DNA of 64,000 nucleotides, taken from NCBI GenBank assembly GCA_964016885.1, contig OZ024741.1, positions 207,886,001 through 207,950,000 on the forward strand. The letters are read 5' to 3'. A program made the position numbers and the translations under genes. Origin of the DNA: Eledone cirrhosa (taxonomy: Eukaryota). Below, in pieces: positions 1-64,000 of this stretch (its first letter is position 1; the number at the start of each line of letters is the position of its first letter). The notes beneath the pieces were generated by a model. The model did no database searches. It had not been told where the DNA came from and saw only the letters and a list, made by a program, of their open reading frames with translations.

Positions 1-2210
1 ATTACCACCACCTTTTTCAGTGATCAAAATTGCCTAACCGTCATATCTATCCTTTTTTCCTTCTTTATCACATACTGTGTTATCACTTGGACAAACAATA
101 CCTATGATCCAACACTCTTTGCTTTCTTTCTCAATTAATACAATGTCTGGTCTCCTATGCTCAATACCATGGTCACACTGTATCAAAAAGTCCCACAAGA
201 TATTTGCATCAATATTTTCGAAAACACCCTCAGTGTTCGTACCATTTTGCTGCTGTCAAGTACATATTTGCCACAAAGTGCCCAATGGCCTATCTTTGGT
301 ATGTTGTCGTGACGTCTCTTATATTCTCTTTGAGCTAGTGGTGCGCATTGACAGGTAATATGTAATACAGTTTATCCATTCATGCTACAAATTTTACACA
401 TCACTTTCTGCAGTGTGGTTTATCCTTGCTTGATGTAGCTAGTTCTTAGTACTTGTTATTTACCAGCACAGATTAAGGCTTCGGTTTCCGGTTTTAGATC
501 AATTTTAGCCATCCATAACCACCTTTTTGTGTCTGTCTGTCCTAACTTCAACATCTCTATAGAATTGTCCATACATTCTTTTTTTCTATTCTTCTACTTT
601 CAGTTTCATCCATCTTCAAATGCTTGCACTGTTTTTTGGGGGTTTTTTCCTATGCAATCTTCTATTTTGCACAGCCTTAACCTTCTTACTTCCAGCAACA
701 GCGGTTCTCTAGAATTTGTTATGTAACATGCCATATTATATTTCTTCTATTCTAATGCTGTCATCTCACCCCATCAGTCCTCTTCTTCCTCTTTTTCTTG
801 GTATATATAATCTGTCTGTGTTGCTCTTTGGGTGAAACATCACATATCTAGTCAATATCTTTCTTGTCTTTCGATATAAACTGTTTAGCTCTTCCACAGT
901 CCACATGATCACTTCTGTCCCATATCTAAGGAGTGGTACGTCCATTCAGTTTCGATTTAAGAATAATTCTCAGTTTTCACATGTATTCCACTTTAATGTT
1001 TTCTTTCATTTCCTCCTGTATTATCTTATCAACTTCCTTATAACCTCCCCTCTTCTATTTGCTTCATAACCTTTCTTGATGGTAGCACAAACCCCTCAAT
1101 GTTTTTAATCTTTAAATCCGAGCTCCATTCTGATGTCAGCACTAAATGTATATACCGTATCAACGAGAGAACCAAGCTGGGATTCATTTATACCATAATG
1201 TTTGAGGTCGTTCATGAATAATAAGTGGTTGATTTTTTTGCTGGTGACGTTTGAATTCATACTCAGCCTCAACTTTTCTCAATATCATTGCCAGTGGTAT
1301 CATGCACAGCACAAACATCAGTGGTGACAGGCAGTCTCCTTGGACTATACCTTTCTTGATTTCTATCGTTCCCAAATCTCTTCCAAAAGCTATCATTTCA
1401 GTCTTTCACTCTCTCCTACTTTTCCTTAAGAATCGTTCAATATTTGATAAGTTACCACATTCCATATTTCAAGAGTGCGGAATCATGTCATAGGCTTTGC
1501 GATAATCGATCCACGCCATGGTCAAGTTGGTTTTCCTCCCCTTGCTATCTTTAAGCATAGTTTTATCTAACAAAAGCTGGCACTTACGCTTGCACCCTTT
1601 CTGCTCATCTGGCAAAACTCCATTTCCTTCAAGATGCCCGTACATTGATTCTGCAATTAATCCAGTCAATAATTTCCACATAAGTGATAAGCATGTTATC
1701 GGTCTGTAGTTGTCTACCGCGTTCTCTTTAGTGATATCTTTTTAAGTACAAAACTGTCCTCTTCTTTGTTAGCCACTCCAGTATCAATTGATCAGCATTT
1801 AGCATGTGTTTAGGTGTTCAGTTATTCGTTCATGGCATTTATTAAATCTTTTGATCCAGTAGTCTTGAATTCCCTCTAGTCCCAGAGAGTTCCAGTTGCT
1901 CATCTTTTTTCTGGTTTCCTTCATGTCCCTAGCTGAAATGACTAGTTCTGCCTGTCGTGGACAAACTCTCGTTTGTTTAAGTTCTTCTTGTGCTCCTTCT
2001 CTTTACTTTTGACTTTCAATGTTATCCGGTATAATTGATTCATTTGTACAACCTCCATTTATTTCTCGGTAAAATCTCTTTTGGTCTACACTGAATAGTC
2101 TATTTTGATGATATTGCTTTATTCTTTGATCGTATCTAACTATCGTTGATTAATTTTCCATGAGATCGTGCTTGAGTTCCTTCATTATTACTTTTTTCTC
2201 CTTTCGTTTA
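1..2210 (-). mobile_element. Degenerate R4/Dong-type non-LTR retrotransposon (RT plus C-terminal restriction-like endonuclease), running off the window start
   Basis: Minus-strand pieces: [59 protein letters not shown]. In 1-400: HITCQCAPLAQREYKRRHDN..ILWDFLIQCDHGIEHRRPDIVLIEK (zinc knuckle, RHD, PD nuclease motif). Many stops and frameshifts. Confidence 0.88.
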
Positions 2211-3022
2211 ATGCTTCAATTAATTTAACATAATCATGCAGGGGGAAAACAAAATTGATTTAAAATATGAGGTAGCGATTATTAGGTTGCGCAAGTACCA
2301 GTGTTTTTTCATGACACCATCATTATTATTATTATTAGAAAGAAATCATTATCACCATCATCACCACCGAACTCATTACTACCATCACCATCACCAGCGT
2401 ATCATTATCACCATCATTGTAAACAACTTTATCTTGGGAGAAAATACATGAAAATTGAGGGAAGTATTTATGTTAATTTTTTACCAGCTTTGATTGGCTA
2501 GTAGTAAAATCTGTTAGACACGCAGTGACTAACAACAGAATGTTTTGAGTCTGCGTGTTCTGACATTGACATTGTGACATACATGCGTAGCTTGTGAATA
2601 AAGATTTCAAGGGGTATCGCTGGCCGTGGTGATCCCTCCAAAACATCTTTTGTAATGTCTCGTCTTATTGGCTAATTTCATCGTCTTATTGGCTAATCAA
2701 CGAGAGTAATTGTTGCTCAAAAGCATCCTCCACTTTGTTTGCACGTATATTTATCGTTTCGCTTTCCTCCTGTATTTCGTCGTTTATCATCAAAATATTT
2801 TTTTCGTTTTGGTAAGTTATATTGTTAATTTATATATGATTTATTAAATTTATATTAACTATTAAAAGTCTGAAAATATTTTTATACGTCTTACAATAAT
2901 ATTTTTAAGATCATTTATAAAATAACAATTATATAATCTAATTACATTACAACGATATTTTATTATTAATATATATCATGTTTAACTAGAGTTATTACAA
3001 GCGTTGCCTTAAAAATATATTA

Positions 3023-3471
3023 AACTAGACCTGAAAAATGCGCAAGCTCAAAAGAGCCACAGAATGTTATAATAAACCTTCAAAAGTGTGGGACTAGAGT
3101 TGTTGCTAAAAAATATTGTAATCATTATCTATCGTACACTCTGTGGCATCCTTTTATAAAAAAATACTCATAACGAACTCAAGACGTCACGATAATTATT
3201 TAAGTGAATTTATAATATAGAATTCGGTTTAAGTGCATTTCGTATTAATCATTACTAAACATCTAATATGAGATATTGGACATTAGCTTAAATAACTATC
3301 GTGTCGTCTTGAGTTCGTTATGAGTCTCTTTTTTTTATAAAAGGATGCCACAGAGTGTACTATAGATAATGATTACAATATTTTTGAGCAACAACTCTAG
3401 TCCCGCACTTTTGAAGGTTTATTATAACATTCTGTGGCTCTTTTGAGCTTGCGCATTTTTCAGGTCTAGTT
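3023..3471. repeat. Inverted repeat, ~180 bp arms (3023-3204 / 3287-3471), ~80 bp spacer
   Basis: aactagacctgaaaaatgcgcaagctcaaaagagcc.. is mirrored by ..ggctcttttgagcttgcgcatttttcaggtctagtt with few mismatches. Confidence 0.92.
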
Positions 3472-3689
3472 ATAATATAGTTGTGGTCATTTCCGTTGTG
3501 GGTTGTGTTGGTGATGTTATAATAATGATGATTATTATTCTGTCCCTGTCTTTTTGTACTGTCCTCAATATGTAGGCTCCGGTGAACATTATTATTATTC
3601 GTAGTAGTAGTAGCAGTAGCAGCGTAAGTCGTGTCTATTGCAGGTATGGGGGCGATGTTGTAAACATTTTACTGGTAAGGTAAGCTCAT

Positions 3690-3790
3690 ATACCTAAACC
3701 CTGCGATGGACTGGCGTCCTGTCCAGGAGGGAGTTATGTACTCTCAGTCGCTTCACGCCATGAAACCGGGATAAGCACTGGACAAATGAA
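3690..3790 (+). mobile_element. SINE 3' fragment, same family as 59838-60056
   Basis: ccctgcgatggactggcgtcctgtccag..ctcagtcgcttcacgccatgaaaccgg matches the reverse complement of 59838-59910. Confidence 0.7.
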
Positions 3791-3892
3791 CCTTCTGACT
3801 TTTGGATATATTGACGAGGTTATAGTTAGTATTATTTGTAATTCCGTTGGCTCACATTTACTCATTGAATGAGATATAGTTTGAACTTGTAC

Positions 3893-3927
<35 letters not shown>

Positions 3928-3929
<2 letters not shown>

Positions 3930-4065
3930 CGAAGGAGTTGTGGTAAGGAATCAGATGGACCATAACGCACATGAGTACTCAATACTTAGGCTAGTGGAGT
4001 TGGTAATAGGAAAAAGTATGACCCCGACGGCAGAGCTCAAGCCATTTCGACGGCTATTTCTGGAC
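3928..4065 (-). mobile_element. End of a (TA)n-inserting repeat ('family K', probable PLE pseudo-LTR)
   Basis: Homologous to 39528-39748, 43505-43638 and 56845-56963; all are flanked by (TA)n. Strand is inferred. Confidence 0.6.
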
Positions 4066-4214
4066 ATATATATATATATATACATTCGCGGAATTTTCCT
4101 TAGAACCTAACTAATAATTGTTCGTGGAAACCACCGCATATTCGCGGAATCGTAGATATCTTCCGCGATTGTTTCAGGCTTCTTTCGTGGCAATATATAT
4201 ATATATATATATAT

Positions 4215-4560
4215 TTAATGCTAAATTATTAATACCAATATGCCGTATTTACCGTCCTGTTTTTTAACAGTTATATTGATGCCAAGTATTTTTTAAGCTG
4301 TCTCACACGTACCCTCTCTATTGTATGTATTATATATTTTTCTCATGTTCTCAATATTAAGGTATATTAATATTGAGTTTTGTCATATATTACTCACTAC
4401 CATGACTGAATTTTAACCATCTACTATGTATGTCATGCATCATCTTATTTTATCTGATGAGCACGTACTGTTGAAATTAACTCAGTACCTCTGAAATATG
4501 TATAATAAAATATACTTGATGACAAGAATATCTATTTTGTTAATATTTATAAATTAATAT
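4215..4560 (+). mobile_element. Solo truncated PLE pseudo-LTR (family A)
   Basis: Homologous to about 47470-47829, contains an HHR, and lies between (TA)n runs. Confidence 0.75.
4446..4512 (+). ncRNA. Minimal type I hammerhead ribozyme (family A)
   Basis: TATTTTAT-CTGATGA-stem II (GTACTG/CAGTAC)-GAAA-TATGTA-TA-ATAAAATA. Confidence 0.75.
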
Positions 4561-4929
4561 ATATATATATATATAAAGTAAAAACAATGTTATCTGTGAT
4601 CGAGACGAAGCGAGAGCTTCTTGTCACTTCTGTGCGCCAGCGTACTTCTTCTTGTCCTCCTCCTCTTTCAATCTTTTATTTATATATTTGATCTGCTTGT
4701 CACCTACCTTGTGGATTGTCTCTCTGTTGACCACTCGCCGCTGATCACCGTCCTGAGGCATTTGAACCTTCACTGTCTTTAAGCATTTAGGTGTTTTAAC
4801 GGCTGTCCTAACGAGTTTTCTCATATATACATATATACTCGAGAATATATGTATATATATATATGTGTGTGTATTATGGCCAAGTAGTGAGTGAGCCTTG
4901 TTATTCTGGAGCTTGACCTGTAGTAACAG

Positions 4930-5046
4930 GATAATCCGACAAGACTAAATTTCCGATAACAGAACCAATATAAATAGGGAAAACTCGAGTTTTTCCCTAT
5001 TTATACTGTCTCTCTTATCGAAAATTAAGTCTTTTTAATAATCCTG
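4930..5046. repeat. Imperfect palindrome centred near 4987
   Basis: tataaatagggaaaa-ctcgag-tttttccctatttata, with further outer pairing. Confidence 0.7.
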
Positions 5047-6177
5047 TGGCTGCATACATTGATGCATGTATATGTATTCGTTTGCATGCAAACAGCCTCA
5101 TAACAGCATGTGTTTTACAAATCGAATATTAATAATATTATTATAATATTATTCCAAAATTTATTCTCGTTATACAAAAATACAGGATGGTCACGGCTGG
5201 AAGCATTGTGAGGTCTGTTCAGTCAGTAACACCAATAACCCTATCGCTTACTCTCTCCGATCTTTAATTTGTCTCTCTTAATCTCTTTAGTCTCTCCTAT
5301 ATATTTCCTTTTTCTCCCTCACTAGCAATCCCCCTCTCTCTCTAAACATTTTCTTTTCCTTTCCTGTTCTCTTTCTTTTCATTAACCTACTCACTGACAC
5401 ATCACTTTGTGCTTTTCTCCTTATCTTATTTTCCTACACATTCACACGCCGTCTTCCAATCTCATACACTCACTCATACTCAGACTCAAGCACAAACGTA
5501 CATTTACACACACACAAACAATTTCTCTCTCACACCCTTTCCTCTCTCTCTATCTATCTATCTCACACATACATTCCCTCTTTTCCATTCTCCCAAACAT
5601 ACACACACACACACTCTCTCTCTCTCACACACATACATTCCCTCTTTTCCATTCTCACAAACACACACATTCTCTCTCGCTCTCCCTCTCTCTTTCTCCC
5701 CCTCTCTCTCCCTCTCTCTCTCTTCAATTGTCCCTTTTATCTAGCTTCATACCAAAAGCTTTTCTAACAATTACCTCCTTTTACTCAACATTCACCACTC
5801 ACCTTCTTCTCAACACTTCATTCCAAGAGTGGCCAACAACACTTCTAATGCCTTTCAACTAGCATCTGTTCTGACCATAATTACGATTTCTGTAAAGAGT
5901 AGTTTACCAGAGAAAGCTACTAGACAAGAATTCCCAGACTTACCAACTGTGTACACAGAGACATTAATTCTAAACAATATAGTGTTTATAACGAGTGTTA
6001 TAGACATATGCATGCATACAGATATGTACCATGCACACATAATTATATACACACATACATGTACATTTATCTATAATACATACATACGTACAAACAAACA
6101 AACAAATATATTCAAATGAATAAACGCTGCTCACCTTATTGATTTTTTTTTCTTCCCTTTTTAAACCAGAATTAATA

Positions 6178-6702
<525 letters not shown>

Positions 6703-7046
6703 TTTATATATATATATTATATTATATATATATGTATATATATATATATATATTCTTATATATATATATATTATATATATACACACATATATATATAATA
6801 TTATATATATTATGTTATATATATATATATATATATATAGTAAGGTGCAAAATGGTCCAATAAATTTATGTTAGCAATATTAAGTTCTCCACGCTTTAGT
6901 ATATCTCCAATTCCATTCAAGAGAACAGCTAGATGATGTAAAACAGAGTATAAGTATCAAAATGAAATCCGAAGGCAAGGTAAAATTCCAATCATTTAAT
7001 CACGACACCTGACCCAAAACACATTCACACTACTACACACACATGA

Positions 7047-7262
7047 AAGAACAAAACAAGATCTAAGGCCGTTACATGGTTTAACGCGCCGTATTCTAAG
7101 CATGTATGCAGCAATGTATCAGGCCTCTTTTTCCGAGCGTTGGACGAGTGCTTCCCGCCGTCGAACAGATACCACAAGATTTTCAACCGCCACACGGTGA
7201 AGTTTTCCGTCTCCGCAGCACCTAACATGGCCTACTACATGGCCAAAACTAACGCGGCGAAG
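7047..7262 (+). mobile_element. PLE coding fragment (RT-to-endonuclease linker, Naiad-like)
   Basis: Frame absent from the ORF track: KNKTRSKAVTWFNAPYSKHVCSNVSGLFFRALDECFPPSNRYHKIFNRHTVKFSVSAAPNMA, resembling the WFNPPYS..KIFNRNTVKVSYS linker of PLEs. Confidence 0.8.
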
Positions 7263-7792
7263 ATGTATATGTTCACCTTAAATGATTATATGTTCACCTT
7301 AAATGTGTGTGTATAGCGGGAGTCTATGCGTACGACTGTCGTTATCTATGTGTGTGTGTGTGTGTGAGTGCGCGCGTGGACGTGTGAACTACCAAACCCA
7401 GCAGTAATTCATTGAAGTGTGGCAGGTACGGTGGTCAGCCAAGCGATACTTGTGGACGTAGACACCTAGTGGCCAATAACAGGTGGCACGAAGAGGATGA
7501 AGTTTTTGTGACTAATACCCCAGTGAAAAAATTTGCTCCGAAATCTTTAGAAGTGTCCGTCGAGCCTGCGGATCCAGAATCAGAGAGATCCACACAATGA
7601 TCGCGTCTCGAGCTGTCCGCTGGCGAAACAATTGTAACACACAATAAATTGAGTTCAGATGCATCACTGATTTTTCGTTTTCTATTCTAACATACTCTGC
7701 TCTGTAGGAGCATAGAATGCTCAACCGGCATACCTCCTATGGAAGCATCTTAGCTACCATCAGACACACACACACACACATATATATATATT

Positions 7793-8068
7793 TCGTTTCT
7801 GAATTTCTTTATCTGAAAACGTGTGTTGAAACCGATAGGAGAGGCACAAAAACAAAGAAAAGAATCCCCAGTCACTGAAGAGGTCACAGAATGTGTGACG
7901 AAAGAATTTTGACAATATATGAACAACCGTCCGGTTTTGGAACCAACCAACCAATCAGAAATTTATAAATTCTTAAATTTATAAATTTAATTTATAATAA
8001 ATTATAGTGAAAGCTACTGGTGCATGTGTTTCTTATTGGCAACATGAGACCTCCTAAAGTATAACAAT
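7793..8068 (+). mobile_element. PLE pseudo-LTR family B: inverted tail plus truncated pseudo-LTR, HHR at 7871-7913
   Basis: Matches the 57050-58440 arms. HHR: GTCA-CTGAAGA-G-GTCACA gaatg TGTGAC-GAAA-GAAT-TT-TGAC. Confidence 0.8.
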
Positions 8069-8199
8069 ATATATATATATATACATATATATTTACATAC
8101 ACATATATATATATATATATACCTATATATATATATATATTTATATATGTATATACATACATATACATATACGTATATATTTATATATATATATACATA

Positions 8200-8840
8200 T
8201 GTATGTATACGTACATACATATATGTATACAGACGTACAGTAATATGTATATATATACATACATGCACATAATATATATGCACGTATCGGTTTACTGAAC
8301 ATTTATTATAATGCTCGGTTTCTTTGTTTGTAAACAATTTAAGTAAGTGCCGTACTAAGAGTGAGAAATGAAATTTTGTTTCATTCTATTCCATTTATCG
8401 TTTTCGGTGTGCTCGGCCGACTGAACTCACTCGATATGCAAATGAGGTTGCTCAGCCGTTAATATGCATAAGGAAAGTATATACTTACAGACGTTCAGCC
8501 ATCTGGCAGGAAGGTATACGATGCTGACGATAGCCAATAAGCATGAAACTAGTACATCGTTCCTGTGTCAGTGTTGAACAAAAAGGTGAGTTGGTTGCCT
8601 AAACACTGTACGGCGTAATTCGGGCTGTTTGTTTGTTTACAAACAAACCGATCATTATAATAAATGTTCGGTAAACCGATACGTGCATATATATATGTGT
8701 GCATGTATGTATATATATACATACTACTGTACGTCTGTATACATATATGTATGTACGTATACATACATACATACTTACATTTAAGTAAGTGCCATACTAA
8801 GAGTGAGAAATGAAATTTCGTTTCATTCTATTACATTTAT
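8200..8840 (+). mobile_element. Retrozyme-like element (442 nt period) with inverted 5' segment and ~49 bp flanking duplication
   Basis: Direct repeat starting at 8341 and 8783; 8200-8337 is an inverted copy of about 8630-8770; 8151-8199 equals 8841-8889; second copy at 40354-40970. Confidence 0.75.
8518..8560 (+). ncRNA. Minimal type I hammerhead ribozyme (GUA site)
   Basis: ACGATG-CTGACGA-TAGC caataa GCAT-GAAA-CTAG-TA-CATCGT: perfect 6-bp stem I, palindromic stem III, weak stem II. Confidence 0.75.
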
Positions 8841-8900
8841 ATATACATACATATACATATACGTATATATTTATATATATATATACATACATACATATAT

Positions 8901-8991
<91 letters not shown>

Positions 8992-9055
8992 TATATACAT
9001 ACACACACACACATGTATATATATACATATATATATACATACACACACTCACATG

Positions 9056-9141
<86 letters not shown>

Positions 9142-9360
9142 TATATACATATATATATATTCATATATATATGCCAGCCATCTCATGAGCAATTTGATGT
9201 AGTGCATTCAGGTGAACTTTGATCGAAAAGACATCCAAGGCATTCCACACGTAACAATCCAGTCTTCTCAACCTCTTAGGTCTACATTATAAAATGTAGT
9301 TGCGAAATTCAAAGAAATTTGGCTGCGATACTTAGCAGATAGAGCAACCATATATATTTA

Positions 9361-9460
9361 CAGGGTGTCCCCCAAAAATGTACACACACTTCAACAGCAT
9401 TCTAATAAATATTGCCTATGCAGGTAATCAAATTTGGAATAGATTTTTTTGCGGACACTG
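9361..9460. mobile_element. ~100 bp Tc1/mariner-type MITE
   Basis: TA-CAGGGTGTCC..GGACACTG-TA termini; related copies at 11529-11628 and 12341-12414. Confidence 0.7.
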
Positions 9461-9569
9461 TATATTCTTTATATAGCTGTGATGAGTCTTGTTATGCTCG
9501 TGCTTCACCTGTATACTCACAGAATCAATTATGTTCATACATATATATATATGTTTAATATAGAAATGG

Positions 9570-9625
<56 letters not shown>

Positions 9626-9630
<5 letters not shown>

Positions 9631-9783
9631 CGAAACATAAGTCAATTGCATGAACTCATAATCCTTTATTTATTGCTATATATATTTCGATGATAGCCAT
9701 TGAATGGCTATGACCTCACCAGGCAGTTAGTCAGTTCTTAGAAATGCCAGCTCTATGTTTTTGGTGTTGATGGTATCAGAGCC
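9626..9783 (-). mobile_element. (TA)n-flanked insert with degenerate HHR (9673-9726), family E
   Basis: Minus strand TGC-CTGGTGA-GGTCATAGCCATT c AATGGCTATCATC-GAAA-TATATA-TA-GCA; related to 37858-38080. Confidence 0.55.
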
Positions 9784-11419
9784 TATATATATATATAGAC
9801 ATAGATAGATAATATCGTATATATTATATATATATATATAAGGATAATAAAATCTTTAAAGATATTTGTTTTTTCCATTCTCTCTCACACGCACATTACA
9901 ACTTCTCTCTTACTCTCTCGTTCTGTCTTGAACTCTCTCTCTTTCTTTAGGTCTGTCTCTCTATATATTATTTTTTCATCGGCATTTAAACGTCAATGAC
10001 CTTGTATACTTTTATATCACAGAACAATTAACAAATATAGGTTACACTATAGGTGTAAAGGAGGGTGAGAAGGAGTATAGGGAAGGGTGTAGGGGTGGTA
10101 CTCAAGATGGCATCTATGCTACTGTGACGTCATTGATCTTCTACAATTTAATTACAAGTAGATTAGAAGAATCACTTGAGAATTCCTGAGAAGTTTTGTA
10201 AGAAGGAGGAAGAACTCTTCATTTGTCTATGTAAACTATGTATGTAGGAGTTTTGTGTACATACACACAGAGACACACACCGTCACATACAAAAACATAT
10301 CCACACTGGCACATACACAGATACACGCACATACACATCGACACACAAATACCCACACTAACAAATACACAGACACACACTCAAACACACGCATATACAC
10401 ACACACAAACATACGCACAGACACACACATATAAGTGTATGTATTATGTATGTATATATATACACATATTGTTACATACTTATATGCATGTATATACAGT
10501 CTTTATATTGCGACCATACCGGGTCGCATATAAAAATACACATATTTTTATAAGAGTATATGCATGTATATATATGCCTTAAACAGAGACCAATGCTTAC
10601 ATCTAAATCTCTACCATTTCACACACCTATCAATACAAATACATGCATACACATACACTCATATATATGTCCCGGTTGTGTCGCGGGAATCTGTGAAACA
10701 TACCATCTTTATCTGTAGGAGGCTATGTTGTAGCCAAATCTCTCTCAAATCACACATTGCCGTCTTTAAAATAAACACATTGGATAATCTTAGAAATCTG
10801 TTTGAATAAAAGTTATTTCCTAGAGTAGGTCCTATTAAACATATATGGAGACATAATAACATAACAAAACTGCTTTACATATGGTGACTCAGTTTCCGGG
10901 AATTCGAGGAAAGTCACTATAGTACACGTGTGAACATCTTCCATCTTTCTTAGAAAATTGCAAAATGAAAATATACTATAGAAATTTATAATGTACACAG
11001 ATCACCATAAGTTTGAAACTAATTTTCAAATATGTATACATGTCATAACTGACAATAGAGTATTAATTATCAAAAGAGCATTAACAAATGATTACAAACA
11101 TGTAGAAGTGAGCTAAAAAGCTACGACATTCCACCGAATTAGCATTTAAATTAAAGGGATTATAGCAGGTAAAGAGTCCCATTTCAAATTGATACAACTG
11201 GAATGATACAAAACCACTTACTGTAAATACATATGGCTGTTTACTTATAAGGATAGACATAGATTCGTTCCTGAAAATATCAATCCTAAGATCTGTAAAT
11301 AGGGTTAGGTTATTCTCACAGGGCATTTGTAAACCTTGAAAATGTTTTTTGCATATTTTCGAATGACTACCTTAGAGGAAAGGAAACTTACATATGTATT
11401 ATTGTGAAATTGGTGTACT

Positions 11420-11451
<32 letters not shown>

Positions 11452-11476
11452 CTCTCTCTCTATCTATCTCTCTCTC

Positions 11477-11526
<50 letters not shown>

Positions 11527-11528
11527 CA

Positions 11529-11628
11529 CAGGGTGTCCCCGCAAAACGTATATCCACTTTGATTTCCTGTTCAAGCAATATTTATTAGAAAGCTGTTGAA
11601 GTGTGTATACATTTTTTGGGAAACTCTG
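11529..11628. mobile_element. Tc1/mariner-type MITE copy
   Basis: cagggtgtcccc..gggaaactctg; interior is the reverse complement of 9361-9460. Confidence 0.65.
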
Positions 11629-12005
11629 TGTATTTCTTGAATCAAGAAAAATGTTGACAATGTAAATAACGAAATATAATTAAAAAATTACCAATAATAA
11701 TAAAAATAACATCAACAACAACAATAATGAAATAATAAACGATAACAGAAGATATTAACGAACAAAAACTTCATTCAATATATATATATATCCAGTCAAT
11801 ATACATAAATATTTTAATTAATATACATAACTATATACATATAATATACAGACACAAAGCAAATATTTCGATTTTTCTGTAAATGATGCAGCATATTTAA
11901 GTTAAGTTGTATATACATGTATGCAAATGTGTTAATGTATGTTTACATACATATTACGTATACAAGCTGATTGTTGTTTGTGTGTTTATGTATATGTATA
12001 CAATA

Positions 12006-12137
<132 letters not shown>

Positions 12138-12340
12138 GCATATATATATATACACACACACATATATATATATACATATATAATTGTGTATGTATGTGCA
12201 TGTGTGTGTGAGAGTGCATCTGTGAATGTGTACACAAATTTGCTTACACATGTGTATGTAATTAGACATCCATAAAAATTATGCATACATACATTTTATA
12301 GACACACATATAAATAAATATATATATATGTATACATACA

Positions 12341-12414
12341 CAGTGTCCCCAAAAATGTATATACTTTTATGAGAATGCTGTTCAAGTGAGTGTATATTTT
12401 TGGGGGACACCCTT
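12341..12414. mobile_element. Tc1/mariner-type MITE copy (internally deleted)
   Basis: cagtgtccccaaaaatgtat..tatatttttgggggacaccct. Confidence 0.6.
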
Positions 12415-12810
12415 TATATATATATATCATGAAAATTCGCCAGAAATGAAATGTATAAGTGAAATTTCTGGTTGAGATTGTTTCCAGTGTTTATTATACT
12501 GCTGTTATGTGGTTGATAACGTTTTTTAACCCCAGGTCAGCCCTGTTTGAGCATTACAACGATCATGTGTTATTGATATTACAATGATTCTGTTTTGGAG
12601 TTCATAAAAATTAAACCAGTGTTCATATAAAACAAATCAGTTCTTTTTTTAATTTTCAATTCTATTCTTTCATTTTAGAATCAATTGTAAAATTGTTTTA
12701 AAAAAAAACTTTCAAAATATTTGGCAGAGCAGATTCCGTAATATAGCATGCCGTCTTCTTCAAATGGATCGTACACACTCACATACACACATTAACACAT
12801 ATGTATTTAG

Positions 12811-12899
<89 letters not shown>

Positions 12900-12907
<8 letters not shown>

Positions 12908-13108
12908 TAAGAGGAATTCCAACTTTGTCTGATTTACTCGTTTTATTTACAATCCTTTAACATTTATAATAAAACGAGTAAATCAGACAAAGTTGGAATT
13001 CCTCTTATTAATATAATCTTCTATACACAATCATACACACCCGTGTTTATGATTGTGTATAGAAGATTATATTAATAAGAGGAATTCCAACTTTGTCTGA
13101 TTTACTTG

Positions 13109-13110
<2 letters not shown>
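12900..13110. repeat. Double fold-back (A, A', B', B, A) between (TA)n runs
   Basis: tattaataagaggaattccaactttgtctgatttact occurs forward at ~12902, reverse at ~12977-13013 and forward at ~13070. Confidence 0.9.
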
Positions 13111-13161
<51 letters not shown>

Positions 13162-13947
13162 TATATGTATGTATATATTATATATATACACATACACACA
13201 CATATTGAAAGCATGATTGTGTTCCAGGTTGATGATTCCTAATCAGAATGTTTCCTATTTCCCAATTGGTTCTTTTGCTCAATTTGAAGAACTATACTTC
13301 CTTAACCCAAGTGTGTATGAACGTTTCGTGGTATTCATAACCCCCTCTTCAGAATCAGAATGGTTATACTATTGGTCTATTGGTCACATCTTAATGGATT
13401 ATGTTAATAATAGGAAATCAGCAGTTGATGCATGGAAGTTATTATAACTAGTTTAATATCTCCTGTGTCAGTGTGTTAAATTTTGGTTTATATTCACATC
13501 TTAATAAAGCCTCCTAAGTTGTTTGCTGTGTTTGTATGGAATCTTATATAATATTTGTCAGGTGCTGTATAAATAAGAAAGTGTCACATTGTTTGGCCGA
13601 TACGGAAATAGGAGAATAACCTAATACAAGTGACCATTCTGGAGCACAATCATGTTTTAAAAAGTTATTCCCGATAGATACAAATATATATATATATATA
13701 TAAGTAGGGAACAACACACACAGACACACAGGCACACACACACACATATATGTATATATATACATATATATATGTGTGTGTGTGTGTCTATGAATATATA
13801 TATGTGCGTGTATGTGTGTGTGTGTAAATACATAATAGTAAACCACACGAAACCTTTACCAAACGACTCTTATTACAGTTACAATTATATCAGACTAAAC
13901 ATATCAAACACACGTGTGTATTGAGGGCTTTGTGTGTGTGAACGAAA

Positions 13948-13998
<51 letters not shown>

Positions 13999-14032
13999 TA
14001 ATAAATGGAAACTATATTTATAAAACCATATT

Positions 14033-14098
14033 TATTTTATTATACATATTTCAAGGGCAACCAAGGCAAATTATGGTGCGCTTTCATCAGATAAAATA
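14033..14098 (-). ncRNA. Minimal type I hammerhead ribozyme (family A-type, intact core)
   Basis: TATTTTAT-CTGATGA-AAGCGCACCA..TGGTTGCCCTT-GAAA-TATGTA-TA-ATAAAATA. Confidence 0.8.
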
Positions 14099-14171
14099 CA
14101 GATTTGTTTTATAAATAAATATTGACATACCCGGAAAAAAGACAACCCTAACGGTTGGAGCTTCCTGGATA

Positions 14172-14229
<58 letters not shown>

Positions 14230-14352
14230 TATATATATATAGTATATATATATATATATTTAAAGGTATATATTGAGTTAGAAACTCAAAATAATCTCTT
14301 ACAATTAAATAGCTCAAGGAAAAAGATTTTCTGGGCCGTATAATATAATTGA

Positions 14353-14459
14353 ATATAAAAGAGTGATAAACACAGATATATACATATATGTGTTCAAATC
14401 GTAAGGGACCAGATTGGAACACATATACGTATATATCTGTGTTTATCTCTCTTTTATAT
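14353..14459. repeat. Hairpin, ~48 bp arms, 11 nt loop
   Basis: atataaaagagtgataaacacagatata..caaatc / gattgg..tatatctgtgtttatctctcttttatat. Confidence 0.8.
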
Positions 14460-14556
14460 ATATATATATTCACATATATATATATACACATTCACACCCA
14501 CACAATTATATGAATACATCTAATTATATACGCATATACTACTCAATCTTATATAC

Positions 14557-14590
<34 letters not shown>

Positions 14591-15351
14591 ACGTGTGTGT
14601 GTGTGTGTGTTTGTGTTTGTGTATGTGTGCATGTATATATATTCATTCCATAATTAGATGTATACATACACTGTTTCTTCTTCCATTCCTCGCATCTTTC
14701 TTTCTCTCACACACTTCTCTCCATATACTTTTCTCTGCATTAGTTATTCCCGTAAACCGGTTCAATATATTTTCACCGAGTTTACTTAAAATAAATTTAC
14801 GAGTATTTCAGTTAAATTCTGTACATTTGAATGGGACATAATTTCAAATTGAACTTTGAGTTGAGTCTTTCACATAATTTGTTCATGTGTTTAAACTGTA
14901 GATCGAAGGAGTACTTGTACGTCACTTGAGCTGCTTTACTCATTCAATGAGACTTAGTGAGATACCATACTCATCTTTTGAGTTTGTTGAGTATTTTGAA
15001 TAATGTGTCAGGTTTTTCACGTGGAGTTTTAAACGTTTTAGTGAGAGGTAGTCTGTCTGCTGAGATTCTTTTATCGTGTGTGAGTTGAAATACTGAAATC
15101 ATAGAGTAAAAACAACAAAAAAAAAAACTAGATGATGCTATGATTTATTGAGTGAGAGTGATATGTAGCACTCACTTATCGATCGGCATGACACTACATC
15201 ATATTTCTCAAATGATATCCAGAATTCGGTGAATGAGACGTTGAATGAGACTTTAAATAACCTGAGTAGAAATATTGCACAAATGAGTTTGAGAACCATT
15301 TCCGGTTCGGCCAAAAATGTTCTTTTTTATTTTAAATTATATATATGTGTA

Positions 15352-15384
<33 letters not shown>

Positions 15385-15387
15385 GTT

Positions 15388-15583
<196 letters not shown>

Positions 15584-16472
15584 TATATATATTAATTGTT
15601 TATTTTTATTTTCCTTTTCTGTTTGATTTTGGAGACGGCGAGATAAAGAGAATATAAGAACCATCATCATCGCCATGGTCATTATCATTATCATCATAAT
15701 CATCATAATCATTATTACCATTATGGTAACCAGCATCCTCGTATCCATATTAATCATCATCATCATTATCATGTCTTATCGTTGTGTATGGAGATGAGAT
15801 AATTCTATGACGTGGATGTAATTATGCCAGTGTCAGTTCAAATTTGCTTCCAGTGCAGTCTCTGTCCTATCATGATCATTATTTGACCGCTCCCCTTCCG
15901 CCTCATCGCCAATAAAATCCCCCCTCCCCGCCTGTCTTTCTTTTTCACCCTCTTTTATGTATCGCTCTTTTTCTTCTTGCTGTTCTTCTTTCGCAATTAT
16001 TACATGTTACGGGGGGCTTCTTCCGAAAACAACATCAGCTTGACGATAATTTCAGTTCGCTGTTTAAACTACGAATTTATTCAAGTTCTCTGAATGCGGC
16101 TGTTTTAAAGTACCAAGCCCTGCGGTGATCTCACAAAAAGGAAGGATCTCACGCAATTTGACAGTTTTTCATTTATTTATTTATTCCTTTATGCTCGTTC
16201 ATTGCCATATTAAATTGACATTGTTGATTCCGTTGTCGATGTTGTTCTTGTTGACTTTTATGTATTTTTGTTTCTTGTTTTGCCTTAATATTCCTTTGTT
16301 TTGTTTATATTTTTATTCTCAAAGAACTTTTTTTCTTTTTCAGTCAGATCCACAGGAGGGTAATATTTCAGAACTTTTTTCTGGAGAAAATTAAACTTAA
16401 AAGTGAAAAATGGTAATAACAATAGTAATTATAATTATAATATTAATATCAATATTAATGTTGATAAGCAAT

Positions 16473-17687
16473 CTATGGATAACCACTTCGTTTTCGTCGC
16501 CGGAAGAGCTTGCAGACTTCCTCCCGGACTCTGTCATTAACAATTCCATAGACAATTGGATTGCTGGCATTACCCAATAAAAAGAGATATCTTAATATAA
16601 GACTATTTGTGATGCCAAATATATCTAACCAAAATGGCACCCAAGCGACGATATAGATGATTGTACAAAGGAACAACATCTTAGCTGTCCTGTTATGATG
16701 CATGGAGCGCCTTTTGTCAGAGAATTTTCCATGTGTTTTGCACGACTCACCGGATTTCGTGCTTTTCCTGTCGCCGTTCGAGGACAGTGGTGGCGTAGGG
16801 GATTGAACCCCAGAATCAACATCGGAATCAACGGATGGTGTGAGCTTTCGAGCGTTGTTCAGAGTACAGCCTGTGGAATCGGACATCTCGTCGAAATATT
16901 TCTTTTTCTCTGTACCAACACTGGGCGTAGAACGATCAGAACTGCTGTTGCTACTGCTGGAACTGGTTGGTATTCCGAGAGGGTTCGACAATTTCTTTCT
17001 GAGCTGAGCTTTTTTCCATAATTTTGTGTAAATGAGGGTATAAAGTACAACAATACTGAAACAGGCAAGTCCGTATGATAAACTCAATAAAGCTTGGTAA
17101 GAGCGAGTCCCTATTTCTCCAAGAAAGGACATTGTGAAGTGGCAGAAGGGTGGGTTAAGTACATTCATGATATTTTCAGTACAATTACCGCTGTTAATGG
17201 TATAAGGACCAGGAACAACGGCGAAAATAAAAACCGATGGAATTGCTAGGACTACACTGATAACAACGATGACAATCATACCTTTGTTTACCTGTGATAA
17301 GCTCAAACGTCTGGTTGGTCGCCTTACAGCAACACAGCGTTCTAGCGCAATGGCCACTAAAGAAGCGTTCGATGCCATGATGCAAAAATGGCGGACTACT
17401 TCGAAGCTGTGACATATAGCGTCAGAGGTAACACCATGAAGCTCGTATACGATCGTATAAGGCATGACAAACATACACACACAGAGATCAAGCAAGGCTA
17501 ACACTCGGATAAACGTGCTACTCGATTTGCGGTCCCGTTTTTTCAGGTAAACAATTAGAATTAGGACGTTACCCACAGTGCCAACCAGAGCGTAAAGGGA
17601 GATAATCACTGATAGAATGTACTGTTCGAGAGACCATTCTGAATAGGTAACTGTCATGTTGCATTTTGTGTCCGGGTGAATATCCAT
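16473..17687 (-). CDS. Class A (rhodopsin-like) GPCR, peptide-receptor-like orphan, 404 aa, uninterrupted CDS
   Basis: Seven hydrophobic segments; TM1 GN, TM2 LALLD, Cys at the top of TM3, ERC in place of DRY, TM6 AWVPF, TM7 NPIVY, helix 8; long Ser-rich third intracellular loop. Confidence 0.95.
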   Translation of the reverse strand: MDIHPDTKCNMTVTYSEWSLEQYILSVIISLYALVGTVGNVLILIVYLKKRDRKSSSTFIRVLALLDLCVCMFVMPYTIVYELHGVTSDAICHSFEVVRHFCIMASNASLVAIALERCVAVRRPTRRLSLSQVNKGMIVIVVISVVLAIPSVFIFAVVPGPYTINSGNCTENIMNVLNPPFCHFTMSFLGEIGTRSYQALLSLSYGLACFSIVVLYTLIYTKLWKKAQLRKKLSNPLGIPTSSSSSNSSSDRSTPSVGTEKKKYFDEMSDSTGCTLNNARKLTPSVDSDVDSGVQSPTPPLSSNGDRKSTKSGESCKTHGKFSDKRRSMHHNRTAKMLFLCTIIYIVAWVPFWLDIFGITNSLILRYLFLLGNASNPIVYGIVNDRVREEVCKLFRRRKRSGYP

Positions 17688-18884
17688 TGTGTTAAAAGTT
17701 TAGTTTATACAATTTACACGTCGAAAATGTTTTTTAAAATAAATATAAATTGAAAATCCTGATAGAAAATCAATTCAAGTTGTTTGTTCTTTTACTTGTT
17801 TTTGTAAAATATTTCCAAAGTAGATAACTTAAAATTATGTATGTACGTATAAAAATGATTTGGTCAGGTGTATTTTTTAATTTACAAATTACTGTGCGTA
17901 TGTGCTTCTTCTCCTCCTTCTCCTCGTTTGCTGTTGATGATGCTGATGATAATGATGACAGATTCCTAGTAGAGTTTTTCTTTTTTTTCTTTGTTAGCCA
18001 AGTTATAAAACTCTTTCCCAGTAATTTAATGATCGATATATTGATCTGATTATTGTTTTTTTCTTACTATATTTGATTAAAGTTATTGTTTAACTTAATT
18101 TTTCATTCTTTCCGTCTTTTCTGAAATAAATTGCAAATAATTCAAAATGCTCGATTTAGGATATTATCAATATCTTCATTAAATATATTTTGTTGTTGGG
18201 TCCTTCGTTATTGCCACAGAATAAAAGTAATTCCCTAATTGTTGTTGTTATTATTGTAGATATTATTCCAGGAAATCTGTGAGATATTCCTTCTGTCGAA
18301 CATATAATAAAATCATCAGGTAAACTCCAGGACGAATAATGAATATGAAAAAATATCTAAAATAAAAAAAAAAAAAATGAAAATCACATAAAGTAATGTA
18401 TGGGTGCGTACGTGCATGTATGTGTGTGTGTGTATTTACGTATGTCTATGTATAAATATCTGTTTGTGCATGTGTCTATGTGTATGTTAATAAACAAATT
18501 TTAACTGCAGAAGATATTGGAAAATACCAATTCTAGTATTGTACTCCGGCGTTCAAGTCCATCAGTAGTAGTAGTAGTAGTAGTAGTAGTATTTCGGAAA
18601 TTTTCTCCGAAAAATTAAAATGTTGCTGCTTTTTTTTTTTTTACTTGTTGCCTGGTCAAGTGAGACTGTGCGACTGAACTGGTCAGTGGTGTCTGGCCAA
18701 ATATAAAATAATATGGTTTGGTCAACCAATCAGTTTAGTGGTTATTTAGAATACAGTTGAAACTACTAATGGTGACAGACACACGTCATAGAAAATATTT
18801 AAGGAAAATATCAGCAATTAACTTAGACATTTAAAAAATAAAGCAGCCAATAATACAGCAAAATGTAAATACTATAACATAAAT

Positions 18885-18885
18885 G

Positions 18886-18961
<76 letters not shown>

Positions 18962-18995
18962 TGGTGGTGGTGGTGGTAATAGTAGTAGTAGTAGT
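18885..18995. repeat. (AGT)n/(GGT)n microsatellite
   Basis: Direct reading. Confidence 0.95.
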
Positions 18996-19440
18996 GCTAA
19001 TAATTCTACTTTGCACCTCTTAAATTGAAGAGCAATAACTATATATCCACTTCCTGAATGGCCACTTCCGGCCTCCACACCGTTGTGCAGTTTTTTTTTA
19101 AAAGTTTGAGATTTTTATATATTTTCAGACATTTTCTTAACTGATTTTGTTGGGGTTTTTTAAACTAATTTTATTTTCTTGTTTTTTATTTATTTATTTA
19201 TTTATTTGTTGTTTTTTTTTACATTTTCTTTCCAAACTAACATATTACTGCACTTTTCCCTCTTTCTCCCTGCTATTTTATCACATTCTCTTTCTCTACT
19301 TTTCTGCCCCCCGCTCTCTCTCTCTACTTGTATATCTATCTAGCTATCTCTCTATTCATCCACACAAAACCCACCTACTTATCTCTCTCACTCTCTCTTT
19401 TTATGTATATATATATATATAGATATATATATATATATAT

Positions 19441-19498
<58 letters not shown>

Positions 19499-19741
19499 GC
19501 GTGCGTGTGTGAGTGTTTGTGTGTGTGTGTAGCAAACTTTAAAACGTTTGTCTCAAATTTATATCTTCCATTTCTCCCTCCTTTCTCTTTCACTTCTTGA
19601 CCTTCGTTTCTTCTTTCTTAACCTTTTCTATCTTTTTCTCACAGTCTCTTCCTACTCACATTATCTTTCTCTGAATCTCTTCTTTTTCTTGCGTTAAGAG
19701 TTTCTCTCTTTGCCTCACCCTCTATATTTTCTTCTTACACC

Positions 19742-19830
<89 letters not shown>

Positions 19831-20129
19831 CCCTCTCTCTCTCTCTTTTTTTCTCTACTTACCTTTTAAAGTGAATATCGCCTCTTAAATGTTTCAAGTC
19901 CCTCAGTTCCTGGTCATCAGCGAATAACCATCTAATGTTCACTGAGGCTAGAGGGTTCTGAGAATTACACAGCAGATGATGTTTTTCTGCTCTATAAATG
20001 ACTGGTCACCGAATTTGTAGACATAAGGTCAAACAATTGACATTTTAGAATACTTCGGTCACAAAAATAATTTCAAAGCTATTAGCAATTTAATTGGATG
20101 GTCATTTATCTTAGATCTAATTCTCGGGT

Positions 20130-20540
20130 CTTTGTTGTTATTGGTGTTATTGTAATTGATGTAGCTCTGCGTGCTGCCGCTTTCGCTGTTGTTACTGTTG
20201 TTGTTGTTGTTGTCGATACTTCTGCTGTTATTGTAGTTACTGTCGCTGCTGTTGCTGTCACTCTAGTTGTTGTAGTTGTTGTTGTAGCTGTTACTGTTGC
20301 TGCTGTTGTTGCTGTGGTTGTTTCTGCAGTTGTTTCTGTAGTTGTTGTCCCTGCTGTTGCTGTCACTGTAGTTGTTGCTGTAGTTGGTGTTTTTATCTTT
20401 GAAATGGTTAGTTGTTGCTGCTGTGGTCCTTGGTGTTCATGTAGTTTTTTTTGTAATAACTAAGTTATTGTTGTTGGTGTTGTTACTGCTGCTGTTGTTA
20501 TTGTTGTTATTGTTGCTGCTGTAGTAGTTGTTGTTGTTGA
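20130..20540. repeat. Degenerate (GTT/GCT)n low-complexity tract
   Basis: Direct reading; source of the spurious Val- and Thr-rich ORFs. Confidence 0.85.
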
Positions 20541-21193
20541 GGTGAAGCAAGATACCATATGATAGGTTTGTGTGTTGATTATAAAGGTAATTATGGTAGT
20601 GTCGGTGCTATTGGTGTATGTATGGTCAAGTAGACAGCTGTGACGTCATAGGTGATGTGTTCAGCCGCTGCCACCAAAAAAGAAGGTGTGGTGGATTGGT
20701 CAGTACAGAAGCAGGTGGCTTGAATTAATAAGTCCAGTCTTCAGTGCTAACACACTAAGTGCCGGCCAAGCCTAGAAAATAAAAGTCAAAATAATTAAAA
20801 TAAAATTAACTGCATATACACTTTAATATATACTTACAAAAGTGCACTTTAATTATGTATGTATCTATTCAGCTATACATATATGTATGAATCTATATGT
20901 GTGTATCTATTTATGTATATACATATATGTATATACATATATGTATTTACATATATCTATATACATATATGTATATACATATACATGTATGTATGCATCT
21001 ATGTGTGTATGCATTTATAGATGTGCATAAGTATGTATTTATGTCTCATACAAGCAGCGAAATAGATGTGAAAGTGGGAGAAGCAAAGTTATGTTACTTA
21101 ATTGTTAAGTAGATATATCTATAAGAAGATAATTAGTAAATAAACAAATTAGAGAAAAGTACTACTACAGATAATAACGACAACAACAACAAC

Positions 21194-21272
<79 letters not shown>

Positions 21273-21275
<3 letters not shown>

Positions 21276-22086
21276 CTTTCTTTATTAACCACAAGGGTCT
21301 ACATAAAGTAGACATTAAGGACAGTACAGGACAATACAGGGCGGTACAAATGGGTATTTCTGCGTGTAAAAAACAAGAAACAGAGGATGTAATAATAGAA
21401 CAATGAAAAAATTCCCCAATAGGGGGGAGACTTCCGAGGGACATTCGTGGAGAAAGCCCATTAAAAAGCCACAGTGACCCTGACCACCAGGGCAAGTGCC
21501 CTCTCCCAGTTTTCCACCTTTAATTTACAGACACATACTCAGAGTAGGCCCATTCACTCGAGCCATTCTTGCCTCTCTCACCCATCTTTCAACAAAATGC
21601 TGGGAAAAGAGCACTTCCCTTTCTACCCTGATTTTCCTTTTCAAATGAAATTTGAAAAAGTTAATCAGGGCATCACCGAAGAGGTAAGTGCTCGTCTTCA
21701 GCCCTTTCAAACGTGTCCACCATACTATCTCTTTCGCCATGGCCACCAGACAGATAAAAACTGCCTGCCCTTCCCGGCTAAAGGAAGAGGGCGGGGCAAT
21801 CCTCACGATGGACTCAGCTGATAGCCGGATCCGTCCTACACGCGACAGCAGGTGTTCGACATAAACCCACAAGTCAGCAATGCTCGGACACTGGACGAGT
21901 GCGTGCAGGACAGTTTCGTCGCCCTGCGCGCATCTCGGACATGCCCGGCTGACGGCACCTCCATGCCTGTAGAGTTTATCCCGAACTGGCAAAGCTCCTC
22001 GGTAGCTCTGCCAGGCCAGGGATTTCTGGAAGTTGCCCCGGCCCGAAAGTTCTTCCGAAGAGATTGGCTAGTTGATTTTTATCGAC
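21273..22086 (-). mobile_element. 5'-truncated Tx1/L1-clade LINE 3' end within an (AAT)n tract
   Basis: FQKSLAWQSYRGALPVRDKLYRHG..CPRC..ETVLHALVQC (C-terminal zinc finger of ORF2); 3' UTR ends aataaagaaagc(att)n; (aat)n on both sides. Confidence 0.85.
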
Positions 22087-23526
22087 GATAATAATAATAA
22101 ACACATCAGCATGACTCACCCACCTTCACATTTAGCACCCGTTGGCACCTAAAAGGAACCAGCACTAACGATTGCTTTTATATCACTCATCTCCACTTGA
22201 AATGTTTTCATTTTTAAGCCTGTTAGGGAGTTTTAATAGGGTTATTAGATCTGCTGGAAAACACAGCCAAATGTCCTTAAAACCACAATCTATCGTATTT
22301 TCTCATATCATGTTTAGGGGCTTTTTATCAGAGCAAAGAGATGTTACCAAGGTCTTTACAGATCCCCTGAAACCGACGAGCATGGTGTCGTTAATAATTC
22401 CCCTCAACAATTAGAAGTGAAGGGTTGCAGGAAAAATATGGAAAGAAAGGGGAGGAAGGACTGCACGTAGAGGTTAGAAGGGGTCTGAGGGAGGAAGGAG
22501 TGACGTATGAGTCAGAACCTCTGGAGTGAAGATGGAACGAGGTTAGCAGTCCTGAAGAACAGAAGCAACTTCAATAACGCTAAAAATAACAGAGAGTATT
22601 TTTATAGAGATTAGAACGTAATGGTTACTATATATCTTTATTTAGATGTCTGTATAATTTGCAGTAGTACCATCTTAGATGTAATCCTTATGAATCTCCC
22701 CTGAATTTTATATAGGTTTAGTAATTAGGGGGTGCAAACGTATTTTCTGGCTCTGAAGAGAAATGACGATCATTATGATGTAATCGTAAGTATAGTTCTA
22801 AACACAATATGCCAGAAGAAAAAATAGGATTTATCACGGCTAGAACTGTTTTCGTCACAAGCTTTTTCATCATGGCTCACTTAGGGCTGAACAATAAAGC
22901 TAAATGTGGGTTCTATGAGGTCACGTGACTTTACAGAAATAACATCCATATCTTTCTCAAATCATACACCACTGCCCCAAAATAGGATGATTACCTTAGA
23001 TAATGTCGTCCTTGATACATTATGTCTCTATAAAGGAGAGGATAGTCGCGGATGGAACAACTCTGGTTATAGATCTGTCTGATTAAAGGATGAACTGGGG
23101 CTAAACAAAAGCATGCATATATCCAGACATATCGTTGGGCTAATAAAAATGATATGTGATAGTCACATATGGAACGTCCTTCATTATAGGTCCACATAAA
23201 GTGGAGGTATTGTGACCAAAGCCTTCATCTTCCACCTCATGCAGTCTGGTGAGTTCGTTCTGGGTGATGATGAGTTTGATGTTATGTTCGTTCTCTGTAG
23301 AGAAAAATCTAGACAAAGATCGGCAGGGTGGGGAAAAAGGGTTGCAGATGATTTGACCAAATCTTGTTATTGTTGTTGTTGCTATTTACCCCCAAGTCAA
23401 CACTAACCGAGCTGACCTATGCTCAAAAGCGTCACAAGCCTGATGGTTCTATGGCTTCATTACACTGCATTATACAACGTGTCTTCTATTTCAGAGATGT
23501 TTGAGAGAGAGAGAGACAAAGTGAGA

Positions 23527-23579
<53 letters not shown>

Positions 23580-24696
23580 AGTTGCTATTTTTAGCAGGTT
23601 AAGTCGACACATAAAGGGAACCTTCAGTAGCACATTTGACAAAACGTTTGATTTAGTGTTTTAGTAGAAGCAGGATGTTTGTTGAGGTTAAGACCATACA
23701 AAAAGGTAGAGGAGAGTTCAGTTTACACGTTAGGTGTGAAGTATTGTTATTAAAATAAGACAAGAAAAAGAAATAAAAGAAAGTTATCTTTATCTATTTA
23801 ATCTCATCTGTTCATCCTTTCAAGATAATCCTCTTAATTCAGATGGAAATCCACTTTGCGACATTTTAACGGGCTTTTCGTGTGTTCTTTTTATTTTTGT
23901 ATCGTTTTATTTCGTTTTTACATGTTTTTTCCTCAGCATATTTTCAATCTCTAATCCTTTTCGAATCCCTATTTATATATTCCTTCACTTCTTTAATTAC
24001 TTCTCTTCGTTTATTTTTTATTGCTTTTGTATGCTTTTTTTCTATTTTTGTATTTCGTCACGTGACAATTTTCTAGCCTGGTCGTCTCACACCATTTTAA
24101 TAACTGTTCTTTGCTAAATCAACATTCACAAATGAACGTCGACCATTAGAGCAAACAAGGAAAAGACAGTGCCTCGCATACGCGCACAAAAGCACCCCAC
24201 CACCATACCCACACATATACACACAAACACTCATATACAAATACAATCTGACACACACAAATACAAGCTGTCACAAACTCAGTAATACACACATATCAAT
24301 ACAAATATACATAATCATACAAACAGATGCATGTAGTCACATAGGGTATCACAAAATTGTATTCCTTAAGTAGGAAGAATAGCAATACTCATGGCCCATT
24401 TCAAGTCCCACGAAGCTAGTGTGAAGGAAGGAGAAAGTATCTTCAAACTGGAAATTTGGCCTGAATGCTTGCAACAGAATGAACTTTATTAAATGCACTC
24501 AAGAGCAAAATGAGGATGTCAAACAGGTCGACGGATTAAGACTACAACCTAAGTACCTCAGGGCAGAATTCAGAACGCAGAGAGCTGGAAAATATACCAT
24601 CAGTCCACCTGCCAAGACTAGTATTCTATCCGTCGGTCCCGAAAGGATGAAATCAACGTTGATATGGGCTGGATTACCACTCTTCTCCTCCTCTAT

Positions 24697-24743
<47 letters not shown>

Positions 24744-24791
24744 AAAGTTTTATTTAAAATTGTTGGGTTACAACAAGTAAATATTTTATAA

Positions 24792-25034
<243 letters not shown>

Positions 25035-25065
25035 ATATATATATATATAATATATAATATATATA

Positions 25066-25247
25066 TGGTGGATTGGCAGTATCGGTAGAGGGTCGGACGC
25101 CATGCTTTCCAGCATAGTTACGTCCCTTTATGATCTGAGTTCAAATCCCGCCGAGGTTGACTTTGCCTTTCATCCTTACAGGGTCGATAAAATAAAGTAC
25201 CAGTAATACACTGGGTAATTGCTGGCCTTGTGCCTAAAGTAGAAACA

Positions 25248-25248
<1 letters not shown>
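25066..25248 (+). mobile_element. tRNA-derived SINE, full length
   Basis: A-box-like TGGCAGTATCGG, B-box GAGTTCAAATCC, core ctttgcctttcatcctt..gggtcgataaaataaagtaccag; at least 7 copies in the window. Confidence 0.88.
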
Positions 25249-25289
<41 letters not shown>

Positions 25290-26650
25290 CTCCAATTTTC
25301 AAAAAGGGAAACAAGAGAGGTTCTTCCAATTACAGAGGGATATCCTTGCTCTCTCCGGTAAAGTCTAAGTTGAGTGACTGGCAAATAGATGCAGGGAGAT
25401 TGTCGAGGCGAAACTGAGGAACAGTGTGGTCTTCAGTGACCAAATATTCAAGCTACTGCAGGTCTTCGAGAAATCGTGGGAGTATTACCAAGAGGTACAT
25501 TTTTGATTTGTCGAACCTGAAACGTCATATGACCGCGTTACTCGGGACTTGCTGTGGAGGATTCTGAAGAAGCATGGAGTCGATGGTCAGCTTGTTGCTG
25601 TCCTGATGTCTCTATACGAATGCCCGAGTATTTGTGTTCGAATAAATGGTGCTAAATTGAAACCATTCAATGTGGGGGAGGGGGGGATCGGACTCCGCCA
25701 AGAGTGCGTACTATTACCACGCCTGTTTATAAATCCCGCCGAGGTTAACTTTGCCTTTCATCCTTGCGGGGTCGATAAAATAAAGTACCAGTAATGTACT
25801 GGGTATTTGCTGGCATTGTGCCTAAAATAGAAACAATTATTTACATGAACAGAATTGACATGCACAGCCGGAAGTGATATCATGATTGTCGAATGGAAAT
25901 TGCAGACGACATGGTGTTATTTAACTCGACAGAAGGTGATGTCCGACTGGCACTCGATAGGTTTAATGATGAATGCTGCATGGCTGGAACGAAAATCAGT
26001 GCTTCGAAAACTGAGACAATCATCCTCTCAAGGAAGCCTGCACAGTTCACTCTGTAAATAGAGTCCCACTGAAGCACGTAGAGAAGTTTAAGTATCTCGG
26101 GGCCGTGGTCATTAGTGATGAAAAGCAGGAGATTGAATTCTGTGCAAAAATGCAGGAGCTGATACAGTAGTGCGCCAGCTTCTGCATTCAGTATTCAGCA
26201 GAAGGGAGGTAGGTGTATAAGCCAAACTCGCAATGTTCAATTCAGTATTCGTTCCAACTCTTACTCGTGTCACAAATCTTGGGTAATGACCGAAAGAATA
26301 CGTTCGCGAAAACAATCCGCCGAAATGGGGTTCTTCAAAGAGGTCTTTCGAGTAACGTTACTCGATACAGTGCGTAGCTCTGAGATCAGAGTTTCAATCC
26401 AGGTCTACCTGGATTGACTCTCTGATATTTCTCCGAATTGAGAGATTGCAGCTTCGATGATATGGACATGTGGTTAGAATGTCTTGGAAAAGAGCCGCTT
26501 GACATATTTTATGGGCTAAACCAACCGACAGAAGACTCAGGGGTAGAGCCCGAGCAGCATTTATGAGCTTAGCTTGTCTGGCTTGGGGAACCAGCCTGAT
26601 CAGTTGGAGACGGTTGCTTCTGACGGGATCCTCTGTAAGGAGTGTTTGAC
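25290..26650 (+). mobile_element. Degenerate RTE-clade LINE RT region, interrupted by a SINE
   Basis: EEQCG..DQIF..EKSWEY..SYDRV..LLWRILKKHGV..GLRQECVLLPRLFI..ADDMVL..KISASKTE..VEKFKYLG. Confidence 0.85.
25731..25840 (+). mobile_element. 5'-truncated SINE nested in the RTE
   Basis: aaatcccgccgaggttaactttgcc..tagaaacaa; the RTE frame resumes after it. Confidence 0.85.
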
Positions 26651-26819
26651 CAGAGATGTTGCTGTTGTACTAATTTCTATCTTTGAAATGATTAATTGTT
26701 GCTGTTGTAGTCCTTGGTGTTCATGGAGACTTTTCTCTATAGCGATAAAATAGCAGAGAGTATACTTACATGCCTGAGATTGGAGCGTAATGGTTACTTC
26801 ATATCTTTCTTTCTTTCTG

Positions 26820-26965
26820 AAAGAGGAAGACCAAGGTTAACGTATGTTGATGCCCTAAGGACAGACACTGGTCTGTTGGAGACGCAGGACATGGCAGCGA
26901 TAATGAGGGACAGAGACCGCTGGAGAGAATTCGTCCATGGATCTCGGGAATTTTACCCGCCCTAG
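26820..26965 (+). mobile_element. 3' terminal fragment of an RTE/RTE-X-like LINE
   Basis: RGRPRLTYVDALRTDTGL..MRDRDRW C-terminal motif. Confidence 0.6.
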
Positions 26966-27124
26966 AAAAATATATGGGATAAACTACTGACGTGTAGTGC
27001 TTTGCTTCGCTAGAACCTGCTTATCATCAGGAAGTTACAACGTAACAACTAATATAAACAACACTCTTCTGCAACCATATATATATGTACTACCAAGACA
27101 CGAATTGAACCATCAGCACAGTTG

Positions 27125-27357
27125 AGGTATGTCATACATCAATTTATATATTTTATCTGATGAGGACGTACTGAAAAAACAGAACAGTACCTCCAAAATA
27201 TATATAATAAAATATACTTTGATTACATTGAATATCTATATTTATTAATATTTCGAATTAATATTAATAACTCCGGAAAACTTTTCTCGTTGAGTGCTTC
27301 TAATTTATTGTAAAACTATATTCATTGATTAATCAATGAACCTTGTTTAACTTTTGG

Positions 27358-27360
<3 letters not shown>
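27125..27360 (+). mobile_element. PLE pseudo-LTR family A end with tail; HHR 27149-27214 (GAAA mutated to AAAA)
   Basis: Homologous to the reverse complement of 43742-43970. Confidence 0.75.
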
Positions 27361-27415
<55 letters not shown>

Positions 27416-27417
<2 letters not shown>

Positions 27418-27695
27418 TTTCTGAATTTGTTTAGCAAGATTCTTTATCTGAAAACGTGTGTTGAAACCGATATTGTTATACTTTGGGAGGGTCATGTTGC
27501 CAATAAGAAACACACGCACCAGTTGCTTTCACTTCAATTTATTATAATAAATTTATAAACAACCATCTGGTTGTGGAACCAACCAACCAACCGGAAATTT
27601 ATAAATTCCTAAATTTATAAATTTATTATAATAAATTGAAGTGAAAGCAACTTGTGCGTGTGTTTCTTATTGGCAACATGACCCTCCCAAAGTAT

Positions 27696-27701
<6 letters not shown>
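27416..27701. mobile_element. Inverted pair of PLE family B ends in (TA)n
   Basis: 27416-27559 minus strand with tail; 27560-27701 plus strand ending at agtataacaat. Confidence 0.85.
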
Positions 27702-27726
<25 letters not shown>

Positions 27727-27769
27727 GCTATCGAAACGGCCGGAGCTCGGCCGTCGTGATCCTGAATCT

Positions 27770-27813
<44 letters not shown>

Positions 27814-28381
27814 GGGGAGGGGGTGAAAAAGAGAGAAAGAAAGAGAGATTCGAAACCACTAATACACTAATATAATTTCTGTGTTGTCGTTTGCTGCAGT
27901 ATATGGCTTTGTTTTTGTATGTATGTACTTGTGTGTGAGTGTGTGTCTGTTATGTGTTTGTATGTTATATTGCGTGTGTATGATTGTTTTGTTGAGAGTG
28001 TGCTAGCCATGTAGGTGTTAAATTATGGAATATAATGCCTATCAGTGAGTGATTGCTTGTGATGCATATAATTATGTATGCATGCGCGTATATGCAAGGG
28101 TACATAGTTATATCTTTGCATATATATATTATGCAAAAACACATAGAAAGGAACCCCATACATACATACATAGATTTATATATACATATTAACATAAATA
28201 CATAATACATACTTCTATACAGACACACACACATATATATATATGTGTGTGTGTGTGTATGTATGTATGTGTGTGTTTGTGTGTTTGTGTGTATGTAAAA
28301 GGCAAACAAAAATAACAACACGATCGGTACAGTATATGGAAGGAATATATTAGGTTAACGCTTGAAATAGCAGGAAGAGGG

Positions 28382-28417
28382 TCTTAAGGTTTCGGACGTT
28401 AGTCCTTCATCAGAAGG
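28382..28417 (-). ncRNA. Degenerate minimal HHR of Penelope pseudo-LTR type
   Basis: CTT-CTGATGA-A-GGAC taac GTCC-GAAA-CC-TT-AAG; stem III is mismatched. Confidence 0.5.
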
Positions 28418-28478
28418 AAGAATGAGAAATAAGATAGATAAAAATAACAGGTCCATTCATATATATACAGAGAGAGAG

Positions 28479-28550
<72 letters not shown>

Positions 28551-29728
28551 CCTCTAATGACTGACACCAGTAAATGTAAAAATAAAAATGATACACACAC
28601 ACATAAGTATATGCACACGTAATATATCTCTTTTACCTGTGTCTTTATATTTACAGGGTTGCTGTGTACTGGTTTATCGTGGATCTGTAAACACATACCG
28701 TCTTCACTCACTTGAAGGCAACACTATCAGAACACTATCAGCCTGAAAATATCCCACATCAACTGACACTGGTGTCTTATAAACGATTCATTCTACCCAA
28801 CCCCACCTTGCGTAACTTTACAACAATCCCACCACAATGTATGAAATGGTTCTCTAAGGATTACGAAAAAGCATTATTATTTTATAATTCTTTTATTATT
28901 CAAGAATAAAGGAATGTCTTTTGATTCATGTCTATTCTGTTTCCATTTTTATAAATTGTCAATTCTATTCGTTTTTTTTAAAATGTATTTTATTGTTGTT
29001 ACTTTGGTGGTTGTTAGAGTTCATTTTTTTTTTTTTTTTGCTTTTTGTTAGGAATTTCTTATGCTTTATTTTTGTTGTTTGGTTTTTAAATTATGTTGTG
29101 TCTGCTGAAATGGTAGGGCGGGTGGGTGTTGTTAATGTTGGATAAAGTTAATAAGAAACTTGCAATGACAAAGAACTACAACGCATTTCCTTAATAATTA
29201 TGTTTGAGGTTAATATGAAAGAAAACGACTATGAGGACGACAGTGATGATGATGATGGAGGTGGTAATGTTAATGGTGTCGATCATTATTAATATTGTTG
29301 TTGTTGTTGTTGCTGTTGCTGTTGCTGTTGTTGCTGTTGCTGTTGTTGTTTTTGTTGTTTTGATGACGAAAACAGAAGCCTGAGAAAGTCGAACAGAATT
29401 CCTCACAAGAGTTCAAGGAGAATTCTTTTGTCAACAAATAATGGTGATGATGTTTGTGGTGATGATAATCAGGATGGTGGTGGCGGTGGGGGGGGGGGAT
29501 GTCGACGATGGTGATAAGGAAGATAGTAGGAAGATTATGATGGTATTGATGATAGGGATTATGATGATGACGGTGATGATGACGACGATGATGATGATGA
29601 TGGTGATGGTGGTGATGGTGGTGATGGTGATGATAATAACAACAATGATGATGAAATGTTTACAATTGATAATAGTTAGAAAGAATAATTTTGATTTCCG
29701 TCAGATCACAACAATGATAATTATAACA

Positions 29729-29760
<32 letters not shown>

Positions 29761-31699
29761 AATGATGAAGATTATGTGTGATTATGATGATAATAGTGAT
29801 GTGACGTTAAAATGAAATCAGTCTAATAAGCGAAGGTGAACGAATATTTAAAATGTGTTAAATGGACCAAAATATTTGGCACTAATTATCAATTAATTTT
29901 ATTGTTTGTTTAATATCAATTATAAGCGTGGAGGAATGATAGCTACTCCACACCTCTAATTATACACCACGTCTATTACTACAAACACTACTACAGCCGT
30001 CACCAATATGTCTCTCCTCGCACACAGTCTCAACCACCACCACTACTACCACCGTCGTTATATCCTACACCTGCTCCTTCCAATATGTGCCACCATCAAC
30101 AACATGTAATACCAAGCTGTAACTGTTCCTACCTAGTTAACATAGATTTTTGGTTTTGTTGGCTTGCATTGAAATATTGTTTGAATTTACGAGGGGTGAT
30201 ACATACTCATAAGTGTGTTTTGAAAGATGTTAATATAATGATTAGATCTTACTTTTTTTAATGAGATTATTAACATTTTACTAGGTCCTTATTCTGTGCT
30301 TAGTGGCCTTTTTTGAGCGCGGTTTAGAATATCTGGGTGTCTAGCGATGACAGAAGTACAGAGTATGGATGAAATTTGAGATAAGTTTGTCCCGATGAAG
30401 AATAGGGTGCGTACTTTGCATGTTAATAAGATACGGGTCTAGGGTAGATTGGAATCCACGAAAGTTAGATGAGAGAAGGGAGAATTGTCTAGCAGGTTTT
30501 GTGTAATCCATTGGCACCAAGGGATGTGGAGGGGGTGTTGTTAGACCGTGAGGTCACAATACCTCATCACCAGAATCTTAATTTGAATGTTTGCAAGAGG
30601 GCAAACTCTTCTAAAGACACACGTGTTAAACGGAGCAGCGTGAGGTGCTTACCAACCACATCCTCCCTCAAATATGCAGAAAATATATAATGCAGTCCTA
30701 AATATACAAAAGAAAAAACAACGGAGCCTGTTACTGCTGGAACACCTTTATCTCAGTTGACCTCGCAACCATTTTAATCTTAGTACGAGTTAAAGAAGGA
30801 GCTTCAGTATGAACCCAAATCTTCTTCAAATCACAGCATACCATCTTTAAAAAGTGGAAGACATATTAGATATTGAAGTCACAGATATACAGAAAGATGG
30901 GATGATCATGACTGGAACGTCTTTAATCATACGACTGCATGATCAAAGCTGACCTGGAGCTAAACAACAATAAATTGTTGTAGAACAGTTCGTTAAGATG
31001 TGTGGAGAAGAGGTATGTCTTAATTATTAAATCTTTGTGCCAAATAATAATAAATAAATAGATAAATAAATAAATAAATAAACAAAAAGCAATCATGCAA
31101 GAAAAATGTGCTAATTCTTCATTATAAGCGAAGTCGTATGGTGTGTGTAATTATTTAGGGTCCGTAGTCGATCTGGGTCCGAAGTTGATCCCACGATTTC
31201 TAGTTGAAGAAACTTATTTCCTTTTTGTACTACTTATATATAACCTACGTTCAGAAAAGCATGAACACCACACACCCTCTCTAACCTTATGTTATTAGAA
31301 ACGGACTATCTGGATGAGCGACCAAGGAAAGAATTAACATCCCTATGTGGTGACGAGTCGTATGAATTCCTGTGACCCACCTAGAGTAAAATACGTAATA
31401 TTAATTGCTTTACAAATGCCTTCACGCCAAATTAATCAAGCATTATTATTGTTGTTTTTACTGCAGTTGCTATTATTATTACCATTATTGTTATTATTGT
31501 TATTATTATTATTATTATTATTATGATTATTGCAATTGTTTCCTGTATTAATTGTCATCGCTATGTTGTCATCATTTTATTGTAACTTTTTGAAATGGAG
31601 GGGCATATAATGTTGATCATGGGTGGGTGGGTGGGATATGTGATGCGGTGCTTGTGGCTGTGGTAGTGAGAAATACTGGTGTTAGTGATGTAGTGGGTT

Positions 31700-32345
31700 A
31701 AGGTGGGGGATGTTGTTAGGAATATAGTGGTGGTGGCAGTGGTGATGGTGGTGATGGTGGTGGTGTTGGTGGTGGTTGCAGCGGTGGTGATGGTGGTGGT
31801 GTTGGTAGTGGTGGTTGTGGTGGTTGTGGTGGTTGTGGTTGTGGTGGTGGTGGTGGTTGCAGTGGTGGTGGTGATGGTGGTGGTTGCGGTGGTGGTGTTG
31901 GTGGTGGTGGTGGAAGTGGTGGTGGTGGTGGTTGCAGTGGTGGTGATGGTGGTGGTGGTTGTAGTGGTTATGGCTGTGGTGGTGGTGGTGATTGCGGTGG
32001 TGGTGGTGGTGATGGTGGTGGTGGTTGTGGTGGTGGTGATGGTGGTGGTTGTGGTGTTGGTGATGGTGGTGGTGGTGGTGATGCTTGTTGTGTTTGGCGG
32101 TGCTGGTTGCGGTTTTGGTGGTGGGGATTAGTGGTGGTTTTTTCTGGTCGCGGTGGTGGTGGGAGTGGTGGTGGTGATGGTTGTGGTGGTGATGCTTGTT
32201 GTTGTTGTGTTTGGTGGTGGTGGTGGTACTGGTTGTGGTGGTGGTGGTGATGGTTGCTGATGTTGTTTTGTTTGGTGGTGTTAGATTATGGCATAATGAA
32301 TAATTACGAGTACATATGGGTGTTGGTGTTGGTGTTGGTATTAAT
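31700..32345. repeat. Degenerate (GGT)n tract
   Basis: Direct reading. Confidence 0.92.
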
Positions 32346-32676
32346 GATGGTGGCGTTGGTAAAGCTGTTTTTAATGGTTAGATGGTTTGAGGTGACTGAA
32401 AATGATATGTAACTATTGTTGCTGTTATTGTCGTCATTGTCATCGTTTTTTCCTTGATCTCCAAGTAGGTTCTAATCAACAGACCTAGGATCAAAGACAT
32501 TCCAGGCATGAACATCTCCCATCTTTGTAATGTATAGGTTTCATATTAATAGGCATGGTGTTCTGTCTATGTTAATGGTGTATGTTGTGTATAATGTTGC
32601 GTTATGTATGAGTATGGGCGTGTATGTGAAAAATAAATTTGTCTCTCACTCTCTCCGCGGCTTTCTCTCTCTCTCT

Positions 32677-32851
<175 letters not shown>

Positions 32852-32894
32852 CATATATAAGAAGAAATTAAAAGATGGTTAAAAAAGTTCCACG

Positions 32895-32965
32895 TATTTT
32901 ATTATGCGCATTTCAAAAACAAATATCATCCAGGGACGATATTTGCGTTCTCATCAGATAAAATA
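32895..32965 (-). ncRNA. Minimal type I hammerhead ribozyme (family A-type, intact core)
   Basis: TATTTTAT-CTGATGA-GAACGCAAATATCG..TGATATTTGTTTTT-GAAA-TGCGCA-TA-ATAAAATA. Confidence 0.82.
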
Positions 32966-33639
32966 GGGAGATATGATGTGAAGCTTAAAAAAGACACTTG
33001 TGAGCAAGGTAGTGTCTAAACAACATTTGATAAATAAATTTAAAAGGATATAGGAGATTGGAAAAGGGAAAGGAAGGGGAGAAAAGTAAGGAAGATGAAG
33101 AAAGGAAAAAGAAAAAAGAAGGAAAGGATAACGGAGGAAGATTATAAGAAGGAGGAAGGAGAGAGAAAGAGAGAGGAGAGACAAGAGAGAGAGATAAACA
33201 TTTAAACTGAGAAACGCTGTCTCACACAGAGAAATGACTGAAAAAAACGGTTGTAAAATTTATAAATAAATTAAATAAATTAATAAGATTTTAAATTTAA
33301 AAGTTAATGAGGTTTATGGATGATGATGCTTATGATTACAGATATAGAAATTAAGTATACTATTTATTTAGGGTTTAAATAGTGAAGGATTTATTAAGAA
33401 GTGCAAAAATTTATTAAAAAAAATTATTAAGATAAAATTAAGTGAAATAAGATAAGGTGAATGAAAATAAAGTTAGATGATTTATTAGCATAGAAGACGA
33501 TATAGGGTCCTAGTATGTTTCAATAGATTGTAATATAAAAAGTACACATCAAACTTTATTAACAACGAAGGAACATACTGAACAGGATGTAGTTATTCAA
33601 AAGATTTTAAAAGTTTTGCTGGTATATTTTAAATTTTAC

Positions 33640-34012
<373 letters not shown>

Positions 34013-34050
34013 ATGTGTGCGTGTATGTACATATATATATATATATATAT

Positions 34051-35916
34051 ATATTTATTAAATAACAGATTAAAGTTTAAGCAAAGAATCGCTGCTTTCA
34101 CCCTTAACGGGATCTTCTGAAACTAACAAAGTCAATCTGTAAACGCAGAACTGGATATTTCAAAAAACGTTGCAACCGGAGGAAGACAGGAAGACGATAC
34201 TTTGGTTCGTGGTAACGTTCGCTGGCAAAGAACGGGAAAAAACGAATAATACGTCATTAATAGGAGCGGTGAAAAACAATTACGCGCAAAGACAAAACCA
34301 CGTTTATGGTATAAAAGAGGTCGTAGACTAATGTTCTCTTAGGTGGTGCATAGAGACGTTCTCTGGCAATGAACGAAAAAACGAAGATAATAAGTCATAT
34401 GTGGAGCGTGGAGAACAATAGCACGCAAAGACAAAACCACGTAAATGGTATAGCAGAAATCGTAGACTAAAATTCTAACTAGGAGACCAAATGAATCTCC
34501 GCTACAGAGTTAAGAACAAAGTAAATAAATACAATACAGATGTAATAGGAACAAATAAATACATACACGCAAACAGATACGTACATACACAAGCATACGC
34601 AAAACCTTACCAAGGGTATACAAAACCACGCACATATAAATATGTGTGTGTGTGTATGCTTGTGTCCAAATAAATAAGTAATTATATAAACGTATATAAG
34701 CAAATAAATACGTATATAACAAGCGCACACGCATACCTACATATAAATACACGAATGTTCGGAGACGTAAGTCAACTAAAACAAGAAGTACACATATACA
34801 CACACCCACCATACGTACGAACCTGCACACTCACGCGGACGCAAAACTCCCGTATACACATAGCCAAACCCTAAATACCAGAATATGTAAAAATTATACG
34901 CTATAACAGTCAAATATACGTACGAGAAGGTATACATACCTTCACAAAACATACGGGTAATATATACTTACCTATGCAAATAAGTAAAGGAATAAACAAA
35001 ACATATACTTAGCTCCCACATCAAGACGTAAAATATCCACGTATAGATCGTGCTATCCGTTAGGGTATAACGTGGGGCTGTAATACAGGAAAGTTTTGTG
35101 CAATTTATGTTTACAAGCCGAAATTGCCTCAGATTTTTTGTTTAAGATGTGGTCTGTAGCGTAGAGTATTTCCAGGGCCTCAGCGGCGCAGAGGTCACAT
35201 GGTCTTTTATTTCCGTTATACGATCTAGCCCTAGCTAGGATCTCCCAGTGTAACTTATATTGGGTGTGGTTGTCTTTTAGACTCCAGATATAAGCTGAAA
35301 GTGACGTCATATTCCTTCTTAGAGGGTAACGAAAAGAGTGGGTATGCATGTAAAGACGCTGCTTGAAACTATTGGCGGTTAACCCTATGTAGGCCCTGGT
35401 CTCCTAGTTAGAATTTTAGTCTACGATTTCTGCTATACCATTTACGTGGTTTTGTCTTTGCGTGCTATTGTTCTCCACGCTCCACATATGACTTATTATC
35501 TTCGTTTTTTCGTTCATTGCCAGAGAACGTCTCTATGCACCACCTAAGAGAACATTAGTCTACGACCTCTTTTATACCATAAACGTGGTTTTGTCTTTGC
35601 GCGTAATTGTTTTTCACCGCTCCTATTAATGACGTATTATTCGTTTTTCCCGTTCTTTGCCAGCGAACGTTACCACGAACCAAAGTATCGTCTTCCTGTC
35701 TTCCTCCGGTTGCAACGTTTTTTGAAATATCCAGTTCTGCGTTTACAGATTGACTTTGTTAGTTTCAGAAGATCCCGTTAAGGGTGAAAGCAGCGATTCT
35801 TTGCTTAAACTTTAATCTGTTATTTAATAAATATTTGCTCTACGGTTCTTATATATTTGATATATATTTTCCTTATCGAGCCCTCTTTGGATTTTAGTCT
35901 TCAATTTTATTATTAT

Positions 35917-35919
<3 letters not shown>
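34051..35919 (-). mobile_element. 5'-truncated PLE (Naiad-like GIY-YIG end) with inverted pseudo-LTRs
   Basis: Arms 34051-34489 and 35397-35834 are almost identical in inverted orientation; tail 35835-35919. Minus-strand AYIGLTANSFKQRLYMHTHSF..TSLSAYIWSLK..CDLCAAE..LNKKSEAISACKH. Confidence 0.92.
35761..35811 (+). ncRNA. HHR-like motif with variant core; mirror copy at 34074-34124 minus
   Basis: AGTTT-CAGAAGA-TCCC gttaa GGGT-GAAA-GCAG cgattct TTGC-TT-AAACT. Confidence 0.6.
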
Positions 35920-35951
<32 letters not shown>

Positions 35952-35961
35952 TACACGCACG

Positions 35962-35996
<35 letters not shown>

Positions 35997-36865
35997 TGTT
36001 CGCAGTGTAGTTTAATATTGAGGTCACCCTCTCTTGTAGACTACCAAGACTATTATATATATATATACACATATATACGTGTGTGCGTGTGTGTGCGTGG
36101 GGTGTATGTATATGTGTTTCTGTCTTTGTCAGTGTCGGTGTGGGAGTGTAAGAGAGAGAGAGACAGAGACAGAGAGAGAGAGGGGGTGGGAGAGGAACAG
36201 ATATAGATATGGCGAATGTATTGTGTAAATTTCAAGACACCGATGAGATCAGATAAATTGTGTTTTACATAGTCGTTCTATATATCCCAGGAAGTCAAGT
36301 CGTATGTCACCAGTTTGTATCCTGTGACCAATTGTGTGTGCTGAATCGTTGAGTTATAACATTCAGATTTCAACATACCTGCCTATGTTTTAGGGCTGGA
36401 TATATGTTTTACCTCAATCTGTTGTAATATGAAGAAGATGTCATTGCGAATGAGAGGTGTCAAATGTCGGAACCACACAGAGAGTCTCTAGTTGACACCT
36501 GTATCTCATCGGGATAAGCCGTCAAATTGGCATTACAATGTTACTGGAAATAGAATATTTTCCGTTATTCGTTCCGGTTCTGAAGCACACAGTTCAATTC
36601 CGCCGAGATCAACTCTACCTTTTATATTTCGTTGTCGATAAATAAATTATCAGTCCACTACTGAGACCAACCTACCCCCACAGCTCTGTCTCTCTCTCTT
36701 TCTGTGTGTTCAGATCTGGCGAGAGATTGGATTCGCTAAGATAAGCTGAATCTCATGATGGCGCCCCTACGTCACCATGATGATTTAAGAACACATGTAG
36801 AGCATGGCATGGATAGTACCTTGACAGACTTGGATGTCAAGAAATGAAAGTAGAGTACATAGTAT

Positions 36866-36999
<134 letters not shown>

Positions 37000-37734
37000 G
37001 TGTGTGTGTGTGATTGTCTGCCTGTGGAAGTCTGTGTGCTTCAGTATATTTGCGGGTGTTCACTGTGTGATTAGTGCTTCAGTATATAGTAACATGCTGT
37101 TGTTATTTTCACACACACACACACACATACACACATTTAGAAATATTCTCACAAGTATACACAAGTAGACTAATTACATTATCTAACACTAAGAGTTTTA
37201 TAATCATTTGCAGGTGTAAATTGAGGCAATGTATATACGTATGTATGTATGTATGTATGTATGTATGATACGTGTATATATGTTAGTATGTTTACGTGTG
37301 TGTATGTATGTATGTTGTATATATACATACATTGTATATGGTGTGTTTGTGTATATCTATATATATATGTATGTGTACAGTCCCATGTACAGTACATGTG
37401 AATATCAATGAGTGGCTCATCAAGATTCAAAGATATTTCAAGTAGAGTAGAATTGTTTAAGTGATGAAAACAATTAGCATTATCCAGCAAGTCAAACGAC
37501 CAGCCAGCTATAATTATTGAGTGGTGGTCACTTGGACTCTGACTTAATGTTCTTGTGACGTCAATGTTAAATAATAGTCACATAGTCTTTCTAATTAACT
37601 CCTCTCTCTTGCTATATTTTTCAAACTATTTATTTTCTCTTTTTCTCACTATTTTTCTCTATGCATGTATGATATACATGTTCATATACACACATACACA
37701 AACACACACATATACACGGACACACATACATACA

Positions 37735-38080
<346 letters not shown>

Positions 38081-39224
38081 ATATATATATATATCGATCA
38101 GAGACAACATTGTTTCAATATATCGGACTGAGTGCCAGTTAGTAAAGGTGGTACCGGTTTCACCATTCAATGTTTTTACGTGGATTGCATGCTCAGCGCT
38201 AAAAAGTGTGGATTAACACCGATATATGTTTGTTGTTGGCAGAGTGTTTATAATAAGAAAGAGATCAGTTCAACATGGTTCAATCGTAATCAAAACACCA
38301 ATGGAGGATGAAATTGAGAGGTGACAATTGTCAAGCGTCATTTACGTAGTTAATTTCTTTGCTCGAAAGAACAGCACCGACTTTAAAAAATTGGCTTAGA
38401 TATTTCTAATGAGCGAGAGGAAAGGAAAATGGCCCTGCTTGGAATATCCTTGATTGTTAGTCTACATATTCAGGGTTGATATGTGGCTAAACAACAACCG
38501 GCCTTTGAATCGATATATGCTCGTAACTAATGTGTTTGTGTTTTGCTCTTTCACGCAGATGGCGTCAGTGAGGAGTTTATTCACGCCAGTATATATTATA
38601 ATATAGTCGTGCCTCATGCTTAAGGCTCATCAGGCTGGAGTTTAACTTAAATTCGTGTGGCTTTAAGCTACAGAAATATACGACTCACCTCTAGACGACA
38701 TGCCAGTCTGTCGCAGGGTTAACCACCAACTTTTTGTGTATTATATTTTTATTTTTTAGCTGAGTTCATAAGGTTGTGGTATGAAACAACATACCACAAC
38801 CTTATGAACTGGGGCGTATCACTCTAACGTTAACATATATTTACTTAATGCTACTCTCATCACTATAACAAGTAAAGTAAAGTCCGAGGACATTAAATAA
38901 CGGCAAAGCATATCCGAATCTCTTGCTTTCAAATGCCAAAATAATAAAAATAATATCAAATATTAGTCAATGACTAATATTGTCTTATTCTACGCTACAC
39001 AATGATGGTAGCAATAGCTGTATAATAATATATACGTTGATCCTTGACTGACATTGTTTGTTGAGCTTTTACATGAAATGGAAACTTGAGGGATTTTCAG
39101 TGTAATAAGTGCAGGGCGAGTAATGGATATTTGCCAACAGTAATAAGTGCAAGAACAACACCGAAATATTCTAAATCAATATTCTGCCGTCAGTGTAATT
39201 ACATGCACACACCTAGCCCCATCC

Positions 39225-39299
<75 letters not shown>

Positions 39300-39306
<7 letters not shown>

Positions 39307-39367
39307 ACTCGAACTATTTCATTTGAAAGAAATTATCAGAAAAGCTTATTGAACCCTGCATACATAC

Positions 39368-39398
<31 letters not shown>

Positions 39399-39858
39399 TG
39401 TATGTATGTATGTATGTATGTATGTATGTATGTTTGTATGTTTGTATGCATGTATGTATAGAAGGATGAATGGATGGATAGCTGTATGTATACATACAGA
39501 AATATATATATATATATATATATATATAACGAAGGAAATGTGGTACGGAACCAGATGGACCATAACGCACCAAAGAACTCAATACTTAGGGTAGTAGAGT
39601 GGGTAATAGGAACGAGTAGGACCCCGACGGCTGAGCTCAAGCCGTTTCGACGGCTAATTCTGGACTAAATATTTAGTGCAGAATGTTTAGTCCAGAATTA
39701 GCCGCCGAAACGGGTTGAGCTCAGCCGTCGGGGTCCTACTCGTTCCTATATATATATATATATATATTTCTGTATGTATACATACGGCTATCCATCCATT
39801 CATCTTTCTATACATACATGCATACAAACATACAAACATATATACATACATACATACA

Positions 39859-39921
<63 letters not shown>

Positions 39922-39985
39922 GTATGTATGTATGTATCAGCTTTTCTGATAATTTCTTTCGAATGAAACAGTTCGAGTCCACACA
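39300..39985. repeat. ~690 bp palindrome: inverted family K pair at the centre plus mirrored flanks
   Basis: gtggactcgaacta..tacagaaa (39300-39502) mirrored at about 39767-39985; K arms 39528-39670 and 39686-39748. Confidence 0.88.
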
Positions 39986-39997
39986 CACACACACACA

Positions 39998-40073
<76 letters not shown>

Positions 40074-40120
40074 TATATATATATACATATATATATATAC
40101 ATACATATATATATACATAG

Positions 40121-40209
<89 letters not shown>

Positions 40210-40260
40210 TATATATATATACATATATATATATACATACATATATATATATATACATAG

Positions 40261-40323
<63 letters not shown>

Positions 40324-40353
40324 CGTATATATATATATACATATATATATATA

Positions 40354-40970
40354 CAAACACACCGAGCATTATAATAAATGTTCGGTGAATCCATACGTAC
40401 ATATATATATGTGTGCATGTATGTATATATATACATACTACTGTACGTGTGTATACATATATGTATGTACGTATACATAATTATTTTTAAGAAACAGCCG
40501 TACTAAGAGTGAGAAATGAAATTCCGTTTCATTTTTTCCGTTTATCGTTTTCGGTGCGCCCGGCCGATTAACTCATTCGATATGCAAATTAGGGTGCTCA
40601 GCCGTTAATATGCATAAGGAAAGTATATACTGTCAGACGTTCAATCATCTGGCTGGAAGGTATACGGTGCTGACGATAGCTAATAAGTTTGAAACTAGTA
40701 CATCGTTCCTTTGTCAATGCTGAACAAAAGGGCAGCGATGGTAGCTAAACACTGTACGGCTTAATTCAGGCTGTTTGTTTACAATCACACCGAGCATTAT
40801 AATAAATGTTCGGTGAATCCATACGTACATATATATACGTGTGCATGTATGTATATATACACATACTACTGTACTTACATATATGTATGTACGTATACAT
40901 ACTTATATGTAAGTAACAGCCGTACTAAGCGTGAGAAATGAAATTTCGTTTCATTTTTTTTTTCCGTTCA
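40354..40970 (+). mobile_element. Retrozyme-like element, about 1.4 monomers (428 nt period), HHR at 40664-40706
   Basis: accgagcattataataaatg at 40361 and 40789. HHR: ACGGTG-CTGACGA-TAGC taataa GTTT-GAAA-CTAG-TA-CATCGT. Confidence 0.78.
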
Positions 40971-41104
40971 TATATATACATATATATAAATATATATATA
41001 TATATAAATATACATATATATAAATATATATAAATATACATATATATAAATATATATAAATATACATATGTAAAAATATATATTTTTTCCGTTTATATAT
41101 ATAC

Positions 41105-41137
<33 letters not shown>

Positions 41138-41150
41138 AATATATATATAT

Positions 41151-41428
41151 ATACAATGCAACGGGAGGAAACAATAGCAGCACTGACGATGTTGCAGATG
41201 TGCAACGAAATAACTTTGATAAACTATATTTATGTGTTTGTGTCTATATTGTATCTGTATTATTTTTGATCGTTGGTCAGTCAATGGCAACATTAAGGAC
41301 CGAATAAATTAGATTACCGATATAAAAGACACAGAAGTGAAAAGCGAAAACCAACCAAACAGTGAATGTGTTCTGTTATTAATTCTGGCAATATTACACA
41401 AATATGACCCTCCCCAAGTATAACAACA
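41151..41428 (+). mobile_element. Pseudo-LTR family B' with HHR at 41181-41220
   Basis: Homologous to 58787-59054. Confidence 0.8.
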
Positions 41429-41449
41429 TATACACACATATATATATAA

Positions 41450-41515
<66 letters not shown>

Positions 41516-41517
<2 letters not shown>

Positions 41518-41718
41518 TGGCTGCCAACTCGTTTTCGAGTACGGCCACTACTTTATATCCATGTAGGAGAACCCCTACCGATGCAATGAACGAATGTGAC
41601 TTTTTAGTCCAGCCAGCGACTTGAAAACTCTGGTACAAAGACTACACTTGTGACAATTATTGACACATAGTGCTGGGCCCATGGTACCATGTGACGACAA
41701 GTGCAGAGAGATCTCCAG
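41516..41718 (-). mobile_element. RTE (BovB-like) LINE 3' end
   Basis: Terminal C2H2-like CSLCTRVFKSLAGLKSHIRSLH*, then a short UTR with ctcgaaaacgag stem-loop. Confidence 0.7.
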
Positions 41719-41788
41719 ATATATATATATATATATATATGCATATATATACACATATATATATATACATATATACATATATATATAT

Positions 41789-42110
41789 AACTTTGAATAA
41801 CTTTGAAATGTTTTGGTCAGTATTGGCCCAGGCCATGTCTAACTTAATAGCACCACCTGGCGAAGTCTTTCAATTCAGGATTTGGGCACCATGGCCCATT
41901 CGAGAAGAGAATTACTGTTTGCGGAGACATATCCGGGTGTGGGTGGTTTGTCCGGGATTACTTGGAGGAATTTGTCCAAAGACTTCTTGAATTTTGTGTG
42001 GTCAGTTTCTGTTTTGACGTGTCCTGGTGTGATGTTGAAGAGAGCAGGGCCAATTGAGGTGAAATAATTGTACCGTATTGTTGTTATGAGTTGCGATTTA
42101 GATTTTTGAA
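41789..42110 (-). mobile_element. CR1-group LINE 3' end
   Basis: [41 protein letters not shown]; ends in tandem ttcaaagtta repeats. Confidence 0.75.
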
Positions 42111-42243
42111 TGTGTATATATACATATATATACACATACATATATATATATATATACATATATATATACATATATACAAATAAACACATGTATATACATA
42201 TATTTACATATATATATACACATATATATACACACACACACAT

Positions 42244-42291
<48 letters not shown>

Positions 42292-42296
42292 ACATA

Positions 42297-42357
<61 letters not shown>

Positions 42358-42369
42358 CATATAAACATA

Positions 42370-42523
<154 letters not shown>

Positions 42524-42997
42524 TATAATGACGCATACATTTGGAAACTGACTATATGTTAATCAGGGACATCAGGAAAAAAACGTGTTCACACCTCCAC
42601 ACATATACACTTATATATCTCCCCAATTCACACACTCACACACACACACATACGCGCGCAGTGACACACACTAACTCTTCAAACAGGGATTGTTACATAC
42701 ACCACACACGCTGTCACACTCCCACTACGCCCAACTACACCTACTCCTACCACACCCTGCATCATTACAGCTACTCCCACTCCCATTACGATACACTCAG
42801 TGGAGCGTGCAAATATTGTTTTTACTTATTAAAATAAATTATTGCTTTTGTTGTTGTTATATATATATTGTGTTAGAGTTATTGTGATGGATAAATGATT
42901 AACGCCTATCAATCATCACACCTGACCACCACACATCCTCTAGGACCTGACTCATACTCCCATTCTCGACACACCAGGGAATCCTGCTCAAAGACGG

Positions 42998-43085
<88 letters not shown>

Positions 43086-43112
43086 AAACCACAGACCCTC
43101 CATCTCAACTCA

Positions 43113-43150
43113 CCTTTTGAAAAGCAGAAGAACTGCGAAACCGGTAAAGG
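43113..43150 (+). ncRNA. Minimal type I HHR with U3-A8 core variant
   Basis: CCTT-TTGAAAA-GCAG aagaa CTGC-GAAA-CCGG-TA-AAGG, in an ~80 bp insert between (TA)n runs. Confidence 0.68.
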
Positions 43151-43284
43151 AACCAAATAAATATATATATATATTTTTTTTAAATAAGACTCCAGTTGCA
43201 TTTTCGATTTCATCTCATTTTCTTTATACTTTCACTCGTGTAGGACACCTCGGTTATTTTTCATTTTGTAAAAAAAAACCTCAC

Positions 43285-43362
<78 letters not shown>

Positions 43363-43504
43363 TGTATATATATATATATACTGTATATATATATATATAC
43401 TGTATATATATATATATATATAGTGTATATATATATATATATTATCTATATATATATATATATATATATGCATGTATATATGTATATATATAAATATATA
43501 TATA

Positions 43505-43638
43505 TAGGAAAATGTATGACCCCGACAGCAGATCTCAAGCCGTTTCGACGGCTATTTCTGGCCACACTACTACCCTCAGAATTGAATACTCTGGTGCGTT
43601 ATTGTACTTCTGGTTCCTTACCACAACTCCTTCGTTTT
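43505..43638. mobile_element. Inverted composite of family K ends
   Basis: ataggaaaatgtatgaccccgac.. joined to the oppositely oriented tail ..ccacaactccttcgtt. Confidence 0.7.
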
Positions 43639-43701
43639 ATATATATATATATATACACACATATATATATATACACATATATACATTTATATATACATAC
43701 A

Positions 43702-43740
<39 letters not shown>

Positions 43741-43741
43741 A

Positions 43742-46700
43742 TATTAAAGAGTTAAACAAGATTCAATGAGTACATCTAAGACTGAGTTTACAGTAGATTG
43801 GAAGCACTCTATTAGAGATATTTTCCAGAGTTATTAATATTAATTCAAATATTAATAAAATAGATATTCTTGTAATCAATTAAATTTTATTATACATATT
43901 TCAGAGCTATTGAATCAAGTTCAACAGTACGTCCTCATCAGATAAAATAAAATGATACATGACATACCCTGACATGTTAGATGGTTAAGATTTAATCAAG
44001 GTAGTGATTAACTTATGAGAAAACTCAATATTTATACCCTAATATTGAGAACATGCGAAAACATAATAGAGACAGTGTGAGTAAGAAAAACATTGCCTTA
44101 ATGCAACAGTTATAGAGTTTTTAAAATTTGAAATACTACTCTAGAACTGTAGAGGAAGACGTATCTGGAGTTATAATTTATTTAGTATTTAGCTTGAGAA
44201 TACAACTGACAGATAATTAAAGAAAGGGAGAGACAATGGGGAGTAATTTATGCTCAAATTTTCTTTGGACACATAAACATATATAGCTCTGGCGGTTAAA
44301 TTTCAAAATAGTTAATTTATGTTATTTTAGGGTAAAGAATCAAAATTTTAGGTTTTAAAAGTTGATGGTTATTTGTATTAATTTTATAATATAATTGTGT
44401 TAAATTTCTAAAATTCAAAGTTTTATGAAAACAAATTTTAAGGATATACGAGGCCCGCGAAAAAAGAAATATTCAATATTCTTACAAAGGTAATCTTTAA
44501 CAAAATTACTTATAACACTGACAACATTTTCTATAATATAATTTATGAGATATTTACAGTTATAACTATTAAGGAATTTATTGTTAAATAGTTACAGTGC
44601 CTAAAGTATTAGCAGGTCTTATAATTAAACCTAAAGAGGTCAGAGTTTTCAGCTATATATATATATGTGTGTATTGATCATAATATCAAGACTATAATTT
44701 GTTATCTGTTCATATATTATATTAAGTCATTATATTAGTTCTACCTTCTAGGGAAGACCGAACTCTAATTATGATTATGTTATTATACAATATAAATATA
44801 TTTCTACAAACTATATATAGAGATATATCCCGAACTATAATTATGATTATGTTATTATACAATATAAACATATTTGCACAAACTATATATAGAGATATAC
44901 TAAGTATTAATGAGACGGTATACATTTAATAAAGAATAACTATTATAATCTTTGTTAGTAGTTTCGTACATGCGTAACTACGATTATGTTATTACACTAA
45001 ATAAAGATATTTGCACAAACTATACATTGATATACTAGATATTAATAAGACGGTATATATCCAATAAAACATAGCGATTAGAAACACTGTTAGTAGTTCT
45101 ACCTCCAGTTCAGTGGAGATATAAACCAATATTTGTCTGCTAATATTGTTTGTTATAAATACATAAAAAGCAAAGCGTAAAGCCAACTTTCTGAGTCTTC
45201 AAAAACCATCTCCAAATGAGTAAAATACATATATATATATAAAATACATACATATATATAAAAATGTAAACGCATGAATGATCCACAGTTCAAATTAAAG
45301 TCAGTAAAATTTACAGGTTAGATATCTAAACTATATATTTAAAATAGAGATAGAAAAATAAAGATCTGAATCAAAGTTTAAAATATCCAAAAAGCCATAG
45401 GTTATGCATATCCAACCTGCAAACAATTTATTAAACAAGTGTCACTCATTCAAACATTATTTCAATTATAAATGATTAGAAGATAAAGCATTATTAAAGC
45501 TGTTATGATTTATATGTTCAACAGTTGATGATGTACGTCTAAAAACCAGGCTTGGTTGCTTACTGTTTTTTCCTGACTTTATGCGAGGCTTGGAATGTAG
45601 ATAAAGCTTTATGAAGGCAGTTTGAGAATAATTCACTTTTTTGTTAATTAAGTTTTCATAAATATTAATTATCAATAGGGTCTCCATTGTACAGAGGGCA
45701 CAGTTACTTGATATACTTGAGTTGCGGTAAACTCCACTATTACAAAGTTTCGTCCAAAAGATCGAGTATTTTAAATTTTATAACTGATTTAGTTCTGGTT
45801 CTTTTCCTCGATTTGTTCACAGTATAGGTGTTTGAATTATAATTACTAGAATTTATAGAATTTCGTTTATATATGCCATTATTTTTATCAGGATTAAAAC
45901 TTGGATTATTATTATCTACATATTCTATATAATTCTCAAAACCTGCTCTTTTTAGCGCTTCATTGTAATATCCTGCATTTTCATCAAATATTGCTTTATT
46001 GGCAGATATTCTATTAATGCGTTTTTGCACACTATTTACAATTGCTTTTTTTACTGACTTAGGGTGATTGGAGTAATAACTAACGTAATTTAAGTTTTCA
46101 AAGGGTAATAAAAGCCAGAGTTTAAGTTAAACGTAACTTCAAGGAAATTAACTATTTTGGTACCACTTTCTACTTCTAGCTTAAGGTTTTAAAGAATTCA
46201 ATTATATTTTTCTTTACTCTATTTAGTTCAATATCGTTGTGTTTGACAACCGTAAATAAAATGTCGTCCCTATATAAACCACCGGTAACCTCCGGCAGTT
46301 TTCTATTTATCATATTTAATATGAAAATCCCCAGAAGATCCGTGATTTGCGCTGAATCAGATGACCCATGGTAATATCAAAATTTCTATTTCTATCTGAG
46401 CGGGTCCAATACTCATTGACGAGGTTAATAAGAGTTCTTCTAGCTGTTAATATGATATCAATTTCATCCGTGGTTAGATCAGTATGCTTGTAAGCGTATG
46501 ATAGAGCCTTATTTAGTAGGTTGGGCGTTATGGAAGAATAATAGCTTGTTATGAATTTACGGTTTTTCTTATCATCTATATTCAATGACTTCGTTTGTAT
46601 CTTTCCACAAGCTCAATTTAGACCTCAATTTCAGAGCAGGTAGAATTCTATCAATAATGTTTTTACTGATTACTCAAATATCCGATTTGGATGGAGAAAT

Positions 46701-47820
46701 TCTAACTGGCAGGTCTTCCTCGAAGTTTCTTTTGTGATCTTTTAAGTTGATCCGCGGCTGTCTAGGTATAAGTGGCTCTGTTCTTCCTTCGATTCCTAAT
46801 TTGGTAATTAATTTATATGCATCATCATTAATGTCTGTAAGATCATCAGCCGGGGCTTTTTTTATAATTTTTCCTAACTTAATCATAATTAGAGTTCGGT
46901 CTTCTCTAGAAGGTAGAACTAATATAATGACTTAATATAATATATGAACAAATAATAAATTATAGTCTTGATATTATGATCAATACACACACATATATAT
47001 ATATATATATAGCTGAAAACTCTGACCTCTTTAGATTTAATTATAAGACTTGCTAATACTTTAGGCAATGTAACTATTTAACAATAAATTCCTTAATAGT
47101 TATAACTGTAAATATCTCATAAATTATATTATAGAAAATGTTGTCAGTGTTACAAGTAATTTTGCTAAAGATTACCTTTGAGAATATTGAATATTTTTTT
47201 CTTTCGCGGGCCTCGTAAATACTTTAAATTTGTTGTCATAAAACTTTGAATTTTAGAAATTTAACACAATTATATTATAAAATTAATACAAATAACCATC
47301 AACTTTTAAAACCTAAAATTTTGATTCTTTACCCTAAAATAACATAAATTAACTATTTTGAAATTTAACCGCCAAAGCTATATATGTTTATGTGTCCAAA
47401 GAAAATTTGAGCATAAATTACTCCCCATTGTCTCTCCCTTTCTTTAATTATCTGTCAGTTGTCTTCTCAAGCTAAATACTAAATAAATTATAACTCCAGA
47501 TACGTCTTCCTCTATAGTTCTAGAGTAGTATTTCAAATTTTAAAAACTCTATAACTGTTGCATTAAGGCAATGTTTTTCTTACTCACACTGTCTCTATTA
47601 TGTTTTCGCATGTTCTCAATATTAGGGTATAAATATTGAGTTTTCTCATAAGTTAATCACTACCTTGATTAAATCTTAACCATCTAACATGTCAGGGTAT
47701 GTCATGTATCATTTTATTTTATCTGATGAGGACGTACTGTTGAACTTGATTCAGTAGCTCTGAAATATGTATAATAAAATTTAATTGATCACAAGAATAT
47801 CTATTTTGTTAATATTTGAA

Positions 47821-47829
<9 letters not shown>
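43742..47829 (-). mobile_element. Degenerate PLE (Naiad-like RT, endonuclease partly deleted) with ~940 bp inverted pseudo-LTRs
   Basis: Arms 43835-44777 and 46880-47829; tail 43742-43834. Minus strand: LKDHKRNF..SPSKSDI, FDITMG, GGLYRDD (~46265-46285), SNHP..YNEALKRAGF, CALCTME..LINKK/SELFSNCLHK. HHRs at 43884-43949 (-) and 47715-47780 (+). Confidence 0.92.
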
Positions 47830-47877
<48 letters not shown>

Positions 47878-48263
47878 CTTATATATAGGGATATATATAT
47901 ACATACATATTCACATACATACACACACATACATACATTCATACACACCTCTCTCACATGCAACAGCAGCAACACAAACAATAGAAGAAGGCCCTGAGTT
48001 AATGCAGTGACTCAAGCGACACTCACATGTCTCACCAGTCAACTGATTGACCATATGAGTTATCAAATATATCGATTATATTGCTGTCAAGAGGCATATC
48101 TCATACAGTACCCTTTCTTTCACCGCACTCTCCTTGTTTCCTCATGATCACAAACACCACAATCATCATCTGCAGTAACATCTGCTGTTGCTATTGTTTC
48201 ATCGAAAACTGGGTGTTTTGCACAACTGCTCTTATTTCTTTGCATTATCATCTGGCGGTGTAG

Positions 48264-48428
48264 GGCGGTGGATTGGAAGAAATGGTAGAGGGTCGGGCGT
48301 CATGTTTTGCAGCATAGAGTTATAGCCCTTTATGATCTGAGTTCAAATCCCGCCGAGGTTAACTTTGCCTTTCATCCTTATGGAGTCGATAAAAAAAAGC
48401 ACTAATAATGCTGCCAAAAGTAGAAACA
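48264..48428 (+). mobile_element. tRNA-derived SINE, followed by older degenerate copies to about 48800
   Basis: Same consensus as 25066-25248. Confidence 0.82.
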
Positions 48429-49912
48429 TTATCGTTTGTTACTCAGCCTCTGTCCCGGCAATATTTCAACTAAAGTTAAATTCTGGGGAAATATGATCGT
48501 CATTATCATTATTAGGATTGGCAGAATTGTTACAGTCCTTTATGCTGTGATTTCAAATCTCTCCAATGTCAACTTTGTCATTCATCCTTCCAGTGTCCAT
48601 AAAGTAAAACACCAGTTACGTACTCGGGACTATATAATTGACTTCCCCTATCGACACATTATTGGTCTTGTGTCTAAATTAGAATTAATATTTTACTTTT
48701 AAATTCAACTTTTCATCCTTCCGAAGTAGATAAAATAATGTACCATTAAATACTGGTGTTTATTTACTTGACTATTCCATTCCCGTCAGTGTCCCTTGTG
48801 TATGAAGCAAAAATGTTATTAATAGCTTTTGTCATGTTAACCCAAAATGAATCTTTGGAATCACTTGTGTTACGTTCTTTTAATCTCAGTAATCGTGCCG
48901 GCGAGTGAGCTTTTATGTGGCTACTTTAACTGCTAGAAATTATAACAAAATCTCCTTCAAATGACGCCCTATTGTTTCAATCAGGGTTGCACATCTTCAA
49001 TTCTAGGTCTTCAAGGTTAGAGACGACCAGGAACAAAAACAACAACAACCACCAACGACAGCAACACCCTCAACACTAACAACTACAACAATGCCAGTTA
49101 ATTCCCCCTCCTTGGTCTTTCTTTAATTGTATTTATAAACGTCGCCGTCAATTAGCAAACCAGAACACAACTTTGTTGATGTTGCTGTTATTGTTATTGT
49201 TGTTTAATGCCACGTTATTAAGAAGTCATTCCATATAAGGTGCGTCAATTGTCATGGTCGGCCAACAAATAAAATCTGTAATGGAAATACTATCATTCTG
49301 TGCTCCTAATTGCTGTCAAAAAGGGTTCAAAAGCCGAGTCCCTTAATATTTTTTTGTTAAATAGATTTCTTACTTTCTATTTGTTGTGTTTGTTTAACGT
49401 AATTTACAGTAGACAATGAGAGTGAAAGGTGTCAACTATGTCAAGCAATCAATAAATTAAGATTTTAATAAGATTAGATTAATTGCCTTCACCAACACAC
49501 CCCACCACTGAGTCACACGCTTTCTTCGTGGTATTTAACACGAGCCTCTTCTCTGCCTCTCTTTTTCTTTCTATATCTCTCTGTCCCTGTCTCTCTCTAA
49601 CTTTCTTTCTCTCTCTCCACCTCTAATGTAAACTTCTATCATCAGCGAGCTGCTAATTAAAATATATAAATGCTATTTAGAAACTATTAAAAAATAAGTA
49701 ATTGATGATTTCTCTGGCCTACTGACAACGTTAGGAATTAATATTTCATGGTTCGTTATTTAATCCCCATAAACCGACTTCGTTCATCTTCTGACATTCC
49801 ACCATCTCTTGTCTGAAGAAAACAGCTCAAATCTCTTCCGGCATTTATTACACACACATAATCCGTACGTACTAATGCACACCCCACGCACTCTCACACA
49901 CACACACACACA

Positions 49913-50001
<89 letters not shown>

Positions 50002-50010
50002 ATATATATG

Positions 50011-50043
<33 letters not shown>

Positions 50044-50064
50044 GTATGTATATATGTATGTATA

Positions 50065-50112
<48 letters not shown>

Positions 50113-50117
<5 letters not shown>

Positions 50118-50309
50118 ATACTTTGGGAGGGTCATGTTGCCAATAAGAAACACACGCACCAGTTGCTTTCACTTCAATTTATTATAATAAATTTATAAAT
50201 TTAGGATTTTATAAATTTCCTGTTGGTTGGTTGGTTCCCAAAGTATAACAATATCGGTTTCAACACACGTTTTCAGTTAAAGAATCTTGCTAAACAAATT
50301 CAGAAACGA
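50113..50309. mobile_element. Inverted pair of PLE family B ends in (TA)n
   Basis: Minus arm without tail (50113-50238); plus arm with tail ending cagaaacga. Confidence 0.85.
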
Positions 50310-50361
50310 TATATATATATATGTATATATATATATAGAGAGAGAGAGGTGGGAGATAGAG

Positions 50362-50392
<31 letters not shown>

Positions 50393-52568
50393 TCTGTGGT
50401 GCTGAGACCGGAGAGACGACAAGTCGTTGGTGTACTCAATGCATGGGGAGATGGTTATATATAGAGAGAGAGTTGGATCCGGCCGCGATGCCAAGCGGTT
50501 TCGGCTCGTGTGTGTGCGTGTGTGTGGGGTGTGTGTGTATGCATGTTTTTGTGTGTGTACACAAAGATAGACAGATATAAACATACACATTATGGACTCC
50601 TATACACATATACACACGCCCCCAAAAAGCAAATGTAATCAAACAAAATAGTACAAACAGGGAGAACTGCATGTCTAGAGTTTCATTGACAAAAACAAAC
50701 ACGAATGCTCACGTACACGTAAAGTCACACACGCCCCCCTCCAACACATACTCACTGGTTGCCTGCACCCCCCACCCTCCACACACACACAATCACATGG
50801 ACACACACACACACACGCATATGCATATGCACATGTATGAAACGTCATTTATATACATACAGCGCGCAAGCACTCCAACGAAAATACACACGAATACACT
50901 CACAAACACCAAACAAATGCATGCATAGAATTTTAGTTGCATACACACAGCGTATGCAAATGCTGATATCAATACAACATCAATCGATGTTGCGTGCACA
51001 CAGGCTGAAAATTTGCATAAAAACATAAATTCATAAATGCACACGTGCGCAAATGTACATATGTTTTAGTAGATTGCATAAAGGTAGAAGGAACAGGTTT
51101 GTATATATGAGTCACCGTTAAATGTAGACTTGGCTGGACGTGGTGGGAGGTGATGGCCATCTTGGATTTCTTTGTTATTAACTGTTGCCTATAGAGACTT
51201 AAACATTCAGCTTGGCCACCATTATGACTACAACAAGCACCACACTTAACACTCAAGCTTTTTCTTCAGGAGGAATAACAAAATATGGCACCATCGTTAT
51301 ATATATAGCCATCATCGATACTACTACTACTACTACTACTACTTCTACTACTACTACTACTACTTCCTATATTACAAAATCTTCGTAACACTATGTATAA
51401 TTTTACACATGTATGTCTCTTTCTCTCTCTCTATCTATCTCTATCTATCTATCTGAGTTAACTATAATCTCAGCCCTCACACATTCTCTCTCCCTCTCTA
51501 TCTATCTATCTCTCTCTCTATATATATATATAATGCATACATGCATACATACATACATACACACATATATACATACACACACAAACACATACATACATAC
51601 ATACATACATACATACATACATACATACATACATACATACATACATGCATACATGCGGTGGAAGCATTTCTGAATTTGGGGAGGCCAAATTTAGTCAATT
51701 TAGTTGTAGTGATTAATTTAGCTCTTTGTACTCGCAAATGGTCAGAAAATGCAATTTGAGTCCAAGCAGATTATTTTACACTTACACCTTTATAAAATGA
51801 GTATAGAAAAATGACCAATGAAATCTGTCTCTGAATACACATCCTAGCATTTGGCAAATAGTGATACGTGCAGAAAAAGTTATGACATGAAAAAAAAATT
51901 TACTATGAAGGTTAACATAATATATTATCAAATATCAACCAAGATATAAACATTTCGATATGCGATAAACAACATGTACATAAATTGTAGCGTATATACA
52001 AATAGATGTGTGTTTTGGTACTTTGGGGAGAAAATACAATTATTGCTTCATGTCACCCCCCCCCCCGTTCCACTGTCCCTTCATACATACATATATACAT
52101 ACATACATACGTACATATATACATATATACATACACACGTACATGCATATATGCATGGCATGCATACATATATACATACACACATACATACATATATACA
52201 TACATACATACATTCATTCATACATACGCATATTTTCATACACACATGCCCATAAACATACTGAACATATACACATATATGCAGATACAAATTATATGTA
52301 ATTATTTGGTTCGATTCATGTTACACCTTTACTCATATCCATATGTTTCTCAATATTTTGTTTACTTATACCCCCCCCCCCCCACACACACACACACACT
52401 CGTATATATACATACACATGTGTGTGTGCTCGTACACGTGTATATGTAAATAATTCTCCAGGTTTGATGTTATTTTTAATCTAACACCTTTATTTAACTT
52501 CTCAGTATATGCGTGTCTCTGAATCCGTCTCTATTTGAAATGAGAGTGAGAATGTATGTGTATGCATT

Positions 52569-52663
<95 letters not shown>

Positions 52664-53399
52664 CGAGAGTGACCTAAACAAGCGTTTATGTGTGTGTGTG
52701 TACACAGATACACACACACTCATATATATGTGTGTGTGTGTGTGTGTGTCCGTATCCGTTTGTGCTACATCATAAGAAATATTCATACCGCATGCGTATA
52801 TTGTTAGGTTATTAATTAAAAGGGAACATCCGGTGTCCTGTGGAGAAGTGTGTAGAATCATATATACACCGTAGAGGACGTATAACGTTTATATTATCTG
52901 TTTTATAGATCCCAGGTCACATCACTACTGGAGCATAGACAGACATGTACAGATGTAAATAACATGTTATAGATGGCGGCGAATTGGAAATATTTATATG
53001 GTCCGGCCATCAGCGCTCTGAGTTCAAATCCAAACGAGACTGACTTTACTTGTTTGATACATGACAACAAGCTTTCGTGGTTGATAAATGAATAACAGAC
53101 CACAGCGAAGAATTGGTCGAATTGTTAGACATTCATTCGAGAGGTCTTGCGTTATCTGCTCGGGCTCTTTCGTTTCAAATTTCGCTGTATATCTAAAAGG
53201 ATCCCTTTTATTAAAATGGATTTTTCCAACTGACTCCCTGCTATAATTATCCCAGTCCTAAATTATTATACAGTGATAATGATAACCGAAAGAGAGTAAT
53301 GTTTATACTTAGAAAATAATGGATACCCACCCAATAGTATGTATATATTATGTTTGTAACAATACTTGAAATGTGGAAATTAACTAACGTACCCCAGGC

Positions 53400-53498
53400 T
53401 GGGAACCGCAGATCTAGAGAAACTTTAAAAAGCTTAGCTGCTTATCCCTGTTTGGGAACCGCCTATCTAGAGAAACTTTAAAAAGCTTAGCTGCTTAT
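53400..53498 (+). repeat. Tandem duplication, 53 bp period
   Basis: tgggaaccgc..atctagagaaactttaaaaagcttagctgcttat occurs twice. Confidence 0.85.
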
Positions 53499-53771
53499 AT
53501 CTGGATGCGTTTATGTAATAAATAAACATAAGTAAAGTGTATATATGTGTCTGCGTGTCTTTGTGTGAGTGTATGTATGTATATTATAATTCATATATTT
53601 TACGATTTTTTATTTATTTTGCTAATATAACTTAATTTATCGTCATTCTATTTCACATTTTACCTTTTCATCATTATTTCTGAGCTGTCTCATTTAGTTA
53701 TTTATAGAACTCTCTCGACATCCACTCTCGCTTCCATTACATCTTCTCCAACATTATTTCTTCCCAGAATT

Positions 53772-53958
53772 GGCGGTGAATTGGCAGTACCGGTAGAGGG
53801 TCGGACGTCATGCTTTGATGCATAGAGTTACGGCCCTTACCATTCTGAGTTCAAATCCCGCCGAGGTTAACTTTGCCTTTCATCCTTATGGGGTCGATAA
53901 AATAAAGTACCTGTAATGTACTGGGATAATTGCTGGCCTTGTGCCAATAGTAGAAACA
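53772..53958 (+). mobile_element. tRNA-derived SINE with 17 bp target-site duplication
   Basis: attatttcttcccagaa at 53753-53769 and 53959-53975. Confidence 0.92.
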
Positions 53959-55214
53959 ATTATTTCTTCCCAGAAACAATGATTTCCTCCCAGATTCTAC
54001 TCACGTTTACATTCCTGTTTTATAGTTGTTGAACAGGCCTTTCATATTGAAGTTTTCATGTTTTGTTGTTGTTGAACGAACTTTTGATATTAAAGTTTTT
54101 GTCGTATGTTACTTTATGGCTTGTTGTGATTCATTTTGTGTTCGGTTTTATACAATTGTTTTCCTTATGCGTTTGATTTCTATTTCATATGCATTTATGT
54201 GTAAGTTGTGTATTTTTAATGTGTGTAACGTCAGGGGTATTTGTTGTATTATATTTATTCCTAATTTCATCTATCGCTTTGTCAACTGTTCTGTCCGAGA
54301 ACAAGTTACAAATGATCAATCTGATTTATAAATTTGATTTTAATTATGAAAGCTACATGACTATACAAGTGCAACAACACTCACGTGGAGGTTCACTATG
54401 CATTTAGAAAAAGTGTAATTGCAACGCATTACATCACACTCAACAAAACAAAGCTAGATAGAAAAATAGTAACGGAAAATACAAGCATATGATACGGAAT
54501 TCCCAGCAAAAGAAGACAGTTAATTAAAGGAGTATAACTTATATCATAATACAATGTTAAAATAAACACTCAAACAACATACACATGTCATAAACAAAAT
54601 ACAAAAGTGACTGATGACTTAAAAGTCTAACAGTCAAACCTCCTATTTCAAATTCCGGTAATAAATCCAACACACATTCTGGCGGTGAAGATTCGATAAA
54701 GAATATTTGCCTACAGTAAGAGGAAGTAAAAAAAAATGCAAGATGACTCTACCTTCTAATGATAATACTGTGAAATTCTAGAAACATTGATCATGGATTT
54801 AGAAACTTTATTACTCCAACGGAGCTTCAAATGACTCATAGGCAAATATGATTTTAAAAATGTTAAAGCTCGAACATAGTTGTGTTATTAATAATTATTG
54901 TAATATATGTATAAAGGAAAAACTATTCTACATACAAACATACATACATATATATGCATATATATATGTATGTTTATATATATACATATATATATGTATA
55001 TATATATGTATGTTTATATATATACATATATATATGTATATATATATGTATATATATGTATACATATATATATGAATACATATATATATATGTACATATA
55101 TATATATGTATACATATATATATGTATATATATAAATATGGTTGAGAGAGAGAGGGAGAGTGTGTGTGTGCGCGCGCGTGCTGGACATCCGTCGGTTCCA
55201 CCGAAGAGTGTTCT

Positions 55215-55830
55215 AATTGTTTAATGACCTGTGAAATTAAAGTGTAAGTAGCTTGATAGTCTCACGGGCACATGGACATTTAACGTAGTCCTCGCGGTGA
55301 TTCAGCGTGACAAGGCTGGTCATTTGAATTACTGGCGCAACTCATTTACTTTTCAGCTAAATAGACAACGGACAGCCCGATCAGGGAATCGAACTCTCGA
55401 AGTTACGACGGGTTGGGTAGATAAATTGCGGTAGAGTTTGAACTAAAATGTAAACGGTTGGATAGCAACTAAATGTATACTACTCCTCCAGCCTTAAGAT
55501 TGTGAAGACACGTAGCTAAGAGGTTAGGGTGGTCGGTTCACGGTAAAAAGATCTTTAGTACGATTCCAAGTGATGCCTTGTGTCCTTGAATATAGCACTT
55601 TATTTCGCGTTGCTCAAATTCAATCAGCTGGCAAAAATGGGTTGTGCCTGTATTTCAAAGGGCCAGACGCACCACAGAGAGTTCCACGCTGGATATCTCT
55701 AAGAACTACGTTATGGGGACACATATCTGTGGAATGCTCAGCCACTTGCACGTTAATCTCATGAGTATATTGTTCTGTTGTTCCAACAATTGGAACATTC
55801 GTCGTCGGAACCGACTGAGTTCCTAAACGC
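55215..55830. mobile_element. Two divergently oriented CORE-type SINE copies (minus ~55215-55420, plus ~55502-55830)
   Basis: The plus copy has a tRNA-like head and ttgtgtccttga..cactttattt..cagctg core; its 3' part aactacgtta..cacttgcacgttaat is mirrored in the minus copy. Confidence 0.6.
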
Positions 55831-56481
55831 ACGCACACAAATAGACACACATACAAACACACTCACACATAGACACACAGACAAACGCACTCACACATAG
55901 ACACACACACACATACACTTACACACATAGACACATACACATAAACCCACACACAGACACATAAACACACTCAGCCTTGTGGTTGTGCAGAAGATACGAT
56001 GACAAAAGACAATGGAAGACAAGGGAAGAGGTAGAGGAAATAAGAGCATGTATGTGTGTAGTAGTCATGGATGTGTGTAGGCATATGTATGTAGACATAT
56101 ATGTGTGTGTATGTGTGTATGCATGTGTGTAGGCGTGTGAGTGCGTGTGTAGGCGTGTCTGTGTGTGTGTGTATGTGTGTATGTGTGTGTGTGTAGGCGT
56201 GTGAGTGTAGGCGAGTGTATGTGTGTATGTATGGTGAGTGTGTGTGTGTAGGCGTGTATGTGTGTGTGTAGGCGTGTATGTGTGTGTGTAGGCGTGTATG
56301 TGTGTGACTGTATGTATGTGTGTGTGTGTGTAACAGAGGTAAGATGTAAAAAGTACCGAGAGTGATTTGATGACAAGTGATGACTTTATTGGCCATCGAT
56401 CCCTTGACAGCTGACACTGACACCTTTGTTGCTTTTGTTGTCCCACCCATGCCTATTGTGTTCCTTGATTGAGTCATTAAT

Positions 56482-56537
<56 letters not shown>

Positions 56538-56844
56538 CGAAGCCTAGGAATGGAATACTTGTGATATATGGAATAAGTGATATATGGAGTGAGAGACCAT
56601 GACAAACACACACACACACACATACACATATATATAGCTTCCAAGCTATACTTTCTCTCATACTATGTATCTATCTATCTATCTATCTATCTCCCCCTCT
56701 CTCTTGAGCTTCACTATTAACTTCACTACCAGAAGCACAATTAAATAGACACGGGTACATGATGAGAAATCGACTGCGGGTAGTTTGTGATTAATGGGAG
56801 AGGGGATGTTATGTGTACGGCAATTTATATATATATATACTTAA

Positions 56845-56963
56845 GAAAATGTTTAACCCCGACGGCAGGTTAAACATTTTCCTATTACCTACTCTACTAC
56901 CCTAAATATTGAGTACTCTGGTGCGTTATAGTCCATCTCGTTCCTTACCACAACTCCTTCGTT
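56845..56963. mobile_element. Inverted composite of family K ends
   Basis: gaaaatgtttaacc..ggttaaacattttc hairpin, then tail to cttcgtt(at)n. Confidence 0.7.
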
Positions 56964-56972
56964 ATATATATA

Positions 56973-57046
<74 letters not shown>

Positions 57047-57049
57047 CAT

Positions 57050-58440
57050 ATTGTTCTGCTTTGGGAGGGTCATGTTGCCAATAAGAAACACACGCACCAG
57101 TGCTTTTACTTCAATTTATTATAAATTAAATTATAAATTTAAAATTATTTTTATAAATTTCCGGTTGGTTGTTTGGTTCCACAACCGGACGGTTGTTCAA
57201 ATATTGTCAAAATTCTTTCGTCAAACATTCTGTGACCTCATCAGTGACCGGGGATTATTTTCTTTGTTTTGTGCCTCTCCTTTGTTCTGTCCTACGCCAT
57301 CTTGTTTTTGTGTGTGTTGTGTGCTTATAGTTGGGAGCCTGTGTGTGTTTTTATTTGTTTATTTATTTGTTTATTTACATGTTACTAGTTAGTTGTTTGT
57401 TCTATGTGTGTATGTTTTCATTTTGTCCTTAATTGTAAGTTGTGATGTTGCTATTCCATTCATGTTTTCTATTTATTTTTGGTTGGAGTTCATTTATGTT
57501 TATTGCCTCTGTGATTTGTCTAAACATTGCGTCTTTTCTGTGTGTAGATTTTATTTTTATTTCTATGTTCTCTAATTTGCCCTTATGTTCTATTTTACCA
57601 TGTTGGTGGAGTACTGATGAGTCTTTTCCATCTTGGAGTTCTCGCCAGTGTTCATTTAATCGTTCTCCTATGCTACGAGCTGTCTCACCTATGTACATTA
57701 TATTTTTATCTTTACATCTTATGCTATATACTATGTTTCTAGTTTTACAGTTAATATGGGGGCTTAGTTTACAGATTATGCATTTCTTATCTATACAGAG
57801 AGGTCTTTTAAAAGGCTATGTATTACTAATAAGTGTTTTTATGGAGGTACCTGCTCTTTCCACTATCTTAATATTTAGTTTAAGTTTATCTAGGGCCCTT
57901 CTAAATTTGTAAGCTAGTTCACCTCTAGGGGATGTGTTGATGAACATTACATTCTGATATTTATTGCTATTATGCAATGAGTTTATTTTATTAACCTTAT
58001 TCCTAGTTCTTTCTATTCTATTCCAAAATTTGCTCCTATACAAGTGGCAGGTCCCATTTGTATCATTATTTACCATTTTTTCCAGGATGTAACACATGCG
58101 CAAACTGAACACACAACACACACAAAAACAAGATGGCGTAGGACAGAACAAACGAGAGACACAAAACAAAGAAACGAATCCCCGGTCACTGATGAGGTCA
58201 CAGAATGTGAGACGAAAGAACTTTGAAAAGATATGAACAACCGCCCGGTTGTGGAACCAACCAACCAACCGGAAATTTATAAAAATAATTTTAAATTCAT
58301 AATTTAATTTATAATAAATTGAAGTGAAAGCACTGGTGCGTGTGTTTCTTATTGGCAACATGACCCTCCCAAAGCATAACAATATCGGTTTCAACACACG
58401 TTTTCAGATAAAGAATCTTGCTAAACGAATTCAGAAACGA
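57050..58440 (-). mobile_element. 5'-truncated PLE (Neptune-like, Cys-rich linker plus GIY-YIG) with inverted pseudo-LTRs (family B)
   Basis: Arms ~57050-57323 and ~58107-58384; tail to 58440. In-frame KIVERAGTSIK..SNT*PFKRPLCIDKKCIICKLSPHINCKTRNIVYSIRC..YIGETARSIGERLNEH..RQITEA..NRKHEW. HHRs at 57206-57248 (-) and 58185-58227 (+). Confidence 0.92.
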
Positions 58441-58463
58441 TATATATATATATATATATATAT

Positions 58464-59094
58464 ATACTTGGGGAGGGCCATATTTGTGTAATATTGCCAG
58501 AATTAATAACAGAACACACTCACTGTTTGGTTGGTTTTCGCTTCTGTGTCTTTTATATCAGTTAATTTAATTTATTCGGTCCTCAATATTGCTATTGATT
58601 GACCAACCTTCAAAAGTACAAATACAGTATAGTATATCAAAGTTCTTTCGTTGCACATCTGCAACATCGTCAGTGTTGCTATTATGTTTCCTCCCGTTGC
58701 ATTGTATGTTTACGCCATCTTTATTTAGTCTGTTTATTTATTTATTTGAAAAATAAATAAATAGACTAAATAAAAATGGCGTAAGCATACAATGCAACGG
58801 GAAGAAACATAATAACACCACTGACGATGTTGCAGATGTGCAACGAAAGAACTTTGATATACTATATATATGTGTTTGTGTCTATATTGTATCTGTACTT
58901 TTGACCGTTGGTCAATCAATAGCAACATTGAGGACCGAATAAATTAAATTAACCGATATAAAAGACACAGAAGCGAAAACCAACCAAACAGTGAGTGTGT
59001 TCTGTTATTAATTCTGGCAATATTACAACAATATGACCCTCCCCAAGTATAACAATATTTGTTTCGACACACGATTTCATATAAAAAACCTCGC
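58464..59094. mobile_element. Near-spacerless palindrome of two family B' pseudo-LTRs, each with an HHR
   Basis: Centre ~58749. HHR: CA-CTGACGA-T-GTTGCA gatg TGCAAC-GAAA-GAAC-TT-TG at 58817-58858 (+) and 58636-58677 (-). Tail only on the right arm. Confidence 0.88.
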
Positions 59095-59229
59095 ATAGTT
59101 ACGTCCCTTTACGATCTGAGTTCAAATCCCGCCGAGGTTGACTTTGTCTTTCATCCTTACGGGGTCGATAAAATAAAGTACCAGTAATACACTGGTTAAT
59201 TGCTGGCCTTGTGCCTAAAGTAGAAACAG
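59093..59229 (+). mobile_element. 5'-truncated tRNA-derived SINE
   Basis: Nearly identical to 25112-25248. Confidence 0.88.
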
Positions 59230-59267
<38 letters not shown>

Positions 59268-59622
59268 TTATATATATATATACATTCACATACATAAACA
59301 CACACACACATATATATATATATGTATGTGTGTGTGTGTGTGTGTTTATATATGTGAATGTATGTGTTTGTATGTATGTACACCAGTGTGTGCGTATCTA
59401 TGTTGTGTTTTTCTTTATTGTCTAAATACCACGTCTATGTATTCTCTAATCACTCTTCTCTTGCGACGAAACAGAAAAGTAAATTTACAGACACACCTCA
59501 AACTACATTGATAACCGCGGAGAGAGCGATGCACCCCACCCACAAAATTCTCATGTGTCCACGTGTTTGTATTATACATAAATAAATAAATGAATGAAAA
59601 TATAAGTAAATGAATTAATAGA

Positions 59623-59722
<100 letters not shown>

Positions 59723-59837
59723 CTTTTCCAAATTAATTTGTATTATGCTCTGAATAATTGATTTTTATTAATTCCTTCATCGAGCCAAATTGGTATCTCT
59801 CGGCCTCCTTTAAATGTATGTCTTTTCAGTGTTTATA

Positions 59838-60056
59838 CCGGTTTCATGGCGTGAAGCGACTGAGATTACAAGACTCCCCGCTGGACAGGACGCCAGTCCA
59901 TCGCAGGGTTAAACCCCCAGGTATTGCTGGTATCAGCTGAGTATACTGGTGAAATGAAGTGTTTTGCTAAAGGACACAACACGCAACCCAGGAATCGGAC
60001 TCATGACATTATGATCGTAAGTTCAACACCCTTACTAATAGGCCACGTGCCTCCAC
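59838..60056 (-). mobile_element. CORE-type tRNA-derived SINE
   Basis: Minus strand gtggaggcacgtggcc..cgattcc head, then ttgtgtcctttagcaaaacacttcatttcac core. Confidence 0.7.
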
Positions 60057-60463
60057 TATGTGTATGTCTATACTTGAGTATATAATATGCATATATCTTC
60101 AGTACATTCGTTATTTACTCCCTTACGGTCAAGTAAAGAATTAGGCCGAATCGGACTGTTATATTTAGCAGCATTTTCCCTTACCATTGTCCACATACCT
60201 ACGCCCCTCTGTAGGAAGCTAATCACGTAATAATTCTCAGGTTTGAATTTAATTGAGGCTAGCGGACAACTCGATAGAATTTCTTTCTTGTTTGAAAATG
60301 TTCCCTGATGATTTGAGATATTCACAGCTCATGTTAAGTTTTGCTCAATGAAACTGCAGCAGGGACACTGAGTAAATAGGTAAATATTTCTTTATCTTAT
60401 TTGCGTTTCCCAAATTAATTTATATATATTAACATATATATGTGTGTGTGTGTGTGTGTGCAA

Positions 60464-60558
<95 letters not shown>

Positions 60559-60818
60559 TATATATATAAAATAATAAATGGACGAATGGTTATTACTTCA
60601 TTACGTTTATTGGCAGGTGTCGCGCGTTTCGAGGTTCGATCTGTAACGATCTGACTAGACTCTGGAATCAAAAGCTCGTCGGACCTCTGTAGTAACCTAA
60701 ACATCGAGTTCTCAACTGGCTGAACCTACAGTAACTTCACGTTACACTCCCTGGATATACATATATATATATAAAATGGAAAACGAAGAATCAGTGATGC
60801 ATGGGAACACAATTTATT

Positions 60819-60910
60819 ACGTATTACAATTGTTTCTCCGGCGAACAGCTCAAGGTGCGACTGTTTGTGGATTGAACCTGACTCTGGATTCGCAAGTTAC
60901 TCAGATACGT
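60819..60910 (-). ncRNA. HHR-like motif with long stem II (family J)
   Basis: ACGTAT-CTGAGTA-~60 nt (GCGAA/TTCGC)-GAAA-CAATTG-TA-ATACGT; one core mismatch. Confidence 0.5.
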
Positions 60911-61008
60911 CTAGTGATTTCGAAGCAAATTCTCTTTCTCAAACGCTTTATATAACCCCCCCCCCACACACACACACACACACACGCATATATATATATA
61001 TATATATA

Positions 61009-62590
61009 TCTTTATATATATAAAAGCGAGGATGTGTGTGTGTGTGTACAACTTTGCATGCATAAGGCTTTCACAATTACCAACTGAATTTGACCAAAGT
61101 TTCTGTGCACGTTGCACAGGTCGCTAAGATTGTCACGTCACAAATATTTTGCAAATCGACCCACGTTGAGCCATAAAAAATCGATATCAAAATTATCGGC
61201 AGAAAAATTGATGTAAGGGAGATAACAAACTTTATTGACAATCCTTATAAAAAAGGGAGGTAATCTTTTCACCAAATATCCCCCCTTAAAGAAAGTATGC
61301 ACATAGTGGCTATCGGTCGAAGAAAACAATGCGTGTAAATGACGCTCCGCCGATAACCGAAAATAGACAATCACTAAATGCGGTGAGTACAGTTATTGCA
61401 ACATCTTAGTCCGCCGCCTAGCGTCGGTTAGTGCGGCGAACCAATAATGCTAAAGCAACTGCTGCAGCACGAGCTGCAGAGACTACAGGGCAACGTGAAA
61501 CACGCCTTGCTATGGATGCTACAGATACTGCTGCAGCAAGATCTGCAGAGACAGTACAAAAATATGAAAGGCAGCAACTTTGCTCCCTGGTGGAAGGACG
61601 GCACATTCAGTTTTTAAATTGCCCCTTGATTTGGCAAAATTGGAAACTCCTACTTGTCATATCACCAAAGACTCCGAAAGGGCTCATCTGCTGCGAAGGT
61701 GTCACCTTATTGTTTGGGATGAGTGCACAATGGCGCACATCCTCCAAAACTATGCAATGGTACACACCTTGTGGTTAAAAAACTGTCTCCACTTAGTATT
61801 GACGCTACCATTCTATCCGGATGTGGAAAAGGCGAGAATGTGATAGTAACAAAAATTATCCTGACTACATCAGGCGTGGATACTCCCTTCTCCTTTCGCC
61901 GAACCCAATTTCCCCTTCGTGTTGCCTTTGCGATGTCCATAAACAAGTCGCAAGGTCAAAATCTGTCAGTCGCTGGAATTCACTTGGATGAACCTTGCTT
62001 TTCGCACGGACAATTCTACGTTGCCTGCTCACGAGTTGGCAGTCGAGATAATCTCTTTGCGTTTGTTCCGAAAAGAAAAACAAAGAATATCGTCTATCCT
62101 GAAGTGCTTTACTGTTAACAAAAAAAAACTTATTACAGCTCTGCCTTGACTTCACCTTACTCATAACAAAACATACCAATGAATATGTCATGCAGGATAT
62201 TTAGTATTATAAGTTCAAAATTTAACCATACACAGCAAAGGATGCGCTCAAAGAATAGATTTTCTCTTATTCTACTCTCATTTTTTTTTTTGTATACTCT
62301 GCTTTCATTACAACTTTTTGTACTTTAGCAAAACTGCCTGTTTTATTTACAGATTTGCTACGTGTATTGTCTTTAATCATTTGTATAACTACATCCTGTT
62401 CAGTGTTTTCCTTAATTATCAGCATAGTTTTATGTGTACAAAGATTGCACTAAATATTCGTTTGCATTAATTATTGAAGACTTCTGCTTATTTTGACAGG
62501 TTGGGGACAAATAATTTTCTTCTTTTACTTCCTAGCTGTATATTCTTAGCATAATTTCAAACATCGAGCAACGCCGGGTAAATCTACTAG
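61009..62590 (+). mobile_element. Internally deleted Helitron with PIF1-like helicase remnants
   Basis: A|TC..CTAG|T termini with 3' hairpin; GGRTAHSVFKLP..WDECTMAH; LCNGT..RRTQFPLRVAFAMSINKSQGQNL..FSHGQFYVACSRV..TKNIVYPEVL. Confidence 0.93.
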
Positions 62591-62705
<115 letters not shown>

Positions 62706-62862
62706 CGTTTGACATAAGAAGCTATGGAAGAATATGAAATCTGAAAAGTGTGCCTCCCAACGCAAATGACCATAATAATAGTCGATCATTATAAATAGTA
62801 GCTGAGAAAATCAGAGTTTAAAAAGGTGGACAGATGTTTACTAAACCTCTCTCCATATGTAC

Positions 62863-62948
62863 ACGTCTGAAGAAACGATAACGTTCCGACTTCTGCTATA
62901 ATATCGTCGTAGTCGTGAGCAGAATTATCGTAGAATCAATTGTTACAT
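62863..62948 (+). ncRNA. HHR-like motif with long stem II (family J)
   Basis: CTGAAGA-A-ACGATAA..TTCTGCT..AGCAGAA-TTATCGT-A-GAAT-CAATTG-TT-ACAT; GAAT in place of GAAA. Confidence 0.45.
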
Positions 62949-63364
62949 AATAAATGTGTTGTAATCAGCTTTTCACTCATTGTTTTCGCTATACTCTGCG
63001 ATCTTACGTTACTATTAGGTAAATGATAATGGGGTCCTGAATTTACAATGGACTCATCGTATTGAGTGCTGAAGGTAGAGTTTGCTGGAGGGGTGTTGTT
63101 GTTCTTGTTGGTGGTAGTAGGTGGTAGTCATAATGTTCGTCACAAGTACGAAAATACACACTTGACAGGTGCAAAGTGTCCGAACACGGAAGAGCCGAAC
63201 TCCTACAGTTATCGACCCAAACTCTCTCGCTCTCCCCATCTCTCTGTATAGTGAGCAAATGGGGTGCCATGTGCTGCCGCCCCACAGCCCCGGCGGACAG
63301 AATGGAGGTGTTCCTCCGGAGGATGGTGAGGGAGATGTGCTAGAAGAGTCATTCCGACACTAGA

Positions 63365-63738
63365 ATTATTGGCAGTATCGGTATAGCATCAGACAACTTG
63401 CTTCGAGACATAGAGATGTGGCCCTTTACATTCTGAGTTCAAATCCCGCCAAGGTTAGCTTTGCCTTTCATCTTTATGGGATCGATAAAGGGGTCTATTT
63501 AATCGAGTTTTCCCTCCCCTAAATTTGTTGGCCTTGTGCCTAAATCAAACACCATTATTATTAGTGGATTGGCAGTATCGGTAGAGGGTCGGACGCCATG
63601 CTTTGCAGCAAAGAGTTACGGTTCTTTATGGTCTGAGTTCAAATCCACCAAGGTTAACTTTGCTTTTCATCCTTACGGGCTCGATAAAATAAAATACCAG
63701 TAATGCATTGTGAATTGCTGTGCTAAAAGTAGAAACAA
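63365..63738 (+). mobile_element. Two tandem tRNA-derived SINE copies
   Basis: ttggcagtatcggta..gagttcaaatcc.. starting at ~63369 and ~63569. Confidence 0.85.
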
Positions 63739-64000
63739 TTATTATTATTTTCCTTTGATTTTGCTGTATGTGTAATGACTACCAAGTATCTACCAGATAC
63801 ATAGGGTAGGCATCATTAGTTTTGACAGTTTCCGACAACATTATTATTGTCCTCAAATTCACTTAACAAGTTACATCACAAAGGTTGATAGGTAAATAAA
63901 TTAAAAAAGAAAGAGAAAGAAGTATTAAGTAGTATAATAAATATGAATTAATTTTGCATTAAAGATATTTGAATGGTATTAATAATTGATTAAAAATTAA

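Follow-up and report, generated by a model that had tools for sequence, protein, structure and literature searches.

The insertion at positions 27416-27701 lies in a 64-kb stretch of DNA (here, the window) which is ~35% GC and rich in (TA)n and other microsatellites. Its left arm is a minus-strand 3'-end piece of repeat family B that reads through ..ATAACAAT, which we call site X, and continues for a further 54 nt to ..CAGAAACG, site Y, where (TA)n follows. The right arm is a plus-strand piece whose last letters are ..ATAACAAT, with (TA)n beyond. Throughout, X is the proximal site that ends a tail-less arm, Y is the distal site and the tail is the stretch between them. The two arms were found to be identical at 89 of the 90 nt over which they overlap, and at their junction they share 2 nt exactly, or 6 nt if one mismatch is allowed. 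A 9-bp palindrome in this insertion belongs to the element itself and is located 13 nt off the junction. Copies of A, B and a K-like family abut at 27087-27773 in a single (TA)n cluster, a target hit repeatedly by different families, and a well-formed hammerhead core at 28390-28413 (-), in a short fragment between microsatellites, is possibly another Penelope-like piece.

Other features are also found in the window. An intact single-exon ORF of 408 aa at 16473-17699 (-) belongs to the rhodopsin-family GPCRs (PF00001, E 1e-28) and marks the window as animal DNA, and a LINE C-terminal fragment with zf-RVT (PF13966) is located at 21525-22067 (-). A short repeat of about seven copies (25058-25285, 25731-25842, 48264-48411, 53775-53965, 59093-59266 and 63368-63743) has an appearance that we take to be SINE-like, and its copy at 59093-59266 truncates the tail of the 58464 pair. 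The repeats at 33640-33912 and 62319-62590 are 96% alike, end in a hairpin and CTAG before (TA)n, and are presumably Helitron-like. Related short inverted-repeat fragments adjoining TA occur at 9350-9447, 11526-11630 and 12340-12416, and we assume these to be pieces of Tc1/mariner-like MITEs.

Identity of the elements

Judged from their sequences, the elements appear to be Penelope-like, with B probably Neptune-like and both A and the 34051 element probably Hydra-like. Inverted pseudo-LTRs with an optional tail, a feature of Penelope-like elements, are present. The Neptune clade is described as having a CX2-5CxxC linker, a CCHH motif around the GIY-YIG domain and (TA)n targets (PMC8557442). 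A GIY-YIG domain was detected in family B at 57510-57791 (PF01541, E 1.3e-7), and a CX4CxxC linker with two Cys plus His residues that were picked out by eye from its translation fits the Neptune CX2-5CxxC and CCHH patterns. This placement of B is by motifs alone, the RT having been truncated away in the window copies.

For the Hydra clade we used the RWK motif, DKT, the CxCX5C linker and (TA)n targets as features. The corresponding motif stretches are absent or lost in the window copies of A and the 34051 element. The broken ORF of A and the endonuclease fragment of the 34051 element match proteins of 720-800 aa, most of which carry RW[KR], DKT or CxCX5C, and among the 11 relatives of at least 480 aa we observed RW[KRP] in seven, a CxC-x-C linker in six and DK[TS] in nine. 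The A ORF has 123 relatives which tile it; eight long ones gave one weak RVT_1 and one weak GIY-YIG match, both below the cut-off, and the A fragments themselves matched none of the five RT families scanned. The 34051 fragment has no Pfam match and matches the C-termini of RT-bearing relatives with E down to 2e-18. No homologues of the B endonuclease or the A RT fragment were found among longer proteins, and the protein-atlas matches are unnamed clusters that serve as leads only (GIY-YIG in 15% of members, score 0.93; RVT_1, 0.88). With the tail considered as a possible ORF start, the N-terminal 130 aa of nine relatives gave no match in the tails. A degraded Hydra-like ORF fragment spanning the RT thumb to the linker, without a pseudo-LTR, was noticed at 7059-7304 (+).

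A hammerhead core motif was also observed, with 11 of its 17 matches located, in element sense throughout, in B, B', A, C and G. Rfam gave a hammerhead match below the gathering score in C (E 0.19) and none in G or B; in the whole-window scan, among 150 of the 321 matches listed, nearly all were microsatellites against microRNA models and none was a hammerhead. K and the 34051 element have no canonical core. The latter has a hammerhead-shaped fold at 35767-35810 (+), identical in both arms, with CAGAAGA as its core instead of CUGAnGA. Around X and the hammerhead, B' and B are ~83% alike. Families K, C and G are without a coding partner in the window and were assigned by anatomy, in C and G together with the hammerhead core and in K, with neither ORF nor canonical core, by anatomy alone.

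Two fixed ends and their pairing

Both arms of ten insertions named beforehand were mapped by local and multiple alignment and 30 outer ends were tabulated (Table 1). The preliminary description had portrayed these as pairs of outward-pointing pieces, and all ten were indeed found to consist of one tail-less arm, which stops at X or no more than 7 nt from it, and one tailed arm. Its view that the ends are fixed also held: X is the identical nucleotide in 4/4 tail-less arms of B, and Y is identical in 4/4 tailed arms of B and 4/4 of K. The ORF can be attached to either arm as had been proposed: 57050 and 34051 carry it on the tail-less arm, 43742 on the tailed one. The tails measure 54 nt in B, 78 in K, 85 in the 34051 element, ~91 in A, 71 in C and ~37 in G (the last read from the alignment).

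Table 1. Positions of the putative Penelope-like pairs and unpaired copies
Feature	Position	Strand	Description
Focal family B pair, tailed arm	27416-27559	-	starts 89 nt upstream of X, passes X, 54-nt tail to Y, then (TA)n
Focal family B pair, tail-less arm	27558-27701	+	stops at X, then (TA)n
Pair G	6296-6704		left arm (-) with ~37-nt tail followed by (GA)n(TA)n; right arm (+) tail-less
G, right arm		+	tandem unit ~305 nt; hammerhead core 6537-6560
Family B pair 7793	7792-8068		
7793, left arm	7792-7837	-	tail only, from 2 nt before X; internal deletion of 13 nt
7793, right arm	7837-8068	+	tail-less; hammerhead core 7875-7903
Pair C	8198-8840		
C, left arm	8198-8337	-	tail-less
C, right arm	8338-8840	+	tailed; full 442-nt tandem unit beginning 8 nt downstream of X of the preceding unit; hammerhead core 8524-8548
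Pair 34051 (probably Hydra-like)	34051-35919		
34051, left arm	34051-35396	-	tail-less; endonuclease C-terminal fragment 35056-35397
34051, right arm	35397-35919	+	tailed, 85 nt
Family K pair 39528	39528-39748		left arm (-) tailed; right arm (+) tail-less; near-symmetric centre, 7-bp palindrome at 39671
Family K pair 43505	43505-43638		
43505, left arm	43505-43561	-	tail-less
43505, right arm	43562-43638	+	tail only; begins 4 nt after X; no overlap or microhomology with left arm
Family A pair 43742 (probably Hydra-like)	43742-47832		
43742, left arm	43742 to ~46878	-	tailed; broken RT-endonuclease ORF
43742, right arm	~46878-47832	+	tail-less
Family B pair 50113	50112-50308		
50113, left arm	50112-50238	-	tail-less
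50113, right arm	50236-50308	+	tailed; starts 18 nt before X; 3-nt overlap at junction
Family K pair 56845	56840-56963		
56845, left arm	56840-56868	-	tail-less
56845, right arm	56868-56963	+	tailed; starts ~17 nt before X
Family B pair 57050 (probably Neptune-like)	57048-58439		
57050, left arm	57048 to ~58109	-	tail-less; CX4CxxC linker and GIY-YIG endonuclease; hammerhead core 57216-57244 (-)
57050, right arm	58110-58439	+	tailed; hammerhead core 58189-58217 (+)
Family B' pair 58464	58463-59092		13-bp palindrome in centre at 58748
58464, left arm		-	ends 7 nt before X
58464, right arm		+	runs into tail; cut off at ~59093
Unpaired K copy	3929-4066	-	tailed
Unpaired A copy	4322-4558	+	tail-less
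Unpaired A copy	27087-27358	+	tailed; ends in (TA)n adjoining focal insertion
Unpaired K-like fragment	27727-27773	+	tail-less; immediately right of focal insertion
Unpaired C partial tandem	40352-40971	+	tailed; hammerhead core 40670-40694
Unpaired B' copy	41151-41429	+	tail-less; hammerhead core 41183-41210

Small departures from these ends were observed. A few Y ends of B and K tailed arms have one or two additional A or T, the last 2-3 bases of the left arm of 56845 do not match, and copy 4331 ends ~3 nt before X. The 58464 pair has a tail-less arm that is 7 nt short of X, and its far end is cut at ~59093 by another repeat so that a tail of at least 34 nt is visible. Read 5' to 3' from either flank, every arm is antisense from its 3' end, which is the geometry of target priming. 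The unit of family C runs on past Y, and Y is therefore internal in the template. X offers 2-4 nt of TA-like homology.

With microsatellites masked, inverted self-matches within 6 kb were surveyed, and this census added two pairs with hammerhead cores, C and G, both of which are X/Y. The overlaps of pairs 7793, 43505 and 50113, which have tail-only arms, are too small for the census and these pairs come from the separate mapping. As counted within the 64-kb window, all 12 inverted pairs are discordant, with Y located 37-91 nt past X, and no X/X or Y/Y pair was found among them. Six unpaired copies were also identified, three ending at X and three at Y, and therefore the two sites seem to be used at similar rates. 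The preliminary list was thus sound for its ten members and had left out these six copies and the two census pairs. As an inverted tail of the A copy at 4322, the segment 4215-4325 was rejected, as 18 to 161 of 300 shuffles score equally high.

Several census palindromes (3013-3482, 4926-5047, 14356-14456, 33542-33760, 38763-38810, the 9350-12416 fragments and shorter ones) were kept out of the count because they are without a hammerhead, an ORF or two outward ends abutting (TA)n. Those at 3013-3482, 4926-5047, 14356-14456 and 38763-38810 are fold-back palindromes and MITE-like. One of them, 14356-14456, is symmetric and has (TA)n on one side; if it were Penelope-like, it would speak against the pairing rule. 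At 12902-13110, a three-piece zig-zag palindrome between two (TA)n tracts misfits the two-arm pattern; one of its pieces ends at a ..TTAATAT site, two pass beyond and meet tail to tail, and neither hammerhead nor ORF was found in it.

Under independent choice of ends, 12 discordant pairs out of 12 have a probability of 0.5^12 = 0.0002, or 0.0015 conditional on 12 X and 12 Y ends, in a sample of 12 events from one 64-kb window. X and Y are defined solely by the pair itself in the 34051 element and G, and one end alone is fixed by other copies in C and B'; these four pairs are therefore consistent with the rule without being independent tests of it. For the eight pairs of B, K and A, where both ends are fixed in other copies, the corresponding values are 0.004 and 0.02. 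X also seems to be more than the best TA-like site, because the B reference has four alternating-TA sites of at least 4 nt of which a single one is used by 4/4 tail-less arms ((1/4)^3 = 0.016), and because longer TA runs near X are ignored in B', A, C and the 34051 element. Folding of X-70 to Y gave no structure common to X or Y (z 0.4 to -2.2 with base shuffles), the value of -6.1 for C being driven by its repeats.

The arms might instead have been primed independently on separate RNAs, with X or Y taken at random and the discordance due to small-sample luck or to the loss of symmetric pairs, a reading that we consider quite improbable. It would let arms overlap without strand displacement, it agrees with single-family pairing tests that are not significant (conditional B 0.23, K 0.4), and no strand bias of the start site was seen in vitro (PMC11167929). 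However, it is opposed by the 0 concordant pairs among 12, and it leaves unaccounted for the tailed arms that end near X. Symmetric pairs might have disappeared from the genome or the assembly, but long near-perfect inverted arms (438 nt with one indel in 34051, and ~950 nt) persist in this assembly.

Inner junctions and coupled priming

Both arms of each pair belong to the same subfamily and are 94-99.8% alike, not identical, with outer ends at fixed sites. No (TA)n was observed at any of the 12 inner junctions and private variants are common to both arms in 57050, 39528, 56845, 58464 and 43742; therefore, each pair appears to result from one event. Private variants are uninformative for the focal pair because copy 50113 is equally close. 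That two unrelated insertions entered the same (TA)n, or that the pairs are assembly chimeras, has already been largely refuted by these observations and is hardly credible, even though insertions crowd into the (TA)n tracts here, as the adjoining A, B and K-like copies around the focal insertion show.

We favour coupled twin priming at two fixed internal sites, X and Y, as the origin of these insertions, with a probability of about 0.62. The GIY-YIG endonuclease would cut both strands of a (TA)n tract and each free 3' end would prime reverse transcription on element RNA, one at X, possibly aided by 2-4 nt of TA-like pairing, and the other at Y. The two antisense cDNAs would stop at variable points and their inner ends would be joined with little or no homology, which would give the outward 3'-end pieces. 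Use of one site each could be explained if a dimer held a single RNA in two places, one per active site, where the dimer is a structure prediction made for another element. This one-RNA form, an obligatorily asymmetric reaction in which both break ends would be extended at once from two internal registers, is tentative and in our view falls somewhat short of an even chance. The preliminary proposal of priming from two template positions fits the sequence and the in vitro data of PMC11167929. The discordance of all 12 pairs is what coupling predicts, but two of the 12 junctions are palindromic and microhomology at the junctions, which the preliminary description had proposed to look for, was not above chance (1, 2, 3, 0, 1 and 1 nt at the six of 12 junctions that could be scored; mean 1.3 against 0.8 expected, P = 0.13).

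The inner ends of the tailed arms lie at -2, +4, +8, -17, -18, -19, -63, -89, -275, ~-305, -438 and ~-3040 relative to the nearest X. Six of the 12 are thus within 20 nt of X (P ~0.003 under two length nulls; 0.02-0.045 with windows of 30 and 10 nt), where the 20-nt window was chosen post hoc, the lengths of the arms had been taken by hand from the alignments and every K copy is short. Under coupled twin priming this pile-up would be the expected trace, recognised post hoc, of a Y-primed enzyme that meets the X-primed one on the same RNA and stalls, leaving an arm that ends at X. For overlapping arms, the Y-primed enzyme would have to displace the X-primed complex or use another pLTR copy of a tandem transcript. 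An overlap of more than 2 nt was observed in 10/12 pairs, in line with the earlier statement that the pieces usually overlap unlike those of L1, but that contrast with L1 twin priming was overstated because half of the tailed arms stop at or near X. An arm-length correlation is not claimed since its P of 0.04 with 11 pairs became 0.14 with 12.

Fold-back self-priming was also considered, in which the Y-primed cDNA would fold back and copy itself to X, the product would be resolved there by the endonuclease or by slippage onto the end of the (TA)n, and later one-sided deletions of the centre would vary the junctions. Self-priming has been proposed in PMC3846280 and endonuclease resolution of the tail in PMC8557442, and the 2-4 nt of TA-like homology at X would suit this reading. 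The palindromic centres at 58464 (13 bp) and 39528 (7 bp) stand out from a background of mostly 3-5 bp, and the junction of 8198 has 6 bp; however, the best stems at eight other junctions are just 3-5 bp. In four of 12 pairs (43742, 8198, 39528 and 58464) the tail-less arm does not extend beyond the tailed one, being nested in it or level with it, whereas in 8/12 it reaches further upstream and holds sequence absent from the tailed arm, so in these it is not a plain fold-back copy and each would need an extra deletion. For example, ~900 nt of ORF and UTR are on the tail-less arm alone in the near-identical 34051 pair, whose arms match over 438 nt with one indel. The tailed arm reaches further in two pairs and two are symmetric; this 8 versus 2 split falls short of significance (P = 0.11), and the X-Y offset would be expected to produce part of it. 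Three unpaired copies that end at X, and starts equivalent to X that are seen in vitro (PMC11167929), also speak against self-priming, which seems unlikely to us.

The host flank of 39528 (39225-39504 and 39765-40060) is duplicated in inverted orientation, and this duplication is about as diverged as the K arms (41/43 and 73/75 identities against 59/61), which would suit fold-back. Because of this similar divergence, the duplication probably formed in the same event as the K insertion. Inverted duplications beside L1 insertions have been ascribed to break-end remodelling in a preprint (bioRxiv 10.1101/2024.12.14.628481).

A further reading retains twin priming and replaces the dimer geometry with an asymmetry of the source locus, namely two pLTR copies on a tandem transcript. 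X priming would then occur at the 3' pLTR, from which the RNA would continue into a (UA)n flank and pair with the target, and Y priming at the pLTR-ORF junction. The 3' parts of the ORF are indeed on the tail-less arm in two of the three ORF-bearing pairs, overlaps would arise without displacement, and C and G are tandem units. Even so, 43742 has its ORF on the tailed arm, and no systematic difference between tailed and tail-less arms was observed (~8 versus 5 private changes in 57050, counted by eye, and none in 34051). Tail-only arms that end at X suggest a common template copy, and we regard the tandem-transcript reading as highly improbable.

Relation to known systems

The anatomy and the two start sites have already been published. 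Penelope-like elements are described with a tail of 30-40 nt 'often' or 'optionally' at one end (PMC8557442, PMC3846280), and they resemble the present families in having an inverted 5'-truncated copy beside the main copy, a one-ended tail, (TA)n targets, a hammerhead motif and, at the C terminus, a GIY-YIG domain. They differ from what is observed here, where 12/12 pairs have the tail at one end, tails are 37-91 nt long and non-coding units follow the same rule. The pattern is therefore less new than the preliminary description implied, because the one-ended tail was already known. The present observations add that the pairing is strict, that it extends over two clades as well as non-coding units, and that tailed arms pile up near X. 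Our literature search, with older Penelope papers outside its reach, found no paper stating that two sites are used once each per event, and no pairing model was seen in the accessible text of PMC8969392, PMC12910113, PMC13282606 or bioRxiv 10.64898/2026.07.22.740005.

The formation of the inverted repeats and tails has been called undefined (PMC8557442), and PMC11167929 calls the steps after first priming unvalidated. According to that study, the Poseidon protein of a lizard (Anolis carolinensis) cleaves and extends both strands at AT-rich DNA in vitro, starts at two internal RNA sites which are the borders of the tail, and is predicted to be a dimer. These properties are alike in kind to the use of X and Y proposed here. 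However, Poseidon belongs to another clade, its start is said to lack homology with the target, in contrast to the 2-4 nt of TA-like homology at X, and the start site showed no strand difference, coupling being beyond the single-molecule reach of the assay; neither coupling of starts nor a model of inverted insertion appears in the text consulted. Pairing of X with Y would link the published anatomy to the published biochemistry and offers a testable prediction for this open question.

L1 twin priming, as described in PMC2912911, is similar in that both target ends prime cDNA and an inverted piece is joined to a non-inverted one. The L1 reaction uses the RNA 3' end and a variable internal site reached by annealing, whereas both sites are fixed here and at least one is internal; the pieces here often overlap and junction microhomology is not enriched. 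No poly(A), as expected from L1-like priming, was found at any of the 30 outer ends listed, and no L1-like variable second site was seen, X being fixed in B', A, C and the 34051 element despite the longer TA-like sites nearby.

If the asymmetric one-RNA form of coupled twin priming is correct, one rule would cover the inverted pseudo-LTRs, the one-ended tail, the tail-only arms and the ORF on either arm. It would span Neptune-like, Hydra-like and non-coding families, with unpaired copies as cases where one primer failed, and a retroelement would routinely use programmed internal sites for synthesis from either side of a break. For curators of poorly annotated Penelope-like repeats, the pairing also provides a boundary rule.

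The units of C and G (~442 and ~305 nt) fit the description of non-LTR retrozymes, which bioRxiv 10.64898/2026.07.22.740005 presents as non-autonomous Penelope-like derivatives. Both kinds are short tandem units that lack an ORF and have a hammerhead core, where the hammerheads of C and G are at motif level alone. The words 'tail', 'priming' and 'TPRT' do not occur in the text of that preprint. In contrast to the retrozymes as described there, the insertions of C and G are inverted X/Y pairs, as in the coding families.

Follow-up and report, generated by a model that had tools for sequence, protein, structure and literature searches.

The genome of Eledone cirrhosa harbours a large family of non-coding, hammerhead-bearing repeats of ~430 nt, which is probably moved in trans by the reverse transcriptase (RT) and GIY-YIG endonuclease of Penelope-like elements (PLEs), with a circular RNA as template. 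That these repeats form a non-coding retrozyme family is almost certain, and their mobilisation by PLEs is very likely; judged from sequence, they would be classed as non-LTR retrozymes. Statements on published systems refer here to the available portions of the cited papers. Retrozymes themselves are already known, and PLE mobilisation was suggested for them in 2020 (PMC7229834; PMC7761336) on the basis of co-occurrence and hammerhead type (PMC7761336), while a 2026 preprint argues for it from co-occurrence and pLTR homology (bioRxiv 10.64898/2026.07.22.740005). According to the accessible part of a 2020 review, the repeats of animal retrozymes show no motif that reveals the mobilising retrotransposon (PMC7761336). 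The footprint of PLE insertion on retrozymes was not found in the literature searched. The search, which lay outside subscription journals, Repbase/Dfam and supplements, returned no description of this ~430-nt family and none of the end-and-tail rule in retrozymes presented below.

Two copies in a TA-rich window

The window, a stretch of 64,000 nt from the 3.0-Gb host genome, is rich in TA microsatellites and contains two copies of the element, A and B (Table 1). Their relationship, proposed in the original prediction, is borne out by the direct arms, which match at 434 of 538 alignment columns. Copy B is terminally redundant as described, with a period of 428 nt (40352-40537 against 40780-40959, 170/186 identical) that becomes 422 after a 6-nt deletion. 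For copy A, the proposed period of 442 nt stands, but the redundancy within its direct part covers just 62 nt (8337-8398 against 8779-8840), and the copy is not one direct stretch, as its first segment is an inverted arm that had been overlooked. Similarly, the two copies do share an end point, but the family has two fixed 3' ends rather than one, and copy A, with one tailed and one tail-less arm, obeys the rule that governs them. Copy B has no meaningful ORF, its frames being either 30-44 aa long or low-complexity frames from the flanking microsatellite, and both copies carry a type I hammerhead core with a CTAG stem III and a GUA cleavage site, each as originally predicted.

Table 1. Features of the two retrozyme copies in the 64-kb window
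Feature	Position in window	Strand	Description
Copy A, inverted arm	8198..8337	-	5'-truncated, tail-less 3' end, adjoins TA tract; 132/141 identical to 8633-8769
Copy A, direct arm	8337..8840	+	One 442-nt unit plus second ~60-nt tail; head-to-head with inverted arm
Copy A, type I hammerhead	8518..8560	+	Cleavage predicted after 8554; stem II with two broken pairs
Copy A, tail	8779..8840	+	Spans the two family 3' ends (putative RT start sites); followed by (TA)n
Copy B	40352..40970	+	Single arm of ~1.4 units with tail end; TA tracts on both sides
Copy B, type I hammerhead	40664..40706	+	Predicted cleavage after 40700; core intact, one G.U in stem II
Copy B, tail	40912..40970	+	Includes hairpin; followed by (TA)n

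A genome-wide family and its sister

As the original prediction led one to expect, monomers and multimers of the non-coding hammerhead unit occur throughout the genome, with 24,001 exact matches to a 31-nt core and 15,065 to a 25-mer (0 for either reversed control), far more than chance would yield. The unit measures ~425-440 nt, with measured periods of 422-442 nt, and reaches 466-502 nt in some subfamilies via an internal TA tract. Arrays range from monomers to 7.5-mers, as in L150, where arms of 2.3 and 7.5 units lie head-to-head. Because the 30 best DNA matches were skewed to long copies, we instead took a position-ordered sample, in which the first 100 listed 25-mer matches on C1 yielded 55 loci (15 of the 30 best-match loci, the others having overlapped, and 40 further regions). 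These loci comprise 98 arms, 43 with at least one unit and seven with at least two. A random 200 kb contained one family locus, too few for a density estimate. Terminal redundancy is variable and permuted across loci, and the repeats are therefore not an LTR.

A very young sister family with a unit of 310-312 nt (L175:3109-3151) is represented by 3,693 exact cores. Its hammerhead has the layout of that in the 430-nt family, stems I, II and III having each undergone compensatory changes, and the two units align with a score of 64 (shuffles: mean 8, maximum 45).

The hammerhead and its covariation

Copies A and B combine the CUGANGA and GAAA core with a 6-bp stem I that has a long extension, a stem II of 4 bp above a U.U pair, and a stem III formed by a palindromic CUAG. 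The term "minimal", used in the original prediction for the hammerheads of metazoan non-LTR retrozymes, does not fit this one, with its stem II and extended stem I. Identification rested on motif and covariation: Rfam gave no gathering hits for a hammerhead in the window and, around copy B, none in the 80 matches obtained at E<=10, and linear folding of the isolated ribozyme region was no better than that of shuffles (z 0.2, -1.0, 0.6). Within the 430-nt family, three stem I haplotypes keep one pair as U.G, A-U or G.U. Across nine chosen sequences, a small and related set, 98.3% of cells are paired and 8/13 pairs have changed on both sides, compared with at most 42% paired cells and at most two double-sided pairs in slid controls. 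The hammerhead core is also better conserved than the rest of the unit (98.0% vs 95.4%); it is intact in 76/96 units, and some loci carry two or more successive units that have an intact type I hammerhead. The compensatory changes show that the predicted ribozyme fold is maintained, with the caveat that selection is not needed for a palindromic loop to invert.

Folded as circles, three units are predicted to have strong structure (z -9.7, -5.0 and -6.1 against 40 shuffles). Stem I closes the ligation junction in two of the three, those of L150 and sister units, and the ribozyme is not formed in the predicted circle of copy B.

Other hammerheads were encountered as well. A different type I hammerhead-like motif occurs twice in the window, at 7875 (+) and 57244 (-), the former downstream of a PLE-like fragment at 7059-7286. 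L034, L084, L086, L161 and L032 contain further, distinct hammerheads of type I whose stems are palindromic or long, which suggests several more retrozyme or PLE families.

Two 3' ends and one tail per pair

The 3' ends of the arms concentrate at two fixed points: 44 of 98 lie at the tail end and 43 at a tail-less point ~60 nt upstream, with 11 elsewhere. Nearly all of these standard ends (82/87) are followed by (AT)3 within 30 nt, in tracts where target-site duplications are unreadable, whereas the 5' ends are scattered round the unit. Among 32 head-to-head pairs, 25 have two standard ends and seven have one that is non-standard. Every one of the 25 joins a tailed to a tail-less arm (25/25, including two later duplicates within L131). 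The same rule holds for the sister family, in 14/14 pairs from 18 loci.

ORF-bearing PLEs of this genome served as a control. The ORFs that we take to be PLEs were called from RT and GIY-YIG motifs and from homologues or look-alikes that carry GIY-YIG, RVT_1 and HTH_animal families; a local Pfam scan of the ORFs named no RT domain and gave one sub-threshold GIY-YIG match, and a PDB search with them returned nothing. The sample consists of 80 loci in six families, and five of these loci are seeds found beside retrozyme copies. Members of PLE family 1 end ~35 or ~102 nt past their own hammerhead, with one of each in 4/4 pairs, and those of PLE family 6 have ends ~29 nt apart, again one of each in 3/3 pairs, so that the rule holds in 7/7 control pairs. 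PLE family 2 likewise has two ends, ~75 nt apart.

The protein of a PLE was shown in vitro to cleave AT-rich DNA on both strands and to start reverse transcription internally, at two positions between which the tail lies (PMC11167929). PLE insertions include an inverted, 5'-truncated copy and have the tail at one end only (PMC8557442; PMC3846280). By analogy, the two 3' ends of the retrozyme family would match the two RT start sites seen in vitro (PMC11167929). PLE mobilisation, which the original prediction had drawn from what is thought of other retrozymes, is thus now supported by an insertion footprint in the family itself.

A circular or an uncleaved template

Out of 87 arms scored at the hammerhead cleavage site, 67 read through it, 16 are shorter and four stop within 8 nt of it. 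A pile-up of 5' ends at this site, as expected for a linear cleaved template, was not seen, and two of these four arms are duplicates; the clustering of 9/94 5' ends immediately upstream of the core was not significant (P about 0.055). Since neither end lies at the cleavage site and most arms read through it, the template was not a linear cleaved monomer, and must have been a circle or an uncleaved multimer. We consider a circle reasonably likely. Of four sequencing runs examined as contigs, two of unlabelled type contain the family, and two presumed to be RNA cover just ~40 bases of low complexity and show no junctions, which is uninformative as to expression.

Alternatively, the same PLE-mobilised element could be copied from a linear, uncleaved multimeric transcript, its arrays lengthening by template jumping or DNA duplication and its hammerhead being a passenger or serving another step. 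This is unlikely in our view, even though hammerhead cleavage is dispensable for an anole PLE in vitro, where hammerhead mutants have no effect on insertion and RNA left unprocessed serves as the main substrate (PMC11167929). ORF-bearing PLEs of the Eledone genome form tandems too, with four copies at 3,531-nt spacing on C1, and duplication at the DNA level was seen directly. Block duplications or two-unit repeats occur in arrays of the 430-nt family at L126, L131, L275 and L285, subfamily variants are mixed inside one arm at L130, and L216 also belongs among the arrays with two-unit periodicity, block duplication or mixed haplotypes. Duplicated blocks and mixed variants imply that arrays also change after insertion. 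The two-unit periodicity (ABAB) of L126, L275 and L285, which may stem from duplication of DNA or from a dimeric template, was not accepted as evidence of a dimer circle, its phase not being cleanly kept.

Against a linear template stands, first, the requirement for transcripts with up to 27 intact hammerheads left uncleaved. Second, young arrays are homogeneous in both arms and have array-fixed variants. In the sister family, L213 (C1:52815527-52820794) consists of two arms of ~9 units each, in which 16/16 full units are identical and fixed for a variant otherwise found only in L221, and L212 (G000:C1:36482096-36490619) is a head-to-head array of 27.3 units, with 19/26 identical. Within the 430-nt family, most of the ~30 positions at which L136 departs from the family majority are common to its two arms, and a private variant is present in 8/9 units of L150. 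Third, the compensatory changes speak for a ribozyme fold that is kept. In the sister family, arm length is greater for young arms than for older ones (P=0.003) among loci that were hand-picked and mostly multi-unit, and the near-identical sister arrays are consistent with rolling-circle copying.

Relationship to the ORF-bearing PLEs

The original prediction had itself raised another reading, in which the copies are pLTRs of an ORF-bearing PLE, here 5'-truncated ends (solo pLTRs) of a family outside our sample. PLEs are very abundant in this genome, where each protein query gave 28,320-74,843 candidates, the sampled loci of PLE families 3-5 do not extend to their true 3' ends, and the 2026 preprint derives vertebrate retrozymes from pLTRs (bioRxiv 10.64898/2026.07.22.740005). 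We nevertheless regard this origin as very unlikely. In the 80 loci of six families, the unit was not found as a pLTR: it is present in just 6/75 non-seed loci, at unrelated positions and in one case as a match of only 29 nt, while PLE families 1, 2 and 6 each possess 3' ends different from those of the unit, and families 1 and 3 each a separate hammerhead. The sequence upstream of a unit is a further unit, an inverted arm or flank unrelated to it, and the arms of one or more units counted above also argue against solo pLTRs. The flanks of the 34 unpaired arms share other repeats, with no common sequence at a fixed junction. In the search for a partner, neither the six PLE families nor two relaxed patterns of the hammerhead yielded a pLTR homologous to the unit. 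That the family is a satellite or MITE-like DNA element with no RNA stage is extremely improbable and largely refuted by end polarity. It does form tandem arrays and inverted arms, and duplications at the DNA level occur, but its 3' ends are fixed while 5' truncation is random, its arms end unequally, and its ribozyme is conserved on one strand, all of which are features of retrotransposition.

PLE ORFs beside L014, L015, L021, L022 and L051 were considered as partners and rejected; five different families are represented among them, their orientations vary, and we therefore read them as neighbours in shared TA tracts. By tail length, the focal family (~60 nt) comes closest to PLE family 1 (~67), and the sister family, with its 26-29 nt tail and near-identical copies, pairs with PLE family 6 by both tail length and youth. 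These pairings, in which no sequence similarity was seen, are leads only.

The GIY-YIG end of a member of PLE family 6 lies in the window at 35056-35403 (-). This family is very young, its 150 scored copies being 98-100% identical and some having open frames of 713 aa; its hammerhead-like motif reads CAGAAGA rather than CUGANGA. A frameshifted PLE-like RT fragment occupies 45893-46862 (-). At L022:960-1405, a GIY-YIG fragment of a PLE, on the minus strand, is joined head-to-head to a retrozyme arm at the arm's 5' end, possibly as a chimeric insertion. At L275, G000:C1:5539223-5546500 and L175/L211, PLE family 6 and the 430-nt and 310-nt families are found no more than a few kb apart, apparently via shared TA tracts.

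Proposed cycle and its implications

For the PLE-mobilised retrozyme with a circular template, we propose the following cycle. Arrays of more than one unit would be transcribed by read-through, and hammerhead cleavage would free the monomer, probably as a dimer via the palindromic stem III, while the long stem I would keep the monomer ends together for ligation. The PLE protein would then cleave a (TA)n target on both strands and prime internally, once for each strand, at two sites that lie ~210 and ~270 nt downstream of the position of hammerhead cleavage. Travelling round the circle, the RT could make arms of any length, joined head-to-head, and the arrays may afterwards shrink or duplicate at the DNA level. 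We have moderate confidence in the general form of this proposal, namely that the two families carry direct genomic footprints of animal retrozymes being inserted by the Penelope RT/endonuclease through two-site internal priming on both (TA)n strands and rolling-circle reverse transcription of a hammerhead-made circle.

The end-and-tail rule serves as a signature of the mobilising element that can be scored in any genome. By placing RT priming away from the ribozyme cut, it would tie retrozyme circles to the role of the hammerhead in PLEs. The young 310-nt retrozyme and the young PLE family with a similar ~29-nt tail are a candidate parasite-helper pair for reconstitution of the cycle, and with young, near-identical retrozyme and PLE families present in one genome, the in vitro system that already exists could be used to test it.

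Comparison with known systems

The Eledone family resembles the metazoan non-LTR retrozymes of mussel (350-390 bp) and axolotl (330/350 bp) in its short, non-coding tandem unit of low GC, its one type I hammerhead per unit and its structured predicted circle (PMC7229834). The weak palindromic stem III has a parallel in HHR_Amex1 and the U.U pair at the helix II base one in HHR_Amex2, and the single fixed pair with a palindromic cap recalls amphibian hammerheads that cleave as dimers (PMC7229834). The Eledone family differs in its mostly dispersed arms of 1-2 units, its head-to-head inverted pairs, its two 3' ends that are fixed and internal, and its (TA)n targets, none of which is mentioned in the available text of that account. 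Circles and cleavage were shown for those retrozymes (PMC7229834), whereas the Eledone family is known from its genomic sequence.

Similar to EN+ PLEs (PMC11167929; PMC8557442; PMC3846280), the family forms partial tandems with an inverted 5'-truncated arm and a tail on one arm, uses AT-rich targets and has a type I hammerhead upstream of its 3' ends. It differs from them in lacking an ORF, in a whole unit of ~430 nt and in a tail of ~60 rather than 30-40 nt. Non-autonomous Chlamys elements such as MRC1 (PMC8557442) and the pLTR-derived retrozymes of vertebrates (bioRxiv 10.64898/2026.07.22.740005) are likewise non-coding, with head-to-tail multicopy insertions credited to PLE machinery. Most of the Chlamys elements are described, in the portion of the paper available, as being without canonical hammerheads (PMC8557442). 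For both groups there is generally an autonomous family with which 3' or pLTR sequence is shared, whereas the Eledone retrozymes share none with the six PLE families sampled.
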